Below are positions 1 to 64,000 of a stretch of 64,000 bases of DNA, in pieces (position 1 is the stretch's first letter; every line of letters begins with the position of its first letter). The notes under the pieces are model-generated. The model was not told where the DNA came from. It saw only the letters and a list, made by a program, of their open reading frames with translations, and did no database searches. Source of the stretch: a virus; IMG/VR virus record IMGVR_UViG_3300030098_004740, positions 28,626 through 92,625 of that record, one strand, 5' to 3'. The position numbers and the translations under genes were made by a program.

Positions 1-2
1 TA

Positions 3-3000
3 AACAGTTCACAAAGTACCTTGTCACTCAACTTAGTTGCAGATGATGGGTATTTCGATGCGTATCATACTTTAGACACACTACCAATGACTTATCCCAC
101 AGTTAGTTGGGGAGGATCGTCAGGCCCTTTTGGTACTGGATTTGGCGGTGGATTCTTTATGGGAACAACCACTGTAAATGTTGGTATTAGAGACGCTGTA
201 ACGGAAGGCTACCACCCTTGGGATCCTAATGCTTTTCCCGCAACATTAATACAAAAATATGGCGGAGTGACTGGAGTTAAACAAAATTATGCTATGAATG
301 GAGATGTAGCATGGCTTCCTCCTCCGGGATCTCCTGTATATTTTAAATATTATGGAACTGGAAATTTAAATAATGCATGTGTTAAGGATAGAAATTGCAC
401 ACCCGTATTTCACTTTAATGGAATATTAGGAAACTATGAAAAAAGTTTTAGCACTGGTGGGTTGACTTATTCTGTAACATTATCAGACCCTAGAAAGATT
501 TTAGAAAATACTCTTGTTATATTAGATGGAGAAACTGGAAGAGTAGCCGCCGCAGATGAGCATTACCTAAAAGGCACAGCAAACGTAACCAATAAAAGAA
601 AATACGAACATGGTTGGAATGGCTACTATAACATTATAAATGTCTTTGGTTATTACGAATCGCATGGCTTTAATAAATCCCGAAAAAATGACCAAGGAAT
701 AGCTTGGTTTGAGGCCAAAAATGGGAAGCAATTTACAAACCACTATGGTATTAATCATCATTTTGGAGTTTTGCCTGCTATAGATTTTATAGCTAGTGGA
801 ACTAATGATGAATATATTAAGAAACTTGAACCCTATGGAGGTCCCGCATATTACGGTGTAGATGATAGAAACCTTGCAACATATGCTCCTTTTTCAGAGC
901 AGTTAAACGGAGATGGTGTCTACAGATATGCAATAGATCTTTCAGCCCTTTATGATTTGAGCAAGTACTATAATCCTAATCCTCCAGCAAAAGGTGTTAT
1001 AGATGACAACTTTAGAATAAATGGAGAAAATATATCTCTACTCCAGTTGATAGAAAAGGTTTGCGAAGCTGCTGGCGCTGATTTTATGGTAGAAATGTAC
1101 GCTCCAAGGTTAGGAGAACCATTCTACGCAACGCATAAAGACTATGCTGGGATAATAAGAATAATTCCTATCCCTAGAAATATTGAAGTAGAACTAGGCG
1201 TATTAGAAAAAGCTATTGATCTTTCGCAACAGACTCCATCCGTAGGGCCTTTCGTAGATTCAGAACAGCACTCAATCTTAATAGACTCTAGTGTTGGATA
1301 TGAATTCACAGATCCTGTACAAGGCAAAATCCTATTTGGAGCGCCAAGAACAAGAGTAGTTGGAGTTACCCCTCTCGGTGATAGAAAAACTAGAGATGAA
1401 TTATTTTATAATGCTACAACAAAAAAGTATATAGACGGAAATCCAACTGAAGGTACGGATGATATCCTTCGAGAGTATATGCCTTCTATTGAACTAGATG
1501 GTGTCACTTTACATACGCAAGCTTTGCCTGCGGATTCATTTCAAGATAGATCTGAATATGGTTGGAATCCTGAAACAGATCTTTTAAGAGAAGGTGGCAA
1601 AGATGTCTTGCCAGACTTTGAACAAAACCTTCCTATGGTTTCAAATGATGATTTCTTACCCTATCATTTTGCTGAAGATGTATCTGGTAGAAACTATGAT
1701 GAAGCTGATCCGTACCAATTTGGAAGAGCTAACTCAAAATTTTATGAAACCGGCTCACAGTGTTTCATAACTCCTCCTGCTACAGAGGGGTCACCTTTTG
1801 TAATAAGCAATTACTGTACTGAAGAGTACGATGCAACTCAGGCTGCTGGCGGTAGAGCTGCTGAACCTCATGGAAATCCAAAACAAATATGCACAAATGA
1901 AAGCACATGCACAGCCGCTGATTATTGTGATGGTGAATGGAAGACAATAGAGGATGCGCAGGGATGTACAGACGCTGGCGTTATGTATTTCTTTTTTTAT
2001 GGTGATCCTAGTCTTTCTTCTCAGAATGTTGGTCAATATAAAAAGGTAGATTCAGGACTTGGTTCTGGATATTTAGACATGTTTCCATGTTGGGGATTCC
2101 ACAAGACAGAGTATAACTCTGCTAGCTCTTTGTTAAAAGATGATATCAATAAGTCAATCAAAGGACAGCCAATTAAGGGAATGTTCTGGGATGATGATCC
2201 ATATAGAGATTTTCATCCCATTGATGGAATATTTGGTGTATTTGATTGGATTAATCCGGGTCTTGGAAAATGTAGGTCAGTAGAAGACTTCGTAGATCCT
2301 GCCACTGGTCAGACAAATCCGAATACTGCAAAAGGCAAAATATTACCTGCTCTTGAAAATATGCCACTTCTTTGTGAGTGTGATTATATGACAGCCGCTA
2401 TTGATGATGACTGTTATACATTTAGAAACAGTATAGGCGTAAAAGCTAGAGGTAAGTTTGAACCAGCTTGTGAACCACGTAAAAGATGTGAAGCTCAACC
2501 TTCAGGAGATGAAGTAACTGATTTACACGCTGGAACAGCAGGGGTGGAAAATAACTTACATAAAATAAAATTCAGTTGTGAAAATGCTTGCTTCTTAGCA
2601 GACGCAAACGGCAATCCTACTGGAAACGCTGTAGTTGCGTACTATACAGAAGATGTAGGAACTAAAACAAAAGGACAAGCAGCTAACGTAAATGATAATG
2701 AATGGATGACCAACCCTCCGGGAACAAAAGGTTCTAAGATTAAATTGATATCAGATAAAGAAGATTGTGAAATTGAATCTGTATCTGGAACACAAACTAA
2801 AAGAGTTGTAGGAAACATAAAGTCTGATGGATCTCTAACAACGGGAGCCGACCAAAATAAATTTATCGCAGAAGGGGGTCTATATAGCAAAGAGTGCATA
2901 GGAATAAGTCACAAATATCCTCATAGTACTCATTGTGAAGCAATAGCTGGTTTCACTGATCCGGCTACGGGTACTAAATATCGTGTAGGAGACTGGCTTC

Positions 3001-5372
3001 CATCTACTACAGCTGATGGCTGTAGAGACAGATTTGGCATAATGTTTGTCAAATGGGTAAACGCTATGACACAGTTTCCAACAAACCCAATTGATGATAA
3101 ATTCTATGGACAAACTATTCCTGTAGACAAGATACCTGCACCGGGATATGTAAATACTAGATTTAGATATACAGGAGTCTGCAAGACTCATTTTAGAAAT
3201 CAGCCAGTCACTAACCTTCTTACTCAAAAAAATATAACTGATAAGTTTGATTGTCTTAATGGGACTGGAGGATTACATTATTTTGACGAAGACGATGTAG
3301 ATAGTATTCCTGTAATGGCTAAGTCTGCAACTATTCCTATTGATTTAGGATCTATAGGATATGACCAAGGTCCTCTTGGATCGAACAATATTCCCGGAGG
3401 TGCTACAAATTGGTATTACGCTACTATTACTGAGTTAAGACACGCTGCTGTAAGCAAAGACTCTTGGACTGCTTATCTGAGAAACTTGGGACAAAAACTT
3501 CCTTGTTCCATGTGGGCTATAAATCCAGTTCCACAAAATGCTTGGTCTGACTTCTGCAAGAAAGCAGATGAAGTAATGTTCAAAGGAGGCACTAGCAAAG
3601 CCCATTTAGCAATTGCAAATAACCTAAATTATTTTGCATCTGGAGGTGCTTCAGGTTCGCCAACAATAAATAGCGATGTCATAAACCATGCTGGTAATCC
3701 AAGCGAAGCTAATGCAAAGTCTGCTACTGGACATCCCTGCGGAGACGCAGAAAGAAATGCTCTTAGTTTGGGTGAAAGAACTCAAATGGAAGTAGACATT
3801 GCTTATCAAAAAGTTCAAGAGGCTGCTACTCAATTTTATGGAAGACGGTACTTAGTGCCATTACCCTTCAATCCACCAACTTCACACACTTGTAGCAATC
3901 TTGTATACAAAAATCGAGCAGACTGCACAGACAATGGGTATGATTGGGGTCCTCATGGAATGCTAAGCGAATGGTTCCAAAAGATGGGCGTTGGACAATG
4001 CTCAGATGGAGTAAGCGCTGACAAGTTTACTTGTGAAGTAACTAATAATTCTTTTTGGATAGAACCTATTAAACACATAAACAAATGGGATATAAATACT
4101 TCAGGATGGCCGGGAGGTTCTATAGATTACCAATGGGACGAAACAAAGAACACAGGCTACCCACAGAATATAAATTTCTGGACTGAAGACGGGAATTTGG
4201 AACCATTTGTTGTATTTCCTTCACACGAAAGAAAAAGATTCAGCGCAGATGCTTCAAGATTAGATTTTAGAAATTATGACCCAGAAACAATTCATGAATC
4301 AAAGTCTAATGTCGGCCCTATTGCTGGTTGGGGAACTAAAGTCTTTGTTAAAGCCAATGTAGATCCAGAAACTCACTGGATACCAGAAAGAGCTGCGTGG
4401 GAAATACAAAACGAAAAACAGTTTGCAATGTTTAGAGATGGAGATCCAGATGGCGGAACCGATCGACAAAAAAGACTAAACCAGCCAGCGAATCATTTAG
4501 CGATTGGAACGCTTGATAATTCAAAATTCCTAACAGAAAGAGAAGTCTATGTAAGAGAAGTAGACCAAAACTCTGCTGATTATTTTAAGGAAACAGCGGC
4601 TTATAAACCTTATGCATTAATCACATTACCAAATCAAGTTCTTTATGGAGATATGGACCAAACAACAAAATTCCATCCTGATATTGGAGAAGGTAAAGAT
4701 ATGTGCATACCTTTGATAAAAGCTAAAAACTCTAACGCTTTAATGAGCGCTTGGTTGCAAGGCATGGACAGAGGAGGAATTGTTGGTCAGCAATTAGTGG
4801 CTATGGCAGGCAACTTAAGAAATGCTCCAGTTGTGTCTCCCGATATGGGGAGAGGCTCTTTACAAGCTGCTGCTTATAAGCCTTGGCACGCAGCTATACC
4901 TCAACAAAGTAAGCATTTTAAATGGGGTCCTTGGGCTTTAGGAACGGGTTTTGGAAAAACTGACTATCAAGTAGACACAAGCATACAACCATCAGCATTT
5001 GGTGGAGAAAAGGCCATGGCTAATTATGCTATGTCTGGCATAAAAACTACACTTCAAAATGTAACCCCTTATATTGAGACTGGAAGCGTGACATTAGCTG
5101 GCTTACCAGCACACGCGTTTGCAACTCAAATAGTTTTGCCAATTAATGGAGTAAATTTGTTAGGTCCATTTATAACAGATATATCTGTAGCAATGGGTGC
5201 TAGTGGACTTACTACTACATACAACTTTACAACACAAGAAAAATTTGCTGATATCGACTCTATCAACAGACAAAGGATCAGAAAAAATCAAGAGGATATG
5301 TTGAAGATGCTTAAACATACAGAAGAGCAAATTGCAAAAACAAAAAGAGACATATCAAAGTATATTAAATAA
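3..5372 (+). CDS. Giant putative virion/tail structural protein (>1783 aa), 5'-truncated by the window
   Basis: The frame is open back to the window edge (NSSQSTLSLNLV...). Gly/Asp/Asn-rich with Cys modules (CSNLVYKNRADCTDNGYDW, CSDGVSADKFTCEVTNNSFW). The C-terminal ETGSVTLAGLP...GPFITDISV...TTTYNF resembles tail hub-type ends. Function is inferred from context. Confidence 0.6.
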   Translation, partial: NSSQSTLSLNLVADDGYFDAYHTLDTLPMTYPTVSWGGSSGPFGTGFGGGFFMGTTTVNVGIRDAVTEGYHPWDPNAFPATLIQKYGGVTGVKQNYAMNGDVAWLPPPGSPVYFKYYGTGNLNNACVKDRNCTPVFHFNGILGNYEKSFSTGGLTYSVTLSDPRKILENTLVILDGETGRVAAADEHYLKGTANVTNKRKYEHGWNGYYNIINVFGYYESHGFNKSRKNDQGIAWFEAKNGKQFTNHYGINHHFGVLPAIDFIASGTNDEYIKKLEPYGGPAYYGVDDRNLATYAPFSEQLNGDGVYRYAIDLSALYDLSKYYNPNPPAKGVIDDNFRINGENISLLQLIEKVCEAAGADFMVEMYAPRLGEPFYATHKDYAGIIRIIPIPRNIEVELGVLEKAIDLSQQTPSVGPFVDSEQHSILIDSSVGYEFTDPVQGKILFGAPRTRVVGVTPLGDRKTRDELFYNATTKKYIDGNPTEGTDDILREYMPSIELDGVTLHTQALPADSFQDRSEYGWNPETDLLREGGKDVLPDFEQNLPMVSNDDFLPYHFAEDVSGRNYDEADPYQFGRANSKFYETGSQCFITPPATEGSPFVISNYCTEEYDATQAAGGRAAEPHGNPKQICTNESTCTAADYCDGEWKTIEDAQGCTDAGVMYFFFYGDPSLSSQNVGQYKKVDSGLGSGYLDMFPCWGFHKTEYNSASSLLKDDINKSIKGQPIKGMFWDDDPYRDFHPIDGIFGVFDWINPGLGKCRSVEDFVDPATGQTNPNTAKGKILPALENMPLLCECDYMTAAIDDDCYTFRNSIGVKARGKFEPACEPRKRCEAQPSGDEVTDLHAGTAGVENNLHKIKFSCENACFLADANGNPTGNAVVAYYTEDVGTKTKGQAANVNDNEWMTNPPGTKGSKIKLISDKEDCEIESVSGTQTKRVVGNIKSDGSLTTGADQNKFIAEGGLYSKECIGISHKYPHSTHCEAIAGFTDPATGTKYRVGDWLPSTTADGCRDRFGIMFVKWVNAMTQFPTNPIDDKFYGQTIPVDKIPAPGYVNTRFRYTGVCKTHFRNQPVTNLLTQKNITDKFDCLNGTGGLHYFDEDDVDSIPVMAKSATIPIDLGSIGYDQGPLGSNNIPGGATNWYYATITELRHAAVSKDSWTAYLRNLGQKLPCSMWAINPVPQNAWSDFCKKADEVMFKGGTSKAHLAIANNLNYFASGGASGSPTINSDVINHAGNPSEANAKSATGHPCGDAERNALSLGERTQMEVDIAYQKVQEAATQFYGRRYLVPLPFNPPTSHTCSNLVYKNRADCTDNGYDWGPHGMLSEWFQKMGVGQCSDGVSADKFTCEVTNNSFWIEPIKHINKWDINTSGWPGGSIDYQWDETKNTGYPQNINFWTEDGNLEPFVVFPSHERKRFSADASRLDFRNYDPETIHESKSNVGPIAGWGTKVFVKANVDPETHWIPERAAWEIQNEKQFAMFRDGDPDGGTDRQKRLNQPANHLAIGTLDNSKFLTEREVYVREVDQNSADYFKETAAYKPYALITLPNQVLYGDMDQTTKFHPDIGEGKDMCIPLIKAKNSNALMSAWLQGMDRGGIVGQQLVAMAGNLRNAPVVSPDMGRGSLQAAAYKPWHAAIPQQSKHFKWGPWALGTGFGKTDYQVDTSIQPSAFGGEKAMANYAMSGIKTTLQNVTPYIETGSVTLAGLPAHAFATQIVLPINGVNLLGPFITDISVAMGASGLTTTYNFTTQEKFADIDSINRQRIRKNQEDMLKMLKHTEEQIAKTKRDISKYIK

Positions 5373-5389
5373 CGCTATGGAATAATAAG

Positions 5390-7180
5390 ATGGCCACAGA
5401 TAAACAACCTGTAAACGACCAAAGGTCTGAAACAGATAAAAATGACTATAGTCACTTGATGCTAACTAGTGCTAGTTATCCAGAGCAAGACATACCTATT
5501 AGAGATGCCGCTAATAATGTTTTGTTTTGGGATAATCATCCTGACTATGCGGGAAAGCCTATAAACGCTTTTAATGCATCTACTACTACAGCCACTGGAC
5601 CAGTTGCATCTTTTATGGATCAGTTTCCAAGCGATAAGGCTTGGCATAATGCTGGAGGTATGTCTATTGATGGCTTGTTTGTTCCTTATGCCACAAACTT
5701 TGCCGTAGTTAGCACAGGTGGGGAAAGAAAAAATCTGAACAAAGCTCCAGACACTTCTTCAATGCCTACTTTTGAAAGGCCATATAGTGTTGAAAAAGGA
5801 GGCGAACCATCAGACCAAGTTGATTTTGTAAACTACAATACAAAACTAGGGGCTGCTGCACCATCTCCCGCCACAATAGACTCCGCTTCTCTTAATCCAT
5901 TTGCTTCCGGCCACTATATACAAATGGTTAACAAGGAAAGTAAACAGGTTAGTCCCAACACAGACGTTTCAGGGTATTCTAAGCATTCTTCTCCTTTAGG
6001 AAAACCCAATGTTAAATCTACTGAAACAGAAAGACCAATAGGTCTTAGAGGTCCGATTGTTATTGCTGGATGGGGTTATGATGCTATTACTTCGCATCCA
6101 GTTCCTAACTTAAGATACGACTCTGATTATAGACATAATGAACCAAAGAGCGCGAATTATGGTAGGCAAAGGTATGCTCCTGAGACCATGAAGGCTAGGA
6201 CTGCTAGCGGTATGCAGCAAGACCATAAGCATTTTACTCCTTTTCATATGAGAAGACCTGACAAATGGAAAGCTGGCCCTGTTGACTTAAGATGGGATCA
6301 CAATAGAAAAGTTTGGGTTGGTGGAAAGCACAATGGAATATTTTTATCAAAAGCTACAAAGTGTATACTTCCAAAATCTGGTATAGATGGTAATAACTCT
6401 TTTAACTTTGGCGTTGGTGGTAATATTAATGCTCCCGGAAGATTATATAGAAACCCATGCCCAACGCATAACTGTAATTATCATTCATACTTTCCAACAA
6501 GTATCTATTATCCCGATATAGAAATATATGACCCAGAAGATCACAACTGGTGTGGTAGATGTAGAACTATAGGGACACAAACAGCATGTGGAGACTTCAA
6601 GGATGGATGTTCTCCTTTTTATGATGCAATTATTTTAAGAGCTGTAGATGAACAAGTAGGGAAAAATAACGAGCTTATTGAATGTACTGACAAGTTTAGA
6701 AAAGTGCAAGGCGGTACTCCTCAAGCAAGAAGAGCTGGAAACCCTTGTCATGGATGGGGTTCTAGTAAATTTGGAACTGGTGAGTTTATTAATGAAAAAA
6801 TAGGAGATGACGAAGTTTGGACAGAATATGCTAAAGCTTTGTTGTATCAAAAAATATTCGTAGAAAACCCTCTAGGTCAAGGGTTAATGGTAGGGGATGC
6901 ATTTTTTAGTTATGATACTGGTAGGAGAATAGTGTATGAATATGAAAGAACAGATACCGCAGCTTGTGGAAAAGGTGTTGGTACAAAAGTAAAAGTAAAG
7001 GAATCTATTCCTGTACATGTAATTTTACAGGGCGAATTTTATGGAATGGAAGTAATTTCACACGCAGGTTGTGATAGAGGTGAAATGGGTTCTTGTTCTA
7101 GAAAATTCTTTGCTCAAGGCTTTGCAACTGGAGAAGATTGTGGGCCAGATGATGACTATCCACAAACAGCAGGATCATAA
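5390..7180 (+). CDS. Putative virion protein with Cys-rich C-terminal half (596 aa)
   Basis: Long ORF coupled to the next gene by a TAATG overlap; core GLRGPIVIAGWGYD...WKAGPVDLRWD; many Cys after about residue 320. Confidence 0.6.
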   Translation: MATDKQPVNDQRSETDKNDYSHLMLTSASYPEQDIPIRDAANNVLFWDNHPDYAGKPINAFNASTTTATGPVASFMDQFPSDKAWHNAGGMSIDGLFVPYATNFAVVSTGGERKNLNKAPDTSSMPTFERPYSVEKGGEPSDQVDFVNYNTKLGAAAPSPATIDSASLNPFASGHYIQMVNKESKQVSPNTDVSGYSKHSSPLGKPNVKSTETERPIGLRGPIVIAGWGYDAITSHPVPNLRYDSDYRHNEPKSANYGRQRYAPETMKARTASGMQQDHKHFTPFHMRRPDKWKAGPVDLRWDHNRKVWVGGKHNGIFLSKATKCILPKSGIDGNNSFNFGVGGNINAPGRLYRNPCPTHNCNYHSYFPTSIYYPDIEIYDPEDHNWCGRCRTIGTQTACGDFKDGCSPFYDAIILRAVDEQVGKNNELIECTDKFRKVQGGTPQARRAGNPCHGWGSSKFGTGEFINEKIGDDEVWTEYAKALLYQKIFVENPLGQGLMVGDAFFSYDTGRRIVYEYERTDTAACGKGVGTKVKVKESIPVHVILQGEFYGMEVISHAGCDRGEMGSCSRKFFAQGFATGEDCGPDDDYPQTAGS

Positions 7181-10100
7181 TGGCAATAGGTGACTTCTGG
7201 GATACTTCTTATAATCCCATTTATGAATACGGGTCAAACCCGTTGAAGAATGACAGAACAGGAAAATACCAATGGGGTCCTGACTATTCTGATATTGTTC
7301 CTCAAACATCAGTAGGATCACTCAAACGCCGACAAAAAGGTCGGTTTTGCAGTGAAGGATGTGGCTGCGTAAACACTTATTGCGACAGTATGCTTCTTCC
7401 TGAAGGTCAATATGGATGTCATCTCCCTCCTGAATTGTCTATAACAGTTGTTAGAAATCCAAACGGCAGGTACGAAGCAAAAGGGGAAATTGAAGGAGGC
7501 GGTGGTGAAACTATACATCTCAAGTATTCCAAAGGATCTTGGAGAGGAAGAAGATGTTGTACTAGTAACGCTTATGGGCAATTAGAATATGCTTGCGACC
7601 CATGTAAAGTGACTACTCTTCCAAATGGCAAACCTTCTGAGTGCCATCCCGCTAATAACAAATTCAAAGATTTTGGTAAAAACAGTCATATATCTCAAAA
7701 GTCTGATAACTTTACAATCAGAGATGATTTTGATTATGACGAAGCTCTAAAAGGTGGAAGTAATTGGCCGAGGTTAGGAGAAAATGCTTGGTTAAAACTT
7801 TCTGTCTATAACGTAACAGCGCCTACAACAGGCACAGATATGCTTAGAGACACCACTTTTGACGGATTTGCTTCGTTGTGTTTTGATGCTAGCGGATTGC
7901 CTGTTAAAGGCATAGGAAACGAGGGTGATTGCTTAAAAAACAGTGGATATCATTGGAGTGAAAAAACGCCTGTTTGGATTAACAATGATATTAATGACGA
8001 AGACGATGTAGCAGGTAATGGTGGTCACATACAGCTAATAGGAACAGAAGAAGTTCCTACAAAATTTAGCATAGATGTAAAAGCTGACGAAGTTGTAACA
8101 AATATAAAGTCCAGAGAAAAGACTATAAAAGTAACAAAAGATGGATATTTAGATAATTATAGTATAAACAATGGGGCTGATCCCAACGATAGAGTTTCTA
8201 CAACAAAACTCAATTATTATGATCCAACATCAGAAGACAGAGGCTGTTTAGTTGATGGGTCAATGCCTCTAAAAAAACGTCCTTACTGTAGAAATGCAAT
8301 AACAGGAAAAAGAATACAGCAGCAATGCGAAGAAGTAACAGGTGTTAATGCTGGCTTTGGTTCAGGTTTTTCTATAACAAAAGAAAAAGAAGACTGTGAG
8401 GCCACTTCGTCTAGCATAAATGGTTACTGTAGTATAAGTGATCCTGTAACACAACAACCTTATCCAGATGAAGCCTCTTGCAATTTTGCATCAGGAACAT
8501 GGGTATGGGAAGACAACAAATGGTTATACGACGATCAAACAACATGCGAAGACGCTGGTTCTTGTCTTGCTCCAAAAACCGATAAGTTTCAAAGTCAAGA
8601 AGATAGAATTGTAGGAGCTTACTGTCTTGATATAGTTTCTGGAACAAAAGATCCTGTCCCGCAAAACAAAGCTGAATGCGAGGCTCAAGGTCATGGCATA
8701 TGGAAGCTTGGAGATAGTTCCTCATGCACAGCTTCTTACAAAGAAGGCTCTCCTGTATGTAACGATATTGATGGCAAAGATTCTGGACATGCTGATGAGG
8801 ATTCTTGTTTAGCAGCTGGAAATACATGGATGAAAAATGAATGGTTCTCAAATCAATGGGTTGATTGGGAATATGAAAAGCTATCCTGCTGTGGTGAAAC
8901 TCTTTTAGATCATAATTACCCATCAAGAACTCCTCAAATATCTGGATCAACACTAAGTGCTAGAAAAAATCCATCTTGCACTACCCCCTACCATGAAGTG
9001 ATTTTAAGTCCGTATCAAGCCGGTCAAAATATTAATACTGAGTCATATCATAGCTGTATAGCCGCAGTCAATCAGTGGCAAAGAGATGACAATACAGACA
9101 CAGAATTTTTCATGAATACAATCTCCTATTGGACTTTAGTGATAAGGCCATGTAATTTTCATGGAGGTTGTCAGGATGAAAATGTCAAAAGACCTGATCC
9201 ACAAGACCTAATAGATAATAAGCTAGACAATTACTATGACACTACATGCGGTGAAGAAATAGTACTCTATTTAAGTACAGACCAATTAGTAAATTGCTCT
9301 AACCTTAATCTAACAATAGAAAACGAAAATCAGATACGTTCGGGTTGGAAAGAAGCCCAACCTATGTGGCACAAAAGCATTGGAGATACAAAGGGTAATC
9401 CTGCAAATTTGCAATTTTTAATGCCGGGTGCTGATTCTAGTATGATTTCTGGATCTAGCTCTTATGAGTTTTCGTATCCCGGTGATGCGATGTACAAAAA
9501 CCAGTATAAGCATTGGTGTAATAATCCTGATGTAAATGTTGATGGTATTGGTGATGGTGGTGTTTGTTCGCAATATCATTACTGGAATTCAGGGTTTCCA
9601 AAAGTTCAATTAGCAAACCCTAAAGGAATTGATGCTTTTTATGGTTTCAACTTGCAGCCGCAACCTTTTAAAGCAACTGAAGAAAAACAAAATAGAGCAA
9701 AGCTTCTTTATACTGCGGCAGTAGATCATAATACATGGCAAGCTTGTGCTGGTCATATATTAGGAGATGCTAATGGTGGCGGTCATTGGTTCTGGAATTA
9801 TGGCCCAGACTATTTCATGTATTTTGATTTCCTTGCTTATGACGAAATTCATTCTTTTAATCCTGTAGCGATCAAAAATGATAGCCCAAAATGTACAGCT
9901 GTTGCTACAAAAGCCAAAGAGTATGTAGATAGTCATGTAGGATTTTTACGCAGGGGTGATTGTGGATATGGAAATGGGCCTCTTTGGGTTGGTTGGATCC
10001 CAGATTATGATAGCTGGACAAACAATAAAATATGTCCCGATTGTGGGAGTAAAGGAAAGAACAATTGTGAATCAGAAGGTGGGTGCTTAAACGCAGATGG

Positions 10101-13100
10101 CTCGTTTGAAACTGACCAAACTGATTGCTCTGAAAAAGGGCAATGCAACAGTCCTGTTGGAACCAAAACTACACATACTACAGAGGATGAATGTGACGAA
10201 GCTGGAGGCAGCTGGAGTCCTGCTAAGTTTGTACCATGTTGTGAATGGTTTGAAGAATGTAGCGAAAGGATAGTGACAAATCATCAAGATGCGGGTGAAT
10301 TTGGAATGGGAGCAGAACCAAAGTATCGAGATGCTGTAGACAAAGCTGAGTGTGAAAAACACCCAGATCAAGGCGGTGCTGGAGGTGTTTGGAGTGGAGG
10401 TTGTACTCCCGGTGTTGGACAAAGACAACAAAATCAGCTATGCGGTGAAGTACAAAACCCTCCAGAAGACTTCGTTGATATTGTTCTAGGCGAACAGTTT
10501 GGAACTTGCGTTTTACATAAAGATGGTCAAAATGCAAACATAACCGATATGTCAAAATCTGACTGCGGTGAAGAGTCAATGAAGCATGAATGTAGAATCA
10601 TTCTTACTGGCATAGTAGTTAATACTTCACAGGATGCTTGTGAGCTTAATCCATTAACTGAATGGGTTCCAGTGTATGACCAAGATCCTGCTCCTAAATT
10701 TGAACCAGACATGATTGGCCACTTCGATAGTAAATATCCAAGACGAGAAGGACCACTAACTAAATTAAGGGAGGCTGGTCCTTTAACTGGCTCGCTTGCA
10801 GATGTAAGCCAAATGAAAGGGGGATTCATTGAGCGACAGCCGGGAGTTAGTGTGGACTTCCCCTCTGGAACAGCAAAAGAAAATCCTCTTAACTACTGGC
10901 ATAGGACTGGTTTATACCCAAGAGGAGAAACCGCTAGCTATGTTAGTGATGGTTGTGTTGGTGTAAGTCATAGTGGGAGAATTGAACATGCTTCAAATAC
11001 TACCCCAATCAAGATTACTTCTAGAAGTCATGGATTAAGAAACGGCGATCTTATAATGACTCAAGATGTTCTTGGAAACTTTGCTGCAAATGTATTTTTG
11101 TCACAAAGAGACGTAAAAGAGATTCAATGGGAAGATAAGCTTGCTGGATCTTGTACTGGAGACAATTGTGATGATCAAGCTTACCCAGCATCTGAATGTT
11201 TGTTTGAAGGAAAGTGTCTTGATTCCAGCGGAAACGACACTGGCGAAAAAGATAAGTCTAAGTGCAACTCAGCTGCGGGAAATACTTGGGAAGAAGTATG
11301 TCCCTCTGAATATTTAGCTTGTTATGGCTTTAGAGTCCCCGGAAATATGGAGCCACAATACGCTCCTTTTGCAGTAGTGCAAAATGCAACAGCTGATACT
11401 TTTGATTTGTATACGTGTGATAATTTGCCACTTAAAGGCACTTTAAGTACGGGCGCAATAAAAAATCTACCTGAATCTGTAGACACACATGGACAAGTCA
11501 TAGAATGTGAAGGAGTTGGAAATGCAAGTGTTTGCTTTTGGGGTTATTTTGCACAATTCACAGGGTATTTTGGAGGGGAAATAAATCCTATCAATCCTCC
11601 TCCTTTGACATTAGGTACGGAAGTCACTGATGATCCTACTGTAAATGCTGGAAAACCCACAATTGGAAAGTGGGCAGCTAGATGTATTGCCTACGATAGC
11701 GGAAAGGTTATAAACCAAGCAGATGACGCTAGGTCTGAATACAAGTTTAATCCTTTCGCAGTATTAACCGGCGCCCCTATTAATGAAAACTACACCTGTG
11801 GTGGAACAATAGCTGATGGAGGGCATTGGTGTGGTGCAAGCGATTGTGATAGTCGTTTTGGAAAATGGATGACTGAACAAGAGATGGCGGATAACGTTCT
11901 TACGAAGTCAAAAATAGAGGGTTCTAAAGAAGTATGTGAGTCTTATGGTATATGTAATATTATAAAAAATGCTCAAGAAAAAGCGCCTAAGTCAGTAATG
12001 ACAAAAAGTGATTGCAAGAAACTATCTAAAGTTTATCATACTTTGGATTTGGATGCTGGATACCATGACGATTCGCAAATTTATGTTGAAAGATGTCAAG
12101 ACGCAGATGGGAATATAGATAACAGTCCAGAAATTCAAGACGCTCTTGATATAAAAAAGGCTTGTGAAGAAAGAGGTTCTTGTTCTGAAGCCTTTTTTGG
12201 TAACAAAAAAGATTGTGAAGGAAATGGCTTTATATGGAATGGTGGAACATATATCAAAAAAGCCAATAACTGCGTAGGCGACGAAATGGAGGGGCAAGAT
12301 AATGATCTTTGCTGGACACCAAATGTCTTTGGTACAGAAATAGACCTTAGTAGTACCAGTGGTGGAGGTCTTGGAAATGACCGACCACTTCCAAACTATC
12401 CGGTGTGTCCCTATACAGGAACTTGGGAAATATTCCATCAAGACTTGGGAATAGCAGCTGGATATTTCACTGAAAATCAGTTTGATTCTATTTATAGATT
12501 TGGATGGGGTGGATTAACAAGAAGATGGGAAGAAAGAGCTAACGATTATTACATTCAAATAGAGCAAAAAGGTATATGTCCTGTTTGTTGTGATCATTTT
12601 CTACCAGAAACACTAACTGCCACTATTAGTGATACAGGCAGTAGTCTCCAAGACATTGTTGGCGGATGTCCAATAGATCCATGTGAGGCTGGCGATTTTA
12701 TATTTGATGATGATGCTACAGCTAGAGGTACAAGATCAGGATGGAAAAAAACAAGTGGGAAATTTAGCGGTTCGTTTGATGGATATTGTTGCAGTGATTT
12801 TTATCACCCTTGCTCGATACCAGAAGATGAATTAACAAAATGCATTGCTGACCCTACCCAGTTTGGCCATTGTTATAGAGTGAGTAATGCAAGTGGTCAA
12901 GAACCCGGACTTTTAGCTGGTGCGTATACAAAAGATGAATGCGCAAAAAGAGGTTCTGGCGCAGGAGGTTGTAGTAAAAGCGGAATTTGTACAGTAAATC
13001 CTCAAGGAAATCAAACTCCAGCAGATTGCGAAGCTGCCGGAGGAACTTGGAGTCCTGTCACTGATCAGACAGGATGTACAAGCGCAGGAGGTACTTGGAC

Positions 13101-16100
13101 TCCTAGAGATGGTCATACTAAATTCTATCCATTGCCAGCTGGTAGTTGTGAATTTCCTCATCCATTTGTAGATGCTGATGGCAATGTATTAGAAACAATA
13201 CCAGATGATGCACAAACCGATAAAGCTTCATGCGAAAGAGAATATTGTTCTTTTGATCAAATTGATAATCAACAAGATTGCGAAAACGCCACTGATGATC
13301 AAGGAAATCCAGCAGGTTATAAATGGATGCTAGGAAGTTGGTCTGAAAACACTAAGGAAGAATCTGCTTATATCTGTGAAGATTTTCTAAGAAAAAGACC
13401 AACACAAGCTTATGATGATAGGTATCCAGAGACAGCAAGAAATTGTAGAAAATGTTCTAACCTATACAGTGACCAAAATAAAGCTCCTATTAAAAAAGAA
13501 TTTGCAGGGTGTGGTTGTGATTGTCTTGTAAATCATGTTGACGCGCTTGCTTTTGAAAGGTATCCTACCTGCCGAGAGGCTATAGGTGGTTTACTACCAG
13601 ATTGCACTCCAGAAATCTTAGGTCAACAACATACACTTGGCACAGCAGGCGCGTTGTTAGCTGTTTGTACGGCGGGTACTGGATCTCCGGCGGGAACAGG
13701 AACTGGCACTGAGGTATATTATTATTGGTCATTTGATCCTTGTCAATGCTTCCCTCAAAATGTTCCTCATAAGTGCATCGGTGATCATATACCTTTAGAA
13801 TATGGAAACAGTTGTGAAGATGATGGAGTTGTTTTACCGTCCAATAATGTCGGAGGTTGTTATAATTCAAGTAATGCTCTTATCTTAACCAAAACTGTTG
13901 AGCATGGAGCCAGTTGTAAAGATGGTATTGGTAGCATTGTTGCTGGTGTAACTACTAGAGATGAATGTATTTCTATAGCTGGTCGAGTTTGGAATACAAC
14001 AGCTTTAGATTGCGACACAAATGCTGGTGAGTACTTCAAAGCTGGTAACAAATTGGAATGTGGTGTAGTCGAAGTATCAACAGATGGTTATTCGGCTCCA
14101 TATTCTCTACCAAACTCTGCGCAGCCTCAATATGAAACATGTCCCGGTTTAGGAGCAATTGATGTTTCATTGAAATATGATGGTTCTGTTTGGCGTTCTG
14201 ATTGGACTCAAATGGGAGCAGTTGGGACAAAACAATGCAAGATGGGTCAACATAGATTCGTCTTCTCTCCCAACTGTAAGAGTACCGGACAGAGTCCATC
14301 AACCGCACCGAAAGGTTATGCTTTCCGTTCTTCGTCTGATCTAGTTGCAATAAACGCAGATTGTGGAAATTGCGATGCAGCACAATATTCTTATCAAGGC
14401 GTTAGGGTTTTTGGTCATGACCCACTAAACTATACGTACAGAGGACATGAATTCCCTACAGATGTAAAAGACAGTCATTATATTAGACTTGTCATGGGTT
14501 GTGGAAATAGCGTATCAAGCATAACACCAGAAGACGCAATGGTAAAACAAGGAGGTTTTGGAGGAGGTAGGCACACTTATAGAGACAATGGAATAGAAAT
14601 TTATGCACAAATAGCCAACTGTACTTTCTATGACTTTGACGCGAGCGAAGGTTTAAGGTTTGGAAGAGTTAATGAGGGTACTAGCGGACAACCTCCATGC
14701 CATGGCAGCAATTGTATAAGCAAAGCTAAAACTTTTGGAGATTGGACGGAAACTGGCAAACCGACGATTAGTGAAAGAATATTCAGTTTTGCTGGAAGAT
14801 GCATAGATGGACGAGCTAATTGTGGAAATCAAGGGCCTTGCGCAAAAATTGCAAGTTGTTGTGTATATACAGGAAGAGACGTACCTTTACAGACTGGCTT
14901 GGATGGTCAATCATTTCCGTTATGGAGTGGTGGAGTAGCCTGCACTACAGGAGGTGACATTGAACACAGATGTAGTGCTTGGGGTTACGATCCGTTTCCG
15001 AAAAAACCAGCAGAAGTATTCACTGTTTATTATGTAAAAGAAATACATGATGATGGAAGTGCAACCCTTGTTGTCAACAAGGGTATGGGGTGTTCTTGGC
15101 CCAAAGGTACTGTTGTAGGCATTGGTCACGCTGAATTACTAGACGCTGAAAATGATGACTTTGGTAGCACAACAAGAAACAACATGCCCAGAAATCCTTT
15201 TTTGCCAGCAGGAGCTACTCATCTATTAGGAAGTAGAGTATTTAACTACGATCAAAAAAGTTCTGGCGCTCCTATGGTGCTGTCAGATAGATGGGAAGTT
15301 TATGGAGAGTTTGATAATAAGACATTTGCTACCGAATATCCAATAGATGTAGAAGACCCTGCAATTCCTGATGGTAGAGGCAATCAGTTCACTCTTGGTC
15401 GTCCAGAACGTGGAAATACTGGTTTTATGGAAATAACAGTCGCAAGTATTGAGCCTCTCATAAGTAAAAACCCCAGACAAAATAGGCACTTAAAAATTTA
15501 TGATAGAAGTGGAATATTAGATGCTAATGGAACATTCGATCCTAAAGACGCAGACATGCTTCCAAATCGTGATTATGCACATCCATTTGGATTAAATCCA
15601 TGGCCTGTAGGAGTTCAAAATCATTCTTCAACTGGTAGAACGCAAGACATGTGGCCTAAAGGTGTTCCCATGGGATGGGAAAACACTGAGCATTTGAGAA
15701 AAGATCCTGTCGCTGCTCATACAGCTTTAGGAAGAGTTGGACTAAAGCCAACGGCTGAAAATTTAAACATGCTATCTGTTTATAATGAGGTATCACAAGG
15801 AAATACGACAACTCCGATCCCATTAATCATGCCAGTAACAACAGTCATGATTAATTCGATTGATAACGTTTATGCAACAGATGACGAAGATGGAACTTGT
15901 GTAGGAAAAGTAGCATACACAAAACAACAATGTCAATCTGGAGGAGCAAGCGCAGGAAGATGGATTCCTAGATTCCTTTATACAAAAGCTACAACTGGAC
16001 AACCGCACGACATAAGTGATGGCGAAAAAATAATTGTCAGCGGATCTGTCGCCTATCCAGCTACTTGTAGAGGGACTAGGCTTGGTTATTGCCATGGAGA

Positions 16101-18462
16101 TGTCTCGTTAACCATTAACGAATGCATGAAAGGTGTTTGCAAGGACGTTCAACATCCAAATGGTTTTGGCATAACCGGATCAATAAAAAAATATCATATT
16201 GATCCAGACACAAACAAACCTTGGGATACAGAACATGACTGCTCAATAGCGAGTGAGCAGAAAAGACAAGATTTAACTTCAAACGGCTGGGATCCAGATG
16301 GCACTTTTACTAAAGATCTAGTTTTCACTCCTAATGGACAATGGGTTCAAGTATATGAGGATCACGAAGCTGACGAACAAATATGCGAAGCTTTTGGTGG
16401 CGGATGGGTAGTTGGAAAAACCAATAATAAACAAGACAATAAAGGGCTATACGAGGATCCAACAAATGATTTTCCTGATGATTTAGATAACAAAGAAAAA
16501 GATTTTGTTCAAGGTTGTCCAGTAAATTGTCAAATTAATGGATTTATGATTCAAGATGCTTGTACTTCGCATTATGATTATGGTCAATGTTATGAGTGTC
16601 TCTTGCTAACAATAAAAGATGATCAAGGAAACGAAACTGAAGAATCCAGATGTCCTAGAGCTGAGCATGATGGAATGTACATAGCAAGGACGAATCCTGA
16701 AAGATACTGTCAAAATACTAATTATGATCCTGACTTTTCTAGCACTACAAATGGAAATCAAAGAAAACAAGCAATAGCCAATGCAAAGATAGAATGCATC
16801 AGAGCTGGTTTTGACTGGTATGGAGATGTACCACTTTCGTTAAAAGCAGATTCTAATGGAAATGAGCATTCATTTGAAATAGCTCTTCATGGCGAATTTA
16901 ATATGGATTTTGTTGATGGGGCAAAAATCTATGGAAGCGAAAGAGTGCCTCTTAGAGCAATGACTAAAGGTAGAAATGTTAAGAGTGATTGGCAATTAGA
17001 TGTTGAAGTCCACGAAGGAATTATTGTTGATCCTTTGGGTGACTTTAAAGATGATGCTAACTACACAGTACCAATAACAAAAGAAGAGTGCTTAACAGTA
17101 AGAGAACATGTGTGGATAGACACAACACCTGCTCGTCCACCTTCACCGTTTGGAAACACACAAACAAAAGGCACTGCAAATCAAACTCCTCTAGTGTCTT
17201 CTGCGTTTACTTCTGGATTTGGATATAAAACATATGGACAAGCAGGAACTAGTCCAACAGGAAACGTAGCAAACGGAACTGTAGGAGAATGTGTTTACAT
17301 CAGAAAAATAAGACGGTTCATGGAAAATTGGATTCCCCGTACAAACAATACTGGCGTTTCCTTAATACAAACTAATGAGTTCCTTGAGGAAGATGTTGAC
17401 GGAAATGCTGCCAAGATAGTATCTTCTCTTCAAGACGCCTGCGTAAGATCAGACAATTGTATATTAAATAAGAAGTTTGGTTGGTGTATGGATCTTACTG
17501 AGAATACACTTGGAACTTGTTATGAATATCTTCAAAACGGCGGAACTTGGAGAGAATCAAATCAACCAGCCAATAAATGTACTGATATATTTGTAGGACA
17601 ACAACAAGTTATAGGCTCTAGCACGTTAACCACATCTTTGAGCGAAAGAGAAGCATGTGCAACAAAAGGTATGCAGGCTTATGGTGGAGGGATTGGAACT
17701 ACGGTAAGCTCTACTGCTGTTGTAGATGATTTTGAATGTATGGATCCTCAAGTGCCTGCTTATCAGTCAACTTTTTCTTGTACAGTTAGTGATCCAGTCA
17801 CTCAACAGCCTTATACAGATGAGTTTTCTTGTATCGTTGGTGGAGGTCAATGGATTGAGACACCTCCAGCAAAACCAATAAGAGGTGCTGGAATGACTGA
17901 AAGGGTTTGTAGAGAAGTAGCATTAGGACATCCAGTCTACAAGAATAATCAAGGAGAAGTTATATCGCCTGCTCCAGAATATGGGCCAAGTACAATGAAC
18001 AAAGCCTTCCTTGATTTACAAGCATTGTCTTCAAAAGAGGCCATTGCTATGGGTCATGAGACTGGTATAGGAGAGACTCAAAGAGTTTACAAAGGTGTAA
18101 TATACGCTCCTAATATTGAGAAAAATCAATTTATGGGTGGTAAGGAAATAGAAACCTATACTAAATATGGAGTTCAAGAAAATGAAAGAGCTGTATGGAG
18201 CAGACATGGCGGATCTTTCGATATAATTGTAGGGTATCCACCACCGGAAAATAATTGTAGAGACGCTAATTCAACCGGACCTGTAAATCTAGATTGGCAT
18301 TTAGGGTTTGATCAAATATGTTGCAATGTTAGAGGTCCTTTGAAATTTTATCAATGTGCAGACAGATGTTATCATAATTACGAAGGTCCTTTAATTACAG
18401 ATTTAGAGCAGGATTTTAAAACAACTGGAGTGTCACATCTGATTGTAAATGTTCATGATTGA
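7180..18462 (+). CDS. Giant cysteine-rich repeat protein (3760 aa), putative tail fibre/adhesin
   Basis: 11.3 kb ORF with about 20 C-x(n)-C-x3-G(G)-x-W modules and two beta-barrel-like segments (ITSRSHGLRNGDLI; TTGQPHDISDGEKIIVSG) of a type common in phage tail proteins. No signal peptide. Confidence 0.7.
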   Translation: MAIGDFWDTSYNPIYEYGSNPLKNDRTGKYQWGPDYSDIVPQTSVGSLKRRQKGRFCSEGCGCVNTYCDSMLLPEGQYGCHLPPELSITVVRNPNGRYEAKGEIEGGGGETIHLKYSKGSWRGRRCCTSNAYGQLEYACDPCKVTTLPNGKPSECHPANNKFKDFGKNSHISQKSDNFTIRDDFDYDEALKGGSNWPRLGENAWLKLSVYNVTAPTTGTDMLRDTTFDGFASLCFDASGLPVKGIGNEGDCLKNSGYHWSEKTPVWINNDINDEDDVAGNGGHIQLIGTEEVPTKFSIDVKADEVVTNIKSREKTIKVTKDGYLDNYSINNGADPNDRVSTTKLNYYDPTSEDRGCLVDGSMPLKKRPYCRNAITGKRIQQQCEEVTGVNAGFGSGFSITKEKEDCEATSSSINGYCSISDPVTQQPYPDEASCNFASGTWVWEDNKWLYDDQTTCEDAGSCLAPKTDKFQSQEDRIVGAYCLDIVSGTKDPVPQNKAECEAQGHGIWKLGDSSSCTASYKEGSPVCNDIDGKDSGHADEDSCLAAGNTWMKNEWFSNQWVDWEYEKLSCCGETLLDHNYPSRTPQISGSTLSARKNPSCTTPYHEVILSPYQAGQNINTESYHSCIAAVNQWQRDDNTDTEFFMNTISYWTLVIRPCNFHGGCQDENVKRPDPQDLIDNKLDNYYDTTCGEEIVLYLSTDQLVNCSNLNLTIENENQIRSGWKEAQPMWHKSIGDTKGNPANLQFLMPGADSSMISGSSSYEFSYPGDAMYKNQYKHWCNNPDVNVDGIGDGGVCSQYHYWNSGFPKVQLANPKGIDAFYGFNLQPQPFKATEEKQNRAKLLYTAAVDHNTWQACAGHILGDANGGGHWFWNYGPDYFMYFDFLAYDEIHSFNPVAIKNDSPKCTAVATKAKEYVDSHVGFLRRGDCGYGNGPLWVGWIPDYDSWTNNKICPDCGSKGKNNCESEGGCLNADGSFETDQTDCSEKGQCNSPVGTKTTHTTEDECDEAGGSWSPAKFVPCCEWFEECSERIVTNHQDAGEFGMGAEPKYRDAVDKAECEKHPDQGGAGGVWSGGCTPGVGQRQQNQLCGEVQNPPEDFVDIVLGEQFGTCVLHKDGQNANITDMSKSDCGEESMKHECRIILTGIVVNTSQDACELNPLTEWVPVYDQDPAPKFEPDMIGHFDSKYPRREGPLTKLREAGPLTGSLADVSQMKGGFIERQPGVSVDFPSGTAKENPLNYWHRTGLYPRGETASYVSDGCVGVSHSGRIEHASNTTPIKITSRSHGLRNGDLIMTQDVLGNFAANVFLSQRDVKEIQWEDKLAGSCTGDNCDDQAYPASECLFEGKCLDSSGNDTGEKDKSKCNSAAGNTWEEVCPSEYLACYGFRVPGNMEPQYAPFAVVQNATADTFDLYTCDNLPLKGTLSTGAIKNLPESVDTHGQVIECEGVGNASVCFWGYFAQFTGYFGGEINPINPPPLTLGTEVTDDPTVNAGKPTIGKWAARCIAYDSGKVINQADDARSEYKFNPFAVLTGAPINENYTCGGTIADGGHWCGASDCDSRFGKWMTEQEMADNVLTKSKIEGSKEVCESYGICNIIKNAQEKAPKSVMTKSDCKKLSKVYHTLDLDAGYHDDSQIYVERCQDADGNIDNSPEIQDALDIKKACEERGSCSEAFFGNKKDCEGNGFIWNGGTYIKKANNCVGDEMEGQDNDLCWTPNVFGTEIDLSSTSGGGLGNDRPLPNYPVCPYTGTWEIFHQDLGIAAGYFTENQFDSIYRFGWGGLTRRWEERANDYYIQIEQKGICPVCCDHFLPETLTATISDTGSSLQDIVGGCPIDPCEAGDFIFDDDATARGTRSGWKKTSGKFSGSFDGYCCSDFYHPCSIPEDELTKCIADPTQFGHCYRVSNASGQEPGLLAGAYTKDECAKRGSGAGGCSKSGICTVNPQGNQTPADCEAAGGTWSPVTDQTGCTSAGGTWTPRDGHTKFYPLPAGSCEFPHPFVDADGNVLETIPDDAQTDKASCEREYCSFDQIDNQQDCENATDDQGNPAGYKWMLGSWSENTKEESAYICEDFLRKRPTQAYDDRYPETARNCRKCSNLYSDQNKAPIKKEFAGCGCDCLVNHVDALAFERYPTCREAIGGLLPDCTPEILGQQHTLGTAGALLAVCTAGTGSPAGTGTGTEVYYYWSFDPCQCFPQNVPHKCIGDHIPLEYGNSCEDDGVVLPSNNVGGCYNSSNALILTKTVEHGASCKDGIGSIVAGVTTRDECISIAGRVWNTTALDCDTNAGEYFKAGNKLECGVVEVSTDGYSAPYSLPNSAQPQYETCPGLGAIDVSLKYDGSVWRSDWTQMGAVGTKQCKMGQHRFVFSPNCKSTGQSPSTAPKGYAFRSSSDLVAINADCGNCDAAQYSYQGVRVFGHDPLNYTYRGHEFPTDVKDSHYIRLVMGCGNSVSSITPEDAMVKQGGFGGGRHTYRDNGIEIYAQIANCTFYDFDASEGLRFGRVNEGTSGQPPCHGSNCISKAKTFGDWTETGKPTISERIFSFAGRCIDGRANCGNQGPCAKIASCCVYTGRDVPLQTGLDGQSFPLWSGGVACTTGGDIEHRCSAWGYDPFPKKPAEVFTVYYVKEIHDDGSATLVVNKGMGCSWPKGTVVGIGHAELLDAENDDFGSTTRNNMPRNPFLPAGATHLLGSRVFNYDQKSSGAPMVLSDRWEVYGEFDNKTFATEYPIDVEDPAIPDGRGNQFTLGRPERGNTGFMEITVASIEPLISKNPRQNRHLKIYDRSGILDANGTFDPKDADMLPNRDYAHPFGLNPWPVGVQNHSSTGRTQDMWPKGVPMGWENTEHLRKDPVAAHTALGRVGLKPTAENLNMLSVYNEVSQGNTTTPIPLIMPVTTVMINSIDNVYATDDEDGTCVGKVAYTKQQCQSGGASAGRWIPRFLYTKATTGQPHDISDGEKIIVSGSVAYPATCRGTRLGYCHGDVSLTINECMKGVCKDVQHPNGFGITGSIKKYHIDPDTNKPWDTEHDCSIASEQKRQDLTSNGWDPDGTFTKDLVFTPNGQWVQVYEDHEADEQICEAFGGGWVVGKTNNKQDNKGLYEDPTNDFPDDLDNKEKDFVQGCPVNCQINGFMIQDACTSHYDYGQCYECLLLTIKDDQGNETEESRCPRAEHDGMYIARTNPERYCQNTNYDPDFSSTTNGNQRKQAIANAKIECIRAGFDWYGDVPLSLKADSNGNEHSFEIALHGEFNMDFVDGAKIYGSERVPLRAMTKGRNVKSDWQLDVEVHEGIIVDPLGDFKDDANYTVPITKEECLTVREHVWIDTTPARPPSPFGNTQTKGTANQTPLVSSAFTSGFGYKTYGQAGTSPTGNVANGTVGECVYIRKIRRFMENWIPRTNNTGVSLIQTNEFLEEDVDGNAAKIVSSLQDACVRSDNCILNKKFGWCMDLTENTLGTCYEYLQNGGTWRESNQPANKCTDIFVGQQQVIGSSTLTTSLSEREACATKGMQAYGGGIGTTVSSTAVVDDFECMDPQVPAYQSTFSCTVSDPVTQQPYTDEFSCIVGGGQWIETPPAKPIRGAGMTERVCREVALGHPVYKNNQGEVISPAPEYGPSTMNKAFLDLQALSSKEAIAMGHETGIGETQRVYKGVIYAPNIEKNQFMGGKEIETYTKYGVQENERAVWSRHGGSFDIIVGYPPPENNCRDANSTGPVNLDWHLGFDQICCNVRGPLKFYQCADRCYHNYEGPLITDLEQDFKTTGVSHLIVNVHD

Positions 18463-18487
18463 TATTACATAGATAAGAGGGATTAAG

Positions 18488-19105
18488 ATGAAAGGTTTTT
18501 TTGAAGATACTGAAGATGATTTTATAGAACAGGTTTACAAACCAGTTCAAAAGAGACAGCCTAAAGTATTTGAAAACGTTAGGAACATTCCAACTCAAAT
18601 GGGGTTTGATGAAAAATCTGGAAATTTATTAGTAACCCCTTGTCAGTGTGAGTTCAGGGATAGTCCAAATGGAATTTTTTGTGACAGGCATAAATGCTTA
18701 AAATCAAAATCTTTACATACGTTATGTCAAACTAGGCAGGATTACTTCCAACTATGGGAAGACGGGGTTGGTCCAATGCAAAACGCATTCAACAACGAAA
18801 TGAAAAAAAGAGGATACAAACAAATAGAAATAACAGAAGAAGAGGAAGTAATAATAGACAAAAAGAAGGAAGAAGAAGAAAAATTCTTCATGAATGACCC
18901 TAGAATACCTGCTAAGTCTAGAGGTTTAGGAGACACAATAGCAAAGGTAACAAAAGCAACAGGCATTAAAAAAGCTGTAGATACTGTATTCGGAGTGATT
19001 AATAAGGATTGTGGATGCACTGAAAGACAAGCTAAGTTGAATAGAATGTTTCCTTATGGAAAAGGTAAGGAACCTCCTAAGAAAACAAAAGGCTTTTTTG
19101 AGTAA
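18488..19105 (+). CDS. Phage protein with Cys/His N-terminal domain and GLGD...CGC..RQ..LN motif
   Basis: GAGG RBS; CQC..C.RH.C cluster; SRGLGDTIAKVT...DCGCTERQAKLNRMFPY, a motif I recognise from uncultured phage proteins. Confidence 0.75.
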   Translation: MKGFFEDTEDDFIEQVYKPVQKRQPKVFENVRNIPTQMGFDEKSGNLLVTPCQCEFRDSPNGIFCDRHKCLKSKSLHTLCQTRQDYFQLWEDGVGPMQNAFNNEMKKRGYKQIEITEEEEVIIDKKKEEEEKFFMNDPRIPAKSRGLGDTIAKVTKATGIKKAVDTVFGVINKDCGCTERQAKLNRMFPYGKGKEPPKKTKGFFE

Positions 19106-19117
19106 TGGTGTATAATA
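19103..19117 (+). promoter_or_regulatory. Putative phage promoter TAATGGTGTATAATA (copy 1)
   Basis: Identical 15-mer at 62543-62557 (- strand); contains TATAAT; lies upstream of the AAGGAG RBS of the gene at 19150. Confidence 0.65.
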
Positions 19118-19149
19118 TATTAGAAAATAAGCTCTAAGGAGATTTAAAT

Positions 19150-19860
19150 ATGGCCGAAATTAGTTTTTTGGCTGGCTCCACTACTGTTAATCACCTAGCT
19201 GGTTCTGGCTTGGGTTTTTTCGGTGGTTCTTTTGGCCAGTCAGTACAGATCAATCAGTTTCAAGACACTACATTTATTACCGATGGTGCTGGAACTACCC
19301 AAAAAGGCTCTGCTAATAACGTTAAGTACTCTACTGATACCACAGCTTTTGCTAATGGTATTGTTGAAGCAACTGGCTTGAAGTACATTCCAAACGAAAA
19401 AGCCACACTAAATATTAGATTTACAAACGACAGCGCTGTTAGAACGCAAAACTGTAAGTTACGAATATTTGATAGAGTCAACAAAGATCATCCTGCTAGT
19501 GGAGTAATCACCAGAGTCGCTGAGATTATTCATCCCAATACTTCCTACTCAGTTTTAGGCTCTGGAGATGACACTTGGTACGGAAGTACTTCCCATAGTG
19601 GCACTGATGCTCAAGGCACTTATAACGCTTCTACTAATCCAAGCGACAGGCTTCCAGATGGAACTCTTACAGTTGGTGGTAGTGGAATTTTTGTACCTCT
19701 TGCTCAATCCCCCGGAGCATTAGGAGAATTTGCTGGCAATGGCTCCGCTAACACTGGTCAGTACACTCAACATGACTGGTATGTAGCAATCACAGCCTCG
19801 CCTGACAGTATCGGTAGCAAGACCCAATATGGTCTATACGTAGAGTTAGAGTATCTCTAA
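19150..19860 (+). CDS. Putative virion structural protein (236 aa)
   Basis: Strong AAGGAG RBS, own promoter and terminator, Gly/Ser/Thr-rich beta-type composition. Confidence 0.6.
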   Translation: MAEISFLAGSTTVNHLAGSGLGFFGGSFGQSVQINQFQDTTFITDGAGTTQKGSANNVKYSTDTTAFANGIVEATGLKYIPNEKATLNIRFTNDSAVRTQNCKLRIFDRVNKDHPASGVITRVAEIIHPNTSYSVLGSGDDTWYGSTSHSGTDAQGTYNASTNPSDRLPDGTLTVGGSGIFVPLAQSPGALGEFAGNGSANTGQYTQHDWYVAITASPDSIGSKTQYGLYVELEYL

Positions 19861-19882
19861 AGACTACCTTTTTGTAAGCACC

Positions 19883-19914
19883 AAAAAACCCCGCCAGCAA
19901 TGACGGGGTTTTTT
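19883..19914. terminator. Bidirectional intrinsic terminator between the convergent blocks
   Basis: AAAAAACCCCG-ccagcaatga-CGGGGTTTTTT inverted repeat with A/T tracts on both sides. Confidence 0.85.
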
Positions 19915-19917
19915 ATT

Positions 19918-20247
19918 TTACTCTTCCTTCTGGGTTTTGGAATTCCATTTAACCCATCCATTATCAGGTAGCCAATTACCTTCTTTATCCTTGCGTTTGG
20001 GAAATAGTCTTCCACCCTTTTTCATGACTCCAAATGCTAGCTTAGCACCGCAATCAGAGCATCTAAGTTCATAGTATAGGTTGTCGTCTACATTCCTAAC
20101 TTGAAACTTGATGTTGTCGCTTCCGCATTTTCCGCAAGTTGTTTCTTCAAAAATCTCTTGAAAGTTAGATAACTTTTGAAATAGTTCAATCTGTGTTTCA
20201 AATTCAATTTCAACACTGATTTTCCCGCTAGTGTAAGTTGCTTTCAT
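19918..20247 (-). CDS. Zinc-ribbon protein
   Basis: CGKC...CSDC pairs; TAATG overlap with the upstream gene. Confidence 0.75.
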   Translation of the reverse strand: MKATYTSGKISVEIEFETQIELFQKLSNFQEIFEETTCGKCGSDNIKFQVRNVDDNLYYELRCSDCGAKLAFGVMKKGGRLFPKRKDKEGNWLPDNGWVKWNSKTQKEE

Positions 20248-21167
20248 TATAACCTCCAGTTAGCCTTATAACCTTTTATCGAATCTTGAATGGGTTCGCC
20301 ATTCTGATACCCATTTAAAAACTTAATCATTTTCTTTGCACTGTCTCTTGTGACTTGGCCAATATTGGCGTAATCACCACTTCCTATATTAATAAACGAC
20401 ATAACGTCAATGTCGAGTTGTTTACACTTAGTATCTATAAATTGAACTTGTTGAGTGCTGATACTTTGATCAACTTCGTATTCTCCAGATGTTGGAGTCT
20501 TCTTTACAGATTCTTGTACGATACTAACAATATCTTTCTTCGCTAATTCTTCAGCGGCAAGACATCTTAGCTTTAAAGCTTTCCTCAAAGCTCTCCCTTC
20601 AGCCCTCGTGCTAGCAGTAGCGACAGGATGAGCGCAGAACAAATCATCAGTATTACCATGCCATACATCTGCTACCTCTTTATACACCCTATGCTGTCCA
20701 CTGTTCATCCAGTTAAAGACAACTTTGAATACTACTGTTGCCCTATCAGGAGATGACCCATCCATAGCAGGAAATACTTGCTCTGGACCAGACTCTATAA
20801 TGTCACCCAATAGAAACTCAGCGACTCTTCTAAGACCTGCACATATTGGATTACCATCAATAAGTTCATTTCTATGAAAATGAGCCATGACAAAATCATT
20901 CCACTCATCACTAAACATAGACGGACGGCCTTCTTCTCCAACGGATTCTTCAACTACTACTTCTTTGGCTTCTTCTTCCGTGTTGTCAAATAGTTCATCA
21001 AACATATCATCAGGGTTTTCAACTTGCATCGTTACAAAATCTTCATCTTTAGCCATGATAGCCTCCACTAATTCAACTAAGTCTTTTTTCTTTGCACCAT
21101 TAGGTATGGCGCAATTATGATCATCCAAAATTTGTTTTAATTCATTTATTGTTTTTTTACTATACAT
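20247..21167 (-). CDS. Putative Rad52-like single-strand annealing protein with N-terminal HeH/SAP-like motif
   Basis: ATASTRAEGRALRKAL helix motif typical of Rad52/22-superfamily SSAPs; N-terminal KTINELKQIL...KKKDLVELV. Confidence 0.55.
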   Translation of the reverse strand: MYSKKTINELKQILDDHNCAIPNGAKKKDLVELVEAIMAKDEDFVTMQVENPDDMFDELFDNTEEEAKEVVVEESVGEEGRPSMFSDEWNDFVMAHFHRNELIDGNPICAGLRRVAEFLLGDIIESGPEQVFPAMDGSSPDRATVVFKVVFNWMNSGQHRVYKEVADVWHGNTDDLFCAHPVATASTRAEGRALRKALKLRCLAAEELAKKDIVSIVQESVKKTPTSGEYEVDQSISTQQVQFIDTKCKQLDIDVMSFINIGSGDYANIGQVTRDSAKKMIKFLNGYQNGEPIQDSIKGYKANWRL

Positions 21168-21955
21168 TATGTCTCTACTTCAATAAGCCTCTTTGTTGCT
21201 GGAGGAAATTTGGCTTCAATCTTTCCAACTTCTTCTAGTACAAGAGCTAAGGCTTCTCTCATATTTTTATTTGAGAGGTTGCGAATAATGTTCTTCACAC
21301 GAAGAACTACAAATCCCCTATTAATTAATAAACCAGCTTTTTGAGCATCTGCTCGAATATGACGCTCAAGACTCTGCTGCCCCCAAATCGGTAAGAAATG
21401 AGCAGGGCCATCAATTTCAATGGCTGTTTTTAACGCAGGAATGAAGAGGTCAATTTCAAGATTTTCATTTTCCACTAATCCTCGCTTATGAAATATAACA
21501 TCATATCCAGCATCGGTCAATCCCTCATAGATGAATTTCTCAATTTTTGAGCCTTCTTTTGAAGCTTTTCTTACAGCTTCAGCAGCTAGCTTTCTCAGGT
21601 TAGCTTTGTCTTCGTCAGACATTTCCGCCCATTGTTTTTTGGAAAGTTCTGAACGCCTTTTTCGTTCATCTTCTTCCATTTCTTCCCAATAACTAGCCAT
21701 ACCATTACTGATTGCAACTTTTTCAGCTTCTGTTCTTTTCTTTCCTCTTGTTGGATGCTCATGCCTGCCATTTTCTATTGCTACAGTTTGAGCCGAGCTT
21801 TTGTCACGAAGATTAATCCCAAGAGTATTCAATGCTCTCCTGATTTTGTTCGGATAAGTTTTAAGCTCTTGAGCTATTTCATATGTACTTTTCTTTTCAT
21901 TGACGTATTGTTCAATGATATATTCCTTGTACTTGTTTATAAACGCACTACTCAT
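21167..21955 (-). CDS. Endonuclease of DUF559/Vsr-like fold with HTH and NUMOD3-like segment (homing-endonuclease-like)
   Basis: N-terminal HTH (STYEIAQEL), GKKRTEAEKVAIS, SKIE, EIDLFIP...AIEIDGPAHF, GFVVLRV. Confidence 0.7.
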   Translation of the reverse strand: MSSAFINKYKEYIIEQYVNEKKSTYEIAQELKTYPNKIRRALNTLGINLRDKSSAQTVAIENGRHEHPTRGKKRTEAEKVAISNGMASYWEEMEEDERKRRSELSKKQWAEMSDEDKANLRKLAAEAVRKASKEGSKIEKFIYEGLTDAGYDVIFHKRGLVENENLEIDLFIPALKTAIEIDGPAHFLPIWGQQSLERHIRADAQKAGLLINRGFVVLRVKNIIRNLSNKNMREALALVLEEVGKIEAKFPPATKRLIEVET

Positions 21956-22424
21956 TTGTTATCCTCACTATTTCTTTTATGTTAGTATTTTCTATTATAT
22001 AGTCAACTTTTCTATTTGAATAGTTTTCTATTGCTTTTGCGTGGTCTTTACTTCTGGCTATAAGCTTCGTTTCTTTAGGTATAAAAGCTTGTATTGTTTT
22101 TTCATATTCTCGTCCATGATTTCTAATCCACTCAAGGTCCCAAATATAAAAATACTTTGATTTTGGTGCAAAGCACTTATTCATTGAAAGCGAAGTAGAA
22201 ACATTTGTTGAGATAAGATTTCCACTAAAGTTCCATATTTCGCTCATAGACATAGTAGCGAAGTTAGGCTCGATAATATTTGCTGAAGAATTTTCAAAAA
22301 ATATTAAAAAGTCTTCTTTTCCTCCATCGTCAATGTAATCATTAATTCCTTTTATTAATGAAAACGATAATTCGCTAGCTGTAGTATCAGTTACTACAAA
22401 ACCTATCTGATTATTTTTTTGCAT
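21948..22424 (-). CDS. Hypothetical protein, possibly a GT-B N-terminal-like domain
   Basis: KYFYIWDLEW and LIARS resemble glycosyltransferase N-domains; lies in the sugar cluster. Confidence 0.45.
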   Translation of the reverse strand: MQKNNQIGFVVTDTTASELSFSLIKGINDYIDDGGKEDFLIFFENSSANIIEPNFATMSMSEIWNFSGNLISTNVSTSLSMNKCFAPKSKYFYIWDLEWIRNHGREYEKTIQAFIPKETKLIARSKDHAKAIENYSNRKVDYIIENTNIKEIVRITNE

Positions 22425-23364
22425 TAGCTTCTTCCTTGTTTAAGGAATACCATTCTACAGTTTTTGCAATGCCTTCTTTTACGTCAGTGGTTTCAATATC
22501 TATGTATTTTTTCATTTTTTCTACTGAAAGAAGCTTTTTCATTTGGCCATCAGGTTTTTCAGTATTCCAGAATATCTCTCCTTCATAACCTACAGCCTCA
22601 TTAATATATTCTACTAACTGCTTAATGCTTATGTCGCTTCCTGTTCCTATATTAAGTGGGGTTGTGTTGTCTTCATATTTCTGCAAAGCTTGAACTATTG
22701 CTTCAGCTGCATCATCTACATACATAAACTCTCTCATGGGAGATCCAGTTCCCCAACACTCAACCTGCTCCTCTTCTTTATGTTTTGCCTCTACGAACTT
22801 TCTAATCAAAGCTCCGACAACCTTTGTTCTGACTAAATTGAAGGTATCATTTGGCCCATAAAGATTTGTTACGCAAACAGAAACTGAATTGAATTCATAC
22901 TGCTTGCTATAAGCTTCAGAAGCAGCCTGCAAGACTCTCTTTGCTATCCCATGAGCGCGAATAGTCTCGTTTGGTAAGCCATTCCAAAACTGATCTTCTT
23001 CTAAAATTTCCATTCCCGTGTCTGGGTAAGCACAAGAAGTCATTATTGAAATAAGTTTTTTTACTCCTGCCCATTCGCAAGCGTGATGCAGGTTTAGTCC
23101 CATTACAGCATTTGAAAATAAAATATCTGCTGGATACATCCTATTAAACTCTATCCCTCCATTGTATCCTGCTGCGTGAATGCAATAGTCTGGTTTCACA
23201 GAATTTAAGTAGTGTATGAGTGTTTGCAAGTCATTGAGGTTTACATCCCCATGACGAAGAGCGATAGGTTTGGCTCCTTTTTCTATAAGGTTATCAACGA
23301 TAGCCCTTCCAAGAAAACCTTCTCCACCAGTGACTAAAACTATTTTGTCTTTAATATCTATCAT
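22411..23364 (-). CDS. GDP-L-fucose synthase (Fcl/WcaG)-family epimerase/reductase with variant active site
   Basis: GGEGFLG, AGYNGGIEFN, SCAYP, NLYGPND, WGTGSPMREF, KPDGQMKK. Confidence 0.85.
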   Translation of the reverse strand: MIDIKDKIVLVTGGEGFLGRAIVDNLIEKGAKPIALRHGDVNLNDLQTLIHYLNSVKPDYCIHAAGYNGGIEFNRMYPADILFSNAVMGLNLHHACEWAGVKKLISIMTSCAYPDTGMEILEEDQFWNGLPNETIRAHGIAKRVLQAASEAYSKQYEFNSVSVCVTNLYGPNDTFNLVRTKVVGALIRKFVEAKHKEEEQVECWGTGSPMREFMYVDDAAEAIVQALQKYEDNTTPLNIGTGSDISIKQLVEYINEAVGYEGEIFWNTEKPDGQMKKLLSVEKMKKYIDIETTDVKEGIAKTVEWYSLNKEEANAKK

Positions 23365-24296
23365 GCGTATTGATGTCTTATTTGTAATAAAGGTGCTACT
23401 TTGATTAGTTCTTGTATGCCAGTTTTCATATCTACTTCACATTGAAAACCTTCATCACTTAATTTATCGTAACTTACTTCATAGTCTCTTTGGTCTGCGT
23501 CTGTTCCTATTTCTTCATAGTGAACAAAACAACCAGTATTCTCTTTAACATACTCTGCTAGTTCTCTTTTTGTCCAGTTAAGATGATTAGCTCCACAATT
23601 ATATACCTTGTGTTTCCAATTACCCATATTCTCTACACCCATAGTAAAAGCTCTAGCCATATCTCTTACATGAATAAAGGTTCTACGAAAGTCTGCTTGA
23701 AAAATAGTTAGTATTTTGTTTGTAATAGCTTGGTAAACAAAGTCGTTTACAAGCAAATTCACCCGCATACATGGGCTAACACCAAACCCAGTTGCGAACC
23801 TAAATGAGACAGTGTTGTCTTGTGTACCCACCATCTCCTCTGCAACGCGCTTATTTACGCCGTAAAGCGACACGGCGTTTAATGGTGACTCCTCTACGCA
23901 TGTGCCTTCTACTTTGCCGTAGACGCTTCCTGTGGACGCATAAACGAAAGGCATTTTTGGGTTATAAGCCTCTCTTGCGAAGAGCATATTTCTAGTGCCT
24001 TCTACGTTGACCGCCGTGGCCAACGCAGGTTGGGATTTGCAAGCCGGAAAGCCAACAATAGCAGCAAGATGAATAATAGCGTCACACCCATGAACAGCCT
24101 CCTTCATTTGTTCTAAGACAGTAACATCACCATATTCAAACTCAAAGTTTGGATTTGTAGCTAGTGGAATTATTGCATCACATTGACCTTTGTGAAAGTT
24201 GTCAACGCATTTTACCTTGTAGCCCTTACCTAGTAGATGTCGGCATAGGACATTTCCTACATAACCACCACCGCCAGTAACTAGAATTTTAGTCAT
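23361..24296 (-). CDS. NAD-dependent epimerase/dehydratase (extended SDR)
   Basis: TGGGGYVG, HLAAIVG, STGSVYG, YGVNK; start moved to MTKIL, which has a GGTGGAG RBS. Confidence 0.9.
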   Translation of the reverse strand: MTKILVTGGGGYVGNVLCRHLLGKGYKVKCVDNFHKGQCDAIIPLATNPNFEFEYGDVTVLEQMKEAVHGCDAIIHLAAIVGFPACKSQPALATAVNVEGTRNMLFAREAYNPKMPFVYASTGSVYGKVEGTCVEESPLNAVSLYGVNKRVAEEMVGTQDNTVSFRFATGFGVSPCMRVNLLVNDFVYQAITNKILTIFQADFRRTFIHVRDMARAFTMGVENMGNWKHKVYNCGANHLNWTKRELAEYVKENTGCFVHYEEIGTDADQRDYEVSYDKLSDEGFQCEVDMKTGIQELIKVAPLLQIRHQYA

Positions 24297-24660
24297 CGTA
24301 TACTCCACCAGAATCAAATCTGATTATGTCATTTCTTTCTATTGGGTCTATCCAATATATTTCTAAAGCTTTAGTATCTTCTATTGCTTCAAATCTATGT
24401 TGAACATTAGGAGGAACATCCGAGAACATACCTTCATAAAGAATCGTCTCATCCTCACTATCCTGCTGATATATAATAACCTTTAAAGCTCCTTCTAGCA
24501 CAATAAATCTGTTCCATTTATTTGCGTGCTTATGTTTGGAACAAAAGCCATCCTTATCAGCTTCAATATAATGGACTTCGCAAGAAGAGTTTTCAAAGAA
24601 GCAACTAGTTTGGCCCCATATTTTGCCCTGAGTTGCTCCGGTTAAAGTTTTATGCGACAT
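24289..24660 (-). CDS. Cupin-fold protein (possible sugar isomerase)
   Basis: GKIWG, CSKHKHANKWNRF, VPPNVQHRF. Confidence 0.75.
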   Translation of the reverse strand: MSHKTLTGATQGKIWGQTSCFFENSSCEVHYIEADKDGFCSKHKHANKWNRFIVLEGALKVIIYQQDSEDETILYEGMFSDVPPNVQHRFEAIEDTKALEIYWIDPIERNDIIRFDSGGVYDD

Positions 24661-24670
24661 ATTAAAACCT

Positions 24671-25576
24671 TTAAATTAAAATTCCCAAATGTTTAAAAGG
24701 TAAACCCTCTTCTATTTCTTTCAAATTCCATTGAGTATAAGCTAGGTTATTAAGCCATTGTTCTCTATCAAAAATTTTCGGATTGTTTATTTCTGATAAA
24801 TCATGGCTTGTTACATCCCAAGCTACAGATTTTTTACTAGTGACAAAAGACGGTATTCCTTCTATCACTGACTCTACACAAGAATTTGAGCTATGAGTAA
24901 CGACAGTTGCTGCCAAAGCAAAATCTTGTTCAATAGTTCTTCCAGTAGACAACCTAATTCCTTCTGGCAACGTAGGTCCTCTCAATTCAAGAGGATGACC
25001 TCTATAGATTATTTTTCGATCTGATTTTTCTAATAGAAACTCAAGAGTTTTTGTTAACCATTTTTGGTAGTCATCAAGGTCATTTACATTTGCATCATTA
25101 TAGGTTTGACCACAAAACAAAACGTATTTTCTTTTTTTGTCTGGTTCCTTCCAAGGCTTAAGTTCTACATTAAGGTCTTTAGCTCTATCACCGGGCATTT
25201 CTTCATTTTTAAAGTCTGCCTCATTGTTAATTTCATGTGCATAGTTTGTAAGACCGATAGAGTAATAGTTATCTCTTTTTATATAGCCACGTTCTCCTAG
25301 TATAGTTTTGAAGCCATTTTCTCTTTGTCTATCTGAAAGTTCTCTTCTTGGAAGATAGACGTTTGCAAAAATTTTCTTTTCTGCCCCCCAAACCATAACA
25401 TTTTTAGAAGGTTTGTAATCTTCTATGTTCAACATTTTGACGCCATAATTTGCAACAGCTTCCTCAAATCTTCTAAGCGATTTTTCAGGTCTTTTTAATG
25501 CTTTATTATCTTTAGAAGCCCTTACTTCAGGAAGCGTATTCGCAAGATACCTGTAATATAAAATAGGCTCATTCAT
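24671..25576 (-). CDS. Capsule-synthesis (KpsS/KpsC-like) GT-B glycosyltransferase
   Basis: GERGY, LFCGQ...DA, YRGHP, VVTHSSNSCVESVIEGIP, WLNNLAYTQW. Confidence 0.65.
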   Translation of the reverse strand: MNEPILYYRYLANTLPEVRASKDNKALKRPEKSLRRFEEAVANYGVKMLNIEDYKPSKNVMVWGAEKKIFANVYLPRRELSDRQRENGFKTILGERGYIKRDNYYSIGLTNYAHEINNEADFKNEEMPGDRAKDLNVELKPWKEPDKKRKYVLFCGQTYNDANVNDLDDYQKWLTKTLEFLLEKSDRKIIYRGHPLELRGPTLPEGIRLSTGRTIEQDFALAATVVTHSSNSCVESVIEGIPSFVTSKKSVAWDVTSHDLSEINNPKIFDREQWLNNLAYTQWNLKEIEEGLPFKHLGILI

Positions 25577-26510
25577 TTGGGGTATCCTCTATCGCTTTTA
25601 TTATGGCTTGTTTGGAGGTGTATTTTGGATTCCATCCAATAGACTTCATTTTACTATTTGATACAGAAATTATTCTATTATCCCCCTTCCAATTAGCAGA
25701 TTCTCCAAGCCATTCAATTTCTTTGTAAACTTCTAGTCCACTCATAACAGCTTTTGCAACCTCTTCAATATTTATTTGGTCGTCTGGGCATATATTATAT
25801 TCCCCAGAAACACTTTTCATAGCAAGCAAAAGAAGCGCTTCTGTTACGTCGTTTATATGACAATATGGTTTTGTAGAACCGGGTTTATCGCCAAGAGCTT
25901 CTAGGATTGGGTTATTTAAAATTTTATGCATAAAATCATAAACAACTCCGTGGGTAAGACCACGCCCAACAGTCGCACACATACGAGCCGAAACGCCTCT
26001 TATCTGTCCCGTACTGGTATAGTATTTGAGGATACTTTCCGAAGCTCTTTTAGTCATACCATAAATAGAAGTTGGATCTGTTTTATCCTCTTCGCCATAA
26101 GGTCTAAAAGTTTCTTCTTGAAACATCCAATCGCCATAGTTGATTACAGACGATGCCAGTATCACCCTAGCGCCTTTCGGCGCCCATTGACAGACTTTTT
26201 GAGTGCTTAATATGTTACTGTTTAGTATCTCAAAAGGTTCGTTTCCTTGCATCTTAACAGTAGCTTTTGAAGCCAGATGAAAAATGTAATCAAAGTCATA
26301 CTTTCGCATTATTGTTTTAAGCGTATAAAATTCAGGCTCGCTTTGGTCTGGATATCCTAAATCGCATGTATAATGCCTATCAACAAAAGGCGATGCGAAA
26401 GATTGTCTGCCAACAGTGACAATAGGGCCAAATATGTTTTTATAGGAGTGGAGTCTATGTATTAGATGACGGCCTATAAACCCACGACCACCAGTTACAA
26501 GCACGCTCAT
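25569..26510 (-). CDS. NAD-dependent epimerase/dehydratase
   Basis: TGGRGFIG, FHLAS, ASS, YGMTK, HGVVYDF, WKGD. Confidence 0.9.
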   Translation of the reverse strand: MSVLVTGGRGFIGRHLIHRLHSYKNIFGPIVTVGRQSFASPFVDRHYTCDLGYPDQSEPEFYTLKTIMRKYDFDYIFHLASKATVKMQGNEPFEILNSNILSTQKVCQWAPKGARVILASSVINYGDWMFQEETFRPYGEEDKTDPTSIYGMTKRASESILKYYTSTGQIRGVSARMCATVGRGLTHGVVYDFMHKILNNPILEALGDKPGSTKPYCHINDVTEALLLLAMKSVSGEYNICPDDQINIEEVAKAVMSGLEVYKEIEWLGESANWKGDNRIISVSNSKMKSIGWNPKYTSKQAIIKAIEDTPNE

Positions 26511-27559
26511 TCTTCGACTCCAAAAAGGGACATCTTTACATTAATACACTTTGCAGCTTCTTCTGGAAGATTAAGTTCCGTAAGTATCGAAGCGACTCTA
26601 TCAAAATAAGTATGGTTTTCTACGACAGATTCATAACCAGCTTTCATATGTTTGATTCGTTCATCTGGATTTTTTATATAGAAGTCTATTAGCTTCTTGA
26701 ATTCTTCTGGAGTCTTTGCAAAAACAATTTCGTTATTTGTGAAAACATCATTTGCCATTGATTCTACATAGTCAGAAATACAAAAACCTCCACTCATAAG
26801 AACCTTAAAAGGTCTTTCGATGATGTCGTATCCAAAATCTTGAGAATGTGGCTCACTAATATTTGGCGAGACAGTAGCAGAGGCAAATAAAGATCCGACA
26901 TTTTCAGAAGCTATACTCCCCATATATTGAACTACAGGCCAGTTTCTATTTCCAAATATCTTTATGTTGTAATCACCGACAGGGTGACATAGTTTGATCA
27001 AATACTTGTCCAAGCATTTTGCTTTGTAAGGCCAATATCCGCCAACAAATCCAATGTCACATTTGAGAACGTCCACTGGCGGTCTCAATCCAAACTCAAA
27101 TACATCAGCGCCATGTATTAAGGAAAAAGGCTTAATGCCAATGTCTTCCCATTTGTTATGCGTGTGCTTAATCCAGTTTTCGTGATAGTGGTTATGCACG
27201 AAGTCTGGTTTTCCCGTTTCTTTCTTTAGTCGTTCTAATAGTTTCTTTTCTTCTTTTGACGCTACTAAGATAGGATACTTATCAAGATCTATATCTTTTT
27301 GAATATCTCCCCAGTCTGAGCCACGCAGAACAACTTTCATATGAGGTCTGTGTTGGATGCATTTGAAAAGAGCTTCATCCAAGTGGTAACTTTGACCCAT
27401 AAAGATGTCTGGCTCAAACTCATCAAAAGCGTCAAATGCCGGAGTTTCATCCTTTTGCCATATACGGACTTCGTAGCCCATAGACGAAAAAACTTTTGAC
27501 CAAGATACTCTGATATAGTGATGGGCATTAAGTCCATCGCTACTTATTAGAACTTTCAT
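26507..27559 (-). CDS. CgeB-like glycosyltransferase
   Basis: CDIGFVGG, SPNISE...ERPFKVLMSGGFCISD, HTYFDRV. Confidence 0.8.
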   Translation of the reverse strand: MKVLISSDGLNAHHYIRVSWSKVFSSMGYEVRIWQKDETPAFDAFDEFEPDIFMGQSYHLDEALFKCIQHRPHMKVVLRGSDWGDIQKDIDLDKYPILVASKEEKKLLERLKKETGKPDFVHNHYHENWIKHTHNKWEDIGIKPFSLIHGADVFEFGLRPPVDVLKCDIGFVGGYWPYKAKCLDKYLIKLCHPVGDYNIKIFGNRNWPVVQYMGSIASENVGSLFASATVSPNISEPHSQDFGYDIIERPFKVLMSGGFCISDYVESMANDVFTNNEIVFAKTPEEFKKLIDFYIKNPDERIKHMKAGYESVVENHTYFDRVASILTELNLPEEAAKCINVKMSLFGVEE

Positions 27560-27689
27560 ACTTTTCTGCCGCTTCTTGTGCTTCTTCTATAGTGTGAAAA
27601 GGTCCAAGTTTAACCTTAACTTTGTTTTCCACATATTTCCAAGCATACCATTCATAGTTGTTTTTAATCCAACCCCAGTAGTTTCCCAT
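27540..27689 (-). CDS. 49-aa AP2-like mini-protein (not in the ORF track)
   Basis: My translation: MGNYWGWIKNNYEWYAWKYVENKVKVKLGPFHTIEEAQEAAEKYESSNK*. It fills the gap between its neighbours and carries an LG.F.T.EEA motif. Confidence 0.6.
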   Translation of the reverse strand: MGNYWGWIKNNYEWYAWKYVENKVKVKLGPFHTIEEAQEAAEKYESSNK

Positions 27690-27691
27690 TA

Positions 27692-28396
27692 TTATAAGTC
27701 CTTTAAAGAATCTATTTCTCTTATTGTCATGCCTTTTGGCTCTTTAGCTCTTATTGTAAAACCGTTTTCTATTATAATATTAAATAATTCAAAAAGATAA
27801 AGTTTGTTTTTTCTCTTATCGGTACAAAGACTTTTTAACATCTTAAATGCTCCATCTTCAATATAGGCTATTTGCGACCATTTACTTGGCAACCCATAAG
27901 CAAATGTAGTTACTTTGTTTTCTACGACAGTTAAGCCTACTTCTTCTTCTTTGAATCTATTTTTTGAATCGAAAACAACGCAAGTTCCAGATGAGGTTAT
28001 TTCTCTTATGGAATAAACATTAAATATTAAGTCTCCATATATAATCAATGCGTTATCGTGAGCAGAGGCATTTATTCCTATTCTTAAGCTTTCTACAATA
28101 TTGGTTTTTTCGTAGTTTTGATTTTCTACTATTCTGACAAAACTAGGAAGGCTCTTTATAACCTTGTCAGCTTCAAACCCAACTACGACTATTATGTCGG
28201 AATATGGATATTCTCTTTTTATATTGGATACTGTTTTTTCTAGAATCGTTTCTTTTTGATTAGCTTTGAGCAAACACTTTGGTCCATACGACTTCATCCT
28301 GTGACCCATTCCTGCCACAGGTATGATTACTGTTAAAGGTTGGTCTGCTGATAAGCCGACACCTTTATCTTTTATTTTTGTCGTATGTCTGTTCAT
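27692..28396 (-). CDS. Nucleotidyltransferase (LicC/NTP_transferase-like)
   Basis: IIPVAGMGHRMKSYGPKCLL, VVVGF, ENQNYEKTN, IIYGD, EIDSLKDL. Confidence 0.8.
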   Translation of the reverse strand: MNRHTTKIKDKGVGLSADQPLTVIIPVAGMGHRMKSYGPKCLLKANQKETILEKTVSNIKREYPYSDIIVVVGFEADKVIKSLPSFVRIVENQNYEKTNIVESLRIGINASAHDNALIIYGDLIFNVYSIREITSSGTCVVFDSKNRFKEEEVGLTVVENKVTTFAYGLPSKWSQIAYIEDGAFKMLKSLCTDKRKNKLYLFELFNIIIENGFTIRAKEPKGMTIREIDSLKDL

Positions 28397-29157
28397 TGAG
28401 TTCTAGATTGCATTTTTTCCATTACTCTTAGCCAGTTTTTACGCCAAACTTCTTGATTGACAATAAACGAAGAGTTGTCCCCTGTAACCCTAACTTTGGT
28501 TAAAGATTCTGGCACATGAGCAATTATATATTTCTCACTTATTCTCATCCAAAGATCATAATCTTCACAAGTTCTCATGGTTTTATCGTAATAACCAGTC
28601 TCTTCCAAAACAGATTCAAGCGCTTCTTTTAGTATCAAAGATCCGCTATGCACAATGCATTCTTGAACAAGTCTTTTCCTGCTATAAGGCTCTTTAAATT
28701 CTCTAATGGTTCTATTGCTATTAACATGAAACGTATCATAGTCTCCATACACAACACCAACCATTCCTTCTCCACGAGCAAACACTGAAACACATTTGCT
28801 CACTTTACTTTCATACATTTCATCATCTGAATCAAGTATTGCGTAAATATCTGTATCTTCTAAGGTTTGTTTTATTCCTACGTTTCTAGCTTCACTTGGT
28901 CCAGAGTTTATATTTTTTATTGCAATAAAATTTGTATGTCCAAATCTTCCAGCACTTTTCTTTGTAAGAATATCTCCATCTTTGTTATCAAAGTATGAGC
29001 TTATAATTTCCCAAGATTCATCTTCTGACCCGTCGTCAACTATACATATAGTTAAAGGGCCGGGATAATCTTGATTGACTGCGCTTTCTATAGCGTTGTC
29101 AATATACTCTTCATCGTTGTAATTTGCTATTAAGATTGTGACTCTTGGTAAAGACAT
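28393..29157 (-). CDS. Glycosyltransferase family 2
   Basis: IANYN, IVDDGSED, GPSEARNVG, LDSDD, EDYDLWMR. Confidence 0.9.
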   Translation of the reverse strand: MSLPRVTILIANYNDEEYIDNAIESAVNQDYPGPLTICIVDDGSEDESWEIISSYFDNKDGDILTKKSAGRFGHTNFIAIKNINSGPSEARNVGIKQTLEDTDIYAILDSDDEMYESKVSKCVSVFARGEGMVGVVYGDYDTFHVNSNRTIREFKEPYSRKRLVQECIVHSGSLILKEALESVLEETGYYDKTMRTCEDYDLWMRISEKYIIAHVPESLTKVRVTGDNSSFIVNQEVWRKNWLRVMEKMQSRTQ

Positions 29158-29942
29158 CTTAGTTTATCCCAGTCTGTTATTAAAGAATTAGATTCTAGTG
29201 TTTGGTCGAACTCTTCACCTTCTATAAGCTTGGTTTCAAACAGCGCTCCTCTATACCCATAGAGATATTTGTAAAGAACTGCTTGATGAAGTGTTCCACT
29301 CAAATTGTCTCCGTTCTTGACAAGAGCGACACTCTTTAGCTTTTTGTTCAAGGCGTAATGAAGCAAATCAGACGCATCTTCTGGAACTTCATCTCCGCAC
29401 TTTAATCCCATGTAAAAACCATTCGCTGATAATCTAAATGAATCGTCTAGAATGGCTTCAAAAGACATATCTTCACCAACACAATGAACTCTAAAGTCTG
29501 AGCCATACAAATCTTCTAGCTCTGCTTTTACATGTTGAAGTATTGGCATATAATCTTCAGGAGAAGTGCAAGTTACCAAGACTCGTTTTGGTGGATATTT
29601 TTGTCTTTTAATTGATTCAAGAGTTTTTTGAAAATTATCCTTATCGAGGCTATCCATTACAATGCAGTAATTTATTTTAGGATATGTCTCTTGGTTTAGT
29701 TGCTCTATGAGGTTTTTGTCTGAATGAGCGGTCTTCCACAACTCTTCTCTATAAGTGGAACACCAAGCCTTGACAACAAAAAATTCTTTATCTTCGTCAT
29801 CAAAAGCTTCGATAATTGGTGTTTTTCGTTCTTTGTATAATTTTATTTTTCCAAGATCGCAACCAATCTGAGTGTCTTCTTCCCAAGTGGCAAAAATGCA
29901 ATCTTTGCAAGAGGTGTTTATTTCTTGTAATAATTCTTTCAT
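29130..29942 (-). CDS. Degenerate GT-A-like protein with N-terminal Cys cluster
   Basis: CKDC...C...C, then KTLESIKRQKYPP as in GT2 N-termini; no clear DxD motif. Confidence 0.5.
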   Translation of the reverse strand: MKELLQEINTSCKDCIFATWEEDTQIGCDLGKIKLYKERKTPIIEAFDDEDKEFFVVKAWCSTYREELWKTAHSDKNLIEQLNQETYPKINYCIVMDSLDKDNFQKTLESIKRQKYPPKRVLVTCTSPEDYMPILQHVKAELEDLYGSDFRVHCVGEDMSFEAILDDSFRLSANGFYMGLKCGDEVPEDASDLLHYALNKKLKSVALVKNGDNLSGTLHQAVLYKYLYGYRGALFETKLIEGEEFDQTLESNSLITDWDKLRCLYQESQS

Positions 29943-30403
29943 GGTCTAGTTGCCTCTAATATAGCTCTGATTCCTGAAATTCTCTTTTTAGTAACAACCA
30001 ATCCTAAAGATGTCAAAAAATCAGCAAGTTCTTCTACACTGCTATGGCTAAGCCTTACATCCCAAGGAGCTTGAAAAGTTCCATGTATTATTTTATTGAA
30101 TTGGTCTATGTTTATTTCTTTATCTAAGAAAGATTTGCAAACTTGATGAGTGTCAACAGAAGTTATTACTATTTTTCCTTTGTGTCTAATCTTTTTTACC
30201 CAATGCTTAAGGACTGTAAAAGATTCTTCTCTGTGCAAAAAGTCGATAACATCTTCGCAGATTATTTCAGTGCATTCTGCATCAGAGGCTATTGGGTCTA
30301 TATTTCTGATGTCTACCGCAATGTCATCAAACTTGCTTATAGGATCTATATTTATGTAGCCATTGAGCTTTTCTCTTTGGCCAACGGATATTCTTATTTT
30401 CAT
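29939..30403 (-). CDS. SAM-dependent methyltransferase-like protein (degenerate)
   Basis: GYINID...DIRN...EIICEDVIDF...WVKKIRHKGKI pattern; the Gly-rich motif I is eroded. Confidence 0.55.
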   Translation of the reverse strand: MKIRISVGQREKLNGYINIDPISKFDDIAVDIRNIDPIASDAECTEIICEDVIDFLHREESFTVLKHWVKKIRHKGKIVITSVDTHQVCKSFLDKEINIDQFNKIIHGTFQAPWDVRLSHSSVEELADFLTSLGLVVTKKRISGIRAILEATRP

Positions 30404-30404
30404 C

Positions 30405-31427
30405 TTAGCCTCTATAAATGAATTGCGAAGATATTTCTAAAGTCCGATTCCAACTGTCAACAAATTTTGAAGTAGAATACTTTTCTGTAATTGTATTTCT
30501 TGCATTACTTCCTATTTTTTTTGCTAAGTCTTCGTTATTTAGAAGATCTACCAAATATTGTTTTAGCTCTTCTGGATCATTACTAATAAACCCATTGACT
30601 CCGTTCTCTATTATTTCCGGTATCATGCATGTTGCAGTGGTGACTACCGCACATCCACAAGACATAGCTTCCATAAGTGCTGTTGGAACTGGAGATATTG
30701 TTGAGGTATTAAGAAATATCCTACTGTTTTGGTAGGTGGCGACAAGCTCTTCAATTGAAGCAGCTGGTTTAGATAGACCCGGAGTATCGCCAACCACCTT
30801 GTGTGGTAAACCCTTTATTACATCTTGCCATAAACTAAATCCACAACACCAGTCTCTATTTACCCAATCATTTACAACAGATAGAATTTCGTCGCTTCTA
30901 TCTCCTTCTAAAGGGCAAAAAAGTTCAGTGTCTATGCCGTGAGTTATAACTTGTGTATCATCTTCAAGGTCGCGATTATCCCAACCCCAAGCATTGATGC
31001 TGTAGTCTGATATAAAAACATTTACATGACCTCTCATTTCCCTTAGTTGATAAAGCATAGATTCACCCCAAGCAGGCATTGGCAATGTATGCTCTAGACT
31101 TACCAAAGGAAGGTGAAACTTAGTCGCAAGTTCTTTTGCAATTTGGAATTGACCAAACTTGTTCTGAGAAAGAATTAAATCAAAATCCACATAGTCGGGT
31201 ATTTGAGCTTCTCCTAAAGCCGGATCTAACAAAATATAGTTACTGGGAAGTTTAGCGTATGTTTCGTTCCAGTCTTTTATTCCCTCTGCTCTATAAGAAT
31301 AGAAATTATGACCAGTCTTACACAGCATAGTTTCATATCGTTCATGAGTTGGGAACGTTAATATATTCAATTTTTCTACCGGAGTTCTTGTAGCTCCTCT
31401 AATAATGGAAGACATCTTAGTTGGCAT
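30405..31427 (-). CDS. Glycosyltransferase family 4
   Basis: HGIDTELF, FLNTS..SPVPTALMEAMSCGCAVV, IIENGVNGF. Confidence 0.85.
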   Translation of the reverse strand: MPTKMSSIIRGATRTPVEKLNILTFPTHERYETMLCKTGHNFYSYRAEGIKDWNETYAKLPSNYILLDPALGEAQIPDYVDFDLILSQNKFGQFQIAKELATKFHLPLVSLEHTLPMPAWGESMLYQLREMRGHVNVFISDYSINAWGWDNRDLEDDTQVITHGIDTELFCPLEGDRSDEILSVVNDWVNRDWCCGFSLWQDVIKGLPHKVVGDTPGLSKPAASIEELVATYQNSRIFLNTSTISPVPTALMEAMSCGCAVVTTATCMIPEIIENGVNGFISNDPEELKQYLVDLLNNEDLAKKIGSNARNTITEKYSTSKFVDSWNRTLEISSQFIYRG

Positions 31428-32532
31428 CTAACAACTCCTTGATAAGATTTCCAATGTTCAAGTGAGAGTAGCTATAAGCCTGAGTTAGTCCTTCTGATTT
31501 CATATTGCTGAGACTGTCTTGATTCTCATAAACATGCCTCATGCTTTCCATCAAACCTCTGATGCTAACAGAACACCAATCTTCATTGCATGTAAACAGC
31601 TTTTTGAAAGTTCTTGTCATGCCAAAGACAGGCTCCATAGTTCCCTCAACTAAAAAGCCACCATTCTTAATAAAATCTTTCATGCCTCCTATGTTTGTAC
31701 AAATAGGAGTTTTTCCAAAACCCATTGCATCAAATGCAGGAATACACCAAGCTTCTCCATAGCTTGGCATTACAAAACAATCTCCTGTTGCATGAAGCCT
31801 GCACATGTCTTCAGGACTTAGGTAGTCCGTAATCATCAAGTCTTCTTTGTATTCTTGAATGGTGCTGAATTTTTTTAATCCAGCCTTTATTGCGTTTGAA
31901 ACATCCTTTAACTTGTTCGCAACTTCATCAGGTTTTAGACCATATTGACTCGTTTTTATAAGTAAAGAAACTGGCTCGCTTGGTTCAAATTCCATATGAA
32001 AAGCTTTAATTAAAGCTTCCAAATTTTTTCTTCTGTTTAGATCAGCTACTGTGTAGAAAACAAAAGAATCTTGCAGGTTGGGAATATGTATTTTTTCATA
32101 GGATCTTTCAAATTTTGAAAAATCTGTTGCATGAGGAACTACCTTTATTGGTATCGTTACTCCACTATCCCTCGAAGCTTTTACCATTTGGTCATTTATA
32201 ACCCAAGCTTCATCCATCATATTGATTTTTCTAGCCCAGCCTGAGTCCTTGAAATTACTAGTCTCAGTAGCATAAAGAGCTATATTTTTCTTAAACTTTG
32301 GACTGTATTCCATTAAGTGAGGAAGGACATGCTGTATGCAGACATCTGCTCCGTATCCGCTATGTTCTTCTAGCTCTTCGATTCTTTCTGGAACATACCC
32401 GCTTGTATTGTCTAACCTTAATGGCCTTGGGACGACTTCTATGCCAGCTTTGTCCATTGAAAGCATATAGTCTATAGCGGCATTGCCCCAACCTGTGCCA
32501 TCTCGGTAACAACCTACATATAAAACTTTCAT
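31417..32532 (-). CDS. Glycosyltransferase family 4
   Basis: RKN, DCFVMPSYGEAWCIPAFDAMGFG; start at MKVLY through a TAATG overlap. Confidence 0.85.
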   Translation of the reverse strand: MKVLYVGCYRDGTGWGNAAIDYMLSMDKAGIEVVPRPLRLDNTSGYVPERIEELEEHSGYGADVCIQHVLPHLMEYSPKFKKNIALYATETSNFKDSGWARKINMMDEAWVINDQMVKASRDSGVTIPIKVVPHATDFSKFERSYEKIHIPNLQDSFVFYTVADLNRRKNLEALIKAFHMEFEPSEPVSLLIKTSQYGLKPDEVANKLKDVSNAIKAGLKKFSTIQEYKEDLMITDYLSPEDMCRLHATGDCFVMPSYGEAWCIPAFDAMGFGKTPICTNIGGMKDFIKNGGFLVEGTMEPVFGMTRTFKKLFTCNEDWCSVSIRGLMESMRHVYENQDSLSNMKSEGLTQAYSYSHLNIGNLIKELLDAN

Positions 32533-34163
32533 TATTTTATGTGCTGCTTTCTGAGCTTTTCCCAATCATTTCTTCTATTACAAAGACCTAGCATCATATT
32601 ATACGCCTCGTCTTTTCCGAAAGGCTCGAATATAGGTCTAACAAATTTATATGAGTCTTCGTTTAGGTACATTTCGCCTGTACCATTTATATACATTCCG
32701 TAATTTAAGTCTCGAATCAATCTAGACTCAAAATAGGTGTTTAGTTTTTCAGGCTCACCTAGAACATTTACTATTAACCATCTAGCATATTCAGAAGATG
32801 ACATCTCTGTTTTTGTCTGTGGTTGTGGTTGATGAAGCCGAGGAGAAGAACCCCAAGTTTGCTCAAAAGGTTTTATATCAACTGAGTCAAAGTAGTCTTC
32901 CCATTTTTTTGCCGTCTTATCCCATTGATAATATTTTTCAAAGTTAAGGCGCGTATTTTTAGAAAGAGTATTTATTTCTTGTTCTGATTTATTAAAGAAC
33001 TCTTTCATTTTTTCAGCTGTGTAATCATTGTCTGGAACAGCTCTGTCACAACCAGTTTCTAATTCGCTATAAAGGGTTTTTACTTTTAAAGGTGTTCCTC
33101 CTAAATTTCTCACAACGCTAGACATGGCTGAGTAATCTATGCTCATCACAGGGACTCCACAAGCAGCTGCCTCAACTTGCGGTAGTCCAAAACCTTCGCT
33201 ATTAGCATATTGTATATATAAATCAAACATATTCATTATATTTGAGAGATATTCATACGAAGCTCCTTTTTGCACGCTAGACAATCCAGCATTTGAACTT
33301 CCGCATATTTTGCACTTTCTCTGTGCGTCAGAGAAGAATGCAGGAAAGCTTTGATTACAAGTGTTACAAGTATATGTAAAAAGAGTTTTACTAGCTATTT
33401 TGTATTTGTTAAGAAGTTTTGGTATATCCCAGCCTAAATCTGGGTAACTAGTGTGGCAATATAGATAAACATCTTTTCTTCCACTTATATCCAAAAACTT
33501 TCTGTAGGACTCAAAGAGGTCTGGAAATAGTTTCCTTCTTTGGTTTCTCATCACGGTTCCGACAAACTTAATATCGGAAGAAAACCCCATGTTTACCTTA
33601 TGTTGACCTTTGTCTTGTACTGGTTGATAAGCTGCATCAGCAGATGGAGGAGCAGAGCCTAAACATTTGATATTACCGTTAGACTCTTTTTCTAATACTT
33701 CATGACCCCATTGAGAGTAGTTAAAAACACCGTCTGCGTTACAAAATGTGGATAACCATTGTTCATTTTGAGGAGCAGCGTCTACGGTAGGCATTATCGC
33801 CCAATTAAAATATGGCCTAAAGGCAGACCTGTCTTGGTATTCAAACATCCAAAAGTCACGAATGTCACAGACGATATCTGGAAGAAAGTCAAGTAAAACC
33901 GACTCAAATTTCCATTCACCAAATTGGTTAGTGGGTATCTCGTCGTACTGTTGCTGTTGGCTGTCTTTTGTTGGTAGGTTTCCATAAAATTTCCAAGGAA
34001 TGTCTACTCCTCGTGGATCTCCATCTTTTCCATAGCTTGCAAATTCTGCCATCTCATATTTTTGAGTAGCGTAGAGAACCTTCATTACTTCTCTTAGATA
34101 CGTAGCGTATCCAGTGTTTAAATATGTGGCTTCCCCGCAAAAAAGTATTCTCTTTTTTCTCAT
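32532..34163 (-). CDS. Glycosyltransferase family 4 with inserted Zn ribbon
   Basis: TGYA, MRNQRRK, EGFGLPQVEAAACG; internal CNTC...CKIC. Confidence 0.85.
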   Translation of the reverse strand: MRKKRILFCGEATYLNTGYATYLREVMKVLYATQKYEMAEFASYGKDGDPRGVDIPWKFYGNLPTKDSQQQQYDEIPTNQFGEWKFESVLLDFLPDIVCDIRDFWMFEYQDRSAFRPYFNWAIMPTVDAAPQNEQWLSTFCNADGVFNYSQWGHEVLEKESNGNIKCLGSAPPSADAAYQPVQDKGQHKVNMGFSSDIKFVGTVMRNQRRKLFPDLFESYRKFLDISGRKDVYLYCHTSYPDLGWDIPKLLNKYKIASKTLFTYTCNTCNQSFPAFFSDAQRKCKICGSSNAGLSSVQKGASYEYLSNIMNMFDLYIQYANSEGFGLPQVEAAACGVPVMSIDYSAMSSVVRNLGGTPLKVKTLYSELETGCDRAVPDNDYTAEKMKEFFNKSEQEINTLSKNTRLNFEKYYQWDKTAKKWEDYFDSVDIKPFEQTWGSSPRLHQPQPQTKTEMSSSEYARWLIVNVLGEPEKLNTYFESRLIRDLNYGMYINGTGEMYLNEDSYKFVRPIFEPFGKDEAYNMMLGLCNRRNDWEKLRKQHIK

Positions 34164-34717
34164 AGATTTGTTTCTCTCAAAGACTTTATGATCACATCAA
34201 TCTGTTTGATGACTTCTTGCTTTGTTATAGACATCAAATCAGCAATTTCAGCATTTGTATAATTTTGAGATTTTAGCTTAATTAAGAATACCTGCTTTTC
34301 AGTTAAAGAATCTGGCAGGCAATCTGATATTTTTTCTGAGATATTATAAGACTCTTCTACAACTTTTGCATATTCAAACGTTATAGAATCTTTTTTTTCA
34401 TCTTTTTCTTTTAGGTTGTTTATAGCATTTCTTATACACACCGTGGCAAAAGTGCTAAACTTAGACCTCTCTGGATCATGCTCTCTTATTGCTTTAAGAA
34501 GTCCTATCAATCCAACTTGTATATAGTCATCAAAATTTGAGTCGTTCAAAAAATAAAGAGCTTGAGATACAACTAATCCATAATGATCATGAACCAGTTC
34601 TTCTTCAAGCTCTTTGTTTGTAATCGTCTTGTTTTTATATAAATTGCTCTTTTGGTTTTGAGTTAAAGAGCTTGAATTCTTTAACTCTGAACTTTGTTGC
34701 GAACCTTTTGTTTCCAT
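34160..34717 (-). CDS. Sigma-70-family sigma factor (regions 2 and 4); start uncertain
   Basis: DYIQVGLIGLLKAIREHDPERSKFSTFATVCIRNAI; region 4 LTEKQ...YTNAEIADLM. Confidence 0.85.
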   Translation of the reverse strand: METKGSQQSSELKNSSSLTQNQKSNLYKNKTITNKELEEELVHDHYGLVVSQALYFLNDSNFDDYIQVGLIGLLKAIREHDPERSKFSTFATVCIRNAINNLKEKDEKKDSITFEYAKVVEESYNISEKISDCLPDSLTEKQVFLIKLKSQNYTNAEIADLMSITKQEVIKQIDVIIKSLRETNL

Positions 34718-34985
34718 TTTTGTCAGTCCAAGAATTGTTTCTAGCAGAGGCCACTAGATCAATTATATCGCCTTTAGAGCAATGTTTGCCAATTGCATCA
34801 CCCCCAGAGTCCCAAGCCTCAAAATCAAAGAAGTTAGTTGTCTTCTTTTTTTCGCCGCTTTTTTCTCTTCTATATTCAGTTATAGCTAAAGTAAAGGTCC
34901 AAAGTCTGGTATTGTCAAATTCAACCATTTTTGGATCTTCTGTAAGTCTTCCAATAAATCGGCAGTAGTTTGAAATAGTATTCAT
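34635..34985 (-). CDS. ssb: Single-stranded DNA-binding protein (OB fold only)
   Basis: IGRLTEDP, FTLA, FFDFEAW, KGD, WTDKNGNKR; start at MNTIS after an AGGG RBS. Confidence 0.85.
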   Translation of the reverse strand: MNTISNYCRFIGRLTEDPKMVEFDNTRLWTFTLAITEYRREKSGEKKKTTNFFDFEAWDSGGDAIGKHCSKGDIIDLVASARNNSWTDKNGNKRFATKFRVKEFKLFNSKPKEQFI

Positions 34986-35031
34986 ATTTTTCCCTATCAG
35001 GTGTGGTGTCTTAACTATTTTAAGCGTTGGG

Positions 35032-36618
35032 TTAAGATAATTCAATAACGTCTTCTACTATGAATCCGTCGTCTATTTGATTTCTTATATTTCTGGAATC
35101 TTGACCTTTTAATATCACGTTGTTGCCCTCATAAAGAACATTTTTAAACTTTTGCCAATTATCTGCAAATACGGTTATAGTATCTATAGTTCCAGTGTGA
35201 TCTTCTGCACAAATGAAAGCCATCTCTACGCCTTTCATCTTTCCTCTTTTTGTCACATATTTTTTGACATCAGATATTGTCACAGCCATCTTGACATTCT
35301 TCCTCTTGCCAGAGGAAAATTCTTTGATTGTAGTGTTGGCTAGACTAGTGTTATAAGACTCAATTCTAGAATGACTCAAGGATACTCCAAGGTAGTTCTC
35401 TTCTGTCCTGACTACCCATTCAGGCTCATCTCGTAATGAATAAGAAGGATTTTCACAATGGATGACTAGATCAGATATGATCTGAGATCTTTTTGCGTTG
35501 TGAGTTGCACCTCCAGATTTTTTAGTTGGAGACATTGCTTTCAACAAACTAACTAAAGAATCAAAATCTGATATATTATCGACAGCCCATTCCTGCTCTT
35601 TCTTGGTTATGTTGCTCCAAGTGTCAAGCTCGTCTAACATTCGTTGCCTAGACTCAGGAAACTTATGAAAGAACCCTATGGATATTAAGGCTATTATCAT
35701 TCTAGAATTGCATTTCGACGAAGCCAATATCAGAAACTCATACCATGTCCAGTCAGCAAAAGGTTTGTTGTATGATTCTTCTGCTTCTGCTATTACAGAT
35801 TTCATCTTTTCGACTTGCTTAAGACCTACAGTTTTTACATCTAAAAATCCAAAGCATATTTTTTCGTCGATTATGTCGGTGTAAGTGTTCATGGCCTTGA
35901 ATGACGGAGGATTGATGTATATATCTACATTCTTAGCGTCATTTACAAGCTGTTTAACTTCCTGCTGAGGGTCAGGCTTTCCAGACGAATGCAAAAGGTA
36001 GTTACAGTAAAACTCAAGAGGATGATGAGCCTTAGCATAAGCACTCCAGTAAGCGCAAATAGCGTAAGAAACAGCGTGAGACTTATTGAAAGCATACCTG
36101 CTGGATTTTTCAATCCAACTAAAAATCTCTTCAGCAACTTCATCGCTTACAACCCCTTTTTTAGACGCGCCTTTGAGGAATGATTCTTTGACCTTAGCCA
36201 TAAGGTCTGCCTTCTTCTTACCAATCGCTTTACGCAGGTTATCAGCTTCTTGAAGATCAAAGCCAGCAAGCTGCTGAGCTATCTGCATAGACTGTTCTTG
36301 GTAAACAAGGACTCCTTGAGTTCCTTTTAGAATTGGCTCAAGAGATGGATGAAGATAAGTTATCTCTTCAGCTCCATTCTTTCTGTCAACAAAGTGTTGG
36401 GTCATTGTTTTGCCATCTACTATGGCTTTGAGGGTTCCCGGTCTGATAATTGATATCAGAGCAGAAAGCTCTTCTATATTTCTTGGTTGAACTCTTTTAG
36501 CCCAAGACTTGCCTAAGTTACTTTCTAGCTGGAATACACCTTTAGTTCTTCCAGAACATATCAAGTCCCAAGTCTGAGTATCATCAAAATTAACTTCAAG
36601 TGGATTGAAATCAGACAT
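35032..36618 (-). CDS. dnaE: DNA polymerase III alpha, C-terminal part (fingers, HhH, OB)
   Basis: GVFQLES, IRPG, VYQEQ, ADNLRKAIGKKK, YAFNKSHAVSY, OB fold MAF..ED.TG; own AAGGTGAG RBS. Confidence 0.92.
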   Translation of the reverse strand: MSDFNPLEVNFDDTQTWDLICSGRTKGVFQLESNLGKSWAKRVQPRNIEELSALISIIRPGTLKAIVDGKTMTQHFVDRKNGAEEITYLHPSLEPILKGTQGVLVYQEQSMQIAQQLAGFDLQEADNLRKAIGKKKADLMAKVKESFLKGASKKGVVSDEVAEEIFSWIEKSSRYAFNKSHAVSYAICAYWSAYAKAHHPLEFYCNYLLHSSGKPDPQQEVKQLVNDAKNVDIYINPPSFKAMNTYTDIIDEKICFGFLDVKTVGLKQVEKMKSVIAEAEESYNKPFADWTWYEFLILASSKCNSRMIIALISIGFFHKFPESRQRMLDELDTWSNITKKEQEWAVDNISDFDSLVSLLKAMSPTKKSGGATHNAKRSQIISDLVIHCENPSYSLRDEPEWVVRTEENYLGVSLSHSRIESYNTSLANTTIKEFSSGKRKNVKMAVTISDVKKYVTKRGKMKGVEMAFICAEDHTGTIDTITVFADNWQKFKNVLYEGNNVILKGQDSRNIRNQIDDGFIVEDVIELS

Positions 36619-36634
36619 AACTCACCTTAATTTA

Positions 36635-37318
36635 TCAAATATATGTTTCACCATCCGCAAACGATTTTTCAAATGTTATTTTTGGAGCTACTCTTCTATG
36701 AAGCTTCATGAATCGAATCATTAAATTGGCTGTATCTTTAACATCTTGCAATGCATCGTGAGCATTTTCTTTACTCATACCAAATAGGTCTCGCATTGAA
36801 TCCATGCTTAATGACTTTACGTCGGCATTGTTTTCCATCCACATCCACATAGTATCCATTACATCAACTCTGTGAATTTTATTAAATAAAGTTTGCTTTC
36901 CGGTCTTCTTGTCAATTGGCCCGTATAGTTCACACATTCTCTGTACAATCGGCATATCAAAGCCAACAATATTGTAGCCAGCTGCGATTGGTGCGTAAAA
37001 CGGCTTGTTCTTAAAATTGTACCTATTTACAAAGTTTGTAAATTTCTTCCAAACTGTTCGTTCCGATGGAGCTTTTGCCAATTCTTCTCTGGTTTTTCCG
37101 TTGACTGCTAGAGCCTCGTCTTCGATGGGGTCTAGTCCCATACTAATAGCTTCGTCGTCGTCCAATACAGGACGTATGAGGCTTTCAAAGTAGCCATCCG
37201 GTTGCAATGTTAAGTTTCTGCCATGAATCGCAACTGCGGCAATTTGGACAGGCTGGGTTTTATCAGGATTTCTAGAACCTGTTTCAAAATCAAATACAAT
37301 TATGTCTCTATAATTCAT
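36635..37318 (-). CDS. DEDDh 3'-5' exonuclease (DnaQ/epsilon-like)
   Basis: ExoI FDFETG, ExoII GYNIVGFD, ExoIII HDALQD. Confidence 0.9.
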   Translation of the reverse strand: MNYRDIIVFDFETGSRNPDKTQPVQIAAVAIHGRNLTLQPDGYFESLIRPVLDDDEAISMGLDPIEDEALAVNGKTREELAKAPSERTVWKKFTNFVNRYNFKNKPFYAPIAAGYNIVGFDMPIVQRMCELYGPIDKKTGKQTLFNKIHRVDVMDTMWMWMENNADVKSLSMDSMRDLFGMSKENAHDALQDVKDTANLMIRFMKLHRRVAPKITFEKSFADGETYI

Positions 37319-37533
37319 CTCATTTTCCTTCTCAACTCAAAAAATTTATTCAATGCTTCTTCTATATCTTCATACAGACCACTAAACGAACGACAGTGAA
37401 CCTGATATTTTATCTTTTTATTCATTGGTTCATAAAAGTCATTTATCATGCATATGCTAAGACCTTTGTATTCACTATAGCGTCCACTCGTTATTCTTTC
37501 TCTAACGTTTTGTTTGTAGCTTTTTTTATACAT
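37315..37533 (-). CDS. Small basic hypothetical protein (72 aa)
   Basis: Overlaps both neighbouring genes, consistent with translational coupling. Confidence 0.65.
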   Translation of the reverse strand: MYKKSYKQNVRERITSGRYSEYKGLSICMINDFYEPMNKKIKYQVHCRSFSGLYEDIEEALNKFFELRRKMR

Positions 37534-39439
37534 CTTTTTTCTCTAATTGATCTCTTATACCCATTAGTTTATCCATTAAGGAAATACCCAGTATATCAAA
37601 TTTGACATGACCCATTGATTCAAGGTCGTTCATTTCCATTCCGGCTATTTTGTCGGAGCTTCTTTTGTCTCTAACCATTGGGCAAACATCATCTAGTTTA
37701 TGAGAAGATATTACGACTCCTGCTGCGTGTTTGCCTTGTGACTTAAATGTTCCTTCAATGCGCATAGCTTGCTTAAAATATGTAGCTAGATTTCCTTCTA
37801 GCTCTCCATCATCATTTAGCCTGCAATAGTCTCTCAAGGCTTCTGGCTGGTTCATCAATGTCCATTGAATCACAGATGGCTCATCCATTTCAGCCAGTTG
37901 GTCAGAGACTTCGTGTTCGTGAGGCAGGCTCTTCGTTATCTCTTTCATTTCTTCGTATGGACAAGCTTCATTTATTCTCAAAACTTCTGTTAATGAACTT
38001 CTTCCTTGAAGTCTTCCAAATGTCACCATTTGACCAACTCTATCATTGCCATACTTTGATCTAATATAATCTATTGTCTCGTCTCTTTTGGTAGCTGGGA
38101 CATCAATGTCGATATCTGGTAAAGATACGTGTCCTCCAGTATTTCTACCGGCATTATAAAATCTCTCAAAGATCAAGCCATATTCCATTGGGTCAACTTG
38201 AGTTATCCCAACTAAGTATGATACTAGACATCCAGCAGCAGAACCTCTACCCGGACCGGGAATGTAATTCTTCTCTACTACACTGTTTACAATATCTCTA
38301 ACGATTAAAAAGTAACCAGCTAAATTAGCTTCACTAATTACATCAAGTTCCTTTTTTATTTGTTCTGTATAAAGGTCTTTTGATTGTTGGTTGTTTATTT
38401 TCCCACTAGGTTCTAACCTGTTCTTCCAGCCTTCTCTACACAGTTGTCTTAAATATTGGTCTTCTGAAATTTCTTGTGGGCATTTGAATTTAGGCAGCAT
38501 TGGCTGGCCTAAGATATTATAGTCTTCACACATAGAAGATATTTGCATCGCCATGTCAATTTCGGCGGCAGTGTTTACCTGTTGTATTTCTTCTAGCGTT
38601 GGTATATGAAAAGAGTTTGAATTTAAAAAACCACTAAATGCTGAATCGCCAGTTTCTTTTAATCTGCTCTTTGCTTTGCGAAGAGTGGTTTTCATAGAGG
38701 AGCATAACAGTAATAATTGATCTTCTGCATCCTCTCTTCTTGGGTAGTGAGAATCAGCAGTTGCAACAGACTGGAATTTGTATTTCTTGGCAATATACCT
38801 TAAGCCTTTAGCAACAACGGTGGCTGCTGGAGATTTGTCTTGGTCTATTGCTTGTATTTCTATAAAGAAATTGTCTTTGCCAAATATTTCTTTGTACTTA
38901 TTCGCTATGAACAAAACGTTGTCAACCCAATCGGGATGAGTAAACCTTATAGCCTCTTCTTCTGTTTTAGCATTGTAAGCAGACTTTGGATCAATAAATA
39001 TTGCATTTGCCAAGTCGCTGCCAAGATGACCACTAAATGCTATGAGGTTTCCATCTGCAAATTGACCGAGAGTATTTAAGTCAAGTCTTGGCTTGTAATA
39101 ATAATTTTCTTCGTCATTGCTTTTAGAAACAGCTTGGATTAGGTTATGCCAACCCTTTTTGTTTTTAGCAAGCACGCAAAGATGACTAAGCTTCTTATTT
39201 TCGTCGTTCTTCACAGTGCAATCTTGCTGGCTTAGGTAGAACTCGCAACCAAGAATAGGTTTAATATTCTTTTTCTTCATTGCCTGAGTGAAAGATACAG
39301 CCCCTGATATAGTGCCGTGATCCGTTAAGGCGCAAGAAGTATAGCCAACCTCAGAACATCGTTCAGCAACCTGTGAAGGCTTACTGAGGCCATCTAGGAG
39401 GCTATAGTGCGTATGAAGGTGTAGTGGTGTCCAACTCAT
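37526..39439 (-). CDS. dnaE: DNA polymerase III alpha, N-terminal part (PHP, palm, thumb)
   Basis: HLHTHYSLLDG, TDHG, GCE, ADSHY, GPGRGSAAG, FERF, PDIDID, HAAGVVI, KFDILG. Confidence 0.95.
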   Translation of the reverse strand: MSWTPLHLHTHYSLLDGLSKPSQVAERCSEVGYTSCALTDHGTISGAVSFTQAMKKKNIKPILGCEFYLSQQDCTVKNDENKKLSHLCVLAKNKKGWHNLIQAVSKSNDEENYYYKPRLDLNTLGQFADGNLIAFSGHLGSDLANAIFIDPKSAYNAKTEEEAIRFTHPDWVDNVLFIANKYKEIFGKDNFFIEIQAIDQDKSPAATVVAKGLRYIAKKYKFQSVATADSHYPRREDAEDQLLLLCSSMKTTLRKAKSRLKETGDSAFSGFLNSNSFHIPTLEEIQQVNTAAEIDMAMQISSMCEDYNILGQPMLPKFKCPQEISEDQYLRQLCREGWKNRLEPSGKINNQQSKDLYTEQIKKELDVISEANLAGYFLIVRDIVNSVVEKNYIPGPGRGSAAGCLVSYLVGITQVDPMEYGLIFERFYNAGRNTGGHVSLPDIDIDVPATKRDETIDYIRSKYGNDRVGQMVTFGRLQGRSSLTEVLRINEACPYEEMKEITKSLPHEHEVSDQLAEMDEPSVIQWTLMNQPEALRDYCRLNDDGELEGNLATYFKQAMRIEGTFKSQGKHAAGVVISSHKLDDVCPMVRDKRSSDKIAGMEMNDLESMGHVKFDILGISLMDKLMGIRDQLEKKDV

Positions 39440-40458
39440 TTTTTATCGCTATCGTCTGCCAATCTTCCACCGCCATCTCCGTAGGTGGCGATTTTGTCAA
39501 TTTTCCCAAAACTCTCAACAACCTTGACTATACCCCTATGTTTTATCTGGTCACGAATATATTGGCAAACACTTTTTTCAGCGCCTTCCTTATAAGGCTG
39601 GCTAAATTTGCAAAGTTTTTGACATTTCCAGTGACTGTTTTCATTGGAGAGTAATCTTGGTTGCTGAATATCTCTTATCTGCTCAAACTTTTGCCTAAGT
39701 ATATCTTCGGCTTTTTGGTAGTCATCCTCGTCAAAAACCATCGAGAATAATCCGCCGCTATTGATGTAATAAATACTAACCGAGAACTCTCGTTCTGGGT
39801 ACATATTTTTCAGAGCGTAGTAGTATAGCAAAAGCTGAGTGTCTTTTTGCAACTTTTCGTGAGTTTTTTCTTCTCCCGTAGCCCAATTTATTCTTTTGCC
39901 GGTTTTGTAATCCAGAATTTCGTAATATTCGTCGTCATGTTTTAAGATGAGGTCAACGGTTCCTTTGATTGATAGATAACCCTCTATGGTCTGATCTTCA
40001 AACTCGTACTTGTACTTTGCCCAAGGTTTCTTAATCTCAATGTCAAAGAAAAGCTCTGTTGCAAAAACTTCTTGGTTTCTTGGATCTAAAGCTCCGCCTT
40101 GATAAGCTACAGCTTTTTCTGCCCAACGAAGACATTGCCTTTTTTCTTTCTCCCCAAGGTTAACTTCTGGAAAAGCATTTGTGTAATACTCAAAAGCTAT
40201 ATCATTAAGAAGCTCAAGATCGTCGCATTCTTCTAGAGTTAGATTCCTTCCAGTCTCTTCATCTTCTACAATATCTAAACCTTTGTTCATAGCGACTTTT
40301 TTGTCGCCAAGCGTTTGCATAACTTTATGGGTAATAGTACCCATCAAAGCTTTTGCATTTGTCTTGTCTTTGAAAGAGAGATTGTATTGCAAAAAGTATT
40401 TTTGCTGACAAAATTCTAAAGTTCCAAGACTACTGCTCCTGTGGTAACAGACTATCAT
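39436..40458 (-). CDS. PD-(D/E)XK exonuclease, Cas4/AddB-like
   Basis: GTITH, E, GTVD, LDYKTG, QLLLY; one N-terminal and three C-terminal Cys (possible Fe-S cluster). Confidence 0.8.
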   Translation of the reverse strand: MIVCYHRSSSLGTLEFCQQKYFLQYNLSFKDKTNAKALMGTITHKVMQTLGDKKVAMNKGLDIVEDEETGRNLTLEECDDLELLNDIAFEYYTNAFPEVNLGEKEKRQCLRWAEKAVAYQGGALDPRNQEVFATELFFDIEIKKPWAKYKYEFEDQTIEGYLSIKGTVDLILKHDDEYYEILDYKTGKRINWATGEEKTHEKLQKDTQLLLYYYALKNMYPEREFSVSIYYINSGGLFSMVFDEDDYQKAEDILRQKFEQIRDIQQPRLLSNENSHWKCQKLCKFSQPYKEGAEKSVCQYIRDQIKHRGIVKVVESFGKIDKIATYGDGGGRLADDSDKK

Positions 40459-41026
40459 CTAGTGATTCCAATTCTGATATAGGCAGATTGTACATGTCTG
40501 CGTGAGCTACGAAGTTATTTGAAGGATCAAGCTCACCTTTTGGTACAAACCTAGCTTCGGCAAAATAATCTTCAGGTTCCATTTGTCCTAATATTTCTAT
40601 ATTTCTAATTCCGTAGTATCTAGCAACGCCATTCTCATCTTTTCTGTAATCATCAAAATGTATGTTTACAAAAATATAAAGTTCAGGTCTTTGATGCACA
40701 CTGGTTTTGGCTATCGAGACTTCGTAAAAGCCACGGTCATTTCCATCATCATCAATGCACGAAACAGTCCTTCTTTTAGTTTTTACTTCTACTTTTCGTT
40801 CGTCTCTAGTGGTGATATCAAAATTATATTTTCCAGAGCCTTCGTCACAACTAGTTATTTCAGCTCCAATATAAGACGCAACAGCTTCTTCTCCTAAGTA
40901 ACCGGCAGCATTGCCGCCACCCCTAAGTATTGAATTTTTTATTTTGCCTAGTTTTTTGGCTTTATTCTGGGCGTTAGTCACCATTCTATCATCCCAGTCT
41001 ATTCTTATGATTTTGTTGTCAGCCAT
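40430..41026 (-). CDS. Putative PD-(D/E)XK nuclease
   Basis: GYLGEEAV...FD...VEVKTK. Confidence 0.6.
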   Translation of the reverse strand: MADNKIIRIDWDDRMVTNAQNKAKKLGKIKNSILRGGGNAAGYLGEEAVASYIGAEITSCDEGSGKYNFDITTRDERKVEVKTKRRTVSCIDDDGNDRGFYEVSIAKTSVHQRPELYIFVNIHFDDYRKDENGVARYYGIRNIEILGQMEPEDYFAEARFVPKGELDPSNNFVAHADMYNLPISELESLDDSLLPQEQ

Positions 41027-41763
41027 CCCCATCCTTTCATTACTTCCATGAGAGCCATGTTAGTTTGATCAATATTCATATCAGCGTTATGAATAACATA
41101 ATCAAACTCGTCGTATCCATCCAAAGCTGTTTCGCTATCGTGTTCATCTTCGTGAGGCTTTCTAGTAAGTCTAATAACTTTGCCGCCAGCCTTCTGAATA
41201 GACTCTACCTCGTTTGGAAACCTAACATCGGGAACAATCGCTAATTGTGTTCCGCTAGATAGGATTCTATTTATGCAAGCGCTAGTCCAAATATCAGGCT
41301 TGATGCCTCTACAAACGTCTGTACCGAAGTGTTGCAAAAATTCTCTTGCTGTCATGAAGCCACTAGCATTTATTATATTCGGCATGTTCTCCCACTTTAT
41401 ATTAATGGGGGTATTCTTATCTTCGTCTGTTCCGTAGCATTGCTCTTCTGTTAATCCAAACAGTTGTATTGCGATTGACTTCAAAGGATCTGCAAAGCTA
41501 AACGATCTAACAAAAGGCCATATGTTTCTAGAGGCGTACTCTAAAAACTCTTCGTCTTGACGATTTACATCTAGCATACCAAGACCTTCGATCTCTTGAC
41601 CATTTTCATCAATTTCAGTTGCATTTACGAATAAGTTTCCTTTTTCATCCATTAGAAACTTTTCAAACACATCATTGAATCTAAGTTGGTATCCATGCAA
41701 GAAAGTTGCACAGGTACTTTTCCCACTTTGTTTAGCTCCAGAAAATCCAATTATATTAGTCAT
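41005..41763 (-). CDS. Deoxynucleoside monophosphate kinase (T4 gp1-like)
   Basis: GAKQSGKST, SFADPLK, REFLQHFGTD, DVRFPNE, HDSE. Confidence 0.88.
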   Translation of the reverse strand: MTNIIGFSGAKQSGKSTCATFLHGYQLRFNDVFEKFLMDEKGNLFVNATEIDENGQEIEGLGMLDVNRQDEEFLEYASRNIWPFVRSFSFADPLKSIAIQLFGLTEEQCYGTDEDKNTPINIKWENMPNIINASGFMTAREFLQHFGTDVCRGIKPDIWTSACINRILSSGTQLAIVPDVRFPNEVESIQKAGGKVIRLTRKPHEDEHDSETALDGYDEFDYVIHNADMNIDQTNMALMEVMKGWGWLTTKS

Positions 41764-42889
41764 TAGTATAGCCTTTAAGTTGTGGTTTCAAATGCTCGTT
41801 TATTTCTTCAATAGACATCTCGCCAACATCGTTAGCAGGTATATCTATATCTATAATATTAAACAAGTTGCTGCATTTTTTCCTAATTTTTTCTTTGGCA
41901 TTTTGTCCAGCCCCATCGCTATCAGTCAAAACAACCAAATTTAAAATGTTCATATTTTTTAGTAGCTCAATTTGTACGTCAGATAAACTAGCACCAAACA
42001 TTCCAACTACATTTTTTATTCCAGACTCCCAAAGTCTCCAAACATCTCCTTGACCTTCAACTAATATGGCAGTACCACATGATTTTATAAAGTCTTTGGA
42101 TTTGTTTAGAGCATAAAGCCATATGTTTTTTGAAAAACCTTTACTGTTTTTCCATTTCATATTGCTGTTTTCTATCATTGACCTACCAACACATCCAACA
42201 AGCACCTCGTGTTCTTCATCGTAAACCGGAACGACAACCCTATTACTCATTGGTTTACCAGCATCTAAACAAACGCCAACATCAAATTCATTTAAAACTT
42301 CTTCAGTAAAACCACGCCTCAAATAATAGTTAGGAGGCATGTGAAGCCTACCTCTAACTTTGTCTCTAGTATTATTTTTACTAGTGACTTTGACTTCTTC
42401 TCTTTTGTTTAATCCAAACTCTAGAGCAGAAGGACCATCTTTGAAAGTTACATTTTTAGCTTCTTCAAGAACTCTACTTCCATTAATTCCAAAAAAGTTA
42501 GTACAGAATTCAATTACTTCATGAAACTTGACAATAGAATCTTGATCAATTTCTCCAGATTCTCTAGCATCTCTCGTAAGTAAGGCTCTGACAAGACCAA
42601 TAGGGGTATTGATAAATTCAGACATACAGGTTTCTCCATAACTTTCAGACCAACATTTCCATCTTCCATAGTATGGATGGTCAGGTTCTAAGTTAATGGA
42701 AAACCCCATAGGGTTGTTACCTCTATGAATTGGACATGGGCATGAGCCAAGACCCACCTCCATTCTAGTCCCAAAGTGTTCAAGCACTCGGTATATATTG
42801 TTGATAATTAAATCATCATACACCTTGAGTTGTTTAGATCGTTCTTGTTTATCTTTGGACAAACTGAAGCTCATCAAAGTTTCTTTCAT
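41756..42889 (-). CDS. dnaG: DNA primase
   Basis: CPIH zinc finger, NRVVVP, VGR, TOPRIM VEGQGD and DSDGAG. Confidence 0.88.
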   Translation of the reverse strand: MKETLMSFSLSKDKQERSKQLKVYDDLIINNIYRVLEHFGTRMEVGLGSCPCPIHRGNNPMGFSINLEPDHPYYGRWKCWSESYGETCMSEFINTPIGLVRALLTRDARESGEIDQDSIVKFHEVIEFCTNFFGINGSRVLEEAKNVTFKDGPSALEFGLNKREEVKVTSKNNTRDKVRGRLHMPPNYYLRRGFTEEVLNEFDVGVCLDAGKPMSNRVVVPVYDEEHEVLVGCVGRSMIENSNMKWKNSKGFSKNIWLYALNKSKDFIKSCGTAILVEGQGDVWRLWESGIKNVVGMFGASLSDVQIELLKNMNILNLVVLTDSDGAGQNAKEKIRKKCSNLFNIIDIDIPANDVGEMSIEEINEHLKPQLKGYTND

Positions 42890-44376
42890 CAAAATGGTTT
42901 TTCAGGATCAATATCTTCTTCTATCTTGAACTCTTCTTGTTTGTCATCGAGTTCGTTATCGAAGCCTTCTTTTTCTTTTTTATTTGCAAGTATGTATTCT
43001 GATTTGGTGAAGCCTTCGTCAATTCTTCCAAATTCACCATTAAGGTGCATGTTAATGTAATCAAAGTCGTCAGAGAGTCCACCGCCGTGTCTAGCAATCA
43101 AAGGCACTAGTTTACGATTTCCGCTTTCGCCACCGTCTTCGGCTATTTCCTCCTCAGATTTTTTCTTAAAGATCGTTAGACTGCTACAAAACCATGAAAG
43201 TCTATCTGATCCACTAATAACATCTTCAGATTCACGAGTAATTCCATCTCTATTAAGTTGAACGAAAGACAAGCAAGGAACTTTTTCTTTAATTGTAAAG
43301 TTTACGAGCTGCTGCATTTGATAACCCAAAGCTTGAAACTCTTTCATGTCGTTCATTTGAGACGCACTGGTCAACTTCAAGTAGTCATAAATAATTAAAC
43401 ATGGGTTGCTAATTCCATTCTCATCGTACCCAACTTCTTTCTTAATCCATCGTCTCATTATGGATAATGTCTCATCAAAGCTAGTTCCTGCAATAGTGAC
43501 ATACTTGTAAGGAATTTCTTTTAGTTTTTCTACACCTTGTTTTACACGCTCCTGCAAACCACTTGATTTTCCAAATTGACCTGTAGAAATATCATTTATA
43601 GTAACATCGGTCATGCTTGCTAATAGACGGTGAATGTGATCTTCTCTAGACATTTCAGTGTCAAGCATTAGAACTGGTATTCCAAGAGTGCCAGCCACAT
43701 GTAAAGCTACACTATCAGCAAACAAGCTTTTACCAGCCTTTGCTCTAGCAGCTATAAGGTCTACATTACCTCTTCTAAGTCCACCGCCGATGGACTTGTC
43801 GAATCTAGAAAACCCAGTGCTAATACCCATCATCTCTTGTGGGTTATCTATTAATGATTGAATATATTCGTCAATATCTTGACCAATGTCTTCTGGTTCA
43901 TTGTCAACCCTACCTTCAAGTCTAGAACTAAACTCAAAGAAAGGGGTTTCACCTATACTGATGATCTCACTTATGCTTTCGTCACCAGTAACATCTTTAA
44001 TCTTTATCTTGATTTGGGATGCAGTCTTGTCTACTTCTCTGGCTATCTCAAACTTTACAAGAATAGCTGCCTGATGTTTTACGTTGGCTTTTTCAATGTT
44101 TATTGCAGAGAGTTTTTTGTAATAGTCTTTTGGTACTCTTTTCATAAACACAGAATCTAGATCTATTTTCTTCGCTGCCGCATAAAGAGTGGGCAAGTCT
44201 ACTGTGTCAGAGTCTTCAAATAATTTTTTCAGACAACTCCATACAATTTGATTTTCTTCTAAAGTGAAGGACTGTTCGGTTATTGCTCCATCAATATCTA
44301 CAAAAGAATCTTTACCGTGCTGTATCAGTCCTGCTAGTACTGCTTTTTCTGCTGCTTTGTTGTTTAGTTCCGACAT
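42889..44376 (-). CDS. dnaB: Replicative DNA helicase (DnaB family)
   Basis: AEKAVLAG, GISTGF, ARAKAGKS, DTEM, YDYL, QLNR, ARHG. Confidence 0.93.
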   Translation of the reverse strand: MSELNNKAAEKAVLAGLIQHGKDSFVDIDGAITEQSFTLEENQIVWSCLKKLFEDSDTVDLPTLYAAAKKIDLDSVFMKRVPKDYYKKLSAINIEKANVKHQAAILVKFEIAREVDKTASQIKIKIKDVTGDESISEIISIGETPFFEFSSRLEGRVDNEPEDIGQDIDEYIQSLIDNPQEMMGISTGFSRFDKSIGGGLRRGNVDLIAARAKAGKSLFADSVALHVAGTLGIPVLMLDTEMSREDHIHRLLASMTDVTINDISTGQFGKSSGLQERVKQGVEKLKEIPYKYVTIAGTSFDETLSIMRRWIKKEVGYDENGISNPCLIIYDYLKLTSASQMNDMKEFQALGYQMQQLVNFTIKEKVPCLSFVQLNRDGITRESEDVISGSDRLSWFCSSLTIFKKKSEEEIAEDGGESGNRKLVPLIARHGGGLSDDFDYINMHLNGEFGRIDEGFTKSEYILANKKEKEGFDNELDDKQEEFKIEEDIDPEKPF

Positions 44377-44391
44377 ATATTCTCCTTTCCA

Positions 44392-44844
44392 TTAACCTAC
44401 ACATCTACTACAACGATGATAACTACCTGTTTTATACGCTGGATTTATCTCCTCCTTTCTTCCACATGCGTTGCAAATTACTTCAACCATTTTGACAGGA
44501 GGTCTGCGAGGAGTGAGGTTGATGTCAGGCGTATCAAACTCTTCTCCTACAGCCTCTGTTCTGTCATCTACAAATTGATTTTCTCCAACTTGTATTGCTT
44601 CTTTTCTTCCGTATTGCCCAGCGGGAAGACTGTCACGTTTCATTGTGAAGTCTTCTACCTCCGTCCGCACCGACATCTGTGCTGACACCTTGTCGGAGCT
44701 TTTTGGCTCTGCATTTGCTGTTCCTGTTGTTCCAGCTTTTTCTTCTGGTCTAACTTCTTCTCCTGTGAGAAGAGCATACCCTTGAATAACTTTTTCAAAA
44801 TCATTTTCTAGTATTCCATTTTTTATTAGTTCTAGTGGTGACAT
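44392..44844 (-). CDS. Hypothetical protein with C-terminal Zn ribbon
   Basis: CNAC...CSRC. Confidence 0.65.
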   Translation of the reverse strand: MSPLELIKNGILENDFEKVIQGYALLTGEEVRPEEKAGTTGTANAEPKSSDKVSAQMSVRTEVEDFTMKRDSLPAGQYGRKEAIQVGENQFVDDRTEAVGEEFDTPDINLTPRRPPVKMVEVICNACGRKEEINPAYKTGSYHRCSRCVG

Positions 44845-44845
44845 A

Positions 44846-45325
44846 TTATCCCCTACTGTACTTTCTTCTGCTTAGTTCAAGCAGTGTGTCTGCTTGTTTT
44901 CTAATGTCTCTTATAATGTCCAGCGATGAGGCTACGTTACCATCAATCACTCTTTTGACACGCCAAACTTTTTGCACAAAATCGTCTTCCCTAATTACAG
45001 AGTTGACTTTGACTTCCCATTTGGTGTACTTATCGAATTGATTTGAAACTTTTGAAACTGCGTAGTTTATAAATTCTTCGCACCATTTGGCTTTAGCAAC
45101 TTCTTTGTTGTGTTTCTTTTGTAGAAAATTACAGTAGTTGTATATGGCGTATGCTTTTTCACAACATTCTTCTGACGTAAGCGATTTAAGCTCAAAAGCA
45201 GTAAGTGATAATATTTTTTCTACTTCAGAGTTTGGTTCTACATGAATAACATCAGACATGTATGCATCTAGCCTGCCTACAAACTCTTCTAGTCTATCTA
45301 TTGACAATGGATTCTCGCCATTCAT
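44846..45325 (-). CDS. Helical hypothetical protein (possibly UvsY-like recombination mediator)
   Basis: Coiled-coil character; located between recA and the helicase. The function is a guess. Confidence 0.45.
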   Translation of the reverse strand: MNGENPLSIDRLEEFVGRLDAYMSDVIHVEPNSEVEKILSLTAFELKSLTSEECCEKAYAIYNYCNFLQKKHNKEVAKAKWCEEFINYAVSKVSNQFDKYTKWEVKVNSVIREDDFVQKVWRVKRVIDGNVASSLDIIRDIRKQADTLLELSRRKYSRG

Positions 45326-45716
45326 CTTCAGTTCCTGAATAACTTAAAATAATAAGTTCAATATCATTATTCAAAAGCCAGTTAGCTTTATCTCTATCCC
45401 TAGCTTTTGATTTTCTGAAACCTTTTCGATCTCCATGAAAATGAGCGACAAACTCAAAATGTTGTCTCCCATGAACTTCTACCGCCAACGAATGAGACGG
45501 AATAAAGAAGTCAACGTAAAGCGTAGACTTTCTTGAAGGCTTGTGAGAACCAACAAGTGGCACTTCTTCAAGGATTGTATCATAGGGAAACTGCTCACGG
45601 AGTAACTTTCTTGCTAAAATGTGCAACTTACTTCGAGGTCTTGTCTGATCCCCTGAAACTACGCACTTTGACAGGTTCCAATTTCTTTCACGACCATCGA
45701 AACCTACTGCCTTCAA
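45294..45716 (-). CDS. DUF559/Vsr-like endonuclease
   Basis: RSKLH, LYVDFFIP, AVEVHGRQH, RDRDK; probable TTG start overlapping the recA stop. Confidence 0.75.
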   Translation of the reverse strand: MKAVGFDGRERNWNLSKCVVSGDQTRPRSKLHILARKLLREQFPYDTILEEVPLVGSHKPSRKSTLYVDFFIPSHSLAVEVHGRQHFEFVAHFHGDRKGFRKSKARDRDKANWLLNNDIELIILSYSGTEDEWRESIVNR

Positions 45717-46780
45717 AACAACATTTCCTTTAATGAATTTTGCAAAGCAGGCCAAAGGTCGTTTGCGTCGAGAAAATCTCTGAGTTTTTGTTGACCTTGA
45801 AACTTGACCAGTTTCGTAATTTTTTCTTCATCGTCTTTGTCGATTCCTTCAGCCTCCAAAAGTTTTTTGATTGGTTTTGTGTCGTCGATTAAGAAATCGC
45901 ATGTATACCAAGCTCCTGCTGCTGAAATTAAATCAAAGTCATTTGCTTGGTCGAATAACTCTTGTTTGTAATCAATACCTGTTCCATACCGAAGCCATCC
46001 AATGGCTTCAGCTCCTACGAACCCTCCAAGGGCAGAGGTGACTACTTTCCAATGTAAAGCTTGTCCAATTTGCCTTCCGTCACTCTTTTCTTTCCATGCT
46101 TGAATCCAAGCGATTTCCAGTATTGTATCCGCCTGATAACGAACCTTTACACCGCCATCAGCTACTTTCTTTTTGCCCATGCCGCCAGTATTGGCGATGA
46201 AGTGTGTAATCATAATAATGATGGCTCTTTGTTTAGGGACTACACTACTCATCTTCTTGCAAAAGTTGGATAGTATCTTAGGAACTCCCGGTCTATAATC
46301 ACCTCTAACTTCTTCGTCTAGATCCTTCTGTGCTATGAAACTAGATATTGAATCAATAATTACCACGCAATTAGGATGTGATTTTACAATCTTCTCTACA
46401 GCGCCTAAGTATTTCTCTGCGCTAAGAGTTTCTCCTTCAGATTGGACAACAGTAATTTTACTAGCATCAAGACCATGAACTCCTTCAAAGTTCTTGGTGC
46501 TTAATCTACCCTCTACATTTACATAAAAGATAGGTCTTTCGCCATACTCTTCCTTTTGACAATTAGCAGCAAACTGCAAAGCTGTTGTAGTTTTTCCAGA
46601 CTTTGGATCTCCAATCATCTGAATCCAAGTACCTTCTCTAAAACCTCCACCAAGAGCATAGTCTAGAGAAGGGCTAACAGGTATGATCTGCATATCCTGC
46701 AATTCTTCAAAAACGTCAGCTCCGTTTACAAGTATGTTTCCATACTTTTTGGTGATAGTCTTTAATGCTGCATCACTCAT
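45713..46780 (-). CDS. recA: RecA/UvsX-like recombinase
   Basis: SLDYALGGG, GDPKSGKTT, NVEGR, IIDSIS, GG..VRY, GID, GAWY, FQG. Confidence 0.9.
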   Translation of the reverse strand: MSDAALKTITKKYGNILVNGADVFEELQDMQIIPVSPSLDYALGGGFREGTWIQMIGDPKSGKTTTALQFAANCQKEEYGERPIFYVNVEGRLSTKNFEGVHGLDASKITVVQSEGETLSAEKYLGAVEKIVKSHPNCVVIIDSISSFIAQKDLDEEVRGDYRPGVPKILSNFCKKMSSVVPKQRAIIIMITHFIANTGGMGKKKVADGGVKVRYQADTILEIAWIQAWKEKSDGRQIGQALHWKVVTSALGGFVGAEAIGWLRYGTGIDYKQELFDQANDFDLISAAGAWYTCDFLIDDTKPIKKLLEAEGIDKDDEEKITKLVKFQGQQKLRDFLDANDLWPALQNSLKEMLF

Positions 46781-47198
46781 TTTCTAAATCCTTAAATCTA
46801 GACAGTTTGCCTTTTTTTCCAAAGGGTTGTCTTGGTTTTTCTAAAGTGTTGTCTTTATACTCTATCTCTTTTATCTCTCTACTATCTATCTTATCAAGCT
46901 TTTTTTGCTCAGCTTTGATTATAGGTTCTAGAAATTTAACACGAAGAGAGTATATATTTTTGCCTTTGTAAGAATTCAAGGCATTGATGATAGCTTTGTC
47001 GCTATATTTTTTGAGCAGGCCGTAAGCCTTTGTTACTTGGCTTTTGAATTTCTTTTGCCATTTGTCAGTATTCCATAACGCATAAGCAGGTCTACCAACT
47101 CTTTGTTTTTCTGCCTCTCTAAGACAGACCATTTCAGCAATATACTGAGCAGCGTTACATTCCTGCCCCGTTGTTTTGTGCTTGTAATTTTTGTTCAT
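46773..47198 (-). CDS. Basic hypothetical protein
   Basis: ORF tiled between overlapping neighbours. Confidence 0.65.
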   Translation of the reverse strand: MNKNYKHKTTGQECNAAQYIAEMVCLREAEKQRVGRPAYALWNTDKWQKKFKSQVTKAYGLLKKYSDKAIINALNSYKGKNIYSLRVKFLEPIIKAEQKKLDKIDSREIKEIEYKDNTLEKPRQPFGKKGKLSRFKDLENE

Positions 47199-47631
47199 TC
47201 AAAATTCCTTTCTTAGTTATCAAACAGTCAGGAGATTGGTATGGATCTCTCTCCTCAAATCTTTCAGGCACAAGCTCAGGCAATCTCCATGTTTGGACTT
47301 TTAAGCTCTCGCCTTTTAATACACCAATGCTATAAGTATGAATAACATAGTCGCTGAACATCAAAGCTCCAGCACCCTTACAAAAAAAGTAGCCATCGTA
47401 GTCTGACCCAACTTCTTCTATATGAGTACGGTTTCTAACTTTTAAGTTTGTTATATGAAGATTGTTCTCTTCACAATAAGTCTTGAGTCTAACCCAAGCA
47501 CTAGCGGGTTCAACATTCGGTCTATCATCATCCTGATAGATGATCTCTCCATTCGACAAGGTTGCTATCCAAATTGGATTATTATCTGCATAGGCAACAA
47601 TGTAATCGTCAAATTCTTTTGTTAGTTGCAT
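47155..47631 (-). CDS. Hypothetical protein
   Basis: TAATG coupling with the upstream gene. Confidence 0.65.
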   Translation of the reverse strand: MQLTKEFDDYIVAYADNNPIWIATLSNGEIIYQDDDRPNVEPASAWVRLKTYCEENNLHITNLKVRNRTHIEEVGSDYDGYFFCKGAGALMFSDYVIHTYSIGVLKGESLKVQTWRLPELVPERFEERDPYQSPDCLITKKGILNEQKLQAQNNGAGM

Positions 47632-47939
47632 TATTTAATTTTATGAATTGCACTATGATTTATATTTTTAGAAAGCCTTTTGCCTCTAGTTGAATCAGAC
47701 AACTCAGAAGCAGCAGGTGTCATAACTGTAGAACCACGATCATTGTGACCCATAAGACTAGATGCGTCATCAGACTTAGCTTCAGATGTATGCTTTGGTC
47801 TAGGCGAAGCTTTCATATACTTCTTGACAGAAGCTTCAGATCTATTCAAATCTTTTGCAATTTGAGAAATCTCTTTATCAGAGTTGTTTTCTATATAAAA
47901 CTTTTCCACCTTGTTCAGTTTTCCAGTTTTCTTAGACAT
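47631..47939 (-). CDS. HTH-containing protein
   Basis: EKFYIENN...ISQIAKDLNRSEASVKKY. Confidence 0.7.
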   Translation of the reverse strand: MSKKTGKLNKVEKFYIENNSDKEISQIAKDLNRSEASVKKYMKASPRPKHTSEAKSDDASSLMGHNDRGSTVMTPAASELSDSTRGKRLSKNINHSAIHKIK

Positions 47940-48255
47940 TTATCATTCCTCTCTTAGCCCAAGTAAATTGATTTCTCTCTTTATTGGTCAAGTAGTTTAA
48001 GTAGAAATCAAAAGTTTCTTTGCTAACTTTTGAAAACTTTGTGTGAACAGAACTGATCTTATTGGCATCAATTCCTTCTGGATCAAACAGTTCGCTTCTA
48101 TAAACTTTTACATAGTAAAATTCAGAACCCTCTCCAGATAAGATGTAAGCACAAGCGTGTGCCACCTCTTCAGATAGAACTTCTCCATCTTTGCCATAGA
48201 AAGTGTATTCAATATCTTTGTCTCTTATGAACTCAGAAATGTCTTCAGTCATCAT
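47932..48255 (-). CDS. Hypothetical protein
   Basis: Tiled ORF with a GGGG RBS. Confidence 0.65.
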   Translation of the reverse strand: MMTEDISEFIRDKDIEYTFYGKDGEVLSEEVAHACAYILSGEGSEFYYVKVYRSELFDPEGIDANKISSVHTKFSKVSKETFDFYLNYLTNKERNQFTWAKRGMINV

Positions 48256-48532
48256 CGACCCCTTTCAAGGAGATGTAAAATGTTTCTTCTTCTTGCCAAA
48301 CCTCCTCAACAATTAAATCCTCTGGAGGTGCTTGTAAATAATCTCCATGTATATCAATCGTCCAACTTTCGCCATCGCAAAAAGGACATCTGACTATCAG
48401 TGAAATGTTCTTGTTGCCATCTCTAAGTTTCACAAGATTGTATAAATGTTCTTCACAATCAGCACATTGGACTTCAAAATGTTCAATGTCTTCAACCCGT
48501 AAGCTATTGTCCTTATTAATGTCCTCAGACAT
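48245..48532 (-). CDS. Acidic Zn-ribbon protein
   Basis: CADC...CPFC. Confidence 0.65.
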   Translation of the reverse strand: MSEDINKDNSLRVEDIEHFEVQCADCEEHLYNLVKLRDGNKNISLIVRCPFCDGESWTIDIHGDYLQAPPEDLIVEEVWQEEETFYISLKGVDDD

Positions 48533-48891
48533 TACTTCTTGCCTTCTTTAATATATTTGGCCTTCTGAGCTTTAGACATTTTGTTAATGTCTGCTTTTGT
48601 TGCGTCTCCAGACTTTTGCCACCATTCTTTAGGCTTATTCTTTTTAAGATTGCCTTTTTCTTGCTGCGCTCTTTTGTCTTCAAGCTCATATCGTCCCATG
48701 TTTTTGGTATTTGACTCAGCGAGCTGACCAAGAGTTGTTGGCTCACCTTTGACAAATCCCATAGGAACTTGATTAATTACTATCTTGATGTTTGAACTAC
48801 CGCATTGACAAGGTTCTGGAGTTTTACCAAATCCATGAACTTGCTCGAACTCAGAACCGCAATCGTTACATAAATAATCGTAGGTAGGCAT
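48532..48891 (-). CDS. FmdB-family zinc-ribbon protein
   Basis: MPTYDYLCNDCGSEFE...CQCGS. Confidence 0.8.
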   Translation of the reverse strand: MPTYDYLCNDCGSEFEQVHGFGKTPEPCQCGSSNIKIVINQVPMGFVKGEPTTLGQLAESNTKNMGRYELEDKRAQQEKGNLKKNKPKEWWQKSGDATKADINKMSKAQKAKYIKEGKK

Positions 48892-49559
48892 TAATCGTAA
48901 AGCGCGTCTAAAATGCGAGAAATAATCTTGTTTCTAATTATATCATCTTCTGTAAGTTCAGCAATACCAACTCCTTTAACCTCATCAAGACGGTCTAGAA
49001 ATTCTTCAAGACCTCCCTGTTCTTTTGAAATTAAATCTGTTTGGTCAATATCGCCATTGATGACAGCTTTAGAATCCCAACCAATTCTAGTTATAAACAT
49101 TTTTAATTGTTCAAACGTAGCATTTTGGGCTTCATCTAATATTATAAAAGAGTTATGAAAGTTTCGCCCTCTCATATATTCCAAAGGTACTACTTCAATT
49201 TTGCCTTCTTCTCTATATGACTGAACTCTATTACTATTTAATCTGTATTGCATTTCTTCCAATACAGGGACAAGATAAGGATGTATTTTCTCTTCAAAAG
49301 TTCCCGGCAAAAAGCCTAGTCCTCTACCTGACTCAATAACAGGTCTAGTAACAATTATCTTCTCAACTCTTTTATCTAATAAATAATCACAAGCTAATCC
49401 AACTGCTACTGCTGTTTTTCCAGTACCTGCTGGGCCTGTACAAAATGTGACATCATTTTCATTTATGATGTTAATATATTTTGTTTGATTTTCCGTTTTA
49501 GGCTTTAAAGCCTTCCGTCTTGTAGTATATCCTGACTCATTGTTCTTTTTTCTAGTCAT
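48891..49559 (-). CDS. phoH: PhoH-family ATPase
   Basis: GPAGTGKT, TRP, LGFLPG, YMRGR, LDEAQN, TRIG, GDIDQ. Confidence 0.93.
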   Translation of the reverse strand: MTRKKNNESGYTTRRKALKPKTENQTKYINIINENDVTFCTGPAGTGKTAVAVGLACDYLLDKRVEKIIVTRPVIESGRGLGFLPGTFEEKIHPYLVPVLEEMQYRLNSNRVQSYREEGKIEVVPLEYMRGRNFHNSFIILDEAQNATFEQLKMFITRIGWDSKAVINGDIDQTDLISKEQGGLEEFLDRLDEVKGVGIAELTEDDIIRNKIISRILDALYD

Positions 49560-49560
49560 A

Positions 49561-49995
49561 CTACTTACCTGTAGAACCAAACCCTCCATCGCCCCTATTT
49601 GTAGAGTCTAGTTCGTTAACCACATGTTGTATAAAGTTTGGGGCTTCTTGTATTAACATTTGTGCGATTCTATCGCCTCTTTCTATATGATACGGTTCTT
49701 TTGTTGTATTGTGCAGGCAAACTTTTACTTCACCCCTATATCCAGAGTCTATAACGCCTGCATGTCTATGAACTCCTTTGACTCCCATTGAAGACCTATC
49801 CCATATTAGAGCAACATGTTCTTTAGGAATAGCCATAGAAATGCCAGTAGAAACAAGCACGGTAGCTCCAGCAGGTATAGACACTGTCTCAAAAGCGTAT
49901 AAGTCCCAACCAGCATCATTCATATGTCCTTTGCTTGGAAGCTTAGCAGAGTCGTGCAGAAGTTTAACTTCAAAATACTTGTAATCGTAAGTCAC
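49561..49995 (-). CDS. dut: Trimeric dUTPase
   Basis: AGWDL, RSS, GVIDSGYRGE, RIAQ, RGDGGFGSTG; probable GTG start. Confidence 0.95.
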   Translation of the reverse strand: MTYDYKYFEVKLLHDSAKLPSKGHMNDAGWDLYAFETVSIPAGATVLVSTGISMAIPKEHVALIWDRSSMGVKGVHRHAGVIDSGYRGEVKVCLHNTTKEPYHIERGDRIAQMLIQEAPNFIQHVVNELDSTNRGDGGFGSTGK

Positions 49996-50135
49996 TTTTC
50001 TTCCTTCTTTTCGTATTTCCAAATCAAATTGGAAAGAGTGCTTCTAGTAATTTTATTACCAGCTTCTACTTCTTTGTTAAGTCGCTCAGCTAGCCACTTG
50101 AGCATCTCATTATCTATTGTAATATTTCTAAGCAT
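49992..50135 (-). CDS. 47-aa ribbon-helix-helix-like protein (not in the ORF track)
   Basis: My translation: MLRNITIDNEMLKWLAERLNKEVEAGNKITRSTLSNLIWKYEKKEEK*. TAATG overlap with nrdB and GTGA overlap with dut. Confidence 0.6.
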   Translation of the reverse strand: MLRNITIDNEMLKWLAERLNKEVEAGNKITRSTLSNLIWKYEKKEEK

Positions 50136-51151
50136 TAGAAATCGTCTTCAATATTTCCAACTGCGTATTCAGTGACACGAGTTTCAAAGAAGTTCTTGCA
50201 TTTCTCTAGGTCGATAATTTCACTTAACCAAGGAAATGGATTTTTGGTATCTTCATAGGGACTTGGTAGATTCAAGTCTTCTAGTCTACGGTTTGCTATA
50301 TACTGCACATAATCAATAAACATGTCAGAGTTCAGCCCTAAGATACCATTTGGAAGAACATCTCTCGCATAAGCAAGCTCAAGCTCCATGGCTTTATCTA
50401 TATGCTCTAGAGTTTCTTTTTCAAAAGCTTTAGTCCAAACCTTTGGGTTGTCTTCTCTTATTCTGTTTATGAGAGTAGTTCCAAATTTGATATGCAAACT
50501 TTCATCACGAAGCGTGTATTGAATTTGTTCTCCAACCCCCGGCAGCTTATTCTGTCTATTAAAGGAGAGCAGCATTGCAAAACCGGAAAAGAAAAAGATT
50601 CCTTCACATATGATGTAGTAGGTAATGATGTTTCTTAGAAACTCTCTCTTGCCTTCTAAAGTGTTGATATTAAAGTCTGGTCTATTAATATCCGTACATA
50701 TGTTCATTAGGAACTCATCCTTAGACTTGATGCTAGGTATTGAGTTATATGCTTGGTAGACTTCATCAATTTTGAGACCGAGAGAGTCGCAGCAATAAAC
50801 AACCGTCAAGTTGTGCAAACTTTCTTCGTAAGCCTGTCTAAGTATATATTGGCGACATTCAGGATCAGTTACATACTTAAAGATGCTAAGTAGTAGGTTG
50901 TTTGCTACTAGAGATTCTGAGCCAGCAAAGAATCCTAAAGATCTTTTTACCACTAACTTCTCGTCATTAGTTAGTAAATCAGAACGCCACTGTTCAATAT
51001 CTTTAGCCATTGAAATTTCAGTAGGCATCCAGTTATTAGCCGCACCGTCAATGAATAAATCCCATGCCCATTTATTTGTGTGAGGAAGGATTTGATTAAC
51101 TACTGCAACTTTGTCCGAAATAATTTCTTTAGTCTTTTTCATTACTGGCAA
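50135..51151 (-). CDS. nrdB: Ribonucleotide reductase small subunit with class Ic (R2c) signature
   Basis: NNWMP, FFAGSESLV, EESLHNLTV, EGIFF, RDESLH, NFFETRVTEY. Confidence 0.93.
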   Translation of the reverse strand: MPVMKKTKEIISDKVAVVNQILPHTNKWAWDLFIDGAANNWMPTEISMAKDIEQWRSDLLTNDEKLVVKRSLGFFAGSESLVANNLLLSIFKYVTDPECRQYILRQAYEESLHNLTVVYCCDSLGLKIDEVYQAYNSIPSIKSKDEFLMNICTDINRPDFNINTLEGKREFLRNIITYYIICEGIFFFSGFAMLLSFNRQNKLPGVGEQIQYTLRDESLHIKFGTTLINRIREDNPKVWTKAFEKETLEHIDKAMELELAYARDVLPNGILGLNSDMFIDYVQYIANRRLEDLNLPSPYEDTKNPFPWLSEIIDLEKCKNFFETRVTEYAVGNIEDDF

Positions 51152-53598
51152 CTTTCACAATCTGGATCATCTAGTGAGCAAGCTTTAACTTGACTTAAGT
51201 CTTCTTCAGGAACTTCTTCTTTTACTGTCTGAACTGTAGACTTCTCAAGTCTTGTTGCAGCTTTGCTTCTTAAGTAATACGTTGTTTTTAAACCCTGCTC
51301 CCAAGCGTGCATGTACATATCGTTGAGATACTTGAGGCTAGTGCCTTTATTGTACAGGTTAAGAGATTCGCCCATGTCGATCCACTTTTGTCTTTCAGCC
51401 GCTGCATCAAGCAAAATGGTTGGTTCAATATCAAATGCAGTCTTGAATTCTCTTTGCAGTTCTTCGTCTAAATTTATTGACATAACATCACCATCAGCCG
51501 CCTTAAGAGCTTCTACTAAATCTTTTCCCCATATACCCTTCTTCTTTGCAGCCTCTACAAAATGTTCGTTAATCATTGTAAACTCGCCGCTTAAAGTTGA
51601 GTATACAAAAAGGGTTGAATAGTCAGGCTCAATAGATTGAGAGCATCCCTGTATATAAGAAATTGTTGCAGTAGGAGCGATAGCCATGACATTTGAATTT
51701 CTCATTCCATATTCAGCTATATGCTCTCTAACTTTGCTCCAGTCCATTGTTTCAAAGTCAGAAGGTTTGTAATGATTATCTTTACCATTCTTTAAGTGTT
51801 CTGGATGTCTTTCATTCATCAATCGACAGTAAGTGTCGATAGGCAAGTTGCCATAGCTCCACTCAGAACCCTCGTAAGATTCGTAGTGTCCTCGTTCCTT
51901 CGCTAATTTAGAAGAGGTGAGAATAGCATGATAAGAGATGAATTCTTGTATTTTGCCACACAGAATAACAGCATCTTGAGAATTGTAAACAACCCCTAGC
52001 TTATGCAATAAGCCATGAGTACCCATAATACCTAGACCAACAGGACGGTTTCTGAGGTTAGACTTAGCCGCTTCTTTAGTTGGGTAAAAGTTAAGGTCGA
52101 TGACATTATCCAAGCCTCTGATAGCTACCTCTACTGTTTTCTGTAGCTTCTTCCAGTCAATGGTGCGAACCTTAATGTGATTCTCAAGATTGATAGAGGC
52201 AAGGTTGCAGACAGCAGTCTCTCCTACCTCAACGACTTCACCATCTTCATAAGTTGTTGGTTTAGTGTGAAGAAGTATTTCCGTACACAAATTAGAAGAA
52301 TGGACCACGCCTTCATGTTTATTGCTATAACGAATATTAGAAGGGTCTTTGAAAGTAATCCATGGATGTCCTGTCTCGTATAAAGACTTGAGCATCTTCT
52401 TCCACAAATCTTTGGCGTTTATAACACGGAAGTTTTTAATACCTCCCTCTTTTGCCATCTTTTTGTACTTGTTATAAACTCTCGTAAACTTTTTACCGTA
52501 TGTTTCATGCAGGTCAGGGCATTCAGAAGGATCAAACAAATACCAATCTCTGCCCTTCTGAGCTGCCAACATGAACTCATCACAAATCCATAAGGCGGTA
52601 TTCATGTCATGACAACGACGACGATCATCACCTGTGTTTTTTCTTAGGTCTAAAAAGTCTTCAACATCAAGATGCCATGCTTCTAAATAAGCACAGCCAG
52701 CACCCTTGCGCTTGCCGCCCTGATTCACGCCTACAAGCGTATCATTGAATATCTTTAACCAAGGAATTAATCCAGAAGACTGGCCATTTGTACCTTTGAT
52801 ATAAGAACCAGTAGAACGAACAGAACTCCAGTCTACCCCAAGACCTCCAGCATATTTTGATAGTCTGGCCTGACCATGAATCGTACCAAAGATACCATCA
52901 ATAGAGTCATCGACTGTACTTAGATAACAAGAAGATAATTGTGAGTGACAAGTTCCGCTATTAAAAAGAGTCGGAGTAGATGGTGAATATCTAAACTCAG
53001 ACATCATATTGTAAATTTCTATAGCTTTTTCTTCTTTGTTCTCTTCGTTCAAGCAAAGACCCATTGCGACACGCATATAGAAAGCTTGAGGAGTCTCCAT
53101 CCTACGGCCTTCTTTATGAATGAAATAACGATCATATAAGGTCTGGATACCAAGATACTTAAAATTCTTGTCTCTCTCTAAGATCAGATTTTTACTAAGC
53201 AAATCGAGATCATAAGAAAGAATCTCTTCACTTAATCTATCTTCTTTTACAAGCGTCTTTATATTTTTTATAAAAGATGACCTATACTCTTCTTCAAAGT
53301 CACCGTTTACGCTTTTGCCAAAAACTTCTTTGTAAAGACTAGACAGCAATAGGTTTGTTGCAACGTAAGTATAATTTGGCTCTTGTTCTATTTTAGATCG
53401 AGCAGACATGATTAAAGCAGTGTCTATTTCAGATGTAGTTATCTTATTGTATAACTGTAAACTTGCATCTAATACTACTTCACTAACATTGACATCTGAT
53501 AATCCTTCACAGGCTCTCTCAACACACTTGTTGATTTTATCAAGGTTAATTTGTTCCAGTCTTCCATTACGTTTCTTAACTTTGATGTCTGAAGTCAT
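51142..53598 (-). CDS. nrdA: Class I ribonucleotide reductase large subunit with ATP cone
   Basis: VKKRNG ATP cone, TPTLFN, SSCY, SNLCTE, CNLAS, APTATIS, TTYY, C-terminal C...CESCQ. Confidence 0.96.
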   Translation of the reverse strand: MTSDIKVKKRNGRLEQINLDKINKCVERACEGLSDVNVSEVVLDASLQLYNKITTSEIDTALIMSARSKIEQEPNYTYVATNLLLSSLYKEVFGKSVNGDFEEEYRSSFIKNIKTLVKEDRLSEEILSYDLDLLSKNLILERDKNFKYLGIQTLYDRYFIHKEGRRMETPQAFYMRVAMGLCLNEENKEEKAIEIYNMMSEFRYSPSTPTLFNSGTCHSQLSSCYLSTVDDSIDGIFGTIHGQARLSKYAGGLGVDWSSVRSTGSYIKGTNGQSSGLIPWLKIFNDTLVGVNQGGKRKGAGCAYLEAWHLDVEDFLDLRKNTGDDRRRCHDMNTALWICDEFMLAAQKGRDWYLFDPSECPDLHETYGKKFTRVYNKYKKMAKEGGIKNFRVINAKDLWKKMLKSLYETGHPWITFKDPSNIRYSNKHEGVVHSSNLCTEILLHTKPTTYEDGEVVEVGETAVCNLASINLENHIKVRTIDWKKLQKTVEVAIRGLDNVIDLNFYPTKEAAKSNLRNRPVGLGIMGTHGLLHKLGVVYNSQDAVILCGKIQEFISYHAILTSSKLAKERGHYESYEGSEWSYGNLPIDTYCRLMNERHPEHLKNGKDNHYKPSDFETMDWSKVREHIAEYGMRNSNVMAIAPTATISYIQGCSQSIEPDYSTLFVYSTLSGEFTMINEHFVEAAKKKGIWGKDLVEALKAADGDVMSINLDEELQREFKTAFDIEPTILLDAAAERQKWIDMGESLNLYNKGTSLKYLNDMYMHAWEQGLKTTYYLRSKAATRLEKSTVQTVKEEVPEEDLSQVKACSLDDPDCESCQ

Positions 53599-53623
53599 TT
53601 GTGATCCGAGAGATTTTTATATT

Positions 53624-53646
53624 AAAAAAAGTCCACTGAATGGACT
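53624..53646 (-). terminator. Short intrinsic terminator 25 nt upstream of nrdA
   Basis: - strand reads AGTCCA-ttcag-TGGACT followed by a T run. Confidence 0.6.
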
Positions 53647-53650
53647 GCTG

Positions 53651-53795
53651 AAAAAAAATAGAGCGACACCTGTTATACTAAGTGATTTGTTAGAGTAAAA
53701 GTAAACACGATAAAACTACTCACTTAGTGCAACATAGGCTTGTTGAGTATGTGTCGCTCTAGCTCTCTTTTGCAAGAAGCTCTTTATAACCCAAC
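53651..53795 (-). ncRNA. Candidate structured RNA (sRNA or nrdA leader)
   Basis: GCAA-tetraloop hairpin, 11-bp outer stem TAGAGCGACAC/GTGTCGCTCTA, ~15-bp inner stem TGTTGCACTAAGTGA/TCACTTAGTATAACA, then a T8 tract. Confidence 0.5.
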
Positions 53796-53799
53796 AAGT

Positions 53800-53809
53800 T
53801 ATTATACAC
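53800..53809 (-). promoter_or_regulatory. Putative promoter GTGTATAATA (copy 3)
   Basis: Shares its 10-bp core with copies 1 and 2; intergenic. Confidence 0.55.
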
Positions 53810-53868
53810 TTAGCGAGCCAATGCCTACTTTTCTTTTATCCAGACCTATAAGATTGTTTGAGTAAGAC

Positions 53869-53979
53869 CTACTTGGGGTAAGCCGCATCTTTGGAATTAT
53901 ACTTCCTCAGACGCAATCGACGACTTTCTTTTAGGCGTTTTTTATCTTTTTTGCTTTTATTTCTTACTGTTTTTCCCAT
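53869..53979 (-). CDS. 36-aa highly basic peptide (not in the ORF track)
   Basis: My translation: MGKTVRNKSKKDKKRLKESRRLRLRKYNSKDAAYPK*; overlaps the end of the upstream gene. Confidence 0.4.
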   Translation of the reverse strand: MGKTVRNKSKKDKKRLKESRRLRLRKYNSKDAAYPK

Positions 53980-54139
53980 CTCTGTACTCTGGATGAACCC
54001 AAGTAATGGAATTATTGTAAGAATAAGCAATCATCTTACGAAAATTGTCACTCTTAGGCAATAGCCAAGCAGTTTGGTTTTCTGAAATTTTTAGTTTTTC
54101 CACCTTGTTTTTTTTGGCAAGGTTTAGGTTAATCTTCAT
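53957..54139 (-). CDS. Small hypothetical protein
   Basis: TAATG coupling with the upstream gene. Confidence 0.55.
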   Translation of the reverse strand: MKINLNLAKKNKVEKLKISENQTAWLLPKSDNFRKMIAYSYNNSITWVHPEYRDGKNSKK

Positions 54140-55065
54140 TATTCGATTATCTCCAATCCGTGAATAGCGTGTCTCATATCTTTTTCTAATTTTATTTCTG
54201 TCTCGAAAGTTTTGGTTTCAATGTCAAAAACTAAAATTCTTGCAGGTGACGATCCGATGAATAATTTTCCCCCACCCATAGCCAAGCCTCGGTTCCAGTT
54301 GTTTGAAGCTATCTCATCTACTTGATACTTAACATCAGATGCTCTTGGTATACCAAAGTATTCAAAGTTCTTTCCATCGTAAGAAAGCCCCAGAGAGCTA
54401 AATGTAGTAAAGTTTATAGTGAAGAAATCATCATACCCATAGAAGTTGTGGACAAACCCATTTGCTAGTTGTCCAGAAGTTGTTTGAACCATTGGTATCT
54501 GACAGACTTCTTCAAAGGTGTTGAAGTCATATAAAGGAGTCAGTAACCCAGAGAATAAAAGCCTATCTTTTGTAGCGAAAATGGAATTGATATGATAAGA
54601 ATCATTTTGAGATTTTGTTTCTGGATTTATCTCCGTCTTTCCGGTGAGAACTTTATGATTGTCTACATTCTCTCCCAAGATTTCCCAAAAGCCTTTTATA
54701 TTAAAGTCAAGGTCTAGTTTAACTATGGCGTCGTAGGCTGTAGAGGTTGCCCAAATATGGCCATCAAAAAAAGCTATTTCATGTATACTCTTAAAGTATT
54801 CTCTATCCTGAAACGTTCTTTTTATTTCATAAGTGTTTTTATCTAGTTCAATAAAGCCAGCAGAATCAGCCACGAGAATGCGATCAGGAAGAACGCAAAT
54901 GCCACGAAGACCTCTTTCTCCTCCACGCTCATTATCATTGACAAAATCTCTTTCATAAGGCGCATGATGTAGTATGTCTCCATTTTCTGTGTCTATAACA
55001 TACAAGCCACCATGTATATCGCCCTGCTTAGCCGCTCTGACGACTGTAGTGCAAATAATCTTCAC
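54139..55065 (-). CDS. Beta-propeller protein
   Basis: Repeated blades with His/Arg motifs: LRGI, IHEI, HINSI, VHNF, WNRGLA, IHGL. Confidence 0.65.
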   Translation of the reverse strand: MKIICTTVVRAAKQGDIHGGLYVIDTENGDILHHAPYERDFVNDNERGGERGLRGICVLPDRILVADSAGFIELDKNTYEIKRTFQDREYFKSIHEIAFFDGHIWATSTAYDAIVKLDLDFNIKGFWEILGENVDNHKVLTGKTEINPETKSQNDSYHINSIFATKDRLLFSGLLTPLYDFNTFEEVCQIPMVQTTSGQLANGFVHNFYGYDDFFTINFTTFSSLGLSYDGKNFEYFGIPRASDVKYQVDEIASNNWNRGLAMGGGKLFIGSSPARILVFDIETKTFETEIKLEKDMRHAIHGLEIIE

Positions 55066-55921
55066 GATGAAACCTTGTTATAAATTGTTGGAATGGTTTA
55101 GATGTACCATTGAACTTAAAAAAGTCATAGTCTATTTTGTAGTCTTGTAGGTATCTTTCATTTATACCAAAATCGCCTGTTCCATAATCAAATGGTTTAG
55201 GGTCTGAAATTTTTTCAGCTATATTAGTTATTAATACGTTGTACTCTAAGCAAGCCATATAAGGAGGTATCAGAGAGCCAAATGCTCCAACATACAAATT
55301 GTCTTGCAGTTTCTTCTCAAAGCTTTCAAAAGAATTAATTTCTGTTTGCTCAAGTACAAACTTAGCTAATTTAGTTGTATGGATATGTCCATGAGAAGAA
55401 AAAGGTATTGCAAAGTTTGTAAACGGCTTTAAGTCAGAAGCGTTCCAGAACAAAAACTTATCAAATAGAAACTCTCCAGTTCTAGGCTTATCAATAAAAT
55501 AATCCTTTGCAGAATAAGGATTCTGAATAATAGTATTGTTCCCAAGCCTAAGTGACAGGGCTGTAACAGGCTTCTCTCTAAATAGGTTAATTATCTCCCT
55601 GTAAGAAGGAGGGTTTGAGAAGAGTATGTCTTCATCAGACAAGAAGCATGTTAAATCTCTATCTTCGTTCAATATATTCAGGATGTCTAAGCTTATATTT
55701 TCTTCAGTTCTTTCGTGCCATCTGACTGGAAAATTGACATCTCTTTTTGTGTGATAAAATGTTTCCTCTTTTAATTTTTCATAACCTTGATTAAATACAC
55801 CGTTTGATGCTTCATATATAACTTTTATGTCAAAAAGATTCGATGTGTTTCTTCTTATAGATTTGAGAAGAAGTTCTAATTGGCAAGCCTTGTCTTTTGA
55901 AAATATGATTGCATTTATCAT
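55028..55921 (-). CDS. GT-A-like glycosyltransferase
   Basis: IIFSKDKACQLELLLKS, FLSDEDI, SLRLG. Confidence 0.6.
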   Translation of the reverse strand: MINAIIFSKDKACQLELLLKSIRRNTSNLFDIKVIYEASNGVFNQGYEKLKEETFYHTKRDVNFPVRWHERTEENISLDILNILNEDRDLTCFLSDEDILFSNPPSYREIINLFREKPVTALSLRLGNNTIIQNPYSAKDYFIDKPRTGEFLFDKFLFWNASDLKPFTNFAIPFSSHGHIHTTKLAKFVLEQTEINSFESFEKKLQDNLYVGAFGSLIPPYMACLEYNVLITNIAEKISDPKPFDYGTGDFGINERYLQDYKIDYDFFKFNGTSKPFQQFITRFHREDYLHYSRQSG

Positions 55922-56892
55922 AGTATGGAAAGAGTATCTTCTGGAATATAGTCTGAATTTAGTTGCGCTGCTTTATACCATTGAGCCATAGAATTGAGAC
56001 CGCGATCTAAATCAACTCTTGGAGTCCAGCCAAGTTCTTCTTTTATTAGAGATGAGTCTAAACAAGATTTTTTTAGAACATCAATTTCGGATTCTTGCCA
56101 TTCTATTGGAACTTTTATATTAAAAGCCTCTTTGACTTTAAGATGTAAATTTTTTATAGTTATTTCATTTCCGTCCGACACGTTATAGGTGTTTGGTTTG
56201 TCTGCAAACATGATTGCATGATATATAGAACTCAAAGCATCAGATAGGTACAGAAAGTCTCTAGAACACTCGCTGTCACCTTCTACTTTTAATGGGTAGT
56301 CATATTTTTCAGATGCTTTTAGATTGGTTATTACTGACTCAATAACTTTGCCTCTTTTAATATTAAAGCCTGATCCGGGACCATATACTTCTGGGAATAT
56401 AAGGTTGACCCCTACAAACTCTGGAAATTGTGTGCTAAAAGCCATATTCATTTCCATTAGAGTCTTTGCAGTGTTACCATAATATCTCTTGGTCCAATGG
56501 GGAGCGCCTTCCCATAAGTCTTCCTCTTTATATGGAACTTTTGCAAACTCTGGATAACAAGAGGACTCCCAAGCTGTGATAAACTTTTTGCATCCAGAAA
56601 TTCTAGCTTCTTCCATGACTTTGGATGTAACTAATATATTTTCATACATTAAAGCTGCTGGATATTCCATACAAAGCTCCTGAGTAGGAAGCCTTGTAGC
56701 TAAATGTATTACTATTTCAGGATCTGTAGAAAAAGCCCAGCCGAGAACAGAGTCCAAGCCCAAGTCTATACCGTCACTGTTCCCTGCTAATACCTGAACA
56801 TCTGTAAAACCTTGATCTGCAAGATATTGACCAAGAGCCAAACCTATCCAACCTTGACCGCCAGTTATCAAAACTGTAGAGTTTTTATTCAT
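55918..56892 (-). CDS. Second, more degenerate GDP-fucose-synthase-like SDR
   Basis: TGGQGWIG, HLA, YPA..MYEN, SSCYP, EEDLWEGAP, VYGP, RDFLY. Confidence 0.75.
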   Translation of the reverse strand: MNKNSTVLITGGQGWIGLALGQYLADQGFTDVQVLAGNSDGIDLGLDSVLGWAFSTDPEIVIHLATRLPTQELCMEYPAALMYENILVTSKVMEEARISGCKKFITAWESSCYPEFAKVPYKEEDLWEGAPHWTKRYYGNTAKTLMEMNMAFSTQFPEFVGVNLIFPEVYGPGSGFNIKRGKVIESVITNLKASEKYDYPLKVEGDSECSRDFLYLSDALSSIYHAIMFADKPNTYNVSDGNEITIKNLHLKVKEAFNIKVPIEWQESEIDVLKKSCLDSSLIKEELGWTPRVDLDRGLNSMAQWYKAAQLNSDYIPEDTLSIL

Positions 56893-57181
56893 TGAAATTT
56901 TCTAAAAATTCTATTACTTCTTCAGCATCCATATTGTTGGCACGTTTTTTAATGTTATGATCTTCATCCATTATGACAACGGTTGGATACTTTTCTATTT
57001 CAAACTCGTCTACTAAATGTCTATTTTGAGGTCTACTGCAAATGACATACGCAGGTTTTGAGTTATGAAATTGACTAACTGCTTGGCGAACCCTTTCATC
57101 AGTCCAAACATATTTTTTCATGTTTGCACAATGAGGACACCATTCAGCCATGAAAACTACTACTTGATGATTCTCTTTCAT
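56885..57181 (-). CDS. Thioredoxin-fold protein, WCPHC motif
   Basis: FMAEWCPHC; cis-Pro segment YPT. Confidence 0.85.
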   Translation of the reverse strand: MKENHQVVVFMAEWCPHCANMKKYVWTDERVRQAVSQFHNSKPAYVICSRPQNRHLVDEFEIEKYPTVVIMDEDHNIKKRANNMDAEEVIEFLENFNE

Positions 57182-57185
57182 TTTT

Positions 57186-57467
57186 TTAACCTAAAAAACT
57201 TAAAGTACCTCTTACATCCATAGTGCTAGCTGCTTTTTTAGGAATCCCTTCTTTGTCTACAATGTATATTGTAGGAACTGCCTGAACTCTATAGGCAATA
57301 GCCATTTCTCTATGTTCTGGATCATCTATATCTAGAAAAGTAACAGAATCGAAATCTTCCAAGCTTTGCTTTACACTAGGATCATTCCAAACCATAGACT
57401 TCATCATCCTACAAGGACCGCACCATTTAGCAGAAAAAATTAATAGATGTCTTTCTTCATTAGTCAT
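57186..57467 (-). CDS. trxA: Thioredoxin, WCGPC motif
   Basis: FSAKWCGPC; VPT. Confidence 0.88.
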   Translation of the reverse strand: MTNEERHLLIFSAKWCGPCRMMKSMVWNDPSVKQSLEDFDSVTFLDIDDPEHREMAIAYRVQAVPTIYIVDKEGIPKKAASTMDVRGTLSFLG

Positions 57468-57478
57468 ATTATAACCCC

Positions 57479-57523
57479 AAAAAAAATAGCAGCTCGCCTA
57501 TAGTATTATAGACGAACTGCTAA
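57479..57523 (-). terminator. Intrinsic terminator
   Basis: - strand AGCAGTTCGTCTATA...TATAGGCGAGCTGCT (with G-U pairs) followed by a T tract. Confidence 0.8.
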
Positions 57524-57539
57524 ATGTTTGCATACAGTT

Positions 57540-57725
57540 CTATGCAGATTCTGTTTCAGATGTAACCCGTAGAGAGTCACCAAGAATCCAAGCCACAGCT
57601 AATGCTACAATTCGGTTAGTTGTTTCTGGGTCTAATCCAAGTGTTTCCTGAGCGGCTACTACAACCACACCACCAATAGCAGTCCAGAAACGACGACTTT
57701 TGAATAAGGCTTTGACCTTTTCCAT
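57540..57725 (-). CDS. Small two-TM protein, holin-like
   Basis: KSRRFW followed by two hydrophobic segments; AAGGA RBS. Confidence 0.6.
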   Translation of the reverse strand: MEKVKALFKSRRFWTAIGGVVVVAAQETLGLDPETTNRIVALAVAWILGDSLRVTSETESA

Positions 57726-57749
57726 AGTTCTTTTCCTTAATATAAAAAA

Positions 57750-58037
57750 TTAAAAGAAGCCTTTAATCTTCTCTAAAATGCCTGCTCCGCCACCAAAGCT
57801 AAACCCGCCTTTGAAAATGACTAAGTAGGCTACTATCGCAGCTGCTATGATTAAAAACAGCCACTTCCTTTTGGCTGCAACAGCATAGATTTTTTCTTTT
57901 ACAGCATTGATTTTTTCAAGTCTGTAGTCTCTTTTACTTTCTTTCTTTTCTTCTCTATCGTCTTTTTTGTCAGACTTAATCTGATGTTTTTGACGACGCT
58001 TTTCTAAGATAGATTGTAGTCTATTATTATTTGCCAT
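57750..58037 (-). CDS. Basic protein with C-terminal TM helix
   Basis: Start at MANNN; Lys/Arg-rich, then KRKWLFLIIAAAIVAYLVIF. Confidence 0.65.
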   Translation of the reverse strand: MANNNRLQSILEKRRQKHQIKSDKKDDREEKKESKRDYRLEKINAVKEKIYAVAAKRKWLFLIIAAAIVAYLVIFKGGFSFGGGAGILEKIKGFF

Positions 58038-58038
58038 G

Positions 58039-58677
58039 TTACCACATTTTACAAGACCAATATCTTGCCTTCCATTTAGGGCCGGGGTTATCGCAATTAT
58101 GTCTTGCCCTAAAACTCTTGCGTCTTTCAGGATCACTCTTCTTAATTTTCATGTTGGGATCGCCAAAGTTGACTTTAACAACATTGCCTTTTTCATTCTT
58201 TACATAAACAGAACGTTTCTTTGGTCCATCTGGAGTTAGGAAAGGTTTATTAAGAGTAACCTTTCTTCCTTGATACTCAGCGGCTTCAGCTTTTTCTGCT
58301 ACACCTCTGTACACTAGCATTACTCCATCTTTTTTATAAGTGCCTCTTCTTGAATATATAAATATTTCTCCCGTTCTTGGGTTTTCATATTTATAGTCTG
58401 CTTCAGCTTGTTCTGCTGTTGTTTTTTCGCAAGAGCCGGGTTCTCCTTTTTTTGTATTGGGAACTCTTTGATAACCTTCCCAACAGGCTCCCGTCTTTGG
58501 ATCACTCATAGTAGGATCATTATTAGCTTTACTTGATCCAATTTTTCTGCAAGATCCGGGTTCACCTTTTTTAGTGTTAGGTACTCTTTCATACCCTTCC
58601 CAGCACGCACCAGTCTTGGCATCACTAGTGGTAGCGTCTTGTGCATATTGTTTTAAAGCGTCTATATATTTTTTCAT
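58039..58677 (-). CDS. DUF6321-like phage protein with duplicated CWEGY repeat
   Basis: AEYQGRKVTLNKP...VNFGDPNM...SFRARHNC...ARYWSC..W. Confidence 0.75.
   Translation of the reverse strand: MKKYIDALKQYAQDATTSDAKTGACWEGYERVPNTKKGEPGSCRKIGSSKANNDPTMSDPKTGACWEGYQRVPNTKKGEPGSCEKTTAEQAEADYKYENPRTGEIFIYSRRGTYKKDGVMLVYRGVAEKAEAAEYQGRKVTLNKPFLTPDGPKKRSVYVKNEKGNVVKVNFGDPNMKIKKSDPERRKSFRARHNCDNPGPKWKARYWSCKMW
58428..58623 (-). repeat. Intragenic direct repeat, 2 copies of KTGACWEGY.RVPNTKKGEPGSC, 120-nt period
   Basis: Near-identical peptides with many synonymous differences. Confidence 0.9.
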
Positions 58678-59924
58678 TTCTTTTTACCCCATCCCTCAAG
58701 GATGAATCTTAGGGAATTTCTACCTAGTATATTAGTTATTGTTGTGTTTGAATATTTATCCTCATTTATACCGCTTCTGAAAGATGATAGATACCTAGTG
58801 AATCTTGGGAGTTCTGAAATATCCGTTATCTCATCTGGAGGATCGGTAAATCCGTCAAAGTCAGTTCCTATAGCTAGAACTTGGTCTCCTGCTATATTAA
58901 TTATATGATCTATTGTTCTTTCCAAATGCTTGAGTCCAAGACCAGAATCTATAGGACTCAACCAATAGTTCATAAATATGATTCCCATTAGACAGTTGTG
59001 ATCTGCCAGCCATTTTATTTCCCAGTCTTCCAAGTTCAATGGGTCTGGATTAACAGAAAAAGCCCCAATGTGACTTGCGATTACTTTTGATGAATCATTT
59101 CCTACTATATCATACACCTCAGAACGAGCTTTAGGCGTGCAATGGGTGATGTCTATTATCATACCCATATCTTTCATGGCTTCCACCACTTTTTTACCGA
59201 TAGATGTAAGCCCTTTGTTCATATCCCAACCCGCCATTAACTGCTTCCAGTTACTTTTTTTGATTCCGTACTCTGGATAAGGAAATACTGGAGACACTAA
59301 ATGGTTTGGATAAAAGTGAGCAAGAGTAAGATAAGCCACACCTCTATCATAAAAATGTTCAAGGTTTTTCAGCAATTCGTTTTCAACGAGTGGCTTTAAA
59401 GCAGTGGATTCTTCTACTCTTTTCTTTGCCAATTCTCCGTTAAGTGAGTGACCTCCTTCAACAGAATGAATCATGGCTATGTCACTATTCACAATGGCAT
59501 CTTCTAGTTCTTTGATGTTTTTTACAAACTTAAATTTGTTGTCAGAAAAAGAAATATCACTGTACAATTCTACTTCTTTTTCCATACGATCCATCATCGC
59601 ATTAGTTGCGTCAAAGTAAGTTGGCTGAAAGACTCTTTTGTTTACTGATGGATACAGCCATTTCAAAAACTTAATTAGTTTTTGATCGTCTACCCATTCT
59701 ATTTCAGGTATATAAGAAGTTGAAAGAACTACGTTTAACCCTCCCTCTTCCATCTTTGGTAAAGTGTTTCTTTCACTCAAAGGCCAGAAAGACCTTTTGA
59801 ATAATCTAGTCAAGAACCTAGAATCTTTACCGTCAAGAGAACGGTCGAACAAGAAATTTTTAAGTGTGCCGTGATTGTGCCAATCGAATACGATGGCTTG
59901 ATCGTGAATGTCTTGCCAGTTCAT
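58674..59924 (-). CDS. Membrane/renal dipeptidase family (M19) amidohydrolase
   Basis: DWHNH, SVEGGH, YLTLAH, GLT..GK, IDITH, IASH, IGTDFDG. Confidence 0.88.
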   Translation of the reverse strand: MNWQDIHDQAIVFDWHNHGTLKNFLFDRSLDGKDSRFLTRLFKRSFWPLSERNTLPKMEEGGLNVVLSTSYIPEIEWVDDQKLIKFLKWLYPSVNKRVFQPTYFDATNAMMDRMEKEVELYSDISFSDNKFKFVKNIKELEDAIVNSDIAMIHSVEGGHSLNGELAKKRVEESTALKPLVENELLKNLEHFYDRGVAYLTLAHFYPNHLVSPVFPYPEYGIKKSNWKQLMAGWDMNKGLTSIGKKVVEAMKDMGMIIDITHCTPKARSEVYDIVGNDSSKVIASHIGAFSVNPDPLNLEDWEIKWLADHNCLMGIIFMNYWLSPIDSGLGLKHLERTIDHIINIAGDQVLAIGTDFDGFTDPPDEITDISELPRFTRYLSSFRSGINEDKYSNTTITNILGRNSLRFILEGWGKKK

Positions 59925-60338
59925 CTAAATAACCCCTGAAGCCAACGGGTAAACGTATACAGCAGGCTCTTCAATTTCTTTATAATATTCTGGAAATGGA
60001 CTCATTTCAAGGTTGACTCCAGTTACGCTTTGAACACTAAACGACTCAAGAATCACTGTATTGGATTCTATAGCTGTAGAATGAAAATTATCTGTCACTG
60101 CTTGAACTGTGGTGTAAATTTTTGCATAGGTATCAATTAATGATCCTTCTACATCCCATGCCGGAATAACGAATTCTAGTTCATTAACCCAAGGTTCTAC
60201 TTCTCTTTCAAAAAGAAGGTCATTCCAAGGTTCACCCGTGTCTTCATTAGTAAGTACTCTGTAAGCACTAACTATTTGTTTTGTAATACTTGGGTCAGGG
60301 GAAGTTATCCACCGAACCTTTAGTTCTGGGTATTTCAT
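59925..60338 (-). CDS. Hypothetical protein, possibly FN3/Ig-like
   Basis: LKVRW...AYRV...TVQAV pattern. Confidence 0.5.
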   Translation of the reverse strand: MKYPELKVRWITSPDPSITKQIVSAYRVLTNEDTGEPWNDLLFEREVEPWVNELEFVIPAWDVEGSLIDTYAKIYTTVQAVTDNFHSTAIESNTVILESFSVQSVTGVNLEMSPFPEYYKEIEEPAVYVYPLASGVI

Positions 60339-60853
60339 TTTCTATGCTCCATAAACTCATGTCTGAATTGTTTTTTTATTAGTTTGAGATTTCTGCGTTC
60401 AACGTCGTAGTCTGTGTGGCTCGTCTTTATGCTATTACATATAACTCGTAAATAGGTATCGCTATTCATATCGTAGAAAGTAAAATGCCATTTTCCATTG
60501 ATAAGATTCCATCTTAAGTTTTGCTTGTTGCTCCACCCCTCTTTTAATACAACGTAATCTCTTATAACAAAATCAGAAGTCATTTTGTATTCATCAGTCA
60601 GTTTGCCTTCTTTATTTCTAACTGGTAATAAAACGTCATACCTAAAAGACCAGAAAATGGCCTGCTTCATATAGCAGACCACTCTCTCATCTATCTCGTC
60701 GTATCTGTATACATGATTAATTTCTACATAGTCACAGTATTCAACTATTTCTACTTCGTAATTATCAGGCGCAGACAGGACAGGCGCAACTATCATCACA
60801 GATGCAATCACCGCCATCAATATGGCACTCACAAGCCTCTTCACAATCTTCAC
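60335..60853 (-). CDS. Hypothetical exported protein
   Basis: Signal-peptide-like N-terminus MKIVKRLVSAILMAVIASVMIVAPVLSA. Confidence 0.6.
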   Translation of the reverse strand: MKIVKRLVSAILMAVIASVMIVAPVLSAPDNYEVEIVEYCDYVEINHVYRYDEIDERVVCYMKQAIFWSFRYDVLLPVRNKEGKLTDEYKMTSDFVIRDYVVLKEGWSNKQNLRWNLINGKWHFTFYDMNSDTYLRVICNSIKTSHTDYDVERRNLKLIKKQFRHEFMEHRK

Positions 60854-61007
60854 AACTTTCTGGAATGTTTACTTCAATCGGATCAGATCCGGGTACATCT
60901 ATAATAATTCCATCAAGTCCTCCGTTTTGCCATACAGCAAATACTAGAGCCATGATTATTGACAGTATTGCCATAATTCCTTTTTTACTTTTAATTGCTT
61001 CTTTCAT
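60765..61007 (-). CDS. Membrane-anchored protein with metallothionein-like Cys tail
   Basis: GGAG RBS before MKEAIK; TM helix; tail CEDCEEACECHIDGGDCICDDSCACPVCA. Confidence 0.65.
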   Translation of the reverse strand: MKEAIKSKKGIMAILSIIMALVFAVWQNGGLDGIIIDVPGSDPIEVNIPESCEDCEEACECHIDGGDCICDDSCACPVCA

Positions 61008-61020
61008 TTTATTTCTCCAT

Positions 61021-61057
61021 AAAATAGGGGGTAAGGAGTAATTACCCCATACCCCCA
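61021..61057 (-). terminator. Probable intrinsic terminator
   Basis: - strand GGGGGTATGGGGTAATTACTCCTTACCCCC followed by TATTTT. Confidence 0.65.
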
Positions 61058-61072
61058 TTAATTACTAGCTAA

Positions 61073-61378
61073 CTAGTCTAACTTTTTATCAATTCTATCT
61101 AGAATATCTGCGATCCTCTTCTGGTCTGTCACCATCTTAGTCATTACTCTTTGCATGTCGCGCTGAATTTCAGCCCAACTGCGAGGAACATAAACTAGTG
61201 GTGTTCCATCAGTGTCACATCGTTCGTGTAATTCATGTAGTCCTTGTAACCAATTTCTTTCTTCTAAGCTCAAACAAGAGTCTTTGGAAGATTTTTTTGA
61301 AATCAACATCTCTATTACCTTTAGCAATCCCATCGTTATAGCAATTACAGCGGCTAGCGCTGGCATTTCTGAACCCAT
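61073..61378 (-). CDS. Small membrane protein with coiled coil
   Basis: GAGGTG RBS; N-terminal TM; C-terminal heptads. Confidence 0.65.
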   Translation of the reverse strand: MGSEMPALAAVIAITMGLLKVIEMLISKKSSKDSCLSLEERNWLQGLHELHERCDTDGTPLVYVPRSWAEIQRDMQRVMTKMVTDQKRIADILDRIDKKLD

Positions 61379-61408
61379 GATTCACCTCAATTCTAAATTG
61401 ATAGGACA

Positions 61409-62470
61409 TTAACCTCCAGTTAGTGCGCTGTAATCCATCAAGTTTTCACTTCCACTACCATCGCCGCTTATGCTAGCTCCAGTGTAGGAAACGAAGTTCT
61501 GAAGAATAACAAATTCACCGCCTCTAGGAGCAGCACCAAAACCGACAGCCGCAGCATGGTCACTAGCAAGCGCTCGGCTAGTTCCCCAACCAGAGATACC
61601 TGCCTTAGCAGTGTTATCATCTTGTCGAAGTCCAGCATCGCCACCAGCAGTTCCGCCATGGAACTGAGCAGACGTTGGGTCTCTGTAGAGATTGAAAATT
61701 TGTCCAGAAAGCAAACCCTTACCTCGGTAAGCAGTCTTGACATGGATATTACCAGTCCTGCGACTACTAGTATCTGAAGCACCACTTAAGATTGGGTTAA
61801 GTGAAAGACCAGAAATCTTGTTCACTACACCGCCTCTAATAACGAAGCCTGTGTCTGTGGATGAACGAGTTGCTGGCCCACTGTAAGCCAAAGTTCCACT
61901 AGAATTACCTTTAGCAATTCCGGGTACATAGGAGCTACCAGTTCGAGCAGTAACTTTAGCACCAGAGGCTCTAGAGCCTGAATTAGTGTCAATAAGAGAC
62001 TTAGCTGCGAACTTAGATCCAGAAATAGTACCACCATTTGCAACAGTACCCTTGTCGTTTTGCTCAACAATTGCACCACCAGTAAAATCAACAACAGTTA
62101 CGTTAGCTAATCCACTAGTAATCCCTGCTCCACTCCAAAGGCCAGTGCCTCCATTACCATGCGGACCTTCTGTAGGCTGAACCAATGTAAGACCACCAGA
62201 TCCATCATCAGTAACAGTAATAGACTCGTTATGACCATTTGCATGATCCATACAAGCCTTCAAAGAAGTAGCTGCGGCAGCTGCCGTGCTAGCTCTATTG
62301 AAAAAACCATCAGCTAACGTTTGAGAACCTTTAGCCGTGTAGGTCTTGGAAGTACCTTGTGAATCTACGATGACGATTGTCTCATCAGCCGCAGGTACAC
62401 CAGAAAAAGTAATAGTTGCAGACGCTTTCGTGCCTGAAGTAACAAAGTTTGTGTGTAGAGTAGTAGTCAT
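61409..62470 (-). CDS. Putative virion structural protein (Gly/Ser/Thr/Ala-rich)
   Basis: KASATITFSG.P...ETIVI..KTYT...DFTGG resembles tail sheath/decoration domains; preceded by the promoter motif. Confidence 0.6.
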   Translation of the reverse strand: MTTTLHTNFVTSGTKASATITFSGVPAADETIVIVDSQGTSKTYTAKGSQTLADGFFNRASTAAAAATSLKACMDHANGHNESITVTDDGSGGLTLVQPTEGPHGNGGTGLWSGAGITSGLANVTVVDFTGGAIVEQNDKGTVANGGTISGSKFAAKSLIDTNSGSRASGAKVTARTGSSYVPGIAKGNSSGTLAYSGPATRSSTDTGFVIRGGVVNKISGLSLNPILSGASDTSSRRTGNIHVKTAYRGKGLLSGQIFNLYRDPTSAQFHGGTAGGDAGLRQDDNTAKAGISGWGTSRALASDHAAAVGFGAAPRGGEFVILQNFVSYTGASISGDGSGSENLMDYSALTGG

Positions 62471-62542
62471 ATTAAAAACCTTTCTTAATGACTATTGTCT
62501 ACGGTTTCCTTTAGTTCCTATAATAAGAGTCCAATCCTACAG

Positions 62543-62557
62543 TATTATACACCATTA
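62543..62557 (-). promoter_or_regulatory. Putative phage promoter TAATGGTGTATAATA (copy 2)
   Basis: Exact match to 19103-19117. Confidence 0.65.
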
Positions 62558-63187
62558 GATGATGTCTTCTGTAGCTTTGGAAGAAATAAGCCTGAGAGCA
62601 TATACGTCTAGGTCTTCAAACATTTTTACATGTTCTTTGTTAAAAGCCCTGACACAGGGTGTAACCTGAACACCTGTTTTGCTCTGTATTTCATAGGAAA
62701 TGATGGCATTATCAGACAAATCATCGGCCACAAACCCAGTAGAATTGATTACATTGTAGACGTTTGCGTTGTATAAAAGATCGCACATCAACAGTACGGT
62801 TTTAACAGGAAACAAGCGATATTCCATAATAACCCTAAGCTCTATACCGTGTTGATTGCAGACAGTTTGACAAGTCTTCAAGTCTTCCCGTATTTTCCTC
62901 CAGTTCTCTTCCTTAATAAAACTATTATTCAAAACTAGGTCAATGTAAGAAGCTCCTTGTCTGATAGCAAGGATTATTTCGTGGACTCTAACAGATGTTC
63001 CACTAAGACCGTAAGGGAAATCAATAGCTACAGAAAACTTTTGATCGTTTGTGAATTCAGTAAGACGGCTCATGAAGCCAGAGGGTATAGCTACGCAGTC
63101 AACTCTTTTTTGAGCTGATGTAAAAACGACAGACAACAAATCTTTGAATGTTGAATCATGATTATAAAATGCTAACTCGGTAAACAT
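62555..63187 (-). CDS. DeoC (deoxyribose-phosphate aldolase)-fold protein lacking catalytic lysines
   Basis: IDFPYG, E...AIRQGA..IDLVLN, LRVIME, INSTGF. Confidence 0.75.
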   Translation of the reverse strand: MFTELAFYNHDSTFKDLLSVVFTSAQKRVDCVAIPSGFMSRLTEFTNDQKFSVAIDFPYGLSGTSVRVHEIILAIRQGASYIDLVLNNSFIKEENWRKIREDLKTCQTVCNQHGIELRVIMEYRLFPVKTVLLMCDLLYNANVYNVINSTGFVADDLSDNAIISYEIQSKTGVQVTPCVRAFNKEHVKMFEDLDVYALRLISSKATEDII

Positions 63188-63681
63188 AGTTGTTTCAATT
63201 TATCCACTGCGTCTATTATTCTTCTTCTTGCTGTCTCTCTACCATATCCATTTTCTTTTCCTATTTCTTTTGTCGTTTTTGATTCATAGAATCTTTTGAA
63301 AATTATCTTTTGAGATTCTTCGTCCAGTTTTTCGATAAGCTCCAAAAATTCAACTTCGTCTAAGTCTTTTTCAAACCCAGAGATGTCTGATATTAAGGAG
63401 GAGGCATATTCGTTTCTTGGTATCCTTCTAGCTTTGTTTATTTCGTAGAGTTGTTTTTGACATTCCCAAAACAATCTATTGCATAAAAAAGACGTAAACT
63501 TACAGTTACCTTTAGAAGGATCATACTTTTCTATTGAGTGCCACAATGCGATTAGCTTGCATCGCTCAAGCTCTTCGTAGGGAATAATATCAATGTACTT
63601 TGAACATATTTTGTTCATAACATTAATGTTATCCCTGTTTGCTTGAGCTTTTTTTATCTCTTCGCTTGTGACCTTCTTCAT
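63172..63681 (-). CDS. Sigma-70-family sigma factor
   Basis: ALWHSIEKYDPSKG..KFTSFL; region 4 RFYESKTTKEIGKENGYGRETARR. Confidence 0.8.
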   Translation of the reverse strand: MKKVTSEEIKKAQANRDNINVMNKICSKYIDIIPYEELERCKLIALWHSIEKYDPSKGNCKFTSFLCNRLFWECQKQLYEINKARRIPRNEYASSLISDISGFEKDLDEVEFLELIEKLDEESQKIIFKRFYESKTTKEIGKENGYGRETARRRIIDAVDKLKQLCLPS

Positions 63682-64000
63682 CTATTTCCTTTTCCCAAGA
63701 GTAATCCCAAATCTCATCTATGATTTTTCTTTTCTTTGCTTCCTTTGGACAAAGCCAAAGTCCGTGTTGTATTTCTTCTACAAATTTACTAATAGAAGCT
63801 TTTGTTCTTTTTTTGCAATTTTTTGCAACTTTATTAATTATATCTGCATACTTGTAATCAGTAAAAGCCGTATATGCTTTTTGATTCGCTACATAATCCA
63901 TGTCCAAATCAAACAAAATTGGATGCAACATTATTGTTGAGTTTTCTGTTGCATATTTTTTTGATCCAAAAGTCAATATGTATGCAGCAGCTGAGTATGC
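63629..64000 (-). CDS. ClpP/S14-like peptidase, 5'-truncated by the window
   Basis: The frame is open to the edge: AYSAAAYILTFGSKKYATENSTIMLHP...LWLCPKEA...IIDEI. Confidence 0.75.
   Translation of the reverse strand, partial: AYSAAAYILTFGSKKYATENSTIMLHPILFDLDMDYVANQKAYTAFTDYKYADIINKVAKNCKKRTKASISKFVEEIQHGLWLCPKEAKKRKIIDEIWDYSWEKEIDEEGHKRRDKKSSSKQG

What the first reader, a model, noticed from the sequence alone, without database searches (positions are those of the whole stretch)
8287..8868. Recursively nested ('Russian-doll') two-cysteine module in a 3760-aa phage protein
Seen: a ~25-aa module C-x(8-16)-[TDN][KQE]xxC-xxx-G(G)-x-W recurs about 20 times, and copies sit inside the loops of other copies rather than in tandem. 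This stretch parses like brackets: [CRNAITG..[CEEVTG..KEDCEATSSSINGY[CSISDP..EASCNFASGTW]VWEDNKW]LYDDQTTCEDAGS[CLAPK..Y[CLDIV..KAECEAQGHGIW]KLGDSSSCTASY..[CNDID..EDSCLAAGNTW]MKNEW]FSNQW]. The run AGNTW-MKNEW-FSNQW reads as three successive closing strands. Inference: each module is a disulfide-stapled hairpin/helix that tolerates insertion of further copies, producing a branched, tree-like surface protein instead of a linear fibre. I do not know of a described phage protein built this way.
Basis: partly seen in the sequence, partly recalled or inferred. Interest (0 to 1): 0.82.

Follow-up and report, generated by a model that had tools for sequence, protein, structure and literature searches.

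The report
Recursively nested cysteine modules, phage tail
A 3,760-residue tail-tip protein of an uncultured marine phage carries a 25-30-residue two-cysteine building block, also present once each in the T4 baseplate proteins gp8 and gp10, that sits inside copies of itself three deep, and relatives show the same spot holding from 2 to more than 15 blocks.

Summary
Window 8287-8868 (aa 370-563 of ORF 7180..18462) has 12 Cys and parses completely into six modules of the form Cys1 - loop - short helix with Cys2 - Gly turn - Trp strand, nested three deep. No shuffle matched this. AlphaFold2 puts all six Cys1 on strands and all six Cys2 in helices, in balanced bracket order.

Alignment of 28 homologues supports the nesting. 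Modules that are interrupted here are uninterrupted canonical modules in other relatives. Six of the window's simple modules are interrupted by further modules in some relatives. Inserts carry even numbers of Cys. Both the Cys1-Cys2 loop and the Gly turn accept inserts, which makes a branched nest.

Not shown: that the Cys pairs are disulfides (no model coordinates were available) and that the whole protein is tree-like. Only about 50 of its 167 Cys lie in modules.

The module is not new. My HMM finds one copy each in T4 gp8 and gp10, both with solved structures, and a profile search finds it in pilin-like, secreted and other phage proteins. It has no Pfam family of its own. This scan had already reported a linear five-deep nest of the same module in another phage (e1-5898298). 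What is new here is branching recursion and a graded evolutionary series.

The parts
7180..18462 (+). Giant tail-tip ORF, 3760 aa, 167 Cys (4.4%), no signal peptide evident
   Evidence: It lies fifth after the tape measure gene in a same-strand tail block. 28 full-length homologues of 3004-4216 aa were found.
8287..8859 (+). Outermost module A (Cys1 aa 370, Cys2 aa 456, closing Trp aa 560). Module B sits in its loop and module C in its Gly turn.
   Evidence: Parser. Cys370 on a strand, Cys456 in a helix, Trp560 on a strand. P0022 has a 4-Cys, two-module version of this region.
8326..8523 (+). Module B (Cys 383 and 406, Trp 448), interrupted in its Gly turn by M1
   Evidence: It is an uninterrupted canonical module in P0010, P0011, P0020 and P0021, and is likewise uninterrupted in P0015, P0018, P0019 and P0029. 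It is interrupted in 13 homologues.
8428..8502 (+). M1, innermost complete module (Cys 417 and 434, Trp 441)
   Evidence: Regex and HMM. Absent as a unit in 8 homologues. A different module occupies the same site in P0014, P0023, P0026-28 and P0030.
8563..8844 (+). Module C (Cys 462 and 516, Trp 555), holding M2 in its loop and M3 in its turn
   Evidence: Parser. Strand/helix/strand labels in both models. In P0012, P0016 and P0017 it lacks M2.
8623..8703 (+). M2, complete module (Cys 482 and 500, Trp 508)
   Evidence: HMM 19.4 bits. Absent in P0012, P0016, P0017, P0020, P0022, P0024, P0025 and P0029. Itself interrupted by several modules in P0013 and P0014.
8758..8829 (+). M3, complete module (Cys 527 and 543, Trp 550)
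   Evidence: HMM 29.4 bits. Interrupted by a 4-Cys insert in P0013 and P0014.
12970..13098 (+). Second nest: outer module (Cys 1931 and 1966, Trp 1973) with an inner module (Cys 1937 and 1950, Trp 1957; nt 12988-13050) in its loop
   Evidence: The whole 48-aa, 4-Cys unit is absent from P0007 and P0008.
7879..7956 (+). Simple module (Cys 234, Trp 259)
   Evidence: HMM 20.2 bits. Interrupted in P0009 (turn) and P0015 (loop).
10144..10215 (+). Simple module (Cys 989, Trp 1012)
   Evidence: HMM 24.6 bits.
11215..11289 (+). Simple module (Cys 1346, Trp 1370). The 87%-identical P0003 and other relatives carry a 68-73-aa, 6-Cys unit in its Gly turn that the window lacks.
12181..12237 (+). Simple short-loop module (Cys 1668, Trp 1686)
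   Evidence: HMM 14.1 bits. Absent in P0007. Interrupted in P0015 and P0020.
13915..13992 (+). Simple module (Cys 2246, Trp 2271). P0004-P0006 have a complete 27-aa module inserted in its loop.
15898..15963 (+). Simple module (Cys 2907, Trp 2928). P0021 has a module inserted in its loop.
17779..17853 (+). Simple module (Cys 3534, Trp 3558), closest in sequence to M1. P0008 has a 6-Cys nest in its loop.

Best explanation
The stretch encodes six copies of one autonomous mini-domain of about 25-30 residues. Each copy has a short beta-strand carrying Cys1, a variable loop, a helix of one to two turns that is N-capped by Thr/Asp/Ser/Asn and carries Cys2, a Gly or Gly-Gly turn, and a second short strand carrying Trp.

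The first and last elements are adjacent strands, so the two ends of the unit lie together. That lets it be spliced into a loop of any host fold, including the two permissive sites of another copy: the Cys1-Cys2 loop and the Gly turn. Repeated insertion at these sites produced the depth-3 branched nest seen here. The nest projects from a conserved position of a giant tail-tip protein.

Each unit is most likely pinned by its own Cys1-Cys2 disulfide. This would form after release into oxidising sea water or with help from a phage thioredoxin-like protein. It would give a compact, protease- and shear-resistant surface outgrowth whose variable loops are free to diversify, probably for host-surface contact.

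Shown: the module, its recurrence, the nest order, and gain and loss of whole modules at the two sites. Inferred: disulfide chemistry, three-dimensional shape and function.
For: - Statistics: the motif count and the full parse of the stretch are far above shuffles.
- Structure prediction with a 29-row alignment: pLDDT 76.2 for aa 340-600 and 86.5 for aa 455-566. All six Cys1 lie on strands, all six Cys2 in short helices, and the closing Trp residues on strands, except Trp448, which is unassigned.
- Comparative: module B is an uninterrupted canonical module in P0010, P0011, P0020 and P0021 but is split by M1 here. M2 is absent in 8 homologues. P0022 has 2 modules at this locus and P0013/P0014 have many more.
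- A census on the family alignment finds 23 sites where Cys1, Cys2 and Trp stay aligned while 15 or more extra residues with 2 or more Cys appear between them, at both the loop and the turn.
- Of 62 pairwise insert events of 14 aa or more among close homologues, 44 carry an even non-zero number of Cys, 7 carry none and 11 are odd; several of the odd ones visibly arise where one insertion is split at an alignment boundary.
- Inserted units are bounded exactly by Cys1 and Trp and hold two Cys, so they must pair with each other or stay free.
- Where both columns are occupied, joint loss of Cys1 and Cys2 occurs 21 times against about 6 expected.
- Independent proteins found with the module profile include a four-deep nest (P0071), a type IV pilin-like protein with 8 tandem copies (P0057), and many proteins with signal peptides. 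This points to an extracellular, oxidised setting.
- The HMM picks out exactly gp8 (16.7 bits) and gp10 (12.9-13.0) among 146 T4 ORFs; the next best scores 1.4.
- Disulfide networks in phage tails are documented for phage Milano (PMC10811340, title seen).
Against: - No Cys-Cys distance could be measured, because the tool returns no coordinates.
- The protein has no export signal and would fold in a reducing cytoplasm.
- The total Cys count is odd (167) and about 117 Cys lie outside modules, some in CxxC- or CC-type clusters that look like metal sites. Not all Cys chemistry here is disulfide.
- The family alignment was made by MAFFT on very long repetitive proteins. Several of the 23 census sites are alignment or regex artefacts, for example those with 28 Cys or with non-module inserts.
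- The homologue alignment has only 29 rows.
- No function was tested.
Confidence: 0.7

Rival explanations
1. The nest order is right, but the cysteines are metal ligands or free thiols rather than disulfides. The units would be held by zinc or iron, or only by the Trp core, as expected for a protein folded in the cytoplasm.
For: No signal peptide. No DsbA-family hit in the record. The same protein has invariant CxxC- and CC-type clusters elsewhere, for example aa 57-63, 139-143 and 1800-1806. T4 gp8 and gp10 carry the module and assemble in the E. coli cytoplasm.
Against: Each unit has only two Cys and no conserved His, too few for a metal site. Units are gained and lost singly with exactly two Cys. 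The module occurs in pilin-like and signal-peptide proteins. A CPHC thioredoxin-like gene is present.
Confidence: 0.15
2. The pattern is an out-and-back two-legged stalk. Front halves (strand-helix) and back halves (Trp strands) would be separate repeat arrays that expand by coordinated duplication, not by insertion of whole modules into modules.
For: In P0071, four near-identical front halves are followed by four similar short Trp units. Earlier scan reports describe such stalks in other phages.
Against: In this window the nest is branched, using loop and turn sites, which a two-array stalk cannot give. Observed indels are contiguous complete modules (Cys1 to Trp), not paired distant pieces. 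Modules also occur singly in unrelated hosts.
Confidence: 0.1
3. There is no real nesting. The stretch is a Cys/Trp-rich region with three tandem modules and unrelated linker cysteines, and the bracket parse is a chance reading.
For: On token order alone, a random string of 12 Cys and 6 Trp parses about 8% of the time (my calculation, 1428 of 18564 arrangements). A random strand/helix labelling of the 12 Cys is balanced 14% of the time.
Against: With real spacings the parse is matched by 0 of 3000 composition shuffles and by 0.03% of shuffles that permute Cys/Trp identity at fixed positions. The 'linker' cysteines form canonical uninterrupted modules in other homologues.
Confidence: 0.05

Closest known systems
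Single C-x10-C-x3-G-G-x-W unit in phage T4 baseplate wedge proteins gp8 (aa 142-160; PDB 1N7Z, 1N80, 5IV5) and gp10 (aa 331-349; PDB 5HX2, 5IV5)
   Same: Same motif, spacing and order of elements. My module HMM, built only from the giant-protein family, scores them 16.7 and 12.9-13.0 bits against 1.4 for the next T4 ORF. Both are tail-tip or baseplate proteins.
   Different: There is one isolated copy per protein with no nesting. It is not described as a domain and is only buried in the Pfam models Phage-Gp8 and Gp10_D3, which give recurrent sub-threshold local hits at module sites. I could not superpose structures.
Si3 insertion of cyanobacterial RNA polymerase (eight sandwich-barrel hybrid motifs, PMC10895346)
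   Same: Copies of one fold that are not in simple tandem. Several units are assembled from distant parts of the chain because other copies lie inside them.
   Different: Those units have 80-100 residues and no cysteine staple. The context is cytoplasmic and enzymatic, and no graded series at one site is reported there.
Tandem disulfide mini-domains of extracellular proteins (EGF-like, thrombospondin type 1, LDL-receptor class A)
   Same: Small size, cysteine dependence, use as repeated surface building blocks.
   Different: Those have 6 Cys and are strung head to tail. Here there are 2 Cys per unit and the units sit inside one another. No Pfam match to any of them passes its threshold.
Disulfide-networked phage tails, e.g. 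Agrobacterium phage Milano (PMC10811340)
   Same: Precedent that tailed-phage tail proteins use disulfides for mechanical stability.
   Different: In Milano the bonds link subunits of the sheath and tube. Here the proposed bonds lie within tiny modules of one chain.
Earlier report of this scan, e1-5898298 (five front halves then five back halves of the same Cys/Trp module in gp7 of a marine T4-like phage)
   Same: Same module, same insertion into the Gly turn, same lack of a database entry.
   Different: That nest is linear. The present one also uses the Cys1-Cys2 loop, so it branches. It sits in a long-tailed, tape-measure-type phage, and homologues give a stepwise series.

Membership tests
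Cys-loop-helix(Cys)-GlyGly-Trp mini-domain as in T4 gp8/gp10 | Two Cys 10-17 residues apart, the second followed by x3, then G or GG, then x, then W | tested here: met
   14 uninterrupted copies against 1.9 expected. T4 gp8 and gp10 each show one copy by regex.
Cys-loop-helix(Cys)-GlyGly-Trp mini-domain as in T4 gp8/gp10 | Profile cross-recognition between the window's modules and the T4 copies | tested here: met
   An HMM built from the giant-protein family scores gp8 at 16.7 and gp10 at 12.9-13.0 bits. All other 144 T4 ORFs score 1.4 or less. In the window's own genome only the three tail-tip ORFs score 8 or more.
Cys-loop-helix(Cys)-GlyGly-Trp mini-domain as in T4 gp8/gp10 | Strand - helix - strand secondary structure with Cys1 on the strand and Cys2 in the helix | tested here: met
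   AlphaFold2 DSSP in two models shows this for all six modules of the stretch, apart from Trp448 (module B) left unassigned in model 1. This is a prediction only.
Cys-loop-helix(Cys)-GlyGly-Trp mini-domain as in T4 gp8/gp10 | Three-dimensional superposition on the solved copy, and the Cys-Cys distance | not testable with these tools
   No coordinates are returned. Whole-model fold searches cannot score a 25-residue piece.
Pfam PF09215 Phage-Gp8 / PF22670 Gp10_D3 (whole domains) | Match over the curated cut-off | tested here: not met
   No Pfam family at E <= 0.01 for the 3760-aa protein. Only a local Gp10_D3 hit, E 0.68, over about 16 profile positions on a module fragment.
Recursively nested same-module insertion | Outer unit intact and uninterrupted in some homologues, interrupted by a complete unit in others | tested here: met
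   Module B, and six of the window's simple modules. Example pair: P0007 and P0008 near their C-termini.
Recursively nested same-module insertion | Cysteines pair in bracket order | tested here: inconclusive
   This follows by parsimony from units that carry exactly two Cys and from intact outer pairs in insert-free homologues. There is a weak excess of joint loss. No direct measurement was possible.
Zinc-ribbon or zinc-knuckle type metal modules | Four Cys/His ligands per unit | tested here: not met
   Two Cys per unit and no conserved His in the module alignment.
Tail-associated lysin / tail-tip protein of long-tailed phages | Gene position after the tape measure gene; lytic domain | tested here: inconclusive
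   The position is met: the tape measure protein is identified by PF10145 and PHROGs and the giant ORF is fifth downstream. A peptidase M23 domain is on record only in homologues P0019, P0021, P0027 and P0028, not in the window's protein.

The most novel reading that the evidence does not exclude
A 25-residue, self-stapling mini-domain acts as a universal insertable brick that grows by a bracket-like rule: any copy can receive another copy at either of two sites. Phage tail proteins, and some bacterial surface proteins, would use it to build branched, dendrimer-like outgrowths of arbitrary depth. In this phage the bricks would be oxidised by its own DsbA-like CPHC thioredoxin. That would be an undescribed mode of protein growth with a dedicated folding helper.
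Probability: 0.25. Interest if true: 0.8.

Novelty: new variant of a known kind. Interest (0 to 1): 0.62.

Why it matters
Small disulfide modules are normally strung in tandem. Here the same tiny unit is inserted into itself repeatedly and at two sites. Natural relatives preserve the intermediate stages, from 2 to more than 15 units at one locus.

This offers a rare, directly testable series for how proteins grow by domain insertion. It also defines a very small, insertion-tolerant scaffold that protein engineers could use to graft loops. The module is widespread but uncurated: it occurs in T4 gp8 and gp10, marine phage tail proteins, pilin-like proteins and secreted bacterial proteins, so naming it would annotate many hypothetical proteins. 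If the cysteines are oxidised, it adds to the evidence that marine phage tails rely on disulfides despite cytoplasmic assembly.

Tried and rejected
- The search for related loci in IMG/VR with the fragment found no relative.
- megablast and tblastn of the gene against GenBank phages found nothing. tblastn of a single 33-aa module found nothing.
- Pfam and PHROGs on the whole protein and its neighbours gave nothing for the giant ORF. Pfam at E <= 10 on fragments gave only chance-level rows.
- ESM Atlas gave no usable hit for the stretch. For aa 2560-2900 it gave only leads under 0.9, to G8 / CEMIP beta-helix families.
- PDB searched by sequence with the module profile and with the whole protein gave nothing.
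- Fold searches of both models: Foldseek PDB best E 0.85 and 2.2; BFVD best E 0.2; VIA-align wide found no Z >= 2 for the 261-residue model and best Z 2.1 for the 112-residue model. A missing match does not prove a new fold.
- Literature searches for the motif, for DUF7167 and for cysteine-rich giant phage proteins found nothing relevant.
- I looked for a mobile DNA element behind the spread. Module copies are only about 60% identical in DNA and there are no long direct repeats in the gene, so recent transposition-like spread is rejected.
- The Erv1/ALR search was uninformative because its control rang nowhere.
- My first, stricter parser failed on long loops and was relaxed; the controls were rerun with the same relaxed rules.
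Full report
**What is there.** Window 8287-8868 lies in frame in a single ORF, 7180..18462 on the + strand, of 3760 aa. The protein is rich in Gly (10.2%) and Cys (4.4%, 167 residues). The window is part of a 92.6-kb IMG/VR virus record that CheckV estimates as 61% complete.

Upstream on the same strand lies a 2522-aa tape measure protein, identified by PF10145 and several tape-measure PHROGs. It is followed by ORFs of 960 aa (LamG-like), 759, 1819 and 596 aa, then the 3760-aa ORF, then ORFs of 205 and 236 aa. The minus strand carries a split DnaE, ribonucleotide reductase, DnaB, primase and a RecA-like protein. So the gene belongs to the tail-tip block of a large long-tailed phage. One cluster member of a homologue carries a TARA Oceans viral-fraction sample name, which points to a marine origin.

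**The motif is real.** Across the whole protein, compared with 1000 shuffles:
- A regex for uninterrupted modules (C, 6-22 non-Cys, C, 2-8 non-Cys, G, 0-2, W) finds 14 copies against 1.9 +/- 1.4.
- The stricter second half alone finds 22 against 1.9 +/- 1.7.

An HMM built from 179 such modules of the protein family has 28 positions. In all six-frame ORFs of the phage record it scores 8 bits or more only in the giant ORF (11 domains) and in the two tail-tip ORFs of 1819 and 759 aa.

**The bracket parse.** The stretch has Cys at aa 370, 383, 406, 417, 434, 456, 462, 482, 500, 516, 527 and 543. A parser that replaces each innermost module by a placeholder and repeats reduces aa 370-562 to a single unit of depth 3. 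It uses all 12 Cys and six closing Trp (441, 448, 508, 550, 555, 560). None of 3000 composition shuffles did so. Only 0.03% of shuffles that keep all Cys/Trp positions but permute their identity did so. On token order alone the parse would not be remarkable, at about 8% by my count. It is the spacing plus the comparative data that carry the argument.

**Predicted structure.** AlphaFold2 was run with a 29-row family alignment.
- aa 340-600: pLDDT 76.2, pTM 0.65.
- aa 455-566: pLDDT 86.5, pTM 0.73.

In both models every proposed Cys1 (370, 383, 417, 462, 482, 527) lies on a short strand and every proposed Cys2 (406, 434, 456, 500, 516, 543) lies in a helix of 5-6 residues. In model 1 the closing Trp residues lie on strands, except Trp448, which DSSP leaves unassigned; the last three strands come in immediate succession. 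The tool returns no coordinates, so Cys-Cys distances could not be measured.

**Comparative test.** A search of 5.8 billion proteins returned 29 proteins, 28 of them clear full-length homologues (87% to about 29% identity, 3004-4216 aa) plus one marginal hit (P0031). All come from metagenomes and none is named. In the alignment of the region:
- M1 is missing as a unit in P0010, P0011, P0015, P0018-P0021 and P0029. In those proteins the surrounding module B reads as an uninterrupted module.
- A different module occupies the same Gly-turn site in P0014, P0023, P0026-P0028 and P0030.
- M2 is missing in eight homologues.
- P0022 has only two modules (4 Cys) between the same conserved flanks.
- P0013 and P0014 have several further modules inside M2 and M3.

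Among the seven closest proteins there are 62 pairwise insert events of 14 aa or more. Of these, 44 carry an even non-zero number of Cys, 7 carry none and 11 carry an odd number; several of the odd ones visibly arise where one insertion is split at an alignment boundary.

A census over the whole family finds 23 sites where a canonical uninterrupted module in some proteins keeps Cys1, Cys2 and Trp aligned in others, while 15 or more extra residues with 2 or more Cys appear in between. These appear either in the Cys1-Cys2 loop or in the Gly turn. Several of the 23 are alignment artefacts, but many are clean. Clean cases involving the window's own simple modules are:
- The module at aa 1346 has a 68-73-aa six-Cys unit in its turn in the 87%-identical P0003.
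- The module at aa 2246 has a complete 27-aa module in its loop in P0004-P0006.
- The modules at aa 234, 1668, 2907 and 3534 are interrupted in other relatives.

Inserted units run from Cys1 to Trp and hold exactly two Cys. The outer pair persists without the insert. So bracket-order pairing is the parsimonious reading. Joint loss of Cys1 and Cys2 occurs 21 times against about 6 expected. That figure is weak evidence because relatedness and alignment errors are not controlled.

**Wider distribution.** A 32-position profile of 11 window copies was searched against 1.84 billion representatives. It gave 44 proteins at E <= 0.001. Two are clear false positives (P0054, P0062). The rest include:
- a pelagiphage-related distal-tail-like protein with tandem copies (P0051);
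- a type IV pilin-like protein with eight tandem copies (P0057);
- an RCC1-propeller protein and ZnuA-like periplasmic proteins with single inserted copies;
- phage fibre-like proteins (P0080, P0081, P0092);
- many proteins with signal peptides;
- P0071, in which four front halves are followed by four short Trp units, a four-deep linear nest;
- prohead-protease or scaffold-like proteins that carry a permuted form, with helix Cys, GG-x-W, then a Cys 12-13 residues after the first.

**Link to known structures.** Recurrent sub-threshold Pfam rows at module sites pointed to Phage-Gp8 and Gp10_D3. An earlier report of this scan (e1-5898298) named T4 gp8. I checked this directly. T4 gp8 has the module at aa 142-160 and gp10 at aa 331-349. 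The family HMM scores them 16.7 and 12.9-13.0 bits, while the best of the other 144 T4 ORFs scores 1.4. Both proteins have solved structures: 1N7Z and 5IV5 for gp8, 5HX2 and 5IV5 for gp10. A T4 review states that Cys555 is the only Cys of gp10 conserved among T4-like phages (PMC3004832). This fits the module being an optional insert there too. The brick is therefore known in structure but unnamed. The nested assembly has no counterpart in PDB or BFVD by Foldseek or VIA-align.

**How it probably works.** The unit's first and last elements are neighbouring strands, so its ends meet. That property makes a domain insertable. Its two surface sites, the loop and the Gly turn, tolerate any length. 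Insertion of copies into copies yields the branched nest.

The two Cys most likely form an intramodule disulfide linking strand 1 to the helix. The arguments are two Cys per unit, no conserved His, even-numbered gains and losses, and the module's use in exported proteins. Against this, the protein has no export signal, and many other Cys of the protein sit in clusters that look metal-binding.

The phage encodes two adjacent thioredoxin-fold proteins, one with the classic CGPC site and one with the DsbA-type CPHC site. They may serve the ribonucleotide reductase, or the CPHC protein may help oxidise the tail protein. This was not tested.

The function of the nest is inferred only from its position in a tail-tip protein and its rapid module turnover. 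The likely role is a rigid, stable, variable surface outgrowth for host contact. Some homologues have a peptidase M23 domain elsewhere in the protein, which fits a tail-tip or cell-wall-penetration role for the scaffold.

**Comparison and novelty.** Same-fold nested insertion is documented for the Si3 region of cyanobacterial RNA polymerase, where several units contain elements from distant parts of the chain (PMC10895346). Disulfide networks are documented in a phage tail (PMC10811340). This scan has already reported a linear nest of this very module on other DNA. New here are recursion at two sites, giving a branched nest from such a small unit, the graded natural series at one locus, and the demonstration that half of the simple modules of one protein are hosts for further modules in relatives. 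I found no paper or database family describing the module.

I rate it a new variant of a known kind, of moderate to high interest.

Noticed in passing
window 56885-57181 (-) and 57186-57467 (-): Two adjacent thioredoxin-fold genes (PF00085, 33.7 and 49.3 bits). One has the classic W-C-G-P-C site. The other has W-C-P-H-C, the strongly oxidising DsbA-type dipeptide. It could serve ribonucleotide reductase or help oxidise the Cys-rich tail proteins.
   Followed up: partly
window 11215-11289 (aa 1346-1370): Relative to its 87%-identical homologue P0003, and to most of the family, the window's protein lacks a 68-73-aa six-Cys unit in the Gly turn of this module. A clean canonical module remains, so this looks like a precise modular deletion.
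   Followed up: partly
proteins P0058, P0060, P0061: Prohead-protease (ClpP-type) or scaffold-like proteins carry 3 tandem copies of a permuted form of the module: helix Cys, x3, GG-x-W, then a second Cys 12-13 residues after the first. Weak Pfam DUF7167 rows lie next to them.
   Followed up: no
protein P0071 aa ~68-160; protein P0057: P0071, which has a signal-peptide-like start, has four near-identical front halves followed by four short Trp units, a four-deep linear nest. P0057 is a type IV pilin-like protein with eight tandem modules. The brick is therefore also used by bacteria.
   Followed up: partly
window 7348-7368, 7552-7608, 8884-8898, 12577-12597, 12784-12798: Family-invariant Cys clusters outside the modules (C-x3-C-x-C, CC pairs, C-P-V-C-C-D-H) look more like metal sites than disulfide modules. 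About 117 of the 167 Cys are not in modules.
   Followed up: no
homologues P0019, P0021, P0027, P0028: A peptidase M23 domain (PF01551) is on record for these homologues; in P0021 it appears inserted mid-protein. It is absent from the window's protein. This fits a tail-associated cell-wall-degrading role for the scaffold in part of the family.
   Followed up: no
G000 28538-33997 (window 3-5372) and G000 26259-28538: The neighbouring 1819-aa and 759-aa tail-tip ORFs each hold one or two copies of the same module (HMM 17.7, 8.8 and 8.6 bits).
   Followed up: partly
protein P0021 aa ~900-1100 and ~1300-1560: Long arrays of a different three-Cys unit (C-x5-C-x5-12-C-x3-W), about 28 Cys in one insert, sit inside a module loop. 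They look like a second kind of brick in the same family.
   Followed up: no
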